A stretch of 63,850 bases of DNA, counting the filler, from Phoronis australis (Eukaryota; Animalia; Phoronida), in NCBI GenBank assembly GCA_002633005.1. It is 5 parts of 5 records of this genome, joined end to end, with 100 filler letters (N's around TTAATTAATTAA, not from the genome) between each part and the next. Parts side by side here need not be neighbours in the genome. Positions count along the whole stretch, not along the records: positions 19,216 to 47,583 come from NMRA01000546.1; 4 more parts are not named here. One strand, given 5' to 3'. Every line of letters begins with the position of its first letter. The first letter of the stretch is position 1. Under the pieces are notes generated by a model. That model was given only the letters and a program-made list of their open reading frames with translations. It searched no databases and had not been told where the DNA came from. Position numbers and translations under genes: made by a program. This document shows, in pieces, positions 1-63,850 of the stretch.

Positions 1-199
1 CGGCGGCGTTGTTTCCCATTCAGTTAACTGTCTTCGGGAAAAATTGGGTTAACATTAACCTTGTTATTTACCCCATGGCTATATTTTATCGCTTTTACAT
101 AGCCACTTTATTTTTCAAGCTTATATGGTAAATGTATCAACATTGCAATCTACAATCACAGCATAATCCGAATTTTTATCAGATTGGTTTGAAGAAACA

Positions 200-700
200 A
201 TGAAATGTTTTTCCCGAACCCAGAGACCACTTCTAAATCGTGGGAGTAACAATATAAGACCAATTTTTATAGTGGTTGGTACGTGACCTAAATCAATATT
301 AGTCTTCTGACATAATGAACGGGTTTGATGCCTCTTTAATATATTTTATATCACTCAACGAAATATCAACAGGCTCCTGAATGTGTTTTTCCTTTCCCAA
401 GGTTTTGTAACAATGGCTGAAATCTCATGAGCTTGATCTAAAGAAATAAGAAACACATATTTTTTCCTGAGCCCAGAAACCACTTCTAAATCGAGTGTGA
501 AGTAACACGGCTAGACTGAACTTTACCACAGTAGATGTGACCTAAGTTAAGATTCGACTTCTGAAAGGTTTGATGCCTATATGATATGTTCTATATCACT
601 TAACGAAATATCAACGTGCTCCTGAAAGTTCAGATTGATATAACCTTTTAATTTTCCCAAAAAATCCAAAGTTTTGTAACAATGGTTGGAATCAGTCGAG
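200..700 (+). repeat. Diverged tandem duplication of ~250 bp
   Basis: cccagagaccacttctaaatcg...acgaaatatcaacaggctcctgaa (~218-380) recurs as cccagaaaccacttctaaatcg...acgaaatatcaacgtgctcctgaa (~472-626). Confidence 0.75.
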
Positions 701-2019
701 TTTTTGGAAATGTTAAAATATCCTTCGTCTTTAAAAGATTTTCTTCTGATGATTGATCGTAGTTTGTCGAGATGCTTGTGTAGTCGTGAAGGGAATGACG
801 TTGAAGTAAGCAGACGTACAGGTATCTTTTGCGATCGTTCTGCTTTTTTATGGTAACGTGTAACGCGAGTTCTACGACAAGTAGTAGTGTATGTTAGTTT
901 ATTTGGGCCAGATTAAAGTTTACCATTGCACAAATTGATTGAGACTTAGGAAATGAGAAAAGTGTTGAGTTCACTTTATAGTCAAATGAAAATTGTTGCT
1001 GTAACACCAGAATGTATGAAACTCTTCTCGGCCATTTGTCCACATCATACAATATCATTTGTTTGTTGTAACCTCTTTACTAGAGCAGGACTGCTGGAGA
1101 CTGTATTCTAGATTTCCCGTGAAAAGATGAACCAATGATGGGACATCTCGAGTTCATAGTGAGATTTGTTGAAGATGAATGATTCATACAACTAGCACGA
1201 GTTTTAGAAGATGTAGGAATTTGTCAGGATTCCTTAATACAGATTTTTATACACTCAACGTGAGAAATATTTGTGCACAAGTTTTTGACATTGAAGATGA
1301 TTAGTGGAAAAGCACTTTGTTGTGATAAATTACTGAATTTGTCAATTGTGTTTAGAATTTGATTGGTTTCTTCCTCGTAAAGTTACGTGAATAATTAACG
1401 GCATTAAATAAATAATGCTTTACGGTGTAAATTAAATTATGATTGCGTAAACCAGTGGCAGATTTAGGGGGGGGGGGGGCAAGAGGGGCATGCCCAGCCT
1501 CCTATAATTCTACCAGATTTCATTTGGCAGTTCGGGGGTGCGAATCTCTGAGCGGCAAATCCTGGCTAATACCCAGTAACAATTCATTTGCGGCGTAAAT
1601 CCAATGCTTGCCGCGCAAATTAATTTTTTAGCGGTATAAATTAATTATTTATATGGACAAATTAGACATACTAATAGATTTACGTCGTCATAAGATAATT
1701 TAGCCGCAGATGATTGATTAACGTCGTAAATGATTAATTAAGACCGTTAACTTCAATTGGCGTCACAACTAATAAATTTAGGCCGCCAATGGAGTCCGCC
1801 GTTAACAACTAATTTACGGATGTGTTTTAGGCACGCGAGGTTTCCGTTTGGCCAGCGCGAATAGATAGCACGCCTTCGCGAACATTGTTCTTAAGCACCT
1901 GACTTCGACTGCACGTGGACAGAGCAACTATTCATTCTGTTAAATGTAGTCGTGGCTGTTTATATGAAAATAGTTTTCAAAAGCTCCGGATCACCTTGAC
2001 TTCAAAGAAAATAGTAATA

Positions 2020-3041
2020 CGTTATCTGAAGCTTCTGGTAAAGCGTTAGGAAAGATATGCTCAATATTCCGTGATAACAAGAATCTAAGATTCGAAAAGT
2101 TTAAAACATTATTTAATTCGTGTGTGGCACCAATTTTGGATTTCGGGTCATCTGTTTGGGGTTACAAAAATTTTGGTAATGATGAAAATATTCAAAACAG
2201 AGCTTTGCGTTTTTATTTAGGATTAACCGATTTACAGCTACTCATACTGTTATTGGTAACATGGGGTGGGACTCCACCGGAAAATATGCTGCGTGTTTGG
2301 AACAAACTAGCAACCACAGGTGGTGATAGGTTACTGAAGAAGGTATTTCTATGGGGCTACTTTGTTGGTAGAAAGGGTTGGATAGACGGAATCAAAAATT
2401 TGTTTAACATAACTGGCATGCAATCCTGTTTTCAAAATTTGACTACTTGACACATAGTAGACGCTAGAGACAAAGTATACGAATACGCAAAACATGTTTG
2501 GGCTAAGTCTGTTGTAACAAAACCCAAGTTAAGAGCATACATTTTTTTAAACACGAGTTTGTAACTGAGCCGTATGTATAGATTAATTGATCTCGTTCCG
2601 AGCGATCTCTTCTGGCTCAGCTTAGAGCAGGAATTCTCCCATTGCACTTGAAAACTGGTCGTTATGTAAACACTCCTGTAAGTGAAAGACTTTGCTTGTG
2701 TTGTGATTCTGGTTCTGTGGAGGATGAGCTACATTTTGTGTTTGGTTGTTCTCTTTATAACTCACGCTGATCTATTCTGTTTAATAATGTTTCACTTCAA
2801 ATCCCGAACTTTGCAGATTTCAGAAGATTAGATACATTAAACCTGCTATTTCAGTATTTCCCCAGGGAATTTGCCAAATATATCAAGTCTGCTTTTGAAC
2901 TTGGAAACCGACGAGTTGTGTGGTTAAAGTGACGAATAAGCCCAACTGGACTGGGCACTTATCTTTCTTACGAATGTTATACCTATAACTGTTTGATTTA
3001 ATTGTACTTGTCACTATAATAAATAAATACAAATACAAATA
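2020..3041 (+). mobile_element. 5'-truncated, degenerate non-LTR retrotransposon (LINE ORF2 3' end with tail)
   Basis: LFNSCVAPILDFGSSVWG...IQNRALRFYLG, then a C-terminal LPL.L.TGRY...CLCC...VEDELHFVFGC zinc-knuckle motif with frameshifts, and an (AATAA/AATACA)n tail at ~3018-3041. Confidence 0.85.
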
Positions 3042-5348
3042 TAGTTAAAGGTACTAAAGATAAACTTTCTGTTTCGTTTTAGTAACTTCATCAAACTGAT
3101 TCTAAGGTATTTGTAGTTCTGAACTGAACGCCGCGGTAAGAAAGGAATTTGCCGCGGAAATTTTATATCAAATCCGATTTTTTTACGCGGAAATATAATA
3201 AAATGCGCCGATAGAACATTTGAAAAAAGCGGAAATCCACGTTTCCGCGGAAAATTCCAAGCCCTGAGTTCAGTCGAAACTTAAATCCAAATCATGCTCG
3301 TTCAACACAAGTCCAATCTTTTATAACTTAAATGAATTTAATATGAATGTTTTGGTTTAATTTCTATCTTAAGTTATTCACCACAACCTAAAATGGCCGC
3401 CATAGTGAGTGACAGCGGACTCATGCATTGTAGGTAGTCACGGAACTGGGGCGATATGTAATAAGGTTTCCACGGAAACCCCGCTCACTTTAAAAAATAA
3501 GAAATAGGGAAACACAAACAAGGTGAAAAGTGACGAAATGTTTATGTTTTAGTTAAACCTTTCCACTGAAAAAACTTTAAATTGAAGAATCTACCGGAAA
3601 GAGTATCTTTAAACCGCATTGTCCTGAAAAAGTTGCATAATTTCTATCTCGTAAATGAGAAACGTTTCACCCAAATTTATCTTACAAAGAACATTGATGC
3701 CAACAGTTTCTTCTGAAAATTCTAACTTTGACAATCCTGAACTTTTGGTTTGCGCGCTTAAAGTATTGCTCGTTTAAGTTTTGGTGGAGATCGCTGAGCT
3801 AAAATTTGCTACCCACAGTGAGTATATTTTGACCAAAAGGACGTTTTGTAATACCTAGACTAAGGGATGTTCATTCAAACGACATGCGTCGCAAATCTGC
3901 TCCGTTTCGGTATTTTTTTATCACATTTTGGGGCATGAAAACCAGTTTGTCGACCTTGGTGAAAGTCAGTTATTGTATAATATGTCATAGTTACACTCGA
4001 TATTTTTTTTTCACGTCGGATTTAATTCAGTTATCCTTCTCAATTTACAAAACCTTAAAAGCCTCGAACAATGAAAACCTTCCCAAATTCGAAATATCAT
4101 TCTGTCTAGAAAACGTTGGAGCTCATATTGGCGAAACAATTAAAAACAGAGAGACATTGGTGAAAACAAACAGATGCTGAGAAAAATTGATTTACCCTAC
4201 CCACAGAAACATTCCGCCAAACAAACTAATCTTTCGATACCTGTCCCGTGAAAATAACCCGGGTTAATGTCACAGATGCAAAGGAGGCTAGATGTAGTCG
4301 AAAAGAGCCATTCATTAAAACTGAGTAAAAGTGCAATGCGAAAATGATAATGCTGCGAATATATCGATTTTGAATTCAACTGACTACTTCAAATGCACCT
4401 CTTCTCTATTTTCAATACCACACAACCAGATGGCGCTCAGCATTTCTAGTTTTCATTTCTCCTCAAGTTCTCTTCGTTTGGGTATTAAAGACATCAGAAG
4501 TGGTGAACAACCGGGATTAAAATTTTAAATTATTTTTCAACTAAATTTTTTCAAGGAAAATAATTCTAGAAAGTTTAGTATTATTAAAAAAATAATTGCC
4601 GGCCGTCTGATACGCGTTGTACCAGACGTGCGTAGACCGCTAAGTTGGGTCCATTGCACTGATCATCTGAAAACATTTGTATGCTTTATTAAAATATAAA
4701 CAACTCAACAAAAACTTTGGAAATTGTGTTCACTCGTGCGTGTTTTCATTACTTTTGGTTTACTTACATCGTGGCATTCCCCTTCCCAACTATATCGTAT
4801 TTTGTTAATAAAATTTTGATACGCTAGAATGTATTTTTGCTGGCAAAAACGGTTCGAATGTTGCAAATTGTTGCCAAGCAGTGTCACTGCCTGTGATGTG
4901 CTGGTGATTAACACGGGTGTAAATATCAAATTGTGAGACACTGAATTATAGCATGGAGCTCGAGCAGTGCGGAACCTTGACCCACCTCTAAATCAGCCAC
5001 TGAACAGACGAATACTGTATGTAACTTCTTCAGGAAATATAACTTAAAAAACTGCTAAAGAAAAAGTATCTCAACGTTACCTGGCGTATATTGTAAACGA
5101 GTATACAACAACAAGCAAACAATAAAAATATGAAATTATGTCCATTCACGTAAACGTGCTCTCTCCTTAAAGGAGAATGACACCCGAATTAATTAGTCTT
5201 TCTTACCGTCTTAATCGGTCTATGTCCACATCGCCTCTGATACGGTCGACCTCACCTTGCTGAAAGGTGTCGCGTTAACCTGTGAGGAAGGTGAGAAACG
5301 ACGCAGCGACGTCAGTGGTTCCTCTGCAGAGTGAATGACGCTATATTG

Positions 5349-5560
5349 CGGTGCATCGTTCCCGCGTGCAAGAACTATGAAGCTGCAAAGAAAGCGGGTA
5401 TATCGTTTTTTCGACTTCCTTGAGAGCCCGAAATGCTTAGGTAGTGGCTTGCGGTAGTGAAGAATGAAAGGCAAGCTGTTAATAGTAAGTATGAGGCCGT
5501 AAAACATCTCCGTGTCTGTGCCGGGCCGGCATTTCGTCCACAGTGATTTCTCTGACGAAT
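5349..5560 (+). pseudogene. Degenerate THAP zinc-finger domain
   Basis: RCIVPACKN...GISFFRLP*EPEMLR*WLAVV...LRVCAG/RHF: the C2CH signature plus P and W, with two stops and a frameshift. Confidence 0.75.
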
Positions 5561-5729
5561 TCCGGCTTACCAAAGAACTATCCATACGTTCCGTTGCATG
5601 TGCATGTTTAGTCTCTATCAAAAGCACAATACGACAGGGCTTCCGCAGTGTAGTATAGTGTAGGCTACCAGTCTTCTAGGAGCCTCGTGAGTATGAGGTT
5701 TGTTCTTGAGTCTCTCACTGATTTCTATT

Positions 5730-5907
5730 TGGGGTGCAAGTGCTGGGAGAAAACCTTATAAATAGAGATGCAACCTACTGGTCCAAGAACTGCAAGTTAT
5801 GCTCTTGTCACTTCGAGGAGTCCATGCTCACGAATACTCGTGTGAAACACAAGCTGGTATGGAATGCAGGGCCAACACTTGATGTCCGGAATCCACCAAA
5901 AAACTAA
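5730..5907 (+). pseudogene. C-terminal half of a second THAP domain (THAP12/hAT-associated type)
   Basis: CKCW.../YWSKNCKLCSCHFEESML...KLVWNAGPTLDVRNPP* shows CxxHF plus an AVPT-like box. Confidence 0.7.
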
Positions 5908-7842
5908 GATGTCAAAAAGTTCTCCGAAAATTATGTATATTACGGCTCTGGAATAGACTTACTTGCACGTATGATTATTGTCTCACAAAGCAAGTACTGG
6001 GACATCACATGTAGAAAGGACAACTGGTAAAAATCTTGTTTTCGAATTCTTACTAAGGTTGACTTGAAATTCTTACTAAGGTTGATCAGGTAGAAACATG
6101 AGAGGTTAGCCAGTGATTTGGAGAAAGCTAAATTGAAACTGATGGATCTGTCGGAGTCTGAGTGGGGGTTGAATTTTTGATTAACCCAAGCTATCAGAAT
6201 CAGTTTGCTTCTGGTTTAAAAACACCTCCGGTCTGTGAGTAAATTAGTTTTCAGCTTTATTTGAAACGCATTTCTTTGGCGAAAAGAGCTGTTGTTCGCT
6301 AATGAACTAATAGAGAGTGCATGCGCACACCCATCCTAAAATATACAGGGCTCGAATTTTTTGGTATGTGGACTTTTTACTGAAAAAAAACAAGGACTAA
6401 AAAAACGGCGTACTAGTTTCACAACTATGAATTGTGCATTTGTGCCCAATTCTTGTAGATTTTTGTCTCGTTTTCTCGGACTTTTTGTTTCTCTGAGGCA
6501 CACCTTTTTTCCCACTTCACCAAATGGAGGGTTCATTCGAGACCAGATTTTGAGATCTTTTTGTTTTGGTGTAGGCTATGAGTTGCTTATTTTGTACGTT
6601 TTTAGAGATTGTTATTAATTTATGCTCCACTTGTGGCTATGTAACAGATATGATCTTGTGGTCAGACTGTAAATTACATGTACCTGAAATGTATACTGTT
6701 AATGATAAGAGGAACAGTGGGTATATGATAAAATAATTTTGGTCTTGTCACCCAAGTCTATTTAGCTCAGTTTTATATGACGTTGTGTGGGTGGTGAATA
6801 TTTCGATTACTGTTCATTACCTGCTAAATTTTTGTCATGACAGTTTGAACTTTTACAACAGTATGAGTGGTGATAAACTCAATGTTACTGCGTTTTGTAA
6901 GTTGTGAGCTATTCCACAGATTAGCAACTGACTTGTAACTACTTGCGATTATAGTGGGAGAGCGGGAGGTTAAGCTAAACTGGCATGTCACTGCGAAATT
7001 ATGGAGTGTTCTGAAATTATATGTACATGTAGTGATGAATTGCCTTGACGGCAATATAGCGTTCTTATTGTTTTTAGATGTGGCAGAATTGTTATCCTCG
7101 ACAACAGCGTAACAGTGTGGTATTCGAACGACATTGTGAAGTTTTTCTAGGATCCGATACCAAATTTTCCTTGGAAAAAGTTTGAGATTCATGTGAGCGT
7201 TCATGCATATCGGAATGAAACCTGGCGGAGACCCATAAGAATCAAAGAAACCGTGCCAAACGTTAATCAGCAGCGTATGCCAAAAGTGGATACGTCTACA
7301 ACTCCTGGAATTATTCAAAAGCTTGTTGATATTTCTCCCAAAGCTTGTGCGTTGACCGCTAGAAGATAAATGTCGGGAAAACTAAAACTAGTGGAGACAT
7401 TGACCTGTTCGGCTACGAAAATCAAGAAAAACCAAATTTGAAAGACGGACAACAAAAACTTAAAATTAAACTGGAAAATGAGGAAGTTGAGGAACCGAGA
7501 AATTTGCAGGCCCATAGTCACGAATTTCTAGAAAGGTGGACCTTACCCAAAACACAGCTTTAATCATGGGAAAGGAATTTTGTATGCACGTCAACGATGG
7601 CTGTCAGTTCTCCTGAGATAAGAAGGAACTCGCAATACCAGAAAATGATGATACCGTGACAGTTGCTCGCAAAGAACGGGATTTAAATTCGTATGTAATG
7701 TTGTCCATAAATAGAACACTCTGTCGTTACCTCCTGCCGAGGACTGTAGAAGTATATGAGAGTTTACTCCGCCATCTTACCATTCGCCGCAATGTTTATC
7801 GCTCGAAAAACTAGCGCCCCAAGCGGTGAATAAACAACACTA

Positions 7843-9347
7843 AATAGCGGCTTTGCAGCGACGCCATATTAAAATTAGGTTAAAATGGTGCATTTTAATT
7901 GTGGGTCCTGTGGTCCGGATTCCGAAAGCGGCCATAGTAACAAGCATAATACGCGGTATGAGCGCGAAGAAAACTTACGGCGGTTACACTTGTTGTGTTC
8001 CTGGCTGCTTCAAAAGCAACAAGAGAGATAAATATCTGAGTTTTTATGTGTTCCCTGCAAACCAGGAACTTCTTGAAAAATGGATAAAGAACATTGGGAG
8101 AGCTGGGAGTAAGGGGAGATTTAGCGCATTCAAACCAACCTGGGGCCATCTAGGCAACACGTAAACCCCTGGTAGGCCATATAGGGGCTAGAATACTTCC
8201 ATTCGCTTCCTGTACTCATTTCGGTACTTCAGTGTATTTTAAACAAGCCGTGACCTGATTTGGGTTACCGATTTCGAGTTTTCATCTCGTCAAAAATACA
8301 TTCTACACTTAAAACCATCATTTAAAAAAACGTTTACTTTCATCATTTCTTCCTTTCTACTTCTATACATATCTTTGATGAAGCTTAGTTGTGAGAATTA
8401 AGTTGACTTTGGAGAAGAATTCCAACTCCACGTTTTTGGTTGCCGTTAACTTTTTCACCGCATGCGCGAAATCCACAAAGTTCGTCAACTGGGTCACGTG
8501 AGTTAGGCAAAGGTTAGCGCGAGACTGAGCGAAGCGCGTGACACAAGCGCGCGACACTTGTAAAATAGCTTGAGAAGGTATCGGGTGAAATTTGTAAGAT
8601 TTGTGTCCGTCCTTTAGTCTTTTTATTTGTCAACATGCGTACACGTAACTTCCTCAAAAGGGCACCCGGAAAGAGAAACTCGAACAAACTGCGACAGATT
8701 TTCATCGATTTGTTCAAGTTTTGCTGACTAAATTGTATCCATAGTCGTGGTATGTGTTAATTATAACTCCGTGTTCCTATATGTATGGTTCATTTGATTT
8801 TATTTGCTGTATTTTGAAGTTTTTGTGAGGATGTACTAGTTATAGCCCCTGTATGCCTGGGGTATCCAGGGCGATGTAATTGCCTAGGGGCGATCGTGTG
8901 TGCAGCGAACATTTTCCTGGCGGAAAAAAGACGTATGAGAACAACATTCCGACGGAGTTCCCTCTTAAAATTATCGTCTCTAGCAATCCACGGCGAAAGC
9001 TACAAAAGTTAAGCCACCCAGGAACTCTCAACATTTCTGAAACCGGACAGAGGCGGAGATTTCGAAATCAACGCCGATAGCCCCAATACTGAACATGACG
9101 ACAATCGTGCCCTCGGTCACACGGTCACTGATCATACATGTACAAGCTACGCTGTGTTTACAAGCGAGAGAGAGGACTTGATTGGTTTTATAAAGCAAAA
9201 AAATGAAACATGGTTTTTAGTTGGCAAATCACTTCAAATGCACACACTATCCAGCCTGCTCAGGACATGCCTGACCATGAGCCTTCGCACAGGAAGTAAC
9301 TCGCACATGCGCAATGCGTATTTCGTTTGCACTGCAAATCCCCTATT
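7843..9347 (+). mobile_element. THAP-carrying non-autonomous TIR transposon (Harbinger/ISL2EU-like), interrupted by a nested insertion
   Basis: TIRs aatagcggctttgcag (7843-7858) and ctgcaaatcccctatt (9332-9347) match at 14/16. THAP ORF from ATG 7958: CCVPGC...LSFYVFP...EKW...FKPTWGH|RVCSEHFPGGKKTYENNIPT, stop at 9080. Confidence 0.75.
8151..8886. mobile_element. Non-autonomous TIR element with TAGGCAA...TTGCCTA termini and a 9-bp TSD (AcademH- or Mutator-type)
   Basis: Imperfect ~45-bp TIRs. TSD ggggccatc (8142-8150) / ggggcgatc (8887-8895). Removing the element and one TSD copy restores the THAP reading frame. Confidence 0.85.
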
Positions 9348-12304
9348 AGCGTCGCAGTTCGAACAATGTAAACACTGATAAATTCATACTTTAATGACGT
9401 TCGACGTGAAATAAAATTACTCTGTGTGATTAAAAATGTTTGAAATACGTAAACTAATAAAATGAAAATGAGTGTATTAATCATTATTAAAGTGTCTTTG
9501 CTTTTATTCTCTTGAAGCTCATTTTTGTTTCATGTTTGAGCTCTTAACAAGGCAAAATATGGTTACTTATAACATTTCATACCTCCATGGGCTACTTATT
9601 AATGATTGCTCTTTGGGGGTTCAGAGGGGAGTTGCACCCAGGCTCCAGCAAAGGGTACAAGGAAGGAATACTGATTTTAATGCCTGCCTAATTTTCACCT
9701 TCCTTGTAGTACCACCTGTTAAAGACCTGGTCTCACACGTTGTTAACCCTTATTACATGGTTAGAGGATGTTATAAGGATCCAAGAAGTACCTACCCCAT
9801 AACTAATACACAATCCGTACTCGAAAAAAGTTTAAATGAACGCGCCACTCACGAATCGCACCCGAAGAACAACCGCCATTTTGAACTTGCCGCGAACCCG
9901 GAAGTATAATTCATTCAGGAACCCAGGCTGAGAAAAAGCGTGTCAGTGCGACCAGAGCAGTGCCTGCAAACGGGGTTAAAATAATCGACAGCGCGCCTTA
10001 ACTTTAATAAAATCAAAATACGGACAACTTTATCGAATTTGCTGAAGAAATGGGGCGAATAAATTTTGACAGAAATTATTTTGCCAGAATCGGGACCGCA
10101 GCCTATTGGACCCGGTGCGGATCGAGACCAGACACTGGCGAACGGTAAATGCAGCCATGCGGTTGCAAGCTGTTTTGTCGAAGTAAAATGATCAAATCAT
10201 AAATGCCACATATATTCAAAGGTATAGTTTGAGACACTTAGCTAGCCTCAGTGCCACTGAGCTACCAGTGAAGACTATCGTCAAAATACAGCTTGCTACC
10301 CTTAGGCCTAACTGGTCGCTGGCCACAGCGCTCGCTCAAACGAGGTTTATTTAGAACTTGGATACTTCTGGCGAACTGTGCAAAGTTGTTGGCTTTCAAT
10401 AGAGATTTGCCCAGACTTTGTATGAGCACACCAAGCCTAAAAGAATGGGGGGCTGGACTTTTAGGAATGTCTACCTTTTACTATAAGATTCACAGGGTAC
10501 TGTATGTTCAGAGCTATGAATTGCAGACGCTAAATTTTTGTACTTCCTGTCTTCTAGCGGAATATTGTCTCATTTTCTACTTTTTTTCGGAATTCGTGCT
10601 TCTGTGACTGAGGCAGACCTTTTTCCAGTTCTCCAAATAGGGGGCTCGTTCGAGCACATAATTATGACAAGTCCAATACAAAATGTATCATTTTTATTCA
10701 TTAACCCAACATGATTCACACTTTTAACATAATAAGTAACTTAAAATGCACAATACTTTACAACATTTAGCATTGCAAACACTATTCAACAGCAACAGTT
10801 TCCATGATATGAAAGTGGACATACATGTAACCATTACCGTGGCGACGGAATAATGTTTCTTTACACCAGGATTTGACAAGCATGATTAAAAAAAATATGA
10901 AGTTGCAAGGATCAAGAATTAGAGGCTTGAATATTCACAATCCAACATGATCGCTTATTTCTCCAATTAAGATTATTCATATTGTTGACTTGATAACCTG
11001 AATTAAGAATCAATAACTTACAAAACATGACCTGAAAACAATTGAGACTTAAAATTTAGAAAAAATATGAATCATTTTGTGACACCGAATCAAGTCTTGA
11101 ATAGCAGTTTACAGTCAAAACAAAAAACCATTTCAAAATCATTTCAACTATTTTTTTAGCTTAGTGTAAGATCACTTGAATGGGAAATTTACAGTAAAAT
11201 AATTCGAATATATCTTATATTTTTGCACAAAAAACACGAAAATTGAACAAACTTCCTTTTTTGCAGCAACGTTTGTCAAAATGTATCAACCTTAAATCTT
11301 CACAAATTACGAAGTAGCCGATTGAACATGCCTTTCAGTTCAGCAAAAGTCGCCATGTTGTCGGTGCCCCAGAAATGAGACGAAGTCCAACGGGAATTGT
11401 GAGCACATTTATCACTTAATGAGTAACAGATGCGAGGCTGAAATTTGGTGAACACTGTTGAATCGTGCAGAATAGTAAGTAAAGATATGTCTAACTTAAT
11501 TTCACCGTAATTTGTTGGCGAAAACAATTTAAGTCGTAGCTTATCCCGCTGTCCTCCAATATGGCAGACGCGATCCAAACAAAGTGACCCAACTTTCGCC
11601 ACAAAACTTGCAAGAACTTTACACTGCTTGCCCCGATTTTGATACTTTTTCGATTTTTACTGAGTAGATTGCACTACCTTTCCCATGATGGCAAACAACT
11701 TTTTCAAAACGAGAAAAAAAAATCAACACGAACAAAAAATTGGTTCGACCCATATTGGTTCCTAGGTTCGACCGGCCTACGTAAGGAACTAAATACCAAT
11801 GCTAATTTAACATACTAAGTACGCGTGACATTCCAAAAAAATTCAACGACCACTAACTACAAACTATAAATACAACAATACATATGCAAACGAATCACGA
11901 GATATTATAAATAAAACAAAATAATGAAGACTTTTCGAGCAAGCAATAGCACATTCAGTTACAAGGAAAAATGGCGGCGTTCAGGACAAGTTCCTGAACT
12001 GATGAGCCGGAAATGTGGGTACGGAAATAACCGATGACAGCCGGTAATTATACGCTCACAGAGAAGGGTCAAATACTATTAAAAATCGCTTTTGGCAACA
12101 CAGGCGAAAAGAATATAAAGAAAGGGTGTCGAAAATAAGATTTTATGTAGTAAGTATTTTCGGATACATTAATTGTGTATAATAGTGTTCAAATAATAAC
12201 TTGTCATAACATTATGAACTTTAAACAAATGTAAACAGAAAAGGATAAGGGAGACTGCACCAAAGCTGAGCGGATAAGTGGTTTTACAGAAGCGCATTAG
12301 ATTT

Positions 12305-12450
12305 AGCTGGACATTTACACTATGGAACATCTTTCGATTCAAAAAGACTTGTGAATTCGCGTCTGCCAGTTTCTGAGTTTTAATGTGGATACAATCTATG
12401 GGACCTAACACATTCGGAAAACCTGCAATGATCTAATGAAATCAAAATAA
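12305..12450 (-). pseudogene. Harbinger/HARBI1-like DDE transposase remnant
   Basis: IAGFPNVLGPIDCIHIK...FLNRKMFHSVNVQ resembles the DDE_Tnp_4 signature GFP.V.G.IDCTHI...NRK.FHS.NVQ. Confidence 0.85.
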
Positions 12451-13619
12451 AAAATATCATCAACGATGAATGTACAAAACATGAGTCTTAGTAGGCCTAT
12501 ATCAAAATCAGTGAAGGTGAAATGATCACGAGTTAATAGGGCTCTGTGGAACGTAAAGCACGCACATATTTTTTTAAAAATGAACATGATGTTATGATTA
12601 AAAATTGCCACAGCATAACCATACTAGAGCGCTCCTGCTACCCGTGCAACACAAATGATAGGATCAACATGTGACCACTCACTGAAGAAAGTGGAAAATT
12701 GATTGTTTTGAAAAGAACACGTCACATATTTTGTACTCATTGGCTACCTCTGAGTGACAGTCTCTGAGAATTCCGATATTTTACAAGTGTCTCAGCAAAG
12801 GAACAATATACTGGGCGGTGAAGTTTGTCATTTGCTTCCGCCAGCTACTGGGTGCCACCTAGAACTCTGGGGGTTGTTGGAACAGCTAGTACACTGCATG
12901 ATGTCGAATGAAGGTATCGAAGTATTATTATGCATGGAAACCAGTAAGATGGGGTCAGAGCAGCAATGGAGGTGTCATCATTTTGTTATGCCCTGCAAAA
13001 GCTATCTAAGTTGTCATCTATTCTGAAGCCCAAAACAACTTTGACGAGAATTCACAAAAGAAACTGTGACTCCTCTCTCTGTTCTTGTCATTAAAAAATA
13101 CCGATTTTGTAATGTTTAGGTACGAAACATAGTATACCTGTTCTGTGCCACCCATGATTACCGGCTGTTGTGGCTGTGGCTGTGGCTGGGAAAATAACTC
13201 GTCGAGAGAACATTTAGCCAAATAAGGCAAATGCACTAAGTGACATCGTCTCATGGAAGACTAAACTTTCTAAAATGGTTAAAAGGAACACATATTTAAC
13301 GACCTTTTACCACAAATCGACAACAAAACTCACGTTGACGAAGCCATCTGTCCACGTTGTCCGACGAATGCCAAGACTGAGTGCGAGAGAGAGTACATTA
13401 TAGATGAGGGCGAAGCCTCCGGACAGCTTCGCAAGATCGGGCGATCTCGCCTTATGTCCTCGCTGTGTTTGATGTTTTTGGTCTGGGTGTAGAGCGATGG
13501 CGTAGAACTGGTTGGAAGGCGATGGTGTTATTTTTGATGATGAGACGCTAGCTGGATGGCAACAGCGTCGTTGACTTCTTGGATATAGCTTGATGCGCAT
13601 TAGGCTGGCTGGGGACACC

Positions 13620-14430
13620 TTTTGTACTGGTTCTGGGTTGTCTTTATACACTGTACTACTCCGTCGGGACGGTTACCAGTTTAAGCAGGGCCAATACCCT
13701 TGGTGCTCCTGGTAGGCTTATATATGCTTGTCAGTGGCATGGGTTAAGGTTGTCTTTATACTGCCCCGTCGGAACAGTTCACTGTCTAGTCACCAACTGG
13801 AGGATCTGTGAGCCATTCAGATCTGTTTTGTAATTGGTGTTGACGGATGTGACTACTGGATGATTTCTTCTTTCCAAAGTCGAGTCATAATTTGATTATC
13901 ATTACATGTATGCCCACCGCCGGCTTGGTGAGCGTCATAGCCAGCCTGAGGACCTCTAGGTCGTTTGATGGCCCCTTTACTACCTGCGCGTATGACAGCT
14001 GCTTTGCTTTAGTTGCTGCTTTGTAGGCATTCAAGTGACTACAGGACCTACATGTATGGTTCGCTAGGTGTAGGCCACCGCAGCTAGCACGCGTCGGAGC
14101 TTTCTGAAGCCATCGCAGTCTCAGGATTTGTGGTTATTACCACAGTCGATTGCAATTTTCAACCTCAGACTTGCAGTTCGAGCTGTAGTGGCCGTATCCT
14201 CGGCACTTAAAGTATTGTAACACTGTCTTTGTCTTTTATAGTTTGGCCGAACTCCATTCTCGGAGAATCACAATTAAGAAATGATCCATATTATCTGACA
14301 ACTCAGAAAACCGGGACTTGGTTATCCTTGCGTCATCTCCCGTTGAAAATGTTACAAAATAGCCGGCGCTCTTGATCAGCGCACAGCAAACGTGAAGGAT
14401 TGCACGTCTGACCGAGGATTTGCCGAACAT
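13620..14430 (-). mobile_element. Decayed gag-like ORF1 of an I/Jockey-type LINE
   Basis: The minus strand of ~14040-14230 gives Q(Y)FKCRGYGHYSSNC..., DCGNNH..DC and CASCGGLHLA: three CCHC knuckles broken by frameshifts and stops. Confidence 0.7.
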
Positions 14431-16299
14431 CAGACATCAACAAGGTTAGTGAGACCCTAAGGCGAGGAACCGGAGGGTCAGGAGAACGGTTTATAAAGCG
14501 GAGGTAACGACGAGTTGATGTGGTATTGGTTCAGGTTGAGTAGATTCAAAATAAAAAATATAGTAGACACTGGTGACCTAAAGTCGTGAATATAAGCATA
14601 AAAAGCAGATGATTGTCATACTACCCGATATCCGTTAGCAACTGCTCATGTGATTTCACGGACATTTATCAGCCTTCACAAATATACGTGTTTTGTCAAT
14701 CTTAACCCTTGTTTGTCTTCGTAAACAAAGTTTTGAAACGGTTGTTGATAACGTCGGCCATTTTGAATGAGGCCCTAAAGTCGTGACCGTTTCATTTAGA
14801 CGGAAATGCACGGAGTGAGACCACACAAATCAACTACAGTACTTACAGTTACATGTACTCTAGACGACATAAAAACGCAATGCATTGTTTATTAATTCAG
14901 TTTCAATTGAAGCAAACTGCTATGTGTTTTGCACACAACTCCGATGTACACAGACGTTTTCAATGAGGTTATTTACGTAAAACGCTAAGAACCCAGCATC
15001 TATCTGTATTTTGTTGCTTTGGCCTTACCAAACTTTATCGACCCTGGACATATTGATACATTGTTCAAACCACCACTGAAGCGCTTCTTACAGCACGTCT
15101 GAACGATACCGAAAATACAATCTGAAAATGCATAAAATAGTGGATTAGTGAAATGTGCTGTTTTAAGATACATGTACATTTAACACCCTCTCATTTGAAA
15201 TGAGCTTTTCTCAAATACATGTAAATGAGCTTCGAAAAAAGGACTTAAATTGAATACTTAATAAGATATTTCCCAGACAATACCACACTTGCAAATTCAT
15301 TATCCTATATATATCTATAGGGTATACCACTAGCGTCATTCGTTTGAATGGTCTAACCTGACGTCATTGGTTTGTAAAAGGTCACGCACTTTCTTAATTT
15401 CGGAAGAGGTGCATTCCACGGTATTTGTGCCGTGGACTTAACAAATTCAAATCACCCTTTAAACTTTCATTTTGATGTTTACACATAGTTTAATCATTGA
15501 ATTTTGTTGTCTGCAGGTCCATTTTCTATTAGTCTTAGAAATTGTGCTTTTATCGGAAGGTTTATCTCTAATTTGTAAAACTGTGTGTTACAGATGTGAC
15601 ATAACTTTTTTCATAATTTTTTTTCTACACACGTGAAGAAATTAATGCTAAAACTGTTTTAATAAATCATTTACTACACAAGGAGTATACTAACAGTTGA
15701 AACTACCTGATTTTTTGATAATTAGTATTTCTAATTAAACTTTTGAATTAGTGAAAGTCACATCTGTAACATGTAAGTAACAAAATTTGTGATTTTAGGA
15801 AAAAAGTAAATTAATTTGAACACAATTTTATTTCCTTTTTATTCACCCTAACTAACATAATTGAGCAAAATTTCTCAAGGATATCTCAATCCTTTTCCCA
15901 AAAAAATCAAAAAACATTTTAAGTCACATCTGTAACAGTAAGAAATGTGACCATCTTTCACAGCCACAAACTAAAGATTTCCATTTTAGGACTTAATTTC
16001 TAAGAGGTGCATGACCAATTTGAACAAATATCTAGGAAGAATTGCTAAAACCACTGTTAATCATCTCCTGTGTCAAGAACTCCCCGTTTAGCGATAGTTC
16101 AAGGCTAACGTTGACACACACTGTGGTGAAGAATATATGCACTGAAAGTCCTCCTCATTCACCACAGCCACCAGCTGAAAATCCACAAACTTCACACGAA
16201 GCACCAGCTGAAATCCGCCCAATTCACCAGGGGCATATCCTCCTTCATCAGAGGCTCTGATCAGTGTTTTTTCGGTCAGTGATTATGTGATTGTTGAAT

Positions 16300-17180
16300 T
16301 CAGAGGTATTCGTTTCAAGCAAGGTGTTCCATCAAAACTGGAATTATGGTGTAAAGCAAATATCCCAGAGTCAAAAACGTTCTACCGCACCTTCAAAACA
16401 GCTAACCAGCCCGAAAAACATAAACCCCGGCCTCTAAGACAGAAACCCTGGGGATCGGACAAAACACCTCCGGCCGAAACACCACTCCCTACTTGCTTTC
16501 CAACATTGTTTGTCACAAGAAAATAGTGCCTTAGTACCTTTAAAGGACTCTGTGTTCATACGAGGTGTATCAATTTCACATTTTGGTGAAACGATAAATC
16601 TTCCTATTTTAAAGAGTTGATGTGATATGTTGTTTTAGACGACTTATGACCGACCTGTAGCAATACAAGTGTTGATAATTAAATCGCGGACGTGTACAGT
16701 GTACTAGACACGGTGAACAATGGAAGATGGCATGTGCTTGTGTGGTGGACGCCACAACGGTCACAGAATTCAGAAGAATGATGTACCACAAAAGCTTGTG
16801 AATGCGTCGAGTTCAGAAATTCCGATTCCAAATTTAGGGAACATTGAGGAGTTGAAGTACTCTTTTTGAGGACAAGAACAGTAAATTTGGTGACCACAAA
16901 TTTTCAAGCAACAAGTCAATATAACATAAGTTGCGTTTTGTTATTTTCAATCTTTAACAAATGCAGAAAACAAATGGAAAGTACTTGAAAATGCTCAGTT
17001 TGAGGCTGTCGAAGTTATTTGAAAAATTGTCTAGGTTCCCTGTTCGATCACTGGGGTTCGTGTTTTAAATGCCTAGGTTTGTGTTTTTTTTGGGCTGGTT
17101 AGCTGTGTTGACTCCAGGATAAACTGTTTTACACTAGGATTCCAATTTCAATGGAACAATTGCGTCCTAGGAGCTCATAC
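16300..17180. mobile_element. Old foldback/TIR element with diverged long inverted repeats
   Basis: tgttccatcaaaactggaat...cagctaaccagcccgaaaaacataaacc (~16325-16425) is mirrored by gtttgtgttttttttgggctggttagctg...attccaatttcaatggaaca (~17077-17158). Confidence 0.65.
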
Positions 17181-18425
17181 GTTGCACAAACCATGATGGT
17201 TGAAAGAGATGTCAATCAACAATTTCCACATAGGCGGGTAAATCATAATCAAGGTCCAAATTTGAAAGTTGACAGGTTACTTGCTAAAATAATTTTTTGT
17301 CACTTGCTGAATGCCAACTGAATCTCATAAGCACAAAAGTTTATTTAGTTGAGCAAATTAAAAAAGATTTGTCAAAATCGGACAGTATTTGAGAAATTTA
17401 TACACTTTTTTGTGTAAATTTCTTGCATTTTTAGCGTTACGGGTTGCCATTTTGAAAATTCCAATTTTCCACTGTGAGGAGTAGAAAAACTCATTTTGTT
17501 AAGTAAACAATTATTTTGATATGACTAGGAACAACTCGAGTCACTGTCAGAATCACTTAGATGAAGTTGTGCTCAGTCATTGAGAAATGATAGGGTTCAT
17601 CCTAAAACAGGAACTTATTACGAAATTTGTAAATGCTGTGTTTCTAACCCTCATCTACCGTAAAAAAGGTTAAGAAGAAAAGTTCTCCCTCTGTAAATTA
17701 CAGCAAATTATTCAATATGCTAACCAACCAAAAGTTTAGGTTTTTGCTATGTTGGAAAAGGACCAAAAAGGCCACCTAACAAAATGTAGTGCATGTATCC
17801 AAGTGAAATTCAGTAACAAAAATGGTGATTGCAAATAAAATTGCCTTTTAAATAACAACATGGTGCTTACTATCATCAAAGAAAAAATGAATGGCCATAC
17901 AACATTATGTTACCTGACGTGTCATTGAAATTTATCGTAATCTATTTTGCCCGGGGTACGCCACGAGCTATGTTGCAGAGTAAAACAAGAGGAGGATTGC
18001 GAATGTTTCGGAGGAACGTAAATTGTCAACATCGCCGGGGCATCTGGGACAGCGGGACAGCGTGGTGGGATTTTTAATGGCGTCTCGTGGTAGTGTTAAG
18101 CGTGGCGACAAATACTACCGCTCTGCAGCCAAAAATGTGTGGGTTGGGAGTGGACGGGCGAGCTAAAAGGACGCAAACGCATGCTAGTGATGGTGATAAG
18201 GTTTTTTTTTATAGTCCTCCCTATTTTTGTCGCGGAAAGGTTCACATTGACCAATTCAAGGCTGGTTATCGGGCATGATTTGGGCCGTAAAAGTTTCAAA
18301 GTTTCCGCGTTTTTTGTCACTGGTCATTCCAAGCACTGATTAAGTATTTTGGTGGTGGATAAGCTGTTTATGGTGCATGGAAGATCAGGCAAACAAGGTT
18401 GCGATTTTAGGTTTGTAGCTGATGA

Positions 18426-19115
<690 letters not shown>

Positions 19116-19215
19116 NNNNNNNNNNNNNNNNNNNNNNNNNNNNNNNNNNNNNNNNNNNNTTAATTAATTAANNNNNNNNNNNNNNNNNNNNNNNNNNNNN
19201 NNNNNNNNNNNNNNN
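19116..19215. other. Artificial contig-join spacer N44-TTAATTAATTAA-N44 (also 47584-47683, 55313-55412, 62106-62205)
   Basis: The identical 100-nt spacer containing a six-frame stop linker occurs four times. Confidence 0.98.
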
Positions 19216-19804
19216 GTACTTGAAAATGAGTACAACAGGAAACAATACTTAACATACACAGGAAATATGAATGATTGCGTCTGCAGTAACAACCTGAATT
19301 ATCATTTTTATTGAGTTTTCACTTAACGAATATCATTCAGTGATCTTTGGATTAGTAACAAAATAACGGCCCTCAAACAGAGCTGACATAATTAATCCAT
19401 TCCTCCGGTTTAATGTTGTTTTTTACGGATTTCTTCTTAATATTAAATGTGCGTCAGAATTTTTGCTGTCTTCAGTCTTCACAGCTGACTTTAAGTTTAT
19501 GTGGTGTTTCCTGTTACACTCTAACCGTATCACTTTTTAATTTTCCATAATTCCTTCTAGCTTATACATATATAATTTAACTAAAGCTTCCTCTCAGTAT
19601 TCCAGCACTGAATCTAAAATTACTTCATTTTTGCCTAACAACAGGTCTCATTTACCTTCATTCAGCGTCAAATCATACGTGGAAACAAAGTGGAATGTGC
19701 AATATGTTTACTTTGGGCTTAAACATGTCGGCTACACACGATTCAAAGGTATACCAAACTTTAAAAGTGAGTTCGATTAAAAGATATTCGAAATTTACTT
19801 CCAG

Positions 19805-22800
19805 AAACACTTGGAACTGGAACCACAAAGGCAGGACTGTGCTGTTGAAGTTCTACCACGTGCACTGGAAGGAACAACCGCTGATTCATCCTACCAAATT
19901 TTGCAAGCGAGTGCTGGTCCGGCTGAAAAACATGTTGGCACAGTACTCGAAAGCTTTAGCAAATCAAAAGGCAATACCAACACAGAGGGTGAAGTGCACC
20001 AAAAAGTCGAAGTAAGCGAAATTCCCTAAAAGACGACGAGTTTGTTTTTACTTGGCCAAATAAATTTCTCTAAGTAAGTTGCTTTGCCATCAATGTTGAT
20101 TTCATGGTGCTTCGACACTATTTTTCGTTCTTTTTATGCGCCAACATATTAATTTCATTTGTGCACGCATTATGCCGTCATTTCCGTCCGACGTCCGTCC
20201 GGCATCAGGAGTCCGGCGTCTGTTGCTTTGTCTCCAAAACCTTTTGAGGTATGTTCATGAAATTGTGCACGTGTTTCTTTCATGGATGGAACGGCATGAG
20301 CGAAACTTTCGGACGGTTCTGAATACCGGTGCGGAGGCTCTTTATTAAGATTAATAAGTGTATGAATATGATGTTGACAATGGACGAATACCGGTGACCA
20401 CCCTACTGGCAATTTTAGGTTTTTACACTTACGTCTGTATCTTTAAAGCTCCTAAACGTATTTTCGTAAAATTCGTCGTAGTCTGGGGCACCTATTAACA
20501 AATTTACTGTTTTTGCGTCAATTTTTTTGGCGTCCATTCCTCTACCAACCACACCGCTTTCAGGATGATTGTGTGATTGTGAAAATTGGCATGTATGTTT
20601 CTACTATGAAGAGTACGGCTTACGGTGACTTTCCGACGACTTTGGTTTCTGTGGGTCCTGCTGGTGGCAGTTTCGTTTTTTGCGCCTATGCCTGTACACT
20701 AAATCGTTTGCATTTTATTTATTATTTTTTCAAGTGTATTTATATGATACTGTCTACGGACGACGTCTCTTTTAGGAAAGATCTGACAACCACTTTGCCC
20801 CTTGTGGCAATTTTATGTTTTTGCGTTAACTATGTATCTTCAAAAGTCCTCAACGGATTTTCACAAAATTTTAAATATGAGCATAATATTGGTTAGGTGA
20901 CACTATCCTCACGTTGTCGGAAAGAACTGCTATATTTTTCGGCATGTAGTGGGCAAATTTATTGTTTTCGGGTCTGTTTTCGCAGCCATGTCTCTGTCAA
21001 CCAAGCCCCTCAGGAGATGGTTTTGAAAATTAAGGTACATCTTCTCAGTTTAATGAGGATGGCTGACAATGAGAACTTGCATACTGTGGCACCTCCTAGT
21101 GGTAGATTTGTTTTGTTTAGCGCCCAATACAGAATATTTATTTTATTTAGTAAGTGATGCCCCACAGCGACTTTCAGGCGGTTCTGAGAAATAATGTGTC
21201 CCCTAGTCGCTATTTTATTTTTTCATGTTTTCTTTTGCCTGTTTTGTAGTTTCTCGTTAGATTTTCTTTGAAATGTGGTGACAAATCTTTCTTTTTTTTT
21301 AACTTTTGCACCGTCAAGTGGCCATTTATAAAGTACAAAAACAATCATAAAAGTACACCAGTTGCGGCGCATGCGTGGCCGCATTTAAACTCTCCCACTC
21401 GCTCTTGTTTTTGTTTGTCCGGACTCCACATTGTACAGGTTGCATTTGTAGACTGATTCGTATGGAGTCTTCACAAAACCGTTAGTAGTAGTAGAAGCCT
21501 GCTGTTTTTGGTAATTTTTGAATTCAAATGGCAGACATGGCCTCCATTTTGTTTTAGAATTCAGGTTCAACTGCTCATAGAGACCGTAATTTTTGACGTA
21601 GGCAATTGAAAAATGGCACATTTAATGTTGCTAACGTGTAATTAAAGGACACTGGAAATCATTTACTTCAGGTCAAAGATAACGGAAATATCGACCGTTG
21701 CGCATGCGACCCTCAATTTTGGACAAGAATGTTTTGTCCTGTAGAATGTGCATTTCAGGACCAATTTCTTCCAAATACTTCATGTTGAAGTTTCCTGTCG
21801 GATCTCGCGCATTTTCATCCATTTTTAACCCTCCTGCCGATTTTTATGAAAAGGGTAAATGATTGGCAACAATGTACTCTCAAACTTACTGGTTTTGAGC
21901 TATTATACTTTGAATTTCAAAATATTGGAAAATTTGAAAATTTTATGGACTTTTGTTGAACTAATACATCAGATAGAATTTTGAATGTTGTTTTTCATTT
22001 TTCGCACTTTTTGAATTATTTGAGATTTTCATTTGTCTAATGATTTTGTTGCAGTTTTGGTGGTTGTTGTGTATCTTACTTTGTCAAATAAAGTAGACAC
22101 TCCATTAACTATGCAGTGAAACGAACAGAATTGAACTGAACACTGAACTGATTTATTCTACATTTCACCACAATATATATACACACAACTACATAACAAC
22201 ATATGATGGGTTACCTATGGCACACTTCCTATACTAGGAATCGCATGACATAATGCCAATTAAACTACTGAACTCATAAACAATAACAACCTACAAACAT
22301 CCTGTTATCGTGTGACTAAGTACACAACAGTGGTCTACCTTGCAATGAACAAGACTATAGCATATTTCTTGACAGCTTCTTTCGGCCTATGAATGTTATC
22401 GCATCTTCAATCATCATCACCATCGTCATCATCATCTGCATTGGGGTATTTTTTGTTAATGTCACCAAGTGTCGCTTCTCCGAACGCATGCATTTAATGT
22501 TACTTAATACAATAATACAGTTCATTATATCTCACACATGTCACCGTTCTATGGGTTCAAACATTCTACCGCCTTATCTTCTTGCTGTGTCCCATCAAAC
22601 ACTTTTTTCTATTTTGCTCCTGTTTTTTATTTGTCCATCATAAATACAAGTATATCTATGTTTCCAGCAAAATGAAACTGCTTTTGACGTTTGCGAAGGA
22701 CACCGTGGCATCGGCTATATTGAGAGAATGAAGAATATATTTGAAGTACCCAATAAATAACTGTGCAATGGTAAATAATAGGCTAATATCATCTGGTCAC

Positions 22801-24858
22801 ATTTTTATAAACTGGCGCCATCTGTTTGACAACTGATCTGCTTAAGCGTCAGTTGAAGTTTTGTTCAGTACAATAAGCAAATTCTTATTAGGACCACAGT
22901 ACCTTTTTTGTAAAATTGCTTCCAACTTGTTCTACACTTGGATGAGGAATTAATTTTGACTTCGCACGGAGCTGATCTTTTGTTGATCGACAATACCACG
23001 ATATGACTGCGTAAAATATCACGTCGTGAAAAGCTAGCTTGTAGAGCCTGGCCTTAAACCAATTACCGTCAGAGTTCTTTTGAAGCCAGTCACATTCAAA
23101 ATGTCTAAGTAACAGTTTACTCCCCAGTATGGCTGGCTGCTGTACTTCAGCGTATTTTGGTTAGCACGTTGTACTCTACGGACAGTCAGATTGAAACATA
23201 TCTGAAACACACTTCCAGAAAAACATGGAAGTGGAACAACAAAGACAAGGTTGTGGGGTTGAAGGTGTACCACCTGCCTCTGGAGGAGCGACCACGTTTT
23301 CACATGACCAAACTTTAGGTGGGAGTGCTGTTCCGACTGAGGAACAGTTTATAGCAGCAGGCCAACTTGAAGCTTTTAACAAGTCAACGGGTCTTGTGCC
23401 GATCTGACTACCACTGTGCTAATGGCTATTTGATTTTGTTTACGTTTGCTTCTGTATCTTTGTTCTTCTTGACGGATTTTACTAAAGTCGGCAACTAGGT
23501 TTCTATTTGGGGGACGACGACACTTTGTCACTGTCTGATGCATTTGCTGTTTCCGGCCTGTCCAAGTAGCTATTTTTATTTTTGAGTTCGTTTTTGTGGC
23601 CCGCTTTTCTTGGCGCCAAACTGCTCTAAGGGTAAAATTGCAATTTGATATATTTGTTCCTGTTGATAGAACTACAGTGGATGTTGATTTTCTGTAGCTG
23701 CCTACAGTTGTGCACTCAGGTAGAAAATGTATGGTTTTTCTTTTAGACATTTATGTTCGACGAATTTTAATGGAAGTTTTTTTTTATTACATTTTATTAA
23801 GGACACACACAGAGGTAATTTTACTCCAGTTGGATTCAAGGGATTGGCGCTGCCTATTGATCATGTTTACGATTTCGAGTCTCCATTTTGACATCCGACT
23901 CTCTAGCCGCCAAACCGGCTTAAGGGTCGTTAGAAACATTGCAGGAGACACGTCCCAGCTTTTATTACGATAGATGGCGTTGGTTTTCGAATGGGCTTTT
24001 TGCTGTGACACTCCTTATTGCCACCATTATTGTTTATTGAAAATCTATGGCCTTAGTGTTTTCATATCAACGTTACAACAGATAATCACGACATTTGCAA
24101 CGATTTGACCAAGGTTGTGCTGCCCAGTGGGAACTTTTTATTTATCGTTTGCCTCTGTATCATGATGCGCTCTTTACTTCTTTCATGACATTTGGTAAAC
24201 ATGTTTCTATTATAGTGACATTAGCGCCATTCTACCCTCGCGGCCAAATTCATTATTCTTAAGTCATCATGTTTCCTATTCTTCATCTCGGGATCATTGT
24301 GAAAGTCGGCACCTGTATGTGATCTGATTGATCAGAGCATGACTGTCAGCACCCTCTGTTGGAATTGGTTACATCTGCAGCTGCATCTCGATAACTCCTT
24401 GCAGCACCATTGTAAGATCTGTCAAGTGTATTCCATTGCCTTTTGAAGGTGATGACTATTTCTTTCGGAACATTAAGCCTGTCACAGCGACACCTATTAT
24501 CAATATGTATTTTACGTTCATCACTTTCTCTTTGGAGATTTTCTTGCGGATTTTCATGAAATTCGGCTACTAGCGGTCTATTTACAGTATCAACAGCTGG
24601 TTCTATTTTTGAACGTTTTGTTACATTCTATGCCATCTATCTGTCTTTCATAATAATAAAGATCCCTTAAAGCATATATATAGAATGCAGACGATGGGCT
24701 TCATTCAACGTTTCACATTGCTCTTGTTTGTATATTAAAGAATTCATGCGAAAAAGAGGAAAACAGAGATAGGTGCAACAGCGCTCAATCCACCAACGAT
24801 GCGAAAGTACCTACTGTTTATCCTGATGTGGAAGAATTTGACGACATGGAGGGTCAAT
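19805..24858 (+). CDS. Probable upstream exons of the caspase gene (19805-20011, 23219-23390, ~24691-24858) encoding a low-complexity, disordered N-terminal region
   Basis: TTCCAG acceptors precede 19805 and 23219, GTAAGC donors lie at 20012 and 24859, and the phases can be chained (0-0, 0-1, 1-1) into the 25865 exon. The donor at 23391 (GTCTTG) and the acceptor near 24691 are weak. Confidence 0.5.
20130..21220 (+). mobile_element. Helentron-associated (HINE/DINE-like) interspersed repeat, probable
   Basis: Begins in a T-run (tttttatgcgcc) followed by a CCGT/GTCC microsatellite (ccgtccgacgtccgtccgg) and degenerate internal repeats of 'tcatgaaatt/gtgaaaattgg/ttcacaaaatt' type. A similar start occurs at ~30280-30480. 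Confidence 0.45.
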
Positions 24859-24921
24859 GTAAGCGCTGTTTAGTAAATAAATATGTTTAAAGTCTCTATT
24901 GATGGTTGTACATGGCCTGCT

Positions 24922-25030
24922 GCTGTCGTGGGTGTCAAGGCTCACCATGGCATTGTTATCAATTGGATTGTCGTGGGTGAGCCTCGGGCCATGGCATTGT
25001 TATCAATAGGGCTGTCGTGGGTGTCAAAGC
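24922..25030 (+). repeat. Short ~44-bp tandem repeat, ~2.5 copies
   Basis: tgtcgtgggtg occurs three times and ccatggcattgttatcaat twice. Confidence 0.75.
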
Positions 25031-25864
25031 TTAATGGGAATAGTGTTGTCTCAGAACACCAAAAGGTACACCTGTAGTACTCAGATATGGTGGGTTTTTG
25101 TACACCCTGTGACCAGAGCTGTCGCTTATTATGACAGTGGTGACTAATTAAACATGGCATTACCTGGTCAAAACCGTTGTGGTTGGTGACGTAATGCGAT
25201 GTAATTAATGTTCAATTCACAAACAGAAATATTCAACAACTGATCTTCATATACATGTACACCGACTTTCATTAATCGGTGCACTTCTGTAGTAATAACA
25301 ACGTAGTTAATGCTACTGCTAAGTTATTATTATGATCATTTCTGATCACGCTACTCCTGTATCAATTGATGATTTTAAAAGGTAAACAAGATTATGTTCA
25401 ATAATCCATGTAAACATCTAAATTTCCGGATGTGGAGCAAAGTCTGTGAACTTTAAAGTTTTCTTATTAAAATATTGTGGACACTTTGTGACTCGCACAT
25501 TCATTTCAAAACAAAAACGACGTTTAGTTCATTATGCATGCTCCTATCATTGGAAGTTTCCTTCAATCAGTTGTCAACGATCCTATTTTTGTGGACCAAT
25601 TCACACAGCGCCATCTTCTCGTGCACGTGTCAGTGCACTTCATCAGATATTGCGTAACCGAATTCTCTTTTACTTTGCCATCTTGTCAAGTTCACCTGTT
25701 GTCTTAACATTTGCACTTGTAGTCCATTTAGACAAAATCGTGTGGCCAGATGGAAATAAAGTTGTCAACATTGATATCTCACTCTGTCGGTTAAATCATC
25801 GCCTGCTCAAAACATTCCGCTCAGAGTACATGTGCGCGCTATATTATTATGTAAAACATTTTAG

Positions 25865-28800
25865 GGACAACAGGACCATCTCACAATGTTCATGACGTCA
25901 TTGGCGTAAAAGTGAAGGCTCCGGACAACTGTATTGTCAAAGTCAGATATCAAAGCTTTTCAAGAATCATTCAAGACAAGTTCAATGAAGGTGAAGTCGT
26001 CATTCACCCACAGAACGTTTGTGTAAATCAAAATAATAGCCCAGAATTGTTGCAACCCTGCGACATTCGAATAAATGTGGAGTGGACACTAAAACAAATA
26101 CCTCAAGGGAGTCGTAGTCGTGGTAGTTTTCATGTTTTATTGACCGATCGTGATCAAGTGGATGATATCACAAACCAGTGTAACCCTCGCTTGGACGAAA
26201 ACGAGTTGATAATCACCTCTCGTGAGAAAGGTGAGCACTCAGCGGTATGGTGCCAACCTCAGAGAATCGGTGTAGTTATTTCCCTTATTCAAAACACGTT
26301 CAACTGCAGGTTGTGCTCTGTTGTTACACGTGAAGAGACAGGTATGAAATTCCAAGTAGTAATCCATGCTCAAAACGTAGTGTGCAGTGGTGAGTTCAGC
26401 CACAAGTGTGATAGCGATGCCCCGATGACAATGGTTGACGGAACTGAAATTAAGGTTATTGCGGAATTCTTGGACACAAAATCATCAAGAGTGGATCTTG
26501 GTTGCCTCAAAATCGACAAGAATTTGTGCGAAGGAACCGGAATATTGCATGAAAAATTTCAAGATGGATCAGGAAGTACCGATGGTTCAGCTAGTAGCAT
26601 TTTAATCGGAATGAACTTCTACTACAAAGAACAACGCATCAAGAGTCAGATAGTGAAGGTAAGCATACCACCACGTGTTTGTAACCTGACAGTATTCAAC
26701 ACTATGACATTGATAATGTGTGTAACTAGGTTTATGTAAGCGTGCTTTTGTAAACCGTAATGAGCGTATAACCATGACATTTATCTTGAGTAATTCGTAA
26801 ATGGTAGTGTATACGTTTGGTAGTACACTTTGAGTTCGGAGTTCAATGTGTGGTGTATACGTTTGGTAGTACACTTGGAGTTCCGAGTTCAATGTGTAGT
26901 GTATACGTTTGGTAGTACACTTGGAGCTCCTAGTTCAATGTGTACTTCATACGTTTGGTTGTACACTTGCAGCTCCGAGTTCAATGTGTGGTGTATACGT
27001 TTGGTAGTACACTTGGAGTTCCGAGTTCAATGTGTAGTGTATACGTTTGGTAGTACACTTGGAGTTCCGATTTCAATATGTAGTGTATACGTTTGGTAGT
27101 ACACTTGGAGTTACGAGTTCAATGTGAAGTGTATACGTTTGGTAGTACACTTGGAGTTCCGATTTCAATATGTAGTGTATACGTTTGGTAGTACACTTGG
27201 AGTTACGAGTTCAATGTGAAGTGTATACGTTTGGTAGTACACTTGGAGTTCCGATTTCAATATGTAGTGTATACGTTTGGTAGTACACTTGGAGTTACGA
27301 GTTCAATGTGAAGTGTATACGTTTGGTAGTACACTTGGAGTTCCGATTTCAATATGTAGTGTATACGTTTGGTAGTACACTTGGAGTTACGAGTTCAATG
27401 TGAAGTGTATACGTTTGGTAGTACACTTGGAGTTCCGATTTCAATATGTAGTGTATACGTTTGGTAGTACACTTGGAGTTACGAGTTCAATGTGAAGTGT
27501 ATACGTTTGGTAGTACACTTGGAGTTCCGATTTCAATATGTAGTGTATACGTTTGGTAGTACACTTGGAGTTACGAGTTCAATGTGAAGTGTATACGTTT
27601 GGTAGTACACTTGGAGTTCCGATTTCAATATGTAGTGTATACGTTTGGTAGTACACTTGGAGTTACGAGTTCAATGTGAAGTGTATACGTTTGGTAGTAC
27701 ACTTGGAGTTCCGATTTCAATATGTAGTGTATACGTTTGGTAGTACACTTGGAGTTACGAGTTCAATGTGAAGTGTATACGTTTGGTAGTACACTTGGAG
27801 TTCCGATTTCAATATGTAGTGTATACGTTTGGTAGTACACTTGGAGTTACGAGTTCAATGTGAAGTGTATACGTTTGGTAGTACACTTGGAGTTCCGAGT
27901 TCAATATGTGGTGTATACGTTTGGTGGTACACTTGGAGTTCCGAGCTCAATATGTGGTGTATACGTTTTTATGTACATGTCAACCGATACGGGAACTAAG
28001 TTTTGTTACGTATTTTGCCGATTCTATTCGAAAACGTTAGCATAACTTGGAGCTCTGTTTTCGATATAGAGTTCATACATGTATATGTAGATGTATTTGT
28101 ACATGTAGATATCAACCAATACGGGTATATTTTGCCGATTCTGTAATGCTATGGCGTAGCGCCAAAATAGGCATTTCCCAATGTTCATAATAAAGTTTTT
28201 GAACCTTCGCTTAGGCTTTTGCTGGCAGTTTTGTTTGTCGAAATAATCTAATATTACTAGTTTTGCTCTACATAGCCAATGGAGTAACCAAAGAAACACA
28301 CACAGAAAGTATATCTACAGTAAGAGCCTCTAATAGGCAAGTAGGTACACACAGTGTATATTTGGCTTAGTTTTCGTCAGTGTTATGGTTTGTTATGTTT
28401 TTTATGGTTAGAGCAAAATATGGTTGACATGCATGGAAGAATTACGGCTTTTTTATGTGTTATTTTAGGCTGTGCATTGATAGCGTAGCAGTGCTTGTTT
28501 GTGGTCCGCTGTTTCCCAATATTCGTTCATGTTACACATGTAGGTAAAGATTGATAAACGTCGTTGTGTTATACTGCAATGCGCGCATTTTAGTTGAGTT
28601 CTTGTTTATATTATCGGAGAACCCCTGTTTGTGCACAAACTTATTGAAGATATCGCTGTAATTATTCATATAATTGCAAGTCAGGCTCATTCATAAACCC
28701 AACTATCCACAGCAATTCTATATATATATATATATATATATGTGCACGTCATGTTCATTCATAAACGCATTATCCCCACCAATTCTTTATGTAAGTGCAC

Positions 28801-31800
28801 GTGATAATCTTTGTCCGATATACAACACATTTTCCACGCTGCCTAAGGGGAAAACGGACAACTGAAGATGATGTCAGTCACAGGAAAATGAAGTAATCCG
28901 GGGTAATATTGCCTTATTGTTTGTGGCAGGTTAACATTAGAATCATGCTTCACCTTCCCAATAAAGTGTGTGGTGAGAAAAGTGACAGTTCGTGAAGTAT
29001 GTTTGAATGCCAGTGAATGACATAACAATTCTGTACTGACGATTAATGTTACCTTTTTTGCATTCCTTAGCTTGAAACGGTAACTTCAACTCCGTCCGTT
29101 GATTTGCATGGCCGCCATCAAGACGACCAAGAGGTCATTGGTCGAGGTCACAAGCCACAAGAGCACACGAGGAAACGCCAGGTAAATTGGTGTTTAACAT
29201 AAATATCGAAGTCAATTTCACCCAATAATGCACCAAGTTGGGACACGCCACCCTAGGTGGAAATCCTTAATATTAGGCATCCCGTCGTGTGTTGTCACCT
29301 ATTACCCACAACTGACCTCCAATTGCTCTTAATCGAGTAGGGTTTCCATCGTCATCCTAATTTCCATGTTCACACAGCCCTTAGAAGTAGAACTCTTAGC
29401 ACTGCCATGACCACGGTATGGTTCTTCAACCAATGTACATGTATTTATATAGTACGCACTCTATATAAAGTTTTGTCTGAATAAGTCCATTAGTGAGACG
29501 TGTAACATTTTAAACGACTGCTTTATAGCACAGATAATCGTGTGTATTCAGCTTTGACTTCTCATTTCGCGTTCGACTCGTCAACTGCAATAGCTTATGT
29601 ATTTCGCCCAGTAAAATTCACCTATGCGACTCTTTAAACATCACATGCATGCTCCAGCTGTCGTGAACGAAGTCGAAACGAGAGTTACATCCGAAAAACA
29701 AAGTTTTTAAACAACGCTTTAGATCATGTCTTTTCATCCGGTTACCAATCTCTAAGGTGGGGGGCATATTCATTTTACTGAGTGGATAGATGTATCTTTA
29801 TCAATGATGCTGGTAATTGACCCGCTGTGTTATGTTGCACATTTGTGTAAAAAAAGCTTTTAATCACGCTCTCACATTGTATGACTAGTTGGCAAAAGGC
29901 GGCGCTGTGTATTGCATTTTCATCCAATCAAAACGTTGGACATTGGGAAAGTACGCGATGTTGTATTGGTTACAGATGTGAATTGGGAAAAATAAGCATT
30001 GTACTGCTGGAACTATACAGAGTTTCAGATAGCTGTTAAAAACGTGGCAAGCATCAACAAATGTTTTTATTTTAAAAATTTATTACCTTACTTGCTCATG
30101 TTATGACGTAATTTAGGTTTAAAATTTCTGGTCGTTTTTTCAAGTTTGCATACCTTGGAATGATCTGTAATAAATATTTGTAAAGTGGCCTCAGTCCCAA
30201 GATTGTTGTCAATCAAGTTTCAGTACATTAAACGCACTCTTACTGTACATTTTATGCTCACACATATACGCTTGTGGGTGCATACTGCCGTGATTTCGGT
30301 CCGGTCCGTCCGCTGCAGCTGTAAACGCCTTGTGGGATTTTAACTTGGTGAGATATCTCCCTGTGAAGCTGACGACACCTGTAGGCGAGTTGTGGACCAA
30401 TCTGATTACTGCTTTGCTCCTTAGTTGTCATTCATATTACATTCAAGTACTTTCCTAACTGTTCTGGGACCATCATGAAAGTTGACAGGAGTGTTGTTGC
30501 TGACAAGAGCTTGAATCGTGTTGATTCCCGTATGGTTAGAACCTTCATGGTGCCCCCCATGACATTTTTGATTCTGTGACTGTAGTTTCTAATCCCCTTA
30601 CACTATTTTTGTAAAATCCAATTCCCAAAATTAGCCACATTCAAAATTGAAAGCTCATGAAATTTGCACGAGTTAGTATCAACAAAGTTACGTTGTGCTT
30701 TTATGTAAAGCAATAGTTTGTGATGTGATAGATATATGTTCAAAACACAACTGCATCTCTTAAATTAACAGACGTGGTTTTATAAGCCCCCTCTCCCAGA
30801 TTCTATATTTCTTTACAGACCATTGAAGGCCGAGCAACTGAGGCGGTTGGTAAGTTCATGAGGTCTCACACCACTGCTATAAATAACCTTTTTTCGCGAC
30901 CTGGTAAAATGCCATTTTTCACTGAAGGTTTGTCGTGCAATTCATTCAAAGCACCTGTTTACCACGCTTTGCATGTAGAGCTCAGAAATTTCCCAACCCC
31001 GTGTACAAAGTTTAGTTGTTTCGGTGACTTTTTCCCGCTGTGCCGTTGTAGGGAAAGGGAAAGAATAGACATGTGCAATTGTGTCAAAGTGTGACTAGTT
31101 CCAGAGAGGCAGTACACTGGGGCAGGAAGTAGTGTGACTATCAACCATTTTGAATGTCTATACACCAGTCTGTGAAAGGATCAAGCACAAATTCCTCCTT
31201 CGCTCCCATAATGAAAGTTACACTTTTCAAGCAGCTTGTATGTGGAATTCCAGTTGAAAATTGCAGGGAAATGGTAGATGGGTATCCTTCTCAAACTCGT
31301 AATCTTTGCTCATTTTTCTGGTACAACTTTGCTTTTATGCTGGTACTGTTGAATACACGCTCTGCCTTGATCCATGGAATGACCCTAAATCAAAGCAAAA
31401 TTACTGACCACCCAGTGTATGCCTTCATTAGACACGCAATGCGCTGCAATTGCATCCCATAGCGCGAACATGTAACACCCTCATGTTTTTTAGTAATTCA
31501 CACAATCATGTGTGTATCTTTTATGTTAAAGGTATGTATCCCAGAACCGGTAAAGGTCTGGTTGTCCTTGTCAACAACATTAATTTTGATGCTGAAACAG
31601 ATGATGACAGAGAAAGGCAAAGAAGACACGGTATGGTTTTGCTGTTAGCACTTTGTTTCAAAAATTTCAGTTGCTATAGCGGAAAATGAATGACATGTGT
31701 TAACGATAAATGGCGACATACATGTAGAACGGCTGTCAAGAACAAATTTATTAAGGTCACTTGGAGTTCTGAAACAGGTCTCAAATTGATTGCAAATTCA

Positions 31801-34800
31801 GGGTTTCGAAACAACGACCACTAGTGTAGTTTATTTCAATGCACTTCGAACCATCCCAGAACTTAAAATTCGAAGCCATGATGTCACTTGGAATTAAATT
31901 AGTTGTTTTGGAGAAGAAACGAATTTTCAGTACTTTGGGAGCCCTGAAATTTACCTCTAAACTGAGTGAAGAACAAGATAGACTCAATCCTGCAACTAGA
32001 CATGGTCCAAACCCAAACGTGTTTTTAAGACAATGTACTGGTTTAATGCCACTTGGAGAGATGATTATTCCCAAAACTTTGTTGATTACAGCAGTTGTCA
32101 AAGCAACACACTTTCACGTTTTGTATCTGACAACAACAACATACCTTTGCTTCTGACGGTACAGATGCTAGTAAGCGTGAGATATGTTAAAGAGTTTCAA
32201 ATCTCAAACTATTGTTGAAAACAGACCGAATATTCTTGTGTTAAATTTAGGCTTCAAAAATCTTGCAGGTTCCGAAAAAGATGAAAAAATTTTGCTGGAA
32301 ACGTTTAAAAGATATTCAGCACGATACGACGTTTTGTGTGGCAATGACTTCAACAAGGAAAAAATGGAACTCAGACTTAAGTTCGTGCAAATGAAACTCA
32401 AAACCGAAACATATAATCAACTCATCTTCTTCGTACTCTCACATGGTGAAAAGGTGAGTATTATTGACCACTACAACTGTACAGTAATTCAGGTTCATGT
32501 ACATCCGTAATGTCGTGAACACATCTACTACCACAAGAAACTGTAGGAACACCGCATTTATCCACCTTCACTCTTATCAGGCTTCTGTTGTGAGTCAGCA
32601 TGTGTGAAAAATTGGCTGATAAGCCACCTCTGGAACTACTTTTGGCTGAATGGATGACCAGGCCATAAAATTATAATAAGCCAAGACCAGTTAACTAATG
32701 CAACAAAGAATAATGTCGTAGCATCACCTAGCCTTGGTGGAAAGCTGTATACTGTCTTGGCTCTAATAAACGCTTAGAAAACTTCATTTCACAGGGAGGG
32801 GACGCTTATTGTAGCCTAAGGCAGTTGAAACCCGGTTTCCGAAACGGGTAAAATCGGAAGCTAGGATTCATCAAATGTACGCTCTGTGACGTATTTGTAG
32901 CCTATGACAGTCTTTCTACAAAGTTGTGGTGCATTGCTATCAAACTTCGTTGTTGAATTACGATCATTTTTCAAAAAATTGTGCTCATCCCAGGGCGAAA
33001 ACTTGCCGAGTGATACGTCGCTGAATCGCGATGGTCAATAGGAAAACTGAATTCTTGAATAAAAATATAGTTTCGACTCAACAAATTACCTGAAATCTTC
33101 TTTATGTTTTACAATTTTTAAAGTTCATGTGGAGTCCAGATTAATTGCGATTAAGTCCAAATCTGCGCTACATCGTACCCCACCCACAGCACGAGAAAAA
33201 TCTCTGGATGAACACACATGTTGTTGTCACGTGACGTTTGTTTTGAAGTTCGTCTGCGTATGAGAGTGAGCGTGCGAGTGCGGGTCATCGACGACAGACT
33301 TTTTTGTTACAAAAGGCGGGGGATTATGAAAGAAAATGGAGTTTACTAGATTGTTTTTCACTTAAACGGCTGCAACGTGCAACGTGAGTGCTGGTTAACT
33401 CACAGATTTTGCGTGCACAGGCCAACGGTTGTTACACATGTAGCTCTACCGTGGAGTAAAACATTTTAATGTAGATCAAGACTTGGACTGTTAAAACAGT
33501 CCAAGTCTTGATCTACATGTTGGGGACGAGCTGACGAGGTGAACTACCCGGGCTGTGTGGAATTTCTGGGCCTAACGGAGACACTGACGCAGTGGTCAGT
33601 TAGCTAGCTCGCTGTATCAAGACTATTATCAAAATCCAAATTCGTTTTATCGTGTCCCTGTCAATAATAACGGCATGCCAAAGTTTCTTAATGATCGTGC
33701 TTCAGGAACATAACAATCACGTGTTTTGTACACATACGCGCACGCCGCAGATCACATCTCGGAAATTTCCGATTTGATGAATGACATTGAATGAGCACAA
33801 TGAAATTAAACAACGTCGTTTTAGAGCTTGTAACATTCATAATAAACGTATTTTGAATATTGCAATGCATGTGTTCCAAAATCTAAGTAACCTGGGTTCT
33901 ATATTTTTGTATTCGTGCGCGCCGAATGAAAGTAATCGTGAGTGTTGCTGTGTTGCAAAATCTCTTATCCTGGGCCAGTTTGAAAAATTCAAAGTTGTAC
34001 TCATATTTGTTTTCGCTCCGCCTTTCAAATATTACAGTAAAAACTACGTAAAACTCTCTCCATCAAAAGTACAGTCTGCTAGGGTAGATTGTAATCAGCT
34101 GATAATATCCGCATGAGCGAAGCCAATTATCCTCGCTCGTGACTCGATGAATAGAGCATCTTGGGGGCATCCCTTTGATCGTGAGCCGTTAATAAAGTAG
34201 AAGCGTCTTTTGAATTTCGAAAAACTGACAGTTTTACGAACGAAATTCTCAAAGTCGAGCGATGTGTATTCCAATTCCAACTTATGTTACACTAATTAAT
34301 TACACGTACTATTGCATTTTACTCGTACATGTACCAGGCATGCATTATGTCTGTGTAGGTCAAAACATTGATATCAGAGTCAACAAGTCAATACTGGACA
34401 CCAACGTTATTTCGTTTACTGCGAAACGCTGTAGTAATATACCTTTAAATATTTCTGAATGAACCTAATTAAATATCCAGTCACTGAAATGGTTGCCTAT
34501 CCCAAAGCAATTAAATTATATGTACATGTATTTAGGACTGTTAAACTTGGAATTCCAAATGCGAAGTGGGGTAAATCATGGATGTTTTCATACAAAATAG
34601 GCCTTTTGAAATCGACATGCAATAGTAAAATTGGTTTATTGTTAAGCTTGCTCTTATTCGTGAGACTGTCCCAAGTAGCCTGTATAAGTAAACAGTTAAC
34701 AAATGGTTTATATGGTCCGGACTGAGAAGGTCATTGATGTACAGTGTATTACTCCCTGTGAGTTTTGGATAGCCAAGCCTGGAATGAATGTTGTTCAGCG

Positions 34801-36632
34801 ACACTGGAAAATAAGTTTCATGCTTGTTGTCAAAGGCACATTTGTTATTTTTTAAACGTGTGTAGAGTACAGGTGCATGAATATATTAATGTAACACATG
34901 AGGGCAAAAGATTTAACATTATTCACAGGATGGCATCGTAACAACTGATGGACATCTACTGCCATTTGGAGACATATGTAAATACTTCCGGGGGGATGAA
35001 GTACAAAGAATGAGTGGTACGTACATTATCGGTTATTTACTCAGCTCCTGAAACTCAAATTATGAAACCCCACACACAGTGTGTCATTTTCTTTATTTTT
35101 TCAGACTTTTTATCTAGCAAAATTATGAAGCACTCTCATCGCAAGTTTAACAGGGCGTGATAAACAACTGTTTTCATTCACATTTGGACATCTGGGTATT
35201 TGGCAACCTAAGGAGTGCTAGAATACTCTTGGTTCCAAAGTGTGCATGAACGCTCAAATCACAGGTCATTCTATTGGTGGGATGTAGTTGCTATAGTGAC
35301 CTGAAACCAGTGTATAATCTAGAAAAGTGCCCTCTTTCTGGATTTCAATGTTTAGCCTGCTAACATGATTTGGTCGTAAGGTTTGAAGTTGCTTTACAGT
35401 GTTTTGTGCATGTTTATTTCAGAATCCCCGAAGATGTTTGTATATCAGTCTTGCCGTGTCACAGGCCGGAAGAGACCATACACTGCTGCATGTATTGACA
35501 ACAGAGACGCAACAAGCGACTATGTTATGGATCAGCCGCCTGTTGCTCATGTGCTCACGGCATACGCCACGACTGATGGTAAACTGTTTAAAACACTTTT
35601 GAAAATCAGCTGTAATCAGTGAGGTCGGCAATTGTGAACTGCTTAGTTTATCAATGTGAAGATGATTCAAGCCCCGCACACTTTGTCGTGAATGTGAGAG
35701 GGGACGGCAAACCCACAAATAAATGCGTTTTGATCTTGGGAAAGACTTTGAGTGTACACCCCCTGATGATTTTGGTGGTGTCGCTCTATATCAGCGGGCA
35801 TCACGTGACTCTTAGTAAAAGAGCCACATATTAGCTGACATACATGTACGATGTCAACCTCTTCTGGAAACAAATTATTTGTGGTCTCATGAGTGCAGAG
35901 GTGTGTTTGCACTGGCGTACCACGGGGAATCATGCACTGGCGTAGCACGTGGAGTTGTGTATGCAATGGCGTACCACGGGGAAGTGTGTATGACGGCACC
36001 ATTCCCTCTTCATTGCAAACAAGTCATCCCTTCAATTGAAAAATTGTAATTTTTTTGTTTTGCTTTTCTCCAACGTTCATTGCAAGTACCTAGACTGACC
36101 TCAAATGTTAGCACTTTCTCCCCCACATCTTTGAAATGTGATTGCGAATTTGGCAACATTGATGACAGCCATTCTTCAAAAATTTCCTTTAAGTCTTTGT
36201 TTGTGTTGTCATGGAAATTTGCGTTTATTTTTATAACAGGTGGTTTCACTTGTCAGTTCACTTGATATCATTGGCTGACTAGTTAACGTTAATGGTGTGC
36301 TTGTTTTGTTTGTATGAATTTGAATAGCTTCACTGTTTTCATTTACAGGTAACTATGCATTACGACACCCTGGTGAAGGGTCTCCTTACATCAAGACCCT
36401 ATGTAAAGTAATTAAACAGCACTGCTCAGATCATCACCTAGAAGACCTGCTGAAGATAGTCAATTACAAACTGTCTAAAATGAGCTTTGTTATCGATGAG
36501 CGACAAGCTTTTCAAATGCCAGAATACAAATCCAGTTTAACACAACACATGTTCATCCACAATGAACATAAAAATCTCACAGATTCGTGTCGTGTGTTCA
36601 CTTGTCCACGTTGTAAACTGGAGTTCACATGA
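25865..36632 (+). CDS. Caspase (peptidase C14A) gene, spliced. Well-supported exons: 25865-26658, 29071-29181, 30819-30849, 31532-31630, 32269-32453, 34929-35016, 35423-35578, 36349-36632 (stop TGA)
   Basis: All introns are GT-AG and the phases join into one open frame. Translation shows caspase motifs in order: GMYPRTGKGLVVLVNNINF...RHG-SEKD, LIFFVLSHG (catalytic His), PKMFVYQSCRV (catalytic Cys, 35446-35460), VLTAYATTDG-NYALR...GSPYIKTLC...HLEDLL...QMPEYKSSLT. The start codon was not determined. Confidence 0.9.
26807..27968 (+). repeat. 46-bp minisatellite, 25 full units plus a partial unit, inside a caspase intron
   Basis: Unit gtgtatacgtttggtagtacacttggagtt(c/a)cga(g/t)ttcaat(g/a)tg(t/a)a. 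Unit starts at 26807, 26853 ... 27957, in exact multiples of 46. Confidence 0.97.
33290..33640. mobile_element. Interspersed repeat with a related copy at ~62440-62840
   Basis: ttcacttaaacggctg...cagattttgc...gaactacccgggctgtgtggaattt matches the reverse complement of 62611-62790. Confidence 0.75.
33469..33518. repeat. Perfect palindrome with 24-bp arms and a 2-nt loop
   Basis: atgtagatcaagacttggactgtt-aa-aacagtccaagtcttgatctacat. Confidence 0.95.
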
Positions 36633-37785
36633 ACTGTTGGTGTTCCCACCAGTTGCTGCATATTAACTTTGTTTCAGGGGAGTTAATTTGTACTGCGATG
36701 TGTTCTACATGTTTGTAAGATAGTTGCGGAAGCGCCACGTGATTACGTAGTTAGTATACGTCACCAGTGTCCACCCCCCTATTGCGTAATAACTAAAGTG
36801 CATCAAGGTGGTGGGAGTGTAGATCAAAGGTCACTTGTACTTTTAGTAAAACATAGACAGAGATAGCGTAACTTCGTATCTTAGTTTACAAAACAGCAAC
36901 ATTGCGTGGGGTCGTTTGTACCTGCCAGTATCTCTATGAAGTTCACTAGTGTCTCTAAGAAATGAATCAAGCCGATAAAAGTCATTCTCACATCAAAGCC
37001 AAGCGTTTACTACCAGTGTGCCATTTCAGTTTCTTGCGCGTTTCAGTGAAAAACGCTTATTACTGATAAGGCTCGCGGGCTGTCAGTAAAATGTTATAAA
37101 CAAGGCAAAGCTATAGCTTACTTTTCGCTAAATTTGCAATAGTCCATCTTACCAGAGAACAATTTTTAGTTAACTTGTTTTGTACTCTATATCTATTACT
37201 TTTAATTACGTTCGTTACAATAAGTGACCTTGTATCGACAACCTTGGTCTCCTTTTCATCCATAACGTACACTGTTGGTGACAGAATCTCAGAGGTTACA
37301 GGGATTATAAACTCATGACACTCGCTTTTATCAGCGATTGCAATAACTTATTACCCGTTAGGGCAGTGGGGGCTGTAAACTACGCCTGGTCAAGCAAAAG
37401 AACTTAACACCATCACGTAATGTGTATAAGAGTGAAAGGCATGTTACCGGCCAAACAAATGTTTCGGGTTTTCTCAGGAATTTCCAACAACCCGAAAATG
37501 GGGGAGGCTTTTCGGGTCGGTCCATCACGACCTAAACGCGATAATGTGTTGTAAACAAGCTTACTACGCACGTATCATATATGATTTGGACATATTTCAA
37601 TCATACTTAATGCCAAAATGAAGATAAGATATTAAGAAATGATTTCGCCCATCAAGCCGCAAATGCGAAGGTAATGTGACGACACTTAAAAAGGTTGATT
37701 AAAGGGTAATGAGCACCCCCTCCCAGGGCCACAAACAAAATAATAAAACACCGTCGTCACATGGAGACCGTACACCTGCAACTCC

Positions 37786-38367
37786 CTGGTTCCCTGCGTG
37801 CTGACTCAGCACGCAGGAACAGGTATCACGCAGTAGTACGCGCTTTATCATTGGTTGATGAAACCTCGACAGTCATTGATTAGCGTTACAATAAAGTAAG
37901 AAAACGGTGGACCTACAAGCGGTTTGTAGTGTCGTAGGAGCAACTATTTGGTTTTTGCAGTAATGTTTAATAGTCGCGTGCTTGAAGCACACGCATGTGC
38001 AATAAGGATTGTTCTCATTATTACGGTATGTGAAACTTCCTCGACAAAAAAATCCGTCATGTGGCCGGTTGAACTACTGTTTCATTCCTACTGAGTGAAT
38101 ACAGGACAGTACAAAGATGCAAACCGAAAAGGCGCAACCACAATTAATGGGATTCACATTTCTTGAACATGAACTTTAAGCACCGATTTGTCTGCACAAC
38201 AGACCACATTTACACTTCCTCAATCAGTCATGCTAGTTTGTTTGCATAAAGTGCTACTTGTTGAGAATTCGACCAGCCAATCAGAAACGCCATGTAAAGA
38301 AGTTTCCCGAGGGAAATTAAGTGATACCTGATTGCTGGGTGCCTCCTAGCGGCACGCAGGGAACCAG
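37786..38367. mobile_element. MITE with CTGGTTCCCTGCGTGC TIRs; inverted second copy at ~47687-48225
   Basis: Perfect 16-bp TIRs (37786-37801 / 38352-38367). cacctgcaac is repeated close to both ends. The internal sequence aligns to the reverse complement of 47687-48225. Confidence 0.8.
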
Positions 38368-40199
38368 CTACTCACCTGCAACAACCCTTTGAATCGTGCG
38401 GTTGCGCTCCCTTGTGACATTCTAGATCGGCTATTGGACTAGAAATGAGTCAGTTGTCGACAGCCAAAACAGAGCTGGTCAAAACAAAACGAAGTCTAAC
38501 GACCGTTGAAGTTTGAATTTCCAGAGTGTTTTTGGTGCATTGTCGCGATCATGATAGACAAATTAGTTTACTGTATATTCTTGGATCAACTACGATTAAA
38601 TCCATAGATCGAATTCATTTTGTTGATTATTGTGTCTTGTAGGCTCTATGTGACTTTCTACGCTCTTTTAAAATGAGTCTGTATTGTTGTCTTCACTGTG
38701 CGTTATCATCTTTGATCTGAACAGTCTACAGTGTTAAGATTAATACTTTAGTTTCACACAGCTTGGCTTATCACTTCGAACATTACAATACATTTGTTAA
38801 ACTCTAGTTCGTTTGTTGTTTAAATCTCTTCCGACGAACCACCTCCTAATAGCTAACCCGCATTTTCCATTGCATCACACCCAGCAAGAAACTTGGTTTA
38901 CCGAACGTTTCCCATTCAAGTGTGCTTGCGGTCAAGTTTAAGCTGTTAGCAGGCATCTATCGATCTGAGTTCCTCTAGACTAGCTGGCTGACTTGATAAC
39001 TTAACAACAGACGGAACTTTTTGTTTTGTAGTGAAATTGCGCGAACAAATTTGTTGTTCAAGTCCAATTTGCCAGCAGGTAGTAATGGAAACCGCGCCCC
39101 CAAAGTGACAAGTATGGTATCACCAACCACAATAACATGACACTCATACTCAGTCATGGCATTAAAACTGCAGATTTCACTCGACTTTATGTATCCAAAA
39201 TCTTTATTTTGCATTCTACAAGGAATACCACTAAACTTGATATGTAAGCAAGTAGTGACACGCGTTTGCACAGGTGGAATAAAGCAAAAAAATAACAAAA
39301 TAGGGACACCCAGCCCTCCACGGGGTTAACAGTGTATACGTCACAAAGCAACAAATAAAAAAGGAACACCCAGCCCTCCACGAGGTTTAAACGTCACTAT
39401 GAAAAAATGTATTGCGAAATGATCGAAAAGAAGACATGTGATGTCCCAAGTTGGTTTAACTCTCAGGCTGTACGGCTCATAATGTGAGCCCCCTTGTGAT
39501 ATCCTAAATCCGCCACTGCCTCGTCACTAAAACTCGTTAGGAAACGTATGAGTCATCAAGGTAAGGTTAGCTTCTTTTTTGAAGCTCAGGAAACAATTAA
39601 TTGCTTGTCTAGAGTTCCCAAGGATCAAACGGTGGAGAATTATTGGTGACGTTCATTCGTTTTGATCGGGCAGATTTTAAGAATAAACTATAGAAAGGCA
39701 ATAGATTGACCTCATATTTACAGAAAGCTGTAATTAATTGCCAAAAAGTGTGTTCCAATGGTTTTTGTCCAGTACGTTTAACGGTTGGTTTTACCCGGTT
39801 TTTAACTCACCACGAGTGCTGGGGAGTCCTTCCCTAGTTGTTTAACTAGTTAGGTTGCTCACACATCACTTAGTGGGTTATATTTCCCTAGCTATGTTAC
39901 TCACCTCTCACTTAGTGGGTGTGTGTTACTCACTTAAGTAACATGTAAAGTACAGTCTATCGCCCATTAGTGTACTCACGTAACTCATAGCAGAAGCTCT
40001 CTCCTTCAGTTGTTTTTCTCGCCTATATTAAAGTACGATTTAGGCATATTATGGAGACAATAAGTCACGATATATGGACCGTTACTATGGTGACACTTTT
40101 TATTGAAGTGGCATTTACTTCATCTATATTTGAGCCCAGTCTATCATATTCTGCAAGGTTTTACTATACTGCGTCATACAATGTCGTGAAACAGACGTT

Positions 40200-40820
40200 A
40201 TGGTTACAGTCACCATTAGGAGGCAGCGTGCAAACCATTTACCCAAAGAAGTCGTGAAATAGGGTCGAGATGGTTACGGCCACCAGAACATGGCAGTGTG
40301 CAAACCGTACCCGAAGACGTAGTGAACTCTAGACGAGGTGTTACAGCCATCAAAAGGGGACTGTGTGCAAACTATACTGAAATTCCCAACACAAGGTCGT
40401 GTAATAGGGGCGCAATGGTTACATCTAGAAAGGGACAATACGCAAACCGTATAACCAAAGAAGTAGTGCAACAGCACGAGATGCTTGCAACCATCAGATG
40501 AGGCAGTGTACAAACCATATGCCAACCATAACATCGAGCAACGGGGGTGAGATGGTTCCAGCCATCAGAAGGGTACGTTGTGCCAAAACACATTCCCAAT
40601 ATAATACCGTGCAACAAAGACGAGATGGAAACAACCACTTAAAAGGTATATTGTGTAAACCGTGTGCTCGTGATATGTGCTGTAAAGTCATGTAAATGGG
40701 GTTGCTGGCTGGAACCACCACTAAAAAGGGGCAGTGTGTAGGCCGTGTGCCCAATATTATGCCTGCAAACGGAGCGAGGTGATTACAACAACCAAAAGGA
40801 AGCAGTGTACAACCATAAGG
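40200..40820 (+). repeat. Degenerate ~70-bp tandem repeat, ~9 copies
   Basis: gcagtgtgcaaacc.tatacc...gagatggttaca.cca.ca.aa-like motifs recur at ~70-bp spacing. Confidence 0.75.
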
Positions 40821-42339
40821 CCATAAAACAAGTGCCGGCTTTTTAACATAAATTTTTTTCGGTTACTGAGTTGAGACCCGATCAATCCGCTGAAATATGA
40901 TAAAGTGTTGATATTTTGCAAAATAATAATTTTGCTTAGATGAATGAATGATTGATGTTTTGACTTCAGCTCTAAATATTCATTGCATCAAGATTCAGGT
41001 TAGACCATCAACAGACTTTGAACGATTTTGCTTCAAAGCACAGATCGTAGTGGTATTGCCTGGCGTAATGCAGTAATATCAATGGCTGTACCAGTAAATC
41101 GACTTTATCTGTACTTTATTGCTCAACCTCGCTACTTAATTTCAGTTTGTGTTCTTGAAAACATGCCTGGACCCCTACACTGTCAACTTGGACAGCATAC
41201 ATCTGAAAGAATGGTGTAAAGGCGGTAACATTATCTGTACGCTTTAGTGTTTTTGACCTTAGTGTGCTATAAGCGATCACCTAACGCATGCGCAATCTGA
41301 CCATTCGTCACAGCCTTCTTTTTTCTGTCCTGTTTGCAACCGAAATTAATTATTCATTTGCCTTACTTAGAGTTAGACTCCGTCCATTCTTACAACCGAA
41401 ATATGCAACCATGCAATAGGCACACGGGATTTGGTATATTTCACTACTGGCCAACATCAGCTGATTGTTTATCTAATTGTCCAACGACTGAAGTAGAGCC
41501 AAACTTGTGTTCATGGTGAGCGCGACAAACACTTTTTACTTTGCGATTACAAAAACGATCACGATGAAGCTCTCTTCTGATTAACTTTTCAAGAAAGATG
41601 CCACACCGTCGGTAGTACCCTTTTCTCTACGGCGCAATCTGCTTTATCTTCTTGTATGTGTGGTCGGACCCCTTTCTTCGACATCCTAGATTCGCCACAG
41701 TTGACTCTATGCAAATACAATGTATCCAATCATGAAACAAAAAGAGGCCTACATGTTTTTGAATCAGGCTTTGCTATTTCAATACACTATTAAAATTCAA
41801 TGCTAAAGTTGATACGGTGGGCATTGGACGCCTACTTACCACTACAGCACTGTTTAGACCAGTTACAGTGCCTCGTGGAGATTTGGGTCTGTATATTTAT
41901 TGTACTGGCCATTTCTTAATAAACATTAAAATCTTTTTCTTCAGACCACATTCTATTGCACAAATAAATCTTAAACTCCAGCTGCCCGAATTTTGCAAGC
42001 CGCTTTTGTCTTTGATATCTGATGTAAAAGAGTAGGAATACCCGCACTCGAAAAATAGAATATTGATTTTCGACAAAAGATGTCACTGCTGCATACTTGA
42101 TTAGCGCGTTGACATCATCCCACTACTAGACACCACTGTATTAGTATCTTCAAGTGACCACACTCTCTCCAGAGTATTATGTCACTGTATAACAATGAAG
42201 ATCAACAAAAACGAGAACAACTATAACAGGTTAAAATGATATATATATACATAGTGAACGTCACTTCAGAGGTCGGTTAACATAGCTAGATCGTTAGATG
42301 ATACAAGTCAGTAAGCGGGTGCCCAAAATGGAGTCACCC

Positions 42340-43790
42340 ATCTATGATACTTCAGAAAGGCAGATAGCTTGCTGACAAAGATATGAAGAGAAGGGAAAGA
42401 TGTAATGCAGCCTAGCAAGTTATTCCAGTCCGTGGCTGTTCTACTAAGGAAAAATGTCTTTTTCCTGTAATCTTTCCTATTTATTGGAATATTATGACTG
42501 GATGACCTTCTGGTACAAATGCCTAGATAGTAAGATCTGGGATAAGGACAACTACATCAGAGTTGATGATTACCGACTTCTTACCATACTGTATTTGTAA
42601 AGAATTTTCAGCCCACAGATTTTGAGTCTGTGGCTCCGGCTGAGGGTGGGCCAGTTTAATGTTTCTAACATTGAACAGAGGATAGACGATTGAACCGTCT
42701 CGTGACCCAGCGAACAGCTATCCTCAGTACTTTCTCTACAGCTGCAATGTCTCTTTGGGTATAAGTATCCTAAACAGTAGAGGCGTACTCCAAGGTGGGT
42801 CGAACCATTGTTTTATACGCAAACTCTTTACATCGTTGGCTGCTTATACGCAAGTTTCGCCGAAGAAAGCCCAGAGTTTTATTTGCTTTCTTCTGGATGT
42901 TGCTTATGTGGGATGACCATATGAGGTCATGCGAGATGGTAACGCCCAAATATTTAACCTCCTTGACCGACTTTGGCGTGTGATTGTGAAGTACATAGGA
43001 GGTGGGCTGGATTTGGCGTTTTCTGGTCAGGGTGAGGGCACTACACTTGTCTGGGTGGAAAGCCATGAGCCACTTGTCATCCCACAGAGCAAGACTATCT
43101 CAATCTTTCTGCAGGGCCTCTCTGTCAGCGGCTGAGTTGGCAATGTTGGAGCATATTGTATCGTCTGCAAATAGTCTAGTTTTACCAGACAGGTCAGGGG
43201 GAATATCATTTATGTATAATAGAAACAAGCAGGTGCCTAATACTGAGCCTTGGGGTATCCCAGAATCCACAGGTATACTTGACGACTTTTTGCCTCTGTC
43301 AACCGCAGTCTGTTGTCGTCCAGTTATAAAACTTGCGATCCAGTTATTAATAGCACCTGATATACCGTGTCAGTTTAATTTGTGAATCAGTAAAGAGTGG
43401 TTTACATTATCGAAGGCTTTACAAAAATCCATTATGAGAGCATCAACACTATTACCTTTCTCAACGTGCTCACTAATCTCACTAATGAAGCCCAACAGTT
43501 GGGTTTCACAAGGCAATTTTGAACGTAATCCATGTTGTTCCGGACATGTTATTTGAGACACAAATTGCTCTAAAATCGTGTGAACAATTATGTCTTCAAG
43601 CATTTTACACACTATACGGGTTAGTGATATCGGTCTGTAGTTCTCAGGTAAGTTTTTTTATCCTTCTTTGAAAACAGGGATTACGTTTGAATGTCTCCAG
43701 TCAGACGGGACAATGCCAGCTCTAAGTGATGATTCCTTATGAGGATCACAGGTGGAGCCAGTGGCACTGCATTGCTTTTAAGAATGATTG
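42340..43790 (-). mobile_element. Degenerate LINE reverse-transcriptase fragment
   Basis: NYRPISL, DFCKAFD, PQGSVLG, LFADD (~43160), WLMAFHPDKC, KYLGVTI, KANKTLGFLRRNL and VRPTLEYAS are present, with stops and frameshifts. Confidence 0.92.
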
Positions 43791-43849
43791 AGTGGATGTT
43801 ATATATATTCATCTATTTTTCAACATTTAAGGCCTTGGCCGACATGTTA

Positions 43850-46800
43850 CATCAAATTTACAGGATATCACTGATCAGCTTTTCCCTCATCGCAGTAGCG
43901 TGAAATACAAATTTCATTAGATTAATCTGAGCATTGGGCTCCGATATTTTCACTAGATTTACAAATTTACGTTTATTTGGTTCAGGCGAGCAACACTCAG
44001 GTATAAAGTTTTCAGGGAACAGTGCATTTTACAAACACATGTAAAATGGTATACACCTTCAATTAGGTACACACAGAAACAACACGCATGGTATTTTAAA
44101 TCCACAAGGGCATGTCTATCTTGCTCTACAGTTGTATCATCAAGTTATTGTTGGAGCAACGTAATTTAGCCATAGTTGCTAAAAAGTTATATGGAATATC
44201 ACGCAACAGATGGGATTCAATTTCATAATCAATTTTGAATGAGGAAAATGTTTTGAGCTATTCCCAAAGAAAATCTCCCGTCTTGTAAAAAATCTTTAAT
44301 TCGTGCTAAATTATGACAAGAAAAGAAGCTTCGCAGCCAACTCCCTGATTGTACCATACCAATCCAAAACCATGTCTTTGCAGCAAATTCCCAAAAGATG
44401 AAACACAATTTTTCCTACCAGCTTCGTCCAGTGTGACAAGCTTGTCATAGACTGATTTTGGATTTCGATGTGCTGGCATTTTTAACAATTTAAACCAACA
44501 CTTGATTAATTTAACAAACAGCTTAACATAAATCGGATACCTTCTCAGTTCTCCCAGGACAGCATGATTTGGTCAGTTACTTCCAACACCCAGCAATTGC
44601 TTACAGAATTTCAATTGATACTACAATATTCTTTAAGCCCCGAAATATCTCTTCCATAGCTAATGATTTGGTATACCGTTTTATCAAAAATCCCGTGTGC
44701 AATTTTCGGTGAAAGTCGTCTACATTTTGACTGAAAAGGTTTAAGTGAAAACATTGCTTTCTGCGCCTTCTGAGACAAATTTTCTGTAGCTTGCTGCCAG
44801 ACTAACTTAGAAATTAGGCAAATGCCCAGGTACTTGTTTGATGAGACGACATCAATTTTTTTCATTTTCGAAATGTCATTTTTCGTATTTTCTCTATGGT
44901 CTGCCGTTCTAATTACCATTATTTTCGTTTTTGTAAGGTTAACTTTTATACCCCTATCCTGACAGTATTCATGCAGAGCGTTGATTTGTTGCTGTAGTTT
45001 AAATGTTGTCTCTGCACAACCAACCATATCATGATCAGCGTATAGCAACATACAAATTTGAGGCATATTCTCATTCGTGCAAATTTCGCTGATTAAAGAT
45101 TCTTTTAAGTAATCTACAAACTCGTTCAATTACATACTAAATAAAAAAGGACTAAACGTACACCCTTAGCGAGTACCAATAGTATTACTGAAAACATCAA
45201 TTAACCTACGCTCATTTCTTAAGTTTGAATACATATTTTTCATCAAATTTAAATAAATACCATGAGTTTCTTTTTTGTAGCCTATTCCACAACAAATTAT
45301 GTGAAATAATGTCAAAGGCCGGAGAAAAATCATCGAATGTAACATAAAATCTGCCTTTGTGCTTACCCAAGTACTTATGAATAACTCTTTGCAAGGTAAA
45401 AATTCGGTCTATTGTACTATTTCTAAAACCAGTCTGAACTTCGTTAAATAAATCATTATCGTTGGCCCAACTTAGACGGGCTTTTATAAGTTTCGTAAAA
45501 ATGTTCCCGAGAACAGGCAGAAGTGAAATACCACCGTGATGATAATTATTTACGCAATGGACATACTACCGCGTCACTCCAGGGCTGAGGAAATTCCACT
45601 GATCGTAGAGCACTATCAAAACAGATGGACTTAAAGAGTCCATAAACGAGTCCGTCTACACCGGAAGCTTTACCGTTCGGTAGGTCTCGAAGAACTACAA
45701 AAATCTCACTTTCGCTAAAATCATGATTCAATTGATTTGGGTTATCTACCATTCAGTCGTTACAACACACATCACGACTTGCCAAGGTCCATTACTAGGA
45801 TTTTCTTGGTTTAAGAGTAAGTGAAAGTGGTTAAACCATTCATCGGCAGAAATAAAAGTATATGACGTCATTTTCCTAGATCATGATTTTATCAGCTGGG
45901 ATTGCTAACATTTTCAATTAATTTTTTCTCAGGCCATCATAAATTTTCTTTTGACTTAAAAGTCACTTTGAATTTTTGTCGCAATGCTTTGTACTTAATA
46001 AAATTAACCTGATTGTTGTAGTGTCGGAAACCAGTCAATGCACTATTTCTCTCACTTTTCAGCACCTGTAACTCCTCATCCCACCATGATGGTTGGATTT
46101 TCACAAATTTAACCGCGGCACTTGGGTGTACAATCATGTCCCAGGCAGCTGATGTATACATTTCGTTTAAGAACTGAACTGCGTCTTCAACCCGACTGCT
46201 CTTAATAAGATTCGCAATATCACTAGAGAACACTTGTAACCCACTGACAAACGTGTTAATGAACCGACTACATCCTTCAGTCTTCCATGTAACTCCTGCC
46301 GTCATATTCACGGATGAAATAATTTGTGCTATGAACAGTGTGATTCTGTGACTGAGTGAAGCCGTGAACATAACACAAACAAGAGGAAAGTGATCAGACA
46401 CATGCCATAAATCAACTTTACATTCTTATACAAAATCGAACAATTCAGAGGACAATAGTACATATAATCAAGTACACTAGCCAACAATACGTCCTTTATT
46501 AGATAAACACGTGAACTCACCTTCCTCATCACCTGGAAATATACGGTTACATGCATGGACATTTAACTCGCAATACATTCTCACAAGTGGTTTTCCAAAT
46601 GAAATAATAACATGATCTTTACTAATCCATAAAAAATTAAAGGTGTCTGAGTCATACCACTCACCAGTAGGCAAAAACTCTGCTGAGTCGTCTTGAATAT
46701 AATCGGAGAGTTTGCCAATTCTAGCACAAGATCGCCAGCAATTAAAAGAGATACATCATCGTGGGCATTTAAAAGGGCATCTTTAATACCACTTCTCAAG

Positions 46801-47570
46801 ATTTCTACACCATTCTTTTCAATTTGATTTCCATACACTGTTGCACCCTCTGGTGGCAAGTAAACACAACAGGATAATACGATCCTTTTCAGTACACAAT
46901 AGACTAATTACTAATTAATAGAAAAATATCAAAATCGAAATCACAGTTGACTCTAGTTACAGACCGAGGTAAAGATTTTTTTACAAACACACAAACTCCA
47001 CCGGAGTTTCTACCAAACTTCTTTTTCTTTAAATTAACTTTACTGAACATTCGTTGTACACAGGCAAAAAGTTATCAAACAGATTTTCGTTCGTTGCCCA
47101 AGATTCCACAACTCCAAATCAAAAGAACATAAGTAATCAACAATACTTTTGTTCTCTGTTTTGTTACTTAATCCGTGTTCATTCCAGACTGTTGTACGTA
47201 TTTCGCGGGTCCTTGAAGGCTCAGCCTGTGGCCGGCCGGGGCCGAGGGCCACTGAAACTGCTAAGCATTCCTGTAGATATATCTTGCTTGACCATTTTCA
47301 CTGCAATACAGCTTGCTGAATTGTATAGTTGCATTCTCCATATTGTTTTCGTTTGAAAACGTGTACAGCTCTCTTCCGGCTTTTCTTACTTTTATCGAAA
47401 AATCTTCAGAGATGTGAACATGAAGTGGTCCATTGGTTATTTCTTTTGCTCATAACTTTGTGTTTGTCCTTCGACGAAAACTTGGAAATTATTGGTCTTT
47501 TTTATTACGCTGTTGATGACCAATCCTATGGATGGATGTTATCAGGACATAGACTTGCTGGGAATTAGAT
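43850..47570 (-). mobile_element. Near-complete but decayed LINE (end of ORF1, APE endonuclease and RT of ORF2)
   Basis: VWNEHGL (start of EN), VYLPPEG, LIAGD, SDHFPL, KASGVDG, DFSPAFD, LLYAD(H)D, KYLG and QRHGFGLVWYNQGVG occur across multiple broken ORFs. Confidence 0.92.
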
Positions 47571-48234
47571 CCCTCATTAATCANNNNNNNNNNNNNNNNN
47601 NNNNNNNNNNNNNNNNNNNNNNNNNNNTTAATTAATTAANNNNNNNNNNNNNNNNNNNNNNNNNNNNNNNNNNNNNNNNNNNNTCTCTGGTTCCCAGCGT
47701 GCCGCTAGGTGGGCGGTAGCCGCGTCCAGTCAGCACGCAGGTATCTCTTAATTTTCCTCAGGAATTTTTTTACACCGGCATTTCTGATTGGCTTGTCGAA
47801 TTCTCAACAGGCAGCGCTTTACGAAAACAAACTGGCATGATCGACTGGTGGACTGAAGTGTAAATGTGATCTGCTGTACAGACAAATCGCGGCCGCTCAA
47901 AATTTATAAAGTTCAGGAAATGTGAAGCCTAGAAATTGTGATTGCGCCTTTTCGGAATGCATCTGTCTATCCTGTCGATGATTTTTGTTTACGATAGTGT
48001 CCTGTATTCATACAGTTTGAATAACACACCGGTTAAAGCGGCCAGATCGTGTATATTGTACACGGCATGTACGTGCTTCAAGCACGCGGCTATTAAACAT
48101 CACTGCAGAAACGAAATAGTTGCTGCGACGCCACTTGCATGACAAGGCTCAAAATCGTTCACTGTCCGCCATTTTTTTCACGGTGTTGTAAAGCCGCTAA
48201 TCAATGACTGCCGAAGTTACATCATACCGGTACA

Positions 48235-48773
48235 CATAATACTACAAGGTAAGACACTCGGGACTAGAAATTCCACGGGTGCTTCGACTCAGCCGTCCAT
48301 ATCAAACACATAACTCAATAATTTTACACAAAACAGGGGTTCAGCAAACCATGAGCAAATGTTCTTTCTTATAATACCATTCACGGTGTCCTGTTCCACC
48401 GAGTTCGCAAGAAATTCGCAGTCAAAACAATTGCCGATTCATCATGGAAAGTCACGGCATCGATATAACTCGGCCATTGCCGTTCATCCGTAATTCATCG
48501 GATAATTCCGTACCCTAGTTGCGCGTGAGACCAAGGAGTTGCTCCGGACGAGCTTTTTGGGAAGACGTTTGTGCTTTGACCGCGAATTTCTTGAGAACTC
48601 GCACGGTCAAGAGCAGGACACCGTAAATGGTATTGGGAGAAAGAACAGTTCCTCATCATGGTTTGTTGAACATGTTTTGTGTAACTTTATTGAGTTTTAT
48701 GTTTGTTACGGACGGCCGAACTGATGCACCCGTGGAATTTCTAGTCCGGAGTGGCATACCTTGAAGTATTATG
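48235..48773. mobile_element. MITE with ~50-bp TIRs
   Basis: cataatactacaaggtaagacactcgggactagaaattccacgggtgc versus gcacccgtggaatttctagtccggagtggcataccttgaagtattatg. Confidence 0.85.
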
Positions 48774-48868
48774 CATAGTGTAGTTGGGGACGATCAGAAG
48801 CTGAGGACGCCTGTGGGTCGGAGGGTATTTTGAGGATTGAACTCATGCAGGAAAAATTGCCGTGACAG

Positions 48869-51245
48869 CAGGGCTCGACGCTTTTAAAATCGCCAGGTCA
48901 CATTTTGCGACCTAGCCAAAATCCCAGATCGCATTTTAAAAATCCAGCTCGCGTTTGTAAATGCCAGGTCGCAAAATTTCCCCGCCATTTTACGCGCCAA
49001 AATTGATTTTTTAGATCATCGAGAAAATGTTTAGATTATGCTCTTACCTGCAGCGTTAAATACTCACAAATTTCANGATTGCAAAATTGAGTTCGTTTAT
49101 GCAGGTACGGCGTTACTGTTCTTCACGACCGCCATTGAAAGAATCTAGAGCGCACGGCAAGTTGTCGACGTGAAAGTTGAGTCAGTGCTCTCTAACTGAA
49201 ACGTACATTCGAGTAGCTAAGTTTTCAATGTAAAAAGGGAGAAAATGCCCGTTGAAAAAGTATCCACCATTTTGTTAGTTCTCACCTGCTACTGGGTGTC
49301 ATCAAAGTTGTTGAAGATCCACAAACTAACTCGGAGTGCTAATTCCCTCCACTTTTTGTTCGCAGCCCAAATTTTACAACTTAAGTTGACGTTTGAAAAA
49401 CATCTGTCAAAAAAAATCCGTGAAACGGTGCCCTAACCGAATGACGTATTTGGATGCGTGGGAACAATTCAGTGCAAATTTCATAACAAAAATGTGACAC
49501 TTATGCTGTGTACGTACTCAACAATTAGTTTTCCATGAAATGAATAGCTTCGAAATAATTCCCGATTCCGTGCGGGTTTCCATCGGTTAACTCGAGTTTG
49601 CTCCTCAATACCTTCCAAGTGCGGGAAAAATAGGTCAGTCACAAAACGACACGCATGTCACTAGTGTTAAATTTCTTTCGGAGGTATGAAACAAAGCCGG
49701 GAATTGGTTTTTACATATTGAGAAAAGACGCTTTTTGAATTTGTTGTGTAAAATGAGAGTGACACTCTATACAGGCTGCGTGTCACTTTTAAACCACGCG
49801 CGGTCATTTGTAGTACGCTGTGATGAGCGCTAGCCTGAAATGTGGGCGCTTAATTGGAAATTCTCAAAAGTTGAGGGGGAACACTTTTGTAGGTCAGTGA
49901 GCGCTTATTATGAAACACTTCAAAGGTAGGGAGTAGAGTTATCCTCTAGTACCCGGTTAGTTGCAATAGCTGGCTACGGGAATAGAATATAGAGAACATC
50001 GACCTCGGAGAGCATCGCATGCTCGCACCCAGGGGGTTCGGGGGGCTCGAAGGAGGTCCCATTTGGCGAAGTGGGCACAAAGATCCGCCTGTGAGAAACA
50101 AAATGAAAACGAGACAAAAGTCCGCTAAACAAATACAAACGCGCAATTCAGAGTGGTGCGTCCGCTTTTTTTTTAGTCCGCCGGCTGTTTTGTTACCAAA
50201 AGGTCCACATTAGGAATACGAGCCCCCCATATTGAAGGCTGGGTGCGCGCATGCATCGTCACAGGAAAATATCAATTCTGGGTTATATCGATACCCGGGA
50301 ATGTCGTAAAGCATCGGCTTTTTTTATAACCGCCGGGAATCTATGAGTTCATATTCAATTAAACCACTGGCACGTACGCGGGTGCTTAACAGAGCCAAGC
50401 CGGTATACCCTTTCATTTGGGACTGTCACTGTTCTCTTTTGATGTGCAGCTTGGAAGTGGTGCGCACGCGCGAGTTCACACACTTGAATCGCTGAAGTAG
50501 GCCTACACTTTACGTTGGCAACAACGTGTGAATGACAAATCATATTTCACGCACGTAGCCCGAGAAACAAATAAAGGGGTTAGAGAATTTCTAGGCATCT
50601 GAAAGTAAAGACGTGGCCGTCGTTTGGCGATTAATAGAGTTGACGTTCTCACTTTGGCTGTCTTCTGCGATAAAAAAAAACGAGACGCACATCTCTAAGT
50701 CACGACCAGTGCCACAGTGCGATATCAGGGATATATTGTCGTGGATATTTGGTACATGTAATAAGGACATCTTACGCGAAAAATAAACATATTTCTCCAT
50801 CACAAAGTTTGGTAAGTTGATCACTTAATAATAGAAACATCGCTGTTTTTGTGACGTTTTCTCACGTGTTATGCAGTGGCCCGAAACTTTCTTCGACGAA
50901 TCCGAAAATTTACAAACGTAGCCGAAAATGCTAGCCAATGAAACGCGTCAAAGATCTATTTTGCATATCCCATGTTCACGCGGCTTGTTTACAAGTTGTC
51001 GGGAGGGTTGTTCTCGCTTAGTGTTCTTTTGAACTTGGATTTGGCAACAACCAAATAACGGTCGGATTCACAAGAGTTGCTTTATATTCGCCAGGTATCT
51101 GTCGAGAAGTGTAAAAACTCAGCTCGCATACGTTGAAAATTCCAGGTCGCATTTTGCAAGTTGATACGAGCTGACAAAAATCTCAGCTCGCATTTCCAAA
51201 TTTCAGGTCGCAAATGCGACCTCCAGCTCGTTATGTCGAGCCCTG
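48869..51245. mobile_element. hAT-like non-autonomous element (CAGGGCTCGAC...GTCGAGCCCTG)
   Basis: Perfect 11-bp TIRs and clustered subterminal ccaggtcgca/cagctcgca motifs at both ends. No 8-bp TSD is retained. Confidence 0.75.
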
Positions 51246-51479
51246 CCTTTTCAAATGAACCAGATAGCTGAACTCGATTGAAACCAAGAAGTTCCAATAA
51301 TGCTTCAGTGAGTTCCAGCCGATATAAAGCATCAGCCTCATTTCTCTTCATAACTTTCTACTTTAATGTGCAACATCATTATAGTTTGTATTTATTTGGT
51401 TTTCTATAGCGGCTGTGTGATCAAAGTCTCCAACTTGATTGATTTCCAAATGTCAAAACAAAAACTGTTGGGCAATTTA

Positions 51480-52010
51480 CTGCGCATCAAGGACACCTTA
51501 GGTGGCCGATGTCTTTAATTCCTTCCAACTATGACAAATACTTTTTCTTCGAGCAGTCCTCGTTCAGTTCCCATAACCGGTAACTGGCCATTTTTTTCAC
51601 TGCGCACGTCAGGGGATATGATGAATATAAATCGGTAAATAAAACAACAAGAATGGATCAACTGAAATTTGAAATTTTCGGAGGTAACAACTTCCTTTAT
51701 CAACAAAAACAGAAATAAAGTAAAATCAAACACAAAATGACAATTGACATATAAGATATGGTGTAATGAAAATATGATGTCATACCACCTGTCACGCGCA
51801 GTGTTAAAAATGGCAAGTTTCTGATTTTGGGAACTGAGCGAATGACCGATTTAAGAAAAAGTTTGATAACAGGAATATTTGTTCGAGTTGGGAGGAATTA
51901 AAGACATCGAGGGCCTCCTAAGCAAAGGTGTCCCTCAATGTGCAAAAGATATTTATTACATTGTAACCAGTGCGAGGCCTAATTCACCGAAAAGCTTCCG
52001 ACATATGAAG
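51480..52010. mobile_element. Older, eroded foldback element of the same family as 52111-53019
   Basis: 51480-51610 matches 52250-52395 directly; 51795-52000 matches it in reverse. Confidence 0.75.
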
Positions 52011-52110
52011 CTCTTATAGGTGCTACAAAGTCTGTAGTTCAACATGAGACGTTGGTCACTGTCTAAAAAATGTCAATGAGACGGGTAGAATACCATTTCA
52101 CTTGTTACAC

Positions 52111-53019
52111 TAGGCAATGACCATCGCCTCTGTTGGCCCGAACCAGAGGCGATGCAGAGGCTATAGGCGCTCTGTACGCCGGAAGCTTTTCGGCGAATTA
52201 TGCCTCGCACCGACTAAACCATCAAATTCACGTTGTTATAAATACCTTTTGCGCATAGAGGAACACCTGAGGAGGTTGTCGATGTGTTTAATTCCTTCCA
52301 ACTCGAACAAATACTCCCATTATCAAACTTTTTCTTCGAGCAGTCGCTATTTCAGTTCCCAAAATCGTGAACTCACCATTTTTATACTGCGCACGCTCCA
52401 ATTTTTACCGCACTCGCTAGGTGATGTGACTTCATGACCTCAATCTTTAAATAGGCCAAAGGTGAGCCATTGCGGTCTTGTCAGTCAAATGTTCGTTTCC
52501 AAAATGCCACCACATATACTTGAAACTAATTGTATTTTCAATGAATTATTGTTAGTACTTGATAAAAATAAATGCTGTTGATATGACATTTAATAGTCTT
52601 TGTGCACATATTTGACATTTTAATGTTTAACAACACGGCAAATGCATGTCTGGTTCCCGGCAGCACGTACGCGAAGGGCAGGAACTTCAGCTTTCAAAGT
52701 TCGCCGGTAGGTCCGCAACTTCTGACCTTCGGCCTAGTTAAAAAATGAAAATGTTGATTTCACGATTTTGGGAACTGAAATAGGGACTGCTCGAAGAAAA
52801 AGTTTCATAACAGGAGTATTTCTTCGAGTTGGAAGGAATTAAACACATGGACAACCTCCTAAGGTGTTCCTCTATGCGCAAAAGGTATTTATAACAACGT
52901 GACTTTGATGGTTTGGTCGGTGCGAGGCATAATTTGCCGAGAAGCTTCCGGCGTACAGAGCGCCTATAGCCTCTGCATCGCCTCTGGTTCGGGCCAACAG
53001 AGGCGATGGTCATTGCCTA
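52111..53019. mobile_element. Foldback TIR element with ~275-bp arms, TAGGCAA...TTGCCTA termini and a perfect 9-bp TSD
   Basis: TSD ttgttacac at 52102-52110 and 53020-53028. The mirror ORFs 52117+ and 53013- reflect the two arms. Confidence 0.93.
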
Positions 53020-54606
53020 TTGTTACACACGAGATGAACATTTTCATAAATTGTAAGTTGAATGTCCAATTTCCCAAAATGAATTTCGTGATACTTAAAG
53101 TTTCATTAATGATGATTGCCAAGTTGGTAAGGAAACCTTGTAGTCCATGGCAGTGCACTATTTTAGAAGTTTAGATTAATTTCACTCAGCCACAGCAACA
53201 CTGCGACGGTGGTTGAGAATCGAGAAATGAATATTACCTTTGTTATCAACGGCACTGTCACTCATGATCTTTTCAAGAATCTTAGTAAACCACAAAATTA
53301 TCAAAACAAGATACTGGTGATAAAACAGCTATAAAATGCTAGAAAAGAAGTGGAAATCTTAACTACAAATCACACAAAACGACGAAAAAAGATCATGGTG
53401 GAAAGTCACATCTCGCGTACTGACGCGAGTTCTCGTTGATTTCACAGAGCCATCTGTTGTATATTGCCGTGATGACTCCAAGCGCCCCGTCGCCCGCGGC
53501 GCGGGCACTTTTTAAGGCCCGATATTAAATCTTTTCCATTTTTCGGGCTTTCTGAACACCACATAGTAAGTGCCAATTAAGAAGACAATAATTAAAATAT
53601 GAGCGAATAAATGAATAATAAATCTCCAACTTAGTGACGCAGACGGAACACAGTAGGCCTACCAGACCCCGGCTAGCCTGGCTCAAAACACACATTTTGC
53701 TGCTTCACTCATTTTCACAGACTAGTTGTCCACATGTTCATAGAAATATAATTTTCAGCCAAAGAGCACACCCAGCAGTTTAACCATAGACTATTCTCAC
53801 ACTTAATAATATTCGTGCCAACATAAAGAAATATTTCGGAATCGCTGAGTGTCATTCCCGAGTGACGGCTTTTATTTTTTCACTGTACATGTATATTGGC
53901 GGGCAACATGCGATTATTGTTAAATCTTGCGGCGTTTTTCAGAACAAGTCAGTCTTTATCCACAGAGTCGTCACAGTGTACAAGTGTATTGTCATCTGCT
54001 TAATTGTAAAGCTTGCACTTGCCTTCAAGTATGAGAAATGCCCTGAAAAACGTATGGCACATGATGACAATGAGCCTACTAGACCCAGATTCGAAAATTA
54101 GTGGAGGGCACTTCTTTAGTTAAAAACACTGGGTGCCAAGCATTTTCAATTTTCACTCTCGTTGAAAATCATTAAGCAGGAGAATCGCCCAGTGGTGAGG
54201 CTCGCTGCGACAACCGGTCCTCATTGATCTAGCCTGAGCTCATCAGGAGCAGACGACAAGTGACAGCGTTTTCCCGTTCAGCGACTTTACCACACGAATG
54301 GGGTTCTGAGCGTGTGATAACATCTAGCTTCTTCGTTAACTTCCAAGCACCGTCTTTTGTCTGTTATGACAACAGGCACGCCAATTAGGCCTATCTACCA
54401 GACTTATTACAGACCACGTGTGACCACCGTGAAACCCAGAGTGTGGGAAAGAATAGGTTATCGAAACTTAATTCGGTTGCAATTGGGCGATTTTGGCGAT
54501 TCAAAAACTAAGCATGATCACCATTTGACGAGGATTTCAGAAATGCAATTGGTTCGTGTTCAAATACGTTATAACTTAACTCATTCATTTTAACAGCACA
54601 GCCCAG

Positions 54607-54830
54607 TCAGGCCATCAATTCAGCGTACATATCTCTGTCGTAATCTGACGGCTGAAAATGCTTGCCACTGCTTTGAACGTTGCGTGAACGAGTAGCGCTG
54701 CGTTCTTTACACGAACGAGCTAGCCAAGTACGGCGAAGTGTGTCATCCTTCGGAAAGCGATGCACTGAGGGTACCCAAAGCGCGTGTGAGACGATAATGA
54801 GTACGCCTGGTACGCAGCACTGAACAGCGT
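54607..54830 (-). pseudogene. Degenerate THAP domain (THAP9/P-element-like)
   Basis: QCCVPG...SVHRFPKDDTLRRTWL...GKHFQPSDYDRDMYAELM; the second and third Cys are lost. Confidence 0.75.
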
Positions 54831-55412
54831 GGCATGTTGACTGACTTGTAAACAAAAGCAAACGACGACCGAACTTAGCACATCCGAGGTAGAAGAATGA
54901 CTGACTTGACAGCTCTCGATCACAGTCTCGACTGCAGTATGAAAAGAAATTGGCGCGAAATTCTTGCCTCCCTAAACGTCACGTCCGGAGTAGAGGACGA
55001 GAAATTAAATAAATTACGAAAAGCTGTAATTAATTGAACAATATGTCTGGGATAATCAACAGACATTATTTTTGCTAAAAGTGACATGAGAAAAGGTTGC
55101 CTTCGCCTTTGACTTTGAGGCGATTCTTTAGTCCAACAAGGAATCACTAGACCGATTTTATGTGATTAAAAGCCTATTTTAATTTTCATCAGCCCTGGGA
55201 TAATGAGGGAGAAATCCAGCAATAAACACTGATTCTGCGAACTTTTGATTTAGACCACATACCAAGACTGCCACTAAGGCCAGTGGCGGATCTACGTTTT
55301 CACCAAGGGGGGNNNNNNNNNNNNNNNNNNNNNNNNNNNNNNNNNNNNNNNNNNNNTTAATTAATTAANNNNNNNNNNNNNNNNNNNNNNNNNNNNNNNN
55401 NNNNNNNNNNNN

Positions 55413-56780
55413 CTATGAACTTGGTGATTCTTTGCGCCATGACATTTTCAGGGATTTTCCCAATGACGTCCTGCATCACTATGATGCGATATCCCTTGAG
55501 AGTGTGATGGTCTTTTCTAGGTTTGGGTACAGGACTTAAGAATGTATCTGCGAGGGATAATTCCACTAGCCAAACTGATGTCATACTTCACAAGATTGGC
55601 TAACAAAAAGTCAGGTAGACTTGAGTGTTAGAACTGTTAAGCCTTTGGGGTCAGGAGCACCCTCTTTGCAAGTTTTGATAGCCTCTGCAATCTTTATTGC
55701 GCAGAATTTACAGGCATGTTCAGCAGTCCTGCAGAGTCCAGGTGGTCTCTTTCAGATTGATCACTGTGGTCACTTTGCTGGATGAAACGCATGGGAAAAG
55801 CCTCACCCTGTTCGCTGTCACTCCCGAGAAAGATTTCGTTTTCATTCAATTGGATGGATCTGGGAGGAGAGCGTCTCTTTTCCATGTTACGATCAAAGTG
55901 CCAGAAACCTGTAGCTGTCAAGTTGGATCGGCTACAAAGCTCATCCCATCGACGGTTAGCAGCCTCAGATGCTGAATCCATGATTTGAACAGAGCAGTGG
56001 CCCAATTCTGGCTATTCTGACGACCTTCAACTCTTTAGTATGCATGGCTAAAAGCCCGCTCTTTGGAGCACTTGTTAGCCCAGGTAGTGTCAACATCTTT
56101 ATTACACCAAGTAGGCGCATTCTGCTGCCTGTGGTATGGTATGTGCTTATATAGGCTTTTGGCATGTCAGCAAGCTGATTTCCAGATTTCATCCCCTTCG
56201 GTTTGATTTTAGGGGCATTTAACTGTTGTTGCTGGAGCCTTTAGTTGGTGGTGTAGCTGAACCTCACACAAGTAGTGATTACTTCCAACTTGACATCTCC
56301 TAAGCCACTCAGTATGGTCATGAAGACTATCACTGCTCAGAGCAAGGTCAGTGCACGAGTCTTCGTCATCCGGTCTCACAGCCATTCTTGTGGGTTAACC
56401 AAAGTTGAGAGTATATAAATCTTTTTCAGGAAGGCATTCAGAAAGACCATTATCATTCAGGTTCTCACCGTAGACATCTTAGCTGGAGTGCCGAGCACTG
56501 AAATCCCCAACAATAAGAATGTCTGGATATATGTGAAGTAGATTATGGAAAAAATTCCAATGGTCACATCTAGGAGAGGAGTTTCCCCAGATAAACAAAC
56601 TGACTAGAGTAAATAGGTCACAGAGACTAAGATCAGTAACGCTTGTAACGTGCAGTTGCCTGTCAGTGGTAGTGCATGACGGCGACATCCCGTTGCTCCC
56701 AACTTGTTTGATTCTATAGCCCAACAACAAGTTGGGAAGTTCACCCCCGTAGCCAATATCTTACACGACTGATAAACTCC
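55413..56780 (-). mobile_element. Decayed LINE (endonuclease to start of RT), cut by a gap
   Basis: ILIVGDFSARHSS, a PDPK-like GxD-region motif, and PVPKPRKDH..LKGYRII...IGKIPE.VMAQRI. Confidence 0.85.
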
Positions 56781-57065
56781 ATTCTGGCATTTATGATTGG
56801 AGGGCCTGCGCTCTTTTGTTCGATAATTGCTCTAATCTCCGATCAGATCGTATCTTGCCTGACTGGGCTCGGCTGATAAAAATGAAAGTTAAGTTCTAAC
56901 ATATTTGAGTTTAAAACAATAGCATTTCTGAATTCCTTGTCAAATGCTGATAATATTCCATTTTTGAATCATCAAAATCGCCCAACTACAACAGAAGTTA
57001 AGACAATCTATTCTGTCCAAATGGATTACCAACACACTGGGTTTGACTGTGTCCATAAGCGTTCA

Positions 57066-58746
57066 GTAATAGCGTGCAACCACCATACGTTTTCTTTGAA
57101 GCCTGGGAGATAATTGGCCTGCTTGTTATCATACGGGACAAAAGACTGAGCTGGGCAGTTAACAAAAGAGCCAGATGTTATCGCACGCTCAGCACCCCTC
57201 ATGTCTGGAAAAGTTACTGAACGACAGAATGCTGTAATGGAAACCATGAGTATCCACAACCTCTACTATGGCGTGGCTGTCTTTGCTGATTGTGTACGCC
57301 AGGCCAATAGCGATGCCCTCTCTGGAAAAATGAAACGCTTGAGCTCAAAGTCCTCTAGGCCCTTGAGTTTGGTTTCTTGAAACAGGCGAATGTTGAAGCC
57401 CGGAGATTGGTATTAAGAATACTGTGCGTATTTTTTTGCGATAAGAGAGGTGATTCAGCAAGTTGAAAAGCCAAAAAAGCGACCAAATCATATCAAAGAC
57501 TTATCAACGTAACAAATGTCGTTCCTGACAGGGTGTAATCATCTTGTTTGCTCTTCAGGGAATGGTAGATTCAAGCTACTTTTGGGAGAGTGCAAGCAAC
57601 TCGTGAATATGTAATTGCTAATTAGTAAATAGAGTTTGAAAAACTAAATGTTAGCTAAAAAGAATCTGTAAGTTTCGTGGACTATATTGTAAGCAAGTAT
57701 ACACCAGAAAGCAAATAATAAAGATGTGAAATTTATGTGTATACACGTTGACGTAATCTCTCCCTAAGTTTAGTAGAACAGAGCCATTCATAGCTGCTCC
57801 TGAAACTATTTCTGTCATAACGATAGCACACTCACATTATCTGCCATCTCTGATCATGCTCTGGTGTAACTTCCTGTTTTTAACCACCAGAGCCAGAGCA
57901 GATNGTAATAGCGTGCAACCACCATACGTTTTCTTTGAAGCCTGGGAGATAATTGGCCTGCTTGTTATCATAGGGGACAAAAGACTGAGCTGGGCAGTTA
58001 ACAAAAGAGCCAGATGTTATCGAACGCTCAGCACCCCTCATGTCTGGAAAAGTTACTGAACGACAGAATGCTGTAATGGAAACAGTGAGTATCCACAACC
58101 TCTACTATGGCGTGGCTGCATGTCTTTGCTGATTGTGTACGCCAGGCCAATAGCGAAGCCCTCTCTGGAAAAATGAAACGCTTGAGCTCAAAGTCTTCTA
58201 GGCCCTTGAGTTTGGTTTCTTGAAACAGGCTAATGTTGAAGCCAGGAGATTGGTATTAAGAATACTGTGCGTATTTTTTTTGCGATAAGAGAGGTGATTC
58301 GGCAAGTTGAAAAGCCAAAAAAGCGACCAAATCATATCAAAGACTTATCAACGTAACAAATGTCGTTCCTGGCAGGGTGTAATCATCTTGTTTGCTCTTC
58401 AGGGAATGGTAGATTCAAGCTACTTTTGGGAGAGCGCAAGGAACTCGTGAATATGTAATTGCTAATTAGTAAATAGAGTTTGAAAAAACTAAATGTTAGC
58501 TAAAAAGAATCTGTAAGTTTCGTGGACTATATTGTAAACAAGTATACACCAGAAAGCAAATAATAAAGATGTGAAATTTATGTGTATACACATTGACGTA
58601 ATCTCTCCCTAAGTTTCGTAGAACAGTCATTCATAGCTGCTCCTGAAACTATTTCTGTCATAACGATAACACACTCACATTATCTGCCATCTCTGATCAT
58701 GCTCTGGTGTAACTTCCTGTTTTTAACCACCAGAGCCAGAGCAGAT
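57066..58746 (+). other. ~840-bp near-identical direct duplication around a single N (57904); probable assembly artefact
   Basis: 57066-57903 and 57905-58746 differ only by scattered SNPs and small indels. Confidence 0.85.
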
Positions 58747-59518
58747 TCGTGTAATTAAGTCTTATGGGAAAGTCACTCAACGACATAGTAAGACTATGAA
58801 ATTTTTAAAAACCATAAAGATACTTCTATTGTCGAAGGTCGTGGGTTTGTGGATCGCATGAGCAGTGGGAGTCCTTAATTGAGGGGTCGTGGGTCGAGCG
58901 GGTTGTGGATGTTTTAGAACAATCCCCTGGATGCTTGAAATGACTAACTACAAAAAAGAGCCAAATTTTCCAGGGGATATATCATTCTAAGAACAGGCTT
59001 GTGTTATAGAAATATTTTTGTGTTGTAAAATTTAACTGAACTAAAGGTTTTTGCATAAAAAAGACAAAATAATGATAGGAAAGAGACGAAAAAAGAGGAA
59101 CTTGAAATCAAAAAAGAGGAAATCCTTTTAAAAGAGGAAAATTCCAAGCCCTGATGCTCCACAACTAGGGACAGTCATCACTATTGAAAGGTTTGTTGTG
59201 CATGATTTAGTTTGTCATTTTGTTGCCAGGAGTGAGTCTCAGAATCATGTTAACTCTTCGCAAAATTAGATCTAAGTTAGGTAGTGAAAACTGATTTACG
59301 CAGCAATCAGTAAGCAGAATCGGAATGAAATAAAACTAGTCTGGTTGCATAGGTTACATACAGTATATAAAATCCCAATGGTTCTGAAATCTCTTCTTCG
59401 TCAAGGGGTTACACAGTGACACTCTGATTGCAGCAGAAGACAGCATTACATTTAACAAGACACCACTTTTGAGTCACACAAAGCAGGAGTGTTTCATTCC
59501 TGAAGGACGTCTCCTTTG

Positions 59519-59865
59519 AATATGTCTATGAGACATGTCTCGTATTGAAGGTGTCAGATGGTGTCATTGACAGTATTTGAATGCAGGAAGAGGAAGGTGT
59601 CCATCATAAAATACAATACCCATTTGCAAGGTTATAATTGGACATGGGTTTCAAGACACCCTTTAGTATAACCTCCTATTGTGTGCTGAAAGNAATATGT
59701 CTATGAGACATGTCTCATATTGAAGGTGTCAGATGGTGTCATTGACAGTATTTGAATGCAGGAAGAGGGTGTCCATCATAAAATACAATACCCATTTGCA
59801 AGGTTATAATTGGACATCGGGTTTCAAGACACCCTTTAGTATAACCTCCTATTGTGTACTGAAAG
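59519..59865 (+). other. ~174-bp direct duplication around a single N (59693); probable assembly artefact
   Basis: 59519-59692 versus 59694-59865. Confidence 0.85.
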
Positions 59866-60106
59866 CAGCAAATCAAATACTGAAGTGTTAATTAACTTTC
59901 AATTCAGACTTTGAAATACTACTTCCAACAAAGGTATCATAAAAACAAACTTTGGCTCACCAATGAAATATTGCACTTCTTTGACTAATAGTAGCATTAC
60001 CGGTGCACACACAATCGCACTTCATATAATTTTATCAAATTTTTTAACCAACTGATTTTCAACGTACAATAAAAGTCTAACTATTATTAAATGAGTTCAA
60101 AATTCA

Positions 60107-60452
60107 CCTTTAATAAGTAGCTGCGACACTTCACCAGGTATCGTCACCAGCAATGGGTTGTGACGTAGATGTAACTCGACCAATTTGGTCATCGTAGACA
60201 ACTGGATTGCAATCTCCGCGATGGCATGATTAAGGACAGGAAGGGAGTAGGAAGATTCTTCAAAGCAGGTATCTGAGATGGAAACCCAGGCTCTACAAAG
60301 ATGGAGTTACACGTGTCTAATAAGATCCTTAATGTCGATTTCCTCAAAGTTGTATTTCCCTTTGTTTAGACATCAGCAAAAACACATTCAAAACCAAGTC
60401 ATTCACCTCTGCAGAATCAGTCGCGAAATTTTGTTTCACAACAGGACTTTAA
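60107..60452 (-). pseudogene. Decayed leucine-rich-repeat exon
   Basis: LRILLDTCNSI...GFPSQIPALKNLPTPFLS / AIAEIAIQLSTMTKLVELHLRHNPLLVTIPGEVSQL shows the LxxLxLxxN.L..IP pattern. It contains a frameshift and ends at an AG|GTGAAT donor. Confidence 0.6.
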
Positions 60453-62995
60453 CTGTATTACACAATGAGACCAATTACACTAAGTCAAATTGAATGGCAG
60501 GTTATCTCTCAATTCCACATGAGTGTTGGGAAACTATTAACATTATTATTTATTGATGATATTTATTAAAAGTCGGTAAACCAAAAATTAATACCTATGT
60601 TCTTAATCGGGGATCATGGTAAATAGTCCATTAAGACATAAAAGGTAGTGAACACGATACTGCTACAGTAAAAATTCCCAAATTTAGGAAAGTCTCCTCG
60701 TTTTCGGACACCTAAATCCAATCCCAAACTGAATTTTTTTGATTCTGAAATGTGGGACACGGTCGAATTTGGCATTCACCATACTTCTCAGATTTCGGAC
60801 CCAACGATTTTAGTGGCATTGGACGTAATTCTCACATTTCAGAAAGTGCACTTTTTCGAATGATCAGTGATTATTTATGCATCGTTTAAATTTGCCACTG
60901 GTATAATGTATTGACTGACGTCGCAATCTATAGTTATCGATGTGGATGATTTGTACATATCTCGCACATTTTCTTGGCAGTCGTAATCATGCCATGCTTG
61001 ATTTCAGTTTCACTATGCCAATGAAATGCATGTTCTCCAACTTTCGTGTTAATTGCCAGTGTCACGCTTTGTTTTTGGATTAACAGCTAATAATAAGTAC
61101 CAGTGATGAGACGGTTGTGTTACCAAGTCGAATCCCGGGTTCACGTCTTCAATATTTAACCTTCCTCACGGTGCCTTGACCTCCCCTATGCCATGCGCCC
61201 GAATTGGCAAAACGATGTTGTTCAGTGTCAAGTTAAAACAGACTTTGAGAAAAGCAAAAATCAATGTCCTAGTTTGTCGAGCATGAGCGCTTAAAATTAA
61301 ATCGGGAGAGGGTACTTATTGCACGGAGGACTGACTTTTATCCTCACGGAGCTACACTGATGTTGGACTTCTAAAATATTCATCAACGGATTGAAGTAAC
61401 AGACTTTGACAGCTTGAAGTGGAATGGTGCACACGATGCAGTGGCGCCGTCATCCCAACTGTTATTGGGTATTTACGAAGATTGGTCGCTGCTCTTCATG
61501 TCTTAAAACTAAGGTAGCCCTGCATTCGGTAGGGCAAATTTCCTGAGAAAAGAGCAAGATCATGCAAGGCTACACTAGTTCGCCATAAATTTCTAAGAGA
61601 AGCGGATGATTTTGTTGAGATTTGCTCCTCACTAGACACTTAGGCAACCAAACACGTGCTAATGATTGACAGGTCTTAATTCTTTGAACCTAGTTTGAAA
61701 GCCAACACTTTGGGACCTTATTTACATTATCTCACTTGCTGGAAAGCTGTTTCGGTGGGACTGTTTGAGTGACAGGTGACTCATAAGTATGTCGCACATG
61801 CTGCAGGCCCGTAGCCAGGGGGAAGGGTTTACAGGGTTCAATCGAACCCCCCGCCAAGGAAAAGGTCCAGCCCTAGCCCTATATCACAGGAAAAAATCAG
61901 ATGCATATGGGCAACAAAACTGTTGTAACTACTAGTTTTACTAACCACAATCTTAAGCAACTTAATATTAATTTTGAATTTGTTTCCTTGTAAAGCGCTT
62001 CACATAGTCATTAAGTCATATCCAGCCCAAGTGGTGACTGCGTAGATGACGATTAGAAGAGGCTTGATGTTATTCATCGGCATTGAAAGAACGAGTGGTC
62101 TCTACNNNNNNNNNNNNNNNNNNNNNNNNNNNNNNNNNNNNNNNNNNNNTTAATTAATTAANNNNNNNNNNNNNNNNNNNNNNNNNNNNNNNNNNNNNNN
62201 NNNNNAAAAAAGTGTATTAGTAAAATCTACTGATTTTTAAGTGGTTTTAAAAAACAATCGGTAAACTCACCGATTTTTGTCTCATTACTTTGATACGTGT
62301 CTCTTCCGATAAGTTAGTACCTAACGTGCAGACGAGCACTCCAAATTGGAACGCTAAGTCCCGCGTGGTTGCGCTGCACGCGAAACAAGATGGCGGACGA
62401 ACTTTGGAGCCTGACGAAAATAGGTAACCGGACTATATATCCCAGATTTTGCATGCACCCCGTCGGTCGTTAGATCTGCAATATAAGTTTCACGACCAGG
62501 TGACTAACAGAACTCGGCCTGTATTAAATTTCGTGGTACGGAGCTCAATTCATAGTGTTATCTAGTCAGTCAGCTAGCTGTATAAAGACTATTGTCAAAA
62601 TACAGGTAGGTACCACTGTGTGTATTTCTTCCGTAGACCCCGAAATTGCACACAGCCAGGGTAGTTCTGCTCGTCACCGTGCCGTGGAACTTGTATCAAC
62701 ATGTAAAGCTAAAGACCTGACGGGTTGCATGCAAAATCTGAGAATCAACCGACACTCACCTTGCTCGTTACAGCCGTTTAAGTGAAAAAAATTCTTGCGT
62801 AACTCTCCCGCTTTTTCTATAACAATGAAAAGTATGTCGTCGTTTCATAGACTATAGTACATGGATCGCCAACTCCGTATACTTTCAATGGACTAAATCT
62901 GTGACCTTACACACAAGCCCTTACGTCATTATTCACTGGTGACACCTGGCTTAATTTTCTGGTGCAATTTCCGGCAAATACGTCGTCTGCTAATC

Positions 62996-63190
62996 ATGGT
63001 CGGCTACTGTGTGGCCGGTTGTTCGGCCACACAAGCGAAATGCAAAGGAATTAGCTTCCATACCATCCGAAGACCCCATAATCGGCTGTGGGAAGAAAAC
63101 CTTACTTCTTGTGTCAACGTGAATGGCAGTTGTTTCAGCAATAAGACTTTATACATTTGTTCAAGGCACTTCGAAGATGAATGTTTTTAA
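62996..63190 (+). pseudogene. THAP domain, truncated by a stop
   Basis: MVGYCVAGCS...GISFH...LW...LYICSRHFEDECF*. Confidence 0.8.
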
Positions 63191-63850
63191 GAGACTCTAC
63201 TACTTAATCCTGTCTTCACAAATCCATTTTTGTTTTCTCCGTTTTGATGAAAACTATCTGGTAAACTTTTTGACGAAATTATCCGCTAAATTTCTTCCAA
63301 AGGTAGTGACTCGTAAGCTCTTGTCCTTACGAGGAAGTTCAGTCATAGTCTAGTGAGCGAATTAACCAAATTACTCTTCGCTTTGTTTGCCAGCTGGCCC
63401 TGATGAGGCGGTTGGTCTCAGCAGAATGCGCACACTTGGCCAGGATTTGGATCAGCGATTTCAACAAATTCACATTCGTGTACGAATAAATAGAACGCTG
63501 ATAAAACCTTTAATATCAATAAAGATTACATTTATTTAATACTTCATAAATAACCACCCGGACCAGTCAAAATCCATCTCGCAATTCAACAGCAGGTTAC
63601 ACACTCATTTCATGTCTAATATATGCCGGACAAAATCTCTCGACTGCAGTCTATGAAAATGCAACCAACTTCTTTGAAAACATGGAACAGGAACACCAGA
63701 GGGGTGTAAAGGTTATTTTTATTCTTCAATGTTAAATTTTTTGTAAGCGGACATATGTTTTTTTAAATTTCCGTCTTAAGTCCTAACATTTCTAAACTTA
63801 AGCCTTTCAAACGAACGTTTATGACGAAAACAAAATTCTTCAACCAGTTT

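Follow-up and report, generated by a model that had tools for sequence, protein, structure and literature searches.

Structure and expression of the locus

The window analysed here, a stretch of 63,850 nucleotides (filler included) from the Phoronis australis assembly GCA_002633005.1, carries an expressed, spliced animal caspase gene with a long prodomain. Stranded RNA reads that bear the same species label as the genome, and are 82-99% alike to the window, support a chain of nine plus-strand exons (24741-36632) that forms a single frame of 620 codons whose 5' end is open:

24741..24858, + strand: acidic linker exon of 39 codons (exon C), immediately 5' of the large exon (joint 24858-25865)
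25865..26658, + strand: large exon, encoding a beta-rich domain of 264 residues that is likely to be a degenerate ZU5-UPA module (RNA joints, open frame; fold putative)
29071..29181, + strand: linker exon, 111 nt, left out of some transcripts (joints 26658-29071, 29181-30819 and 26658-30819)
30819..30849, + strand: linker exon, 31 nt (RNA joints)
31532..31630, + strand: caspase exon 1, start of the large subunit (RNA joints, open frame)
32269..32453, + strand: caspase exon 2 (acceptor fixed by 13 reads; PF00656, E 2e-5)
34929..35013, + strand: caspase exon 3 (loose read ends and a joint)
35423..35578, + strand: caspase exon 4, with the intersubunit linker containing DNRD (PF00656, E 0.014)
36349..36632, + strand: caspase exon 5, with the small subunit (ALRH), a Cys-rich tail and the stop codon (PF00656, E 5.8e-12; contig 36350-36926 without gaps)

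The joint into the large exon (24858-25865) was seen in 26 RNA reads, and the first link from that exon to the caspase, 26658-29071, is thin, with two reads and one contig. The remaining joints are supported by nine reads and a contig (29181-30819), six reads and a contig (30849-31532), 13 reads (31630-32269), 47 loose read ends that match the next exon (32453-34929), a contig and one read (35013-35423), and a contig only (35578-36349). A first-pass annotation of the sequence had proposed that the large exon is spliced in frame through two linker exons to a complete caspase. The RNA joints support this chain, with reads and a contig at each of the three joints 3' of the large exon that had been put forward for checking.

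Judged from its sequence, the caspase is intact-looking, with the His-Cys dyad and the substrate pocket retained. PF00656 (large plus small subunits) matches three exons in Pfam, two of them above cut-off, and the small subunit aligns to caspase-2/3/7 at E 2e-4 to 1e-2 in a PDB search; no relative of the last caspase exon was found among 13 candidates. The RNA-supported frame keeps both predicted catalytic residues, the His at 32442-32444 (LSHG) and the Cys at 35452-35454 (QSCRV, which differs from QACxG at two places). It also keeps the Arg/Gln/Arg of the Asp-binding pocket in RRHGSEKD, which spans the joint at caspase exon 2, in the Q of QSCRV and in ALRH, which lies in the aligned small subunit; the first Arg is placed by caspase numbering. 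An alternative acceptor at 32251, which would imply loss of the pocket Arg, was overturned by the RNA joint 31630-32269.

Upstream exons and alternative transcripts

Further exons lie 5' of this chain, and a candidate additional ending lies within it:

19805..20011, + strand: repeat exon B1, a low-complexity exon of 69 codons in phase 0-0; no exon was recognised further upstream (AG..GT, in frame)
22668..22745, + strand: short exon A, lying between repeat exons (26 codons in phase 0-0; RNA joints)
23219..23390, + strand: repeat exon B2 (RNA reads; DNA similarity to repeat exon B1)
30850..31094, + strand: apparent intron read-through, 80 more in-frame codons and then a stop; candidate caspase-less ending

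Repeat exon B1 has 73% DNA identity to 23189-23346. Similarity to the 3' end of this exon is also seen in 13 loose read ends that precede 24741. Joints at short exon A include 22742-23216 (7 reads), 22736-23244 (10 reads) and a back-joint, 23344-22665 (17 reads), which points to tandem A-B units in the transcripts. Reads contain a 3' part of repeat exon B2 that the window copy lacks, and in this copy the donor at 23318, which the transcripts use, does not keep the frame. The low-complexity repeat exons ahead of the large exon encode 190 residues or more, which are likely disordered, and the 5' end and start codon are out of view.

The commoner exit from the large exon is the joint 26658-30819 (12 reads versus 2 for 26658-29071), and reads with this joint appear to continue into the following intron. 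Sense read depth is 4.4 and 2.5 at 30850-31179 versus about 0 in other introns, 13 loose read ends lie at 30859, and an open frame at 30786-31091 covers the apparent read-through. The joint and read-through together seem to yield a caspase-less form, so that the caspase may not be part of every transcript.

Initiator caspases are normally recruited via death-fold domains. One possibility is that the gene encodes an ordinary initiator caspase of this kind, with a CARD, DED or DD beyond the assembly gap and the module as an internal insert, or that the large exon and the caspase belong mostly to separate transcripts. The lack of a start codon in view, the N gap at 19116-19215 and the commoner exit joint would be consistent with such an arrangement, but a scan of the 105 upstream plus-strand frames of at least 45 residues found no death-fold match at E 0.05, the distance from the protease to any such domain would exceed 500 residues, and each link from the large exon to the caspase has a contig and reads. 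We consider both versions improbable. With more exons upstream, the first-pass statement that the module stands "instead of" a CARD or DED is unproven; its fusion of large exon and caspase is supported by the RNA, and it did not include the repeat exons further upstream or the apparent isoform without a caspase.

Composition and homologue searches of the large exon

The large exon is 794 nt long with AG..GT borders and falls within a stop-free frame of 294 codons, the window's longest (the runner-up among 6957 frames examined has 185). Both insertion sites in it among read copies are in frame (3 and 12 nt) and, among the differences listed (17; 40 of 193 rows), 8 of 15 changed codons are synonymous, which together point to coding constraint. 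Its V/I/T fraction is 0.24, versus 0.12-0.19 in the upstream exons and caspase, and no death-fold family in Pfam matches it, in agreement with its earlier description as beta-rich and unlike a death fold.

Searches with the large exon returned no ZU5, UPA or FIIND match in Pfam (whole or as seven sub-stretches) or the PDB, and no match in NCBIfam. Among 1.84 billion protein representatives there was no true relative; the sole match, a 7264-residue bacterial repeat protein, is spurious and reflects summed weak repeats. None of 574 candidates among longer proteins matched at E 0.01, nor did any of 165 proteins near its length at E 10. Metagenome, genome and viral contigs gave no match, and the single matches in the phage and plasmid searches (E 6-8) are attributable to chance. 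The ESM Atlas twice gave no usable match, a blank that shows neither absence nor novelty.

The top unbiased matches were to galectins, namely PF00337 at E 0.12 (residues 84-167) and human galectin-7 at E 0.018 and 0.0086, centred on NPRLD. Residues ~56-203 might form a divergent galectin-like carbohydrate domain, which would make the protein a glycan-sensing caspase. We find this very doubtful, and galectin membership was rejected: the 12.3 bits for PF00337 fall under the family cut-off of 22.1, galectin-7 entries are the only galectins among the matches listed, a read copy has NTRWN where the window has the sugar-motif candidate NPRLD, and 55 residues before and 60 after the region would be left unexplained.

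Comparison with ZU5-UPA modules

A degenerate ZU5-UPA module is the likely identity of the large exon, and its predicted parts are as follows:

25867..26256, + strand: first half, residues 1-130, candidate for a ZU5-like domain (scored by global alignment with bacterial ZU5 domains)
26233..26277, + strand: predicted ZU5/UPA junction, EHSAVWCQPQRIGVV, without an HF/S or SF/S self-cleavage motif
26257..26658, + strand: second half, residues 131-264, UPA-like candidate (size and motif order)

In global alignment with bacterial ZU5 domains, the score of the first half is equalled by 11 of 500 shuffles (p ~0.02, z 2.1), and the signal peaks at this half, the best of 25 windows along the protein; in a separate shuffle test, 4 of 200 shuffles reach the score. 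The real sequence scores -27.6, the reversed sequence -30.1 and the shuffle mean is -35.4, and since the reversed sequence lies above the shuffle mean, strand periodicity accounts for part of the signal. The EGE and DIT motifs of the large exon follow the order in ankyrin ZU5 alignments, and the motif order of both halves presumably tracks the CARD8 FIIND up to the exon end. The exon is as long as a ZU5 plus a UPA, with 264 residues versus 273 for CARD8 162-434 (PMC3210808), and the peptides flanking the CARD8 cut site (PMC3210808) were placed by eye on LDENELIITS and QRIGVVIS, with ~10 extra residues between them.

HMM and hhalign comparisons of the large exon with 32, 29 and 85 bacterial ZU5 domains gave shuffle-level scores. 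The 85-sequence ZU5 profile misses the large exon; CARD8 and NLRP1 chains are likewise absent from the matches listed for it, and the miss thus leaves room for a copy of FIIND-level divergence. The second half had no UPA match in Pfam or the PDB, a profile of two rows failed to reach into any UPA, and bacterial genomes held no FIIND or UPA-FIIND member above cut-off (0/301 and 0/201).

A single-sequence AF2 model of the large exon had a pLDDT of 30, and its Foldseek search was uninformative. In a second AF2 run, 85 rows of bacterial ZU5 sequence were used to steer the first half, and the second half, left free of rows, was meant as an independent read-out. The mean pLDDT of this steered model is 47, with the second half below 45, and Foldseek gave no match at E 0.001. 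The fold check suggested in the first-pass annotation (Pfam, and AF2 with Foldseek) thus returned no ZU5, UPA or FIIND match, and that annotation's ZU5-UPA assignment stands as the most likely call on motif order and the alignment peak, not as the outcome of a threshold-passing search or confident model. In VIA, the steered model aligned with AnkB (Z 4.7, rmsd 5.3, 112 aligned), ankyrin-1 (Z 4.3, rmsd 4.5, 109 aligned) and CARD8 (Z 4.0, rmsd 4.8, 109 aligned), and these ZU5 structures tie with unrelated sandwiches (cohesins, pilins) at Z 4-5. The VIA matches are not support for a ZU5, since the ZU5 rows imposed the fold on the model.

An alternative is that the large exon encodes an unrelated, lineage-specific pair of beta-sandwiches, or a family absent from the libraries, that serves as a ligand-binding prodomain and resembles ZU5 through strand periodicity. 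The negative threshold-based searches, the fairly high score of the reversed sequence and the tie with cohesins and pilins are in keeping with this explanation, whereas the ordered motif agreement with ankyrin ZU5 domains, the position-specific alignment peak and the exon length argue against it. We regard it as somewhat unlikely.

The predicted junction and self-cleavage

If the large exon is a degenerate ZU5-UPA module, does it cleave itself? FIIND/PIDD-type autoproteolysis needs SF/S or HF/S, with a buried Phe and a nucleophilic Ser at the end of the ZU5 (PMC3210808). This motif is absent from the predicted junction in all three registers tried, and the only SFS of the large exon is at residues 29-31. 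The register E-H-S places a His at the Phe anchor, a substitution that cripples CARD8 cleavage (PMC3210808); the MAFFT register, H-S-A, is without a nucleophile; and the register set by the CARD8 peptides reads Q-P-Q. CARD8-type release is thus unlikely, contrary to the initial proposal that autoproteolysis frees a UPA-caspase fragment.

In that proposal the protein would be a CARD8-like sensor in a single chain, with UPA oligomerisation activating the freed fragment and no adaptor needed. The layout of low-complexity N-terminus, module and effector does mirror CARD8, whose N-terminus is low-complexity and disordered (PMC3210808), the UPA lowers the assembly threshold of CARD8 and NLRP1 ~100-fold (PMC7794386), and a Ser and a His are still near the junction (EHS). 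With all three registers unsuitable and the ZU5-UPA fold itself putative, we give self-cleavage little credence.

Possible mechanism and relation to known systems

Our preferred reading, held tentatively and at slightly under an even chance, is a caspase whose degenerate, non-cleaving ZU5-UPA-like prodomain module would provide the protease with both docking and self-restraint. A ZU5-UPA-like module without a self-cutting site suggests a one-protein switch that would depend on docking or on self-restraint, and not on cutting itself. The supramodules of UNC5B and ankyrin-B, which do not cleave, keep their own death domain inhibited (PMC9162469). By analogy, the module may fold back on the caspase or tether it, and caspase domains could be brought together when a partner binds or when the Asp-rich linkers are cut. 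Once together, these would process themselves, and the death-fold adaptor step would be replaced. The apparent caspase-less transcript may supply a module-only decoy that tunes the caspase.

To judge by how its N-terminal exons vary and recur in tandem, and by how the read copies diverge from one another, the gene may have a lineage-specific function in immunity. A more far-reaching and unlikely possibility is that the protein is a single-chain, CARD8-like tripwire that combines a hypervariable repeat bait, a FIIND-type ZU5-UPA past self-cleavage, and its own caspase, under the control of a module-only decoy that arises from an alternative ending of the gene. If that is the case, an inflammasome would have collapsed into one invertebrate polypeptide.

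As in CARD8 and NLRP1, a low-complexity N-terminus is followed by a ~270-residue module and then a caspase-related output, and the motif order looks similar by eye. CARD8 and NLRP1 carry a CARD, whereas here the caspase itself is fused in its place; the SF/S site and profile match are absent, and the module lies within one exon. In UNC5B and ankyrin-B, a ZU5-UPA that does not cleave itself holds a C-terminal death effector in check (PMC9162469), as the module here may do, but their effector is a death domain rather than a protease. The large exon is also far more divergent than canonical ZU5 domains, which ZU5 profiles (A1/A2) find at E 1e-9 to 1e-21. The PIDDosome (PIDD1-RAIDD-caspase-2) likewise has a ZU5-UPA upstream of caspase activation, and the small subunit described here aligns well with caspase-2; the P. 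australis arrangement differs in being one polypeptide in which no LRR, second ZU5, death domain or HF/S was recognised.

Other invertebrate fusions set a non-death-fold domain directly on a caspase as a signalling shortcut, including the amphioxus TNFR-caspases and LRR-caspases (PMC2575513) and the oyster DSRM-caspases (PMC7836458). In comparison with the available portions of those reports, which mention no ZU5 or UPA with a caspase, the fused domain here is new. A literature search of partial coverage gave no description of a ZU5/UPA/FIIND-caspase fusion.

Even with another fold, the locus is an expressed caspase gene whose 264-residue domain lacks any detectable relative among 1.8 billion protein representatives; its N-terminus is repetitive and variable, and it seems to produce a decoy isoform. 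If the ZU5-UPA assignment is true, the gene would offer a natural way to ask whether oligomerisation of the UPA type can by itself activate the protease, and would show a role for ZU5-UPA modules before, or apart from, self-cleavage.

Results

Exon chain and RNA support

Nine exons between 24741 and 36632 form a single 620-codon frame that is open at its 5' end. The large exon, encoding a 264-residue domain, is preceded by AG and followed by GT and sits in the window's longest stop-free frame (294 codons vs 185 for the next; 6957 frames). RNA evidence came from a contig set and from three runs of stranded RNA reads, all with the same species label as the window; since these sequences are only 82-99% alike to it, they represent close alleles or paralogues, not the window's haplotype.

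Exons of the caspase gene and RNA support for their joints
25865-26658 (+): large exon, 794 nt
29071-29181 and 30819-30849: linker exons
31532-36632 (+): caspase exons
Joint 24858-25865: 26 reads
Joint 26658-29071: 2 reads and contig
Joint 29181-30819: 9 reads and contig
Joint 30849-31532: 6 reads and contig
Joint 31630-32269: 13 reads
Joint after 32454: 47 loose ends, matching the next exon
Last two introns of the caspase: contig support, with a further read for one

The first-pass annotation had proposed that the large exon is spliced in frame to a caspase domain through three junctions (26658-29071, 29181-30819 and 30849-31532), and the RNA bears this out, with reads and a contig at each. 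Both linker exons lie together with the first caspase exon on one contig of 364 nt, and the large exon is linked to the catalytic exons joint by joint, no single RNA record being shown to reach from the one to the others. Compared with its RNA copies, the large exon keeps the frame at both insertion sites, and 8 of its 15 changed codons are synonymous (17 differences among those listed). The His exon has one of nine synonymous (12 of 13 listed differences, one contig-only difference being excluded), a low share that fits mixed paralogues or fast evolution. A non-canonical joint, 26443-29053 (run X1), occurs in one contig and one read, and may stem from a paralogue whose module is shortened. 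Directly 3' of the large exon lies a 46-nt minisatellite (26800-27968; 25.4 copies, 91% matches).

Twelve reads join 26658 straight to 30819, their aligned side (41-43 letters) reaching beyond the 31-nt exon. The intron after 30849 is the sole one with sense depth (2.5-4.4), and 13 loose ends fall at 30859. These short reads suggest a form that would continue 80 codons to a stop, without the caspase.

Caspase domain

By membership, the protein is a caspase. PF00656 matches three exons, and the small subunit aligns with caspase-2, -3 and -7. The catalytic His (LSHG), Cys (QSCRV) and pocket residues are all present, the first pocket Arg being placed by what we take to be caspase numbering. Candidate Asp sites include DNRD between the subunits and others on both sides of the module. 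Oyster caspases have variant pentapeptides such as QSCRG, according to portions of PMC7836458. The C-terminal tail (36576-36632, +), covered by a contig without gaps, is Cys/His-rich (HNEH...DSCRVFTCPRCKLEF) and possibly a zinc site.

Upstream exons and the rest of the window

The caspase frame extends upstream through exon 24741-24858 and then tandem low-complexity units. Neither this extension nor the caspase-less form figures in the first-pass annotation.

Low-complexity units
22668-22745 with 23219-about 23390 (+): tandem unit
19805-20011 (+): unit

Seventeen reads carry a back-joint from the end of one repeat unit to the beginning of the next, and the copies in reads are longer than the final unit in the window. 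Repeat exon A (22668-22745, +) ends in IERMKNIFE, repeated in transcripts, which we assume is reminiscent of short actin-binding motifs. The start codon lies outside the view, and the 5' end of the gene may be hidden by the N gap at 19116-19215 or lie beyond it; four similar gaps occur, each of 44 N, 12 bases and 44 N. The domain had been described as replacing a CARD or DED. None of 105 upstream plus-strand frames of 45 residues or more matched a death-fold family (E 0.05), but the 5' end is beyond view, so the replacement is unproven.

The window is animal DNA (GC 39.5%) with THAP, reverse-transcriptase and DDE remnants (broken RVT_1, THAP fragments and a DDE fragment at 42300-46900 (-), 5722-5904, 7844-8161, 54610-54978, 62897-63187 and 12172-12432), and no gene besides the caspase was recognised in it. 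An AG..GT exon directly before the N gap (18637-18760, +) has a phase incompatible with the caspase frame. We presume that its translation resembles TENT4/PAPD5-PAPD7 poly(A) polymerases; it had no Pfam, NCBIfam or PDB match, and no companion exon of such a gene was recognised.

Identity of the 264-residue domain

No search (Pfam, PDB, NCBIfam, protein representatives, ESM Atlas) matched the domain to ZU5, UPA or FIIND, and no relatives were found among protein, metagenome, genome and viral-contig sequences. Galectins, the best weak matches (Pfam E 0.12; galectin-7 E 0.018), fell below the cut-off and were limited to one motif, which differs in a read copy.

For a targeted test, profiles were built from 85 bacterial ZU5 domains. 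These recover ankyrin, ZO-1 and UNC5B (E 1e-9 to 1e-21) and list no CARD8 or NLRP1 chain among their matches, and thus detect canonical ZU5 only; they did not detect the large exon. The mean global alignment score to the bacterial domains peaks at the first half (residues 1-130; z 2.1, best of 25 windows), a score reached by 11 of 500 shuffles (against 43 of the 85), with the reversed-sequence control intermediate; this peak lends weak, alignment-based support to ZU5. By eye, EGE and DIT follow the order of ankyrin ZU5 alignments. We also take GVKVK, YQSF, MKFQV, VDGTEIKV, LKI and the final VK, from both halves, to follow the order of the CARD8 FIIND. Two CARD8 peptides flanking the cut site, given in part of PMC3210808, can be placed by eye on LDENELIITS and QRIGVVIS, and the length of 264 fits CARD8 162-434 (273 residues; same source).

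Folding from the single sequence gave pLDDT 30. When ZU5 rows were imposed, parts of the first half reached 60-82 and the second half stayed below 45, and structure matches of this steered model (Z 4-5) were level with unrelated folds. The first-half peak and the motif order lean towards the proposed ZU5-UPA identity, but searches gave no hit and folding did not decide it. We consider ZU5-UPA ancestry somewhat better than an even bet, and the prodomain probably ZU5-UPA-like in origin.

In bacterial phylum sample G001, ZU5 (PF00791) occurs in 49 of 301 genomes, vs 3/201, 3/251 and 7/301 in three others; an HF[SGT] motif is kept in one column in 20 of the first 32 bacterial ZU5 domains.

Discussion

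The gene is real and expressed, and it encodes a caspase whose prodomain is undescribed. Direct sensor-caspase fusions, joined as here, are reported in excerpts of two papers: TNFR-caspase and LRR-caspase in amphioxus (PMC2575513) and DSRM-caspase in oyster (PMC7836458). In marine invertebrates, FIIND and ZU5-UPA occur in reshuffled combinations with other immune domains (PMC8195603, in part), and in sponges they have expanded (PMC3482391, in part). The literature searched, a partial coverage with supplementary architecture tables outside it, gave no description of a ZU5/UPA/FIIND-caspase fusion, and the accessible text of PMC3417536 and PMC11508797 holds nothing on one.

Could the module release the caspase by self-cleavage, as first suggested? 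According to sections of PMC3210808, self-cleavage of CARD8, NLRP1 and PIDD1 depends on an SF|S or HF|S motif whose Phe is buried and whose Ser acts as the nucleophile, and replacing this Phe by His cripples the cleavage of CARD8. The predicted junction of the two halves reads EHSAVWCQPQRIGVV, and none of three possible registers fits: E-H-S (His at the Phe site), H-S-A (from MAFFT) or Q-P-Q. This makes the release mechanism unlikely, and by membership the module is not a FIIND autoprotease.

Beyond the gene structure, we infer the mechanism that follows. Non-cleaving ZU5-UPA modules of UNC5B and ankyrin-B keep their own death domain inactive (PMC9162469, in part), and UPA favours oligomerisation (PMC7794386, in part); the best reading is therefore that the large exon would encode a docking and self-restraint module controlling its own caspase, and the caspase-less form may be a module-only decoy.
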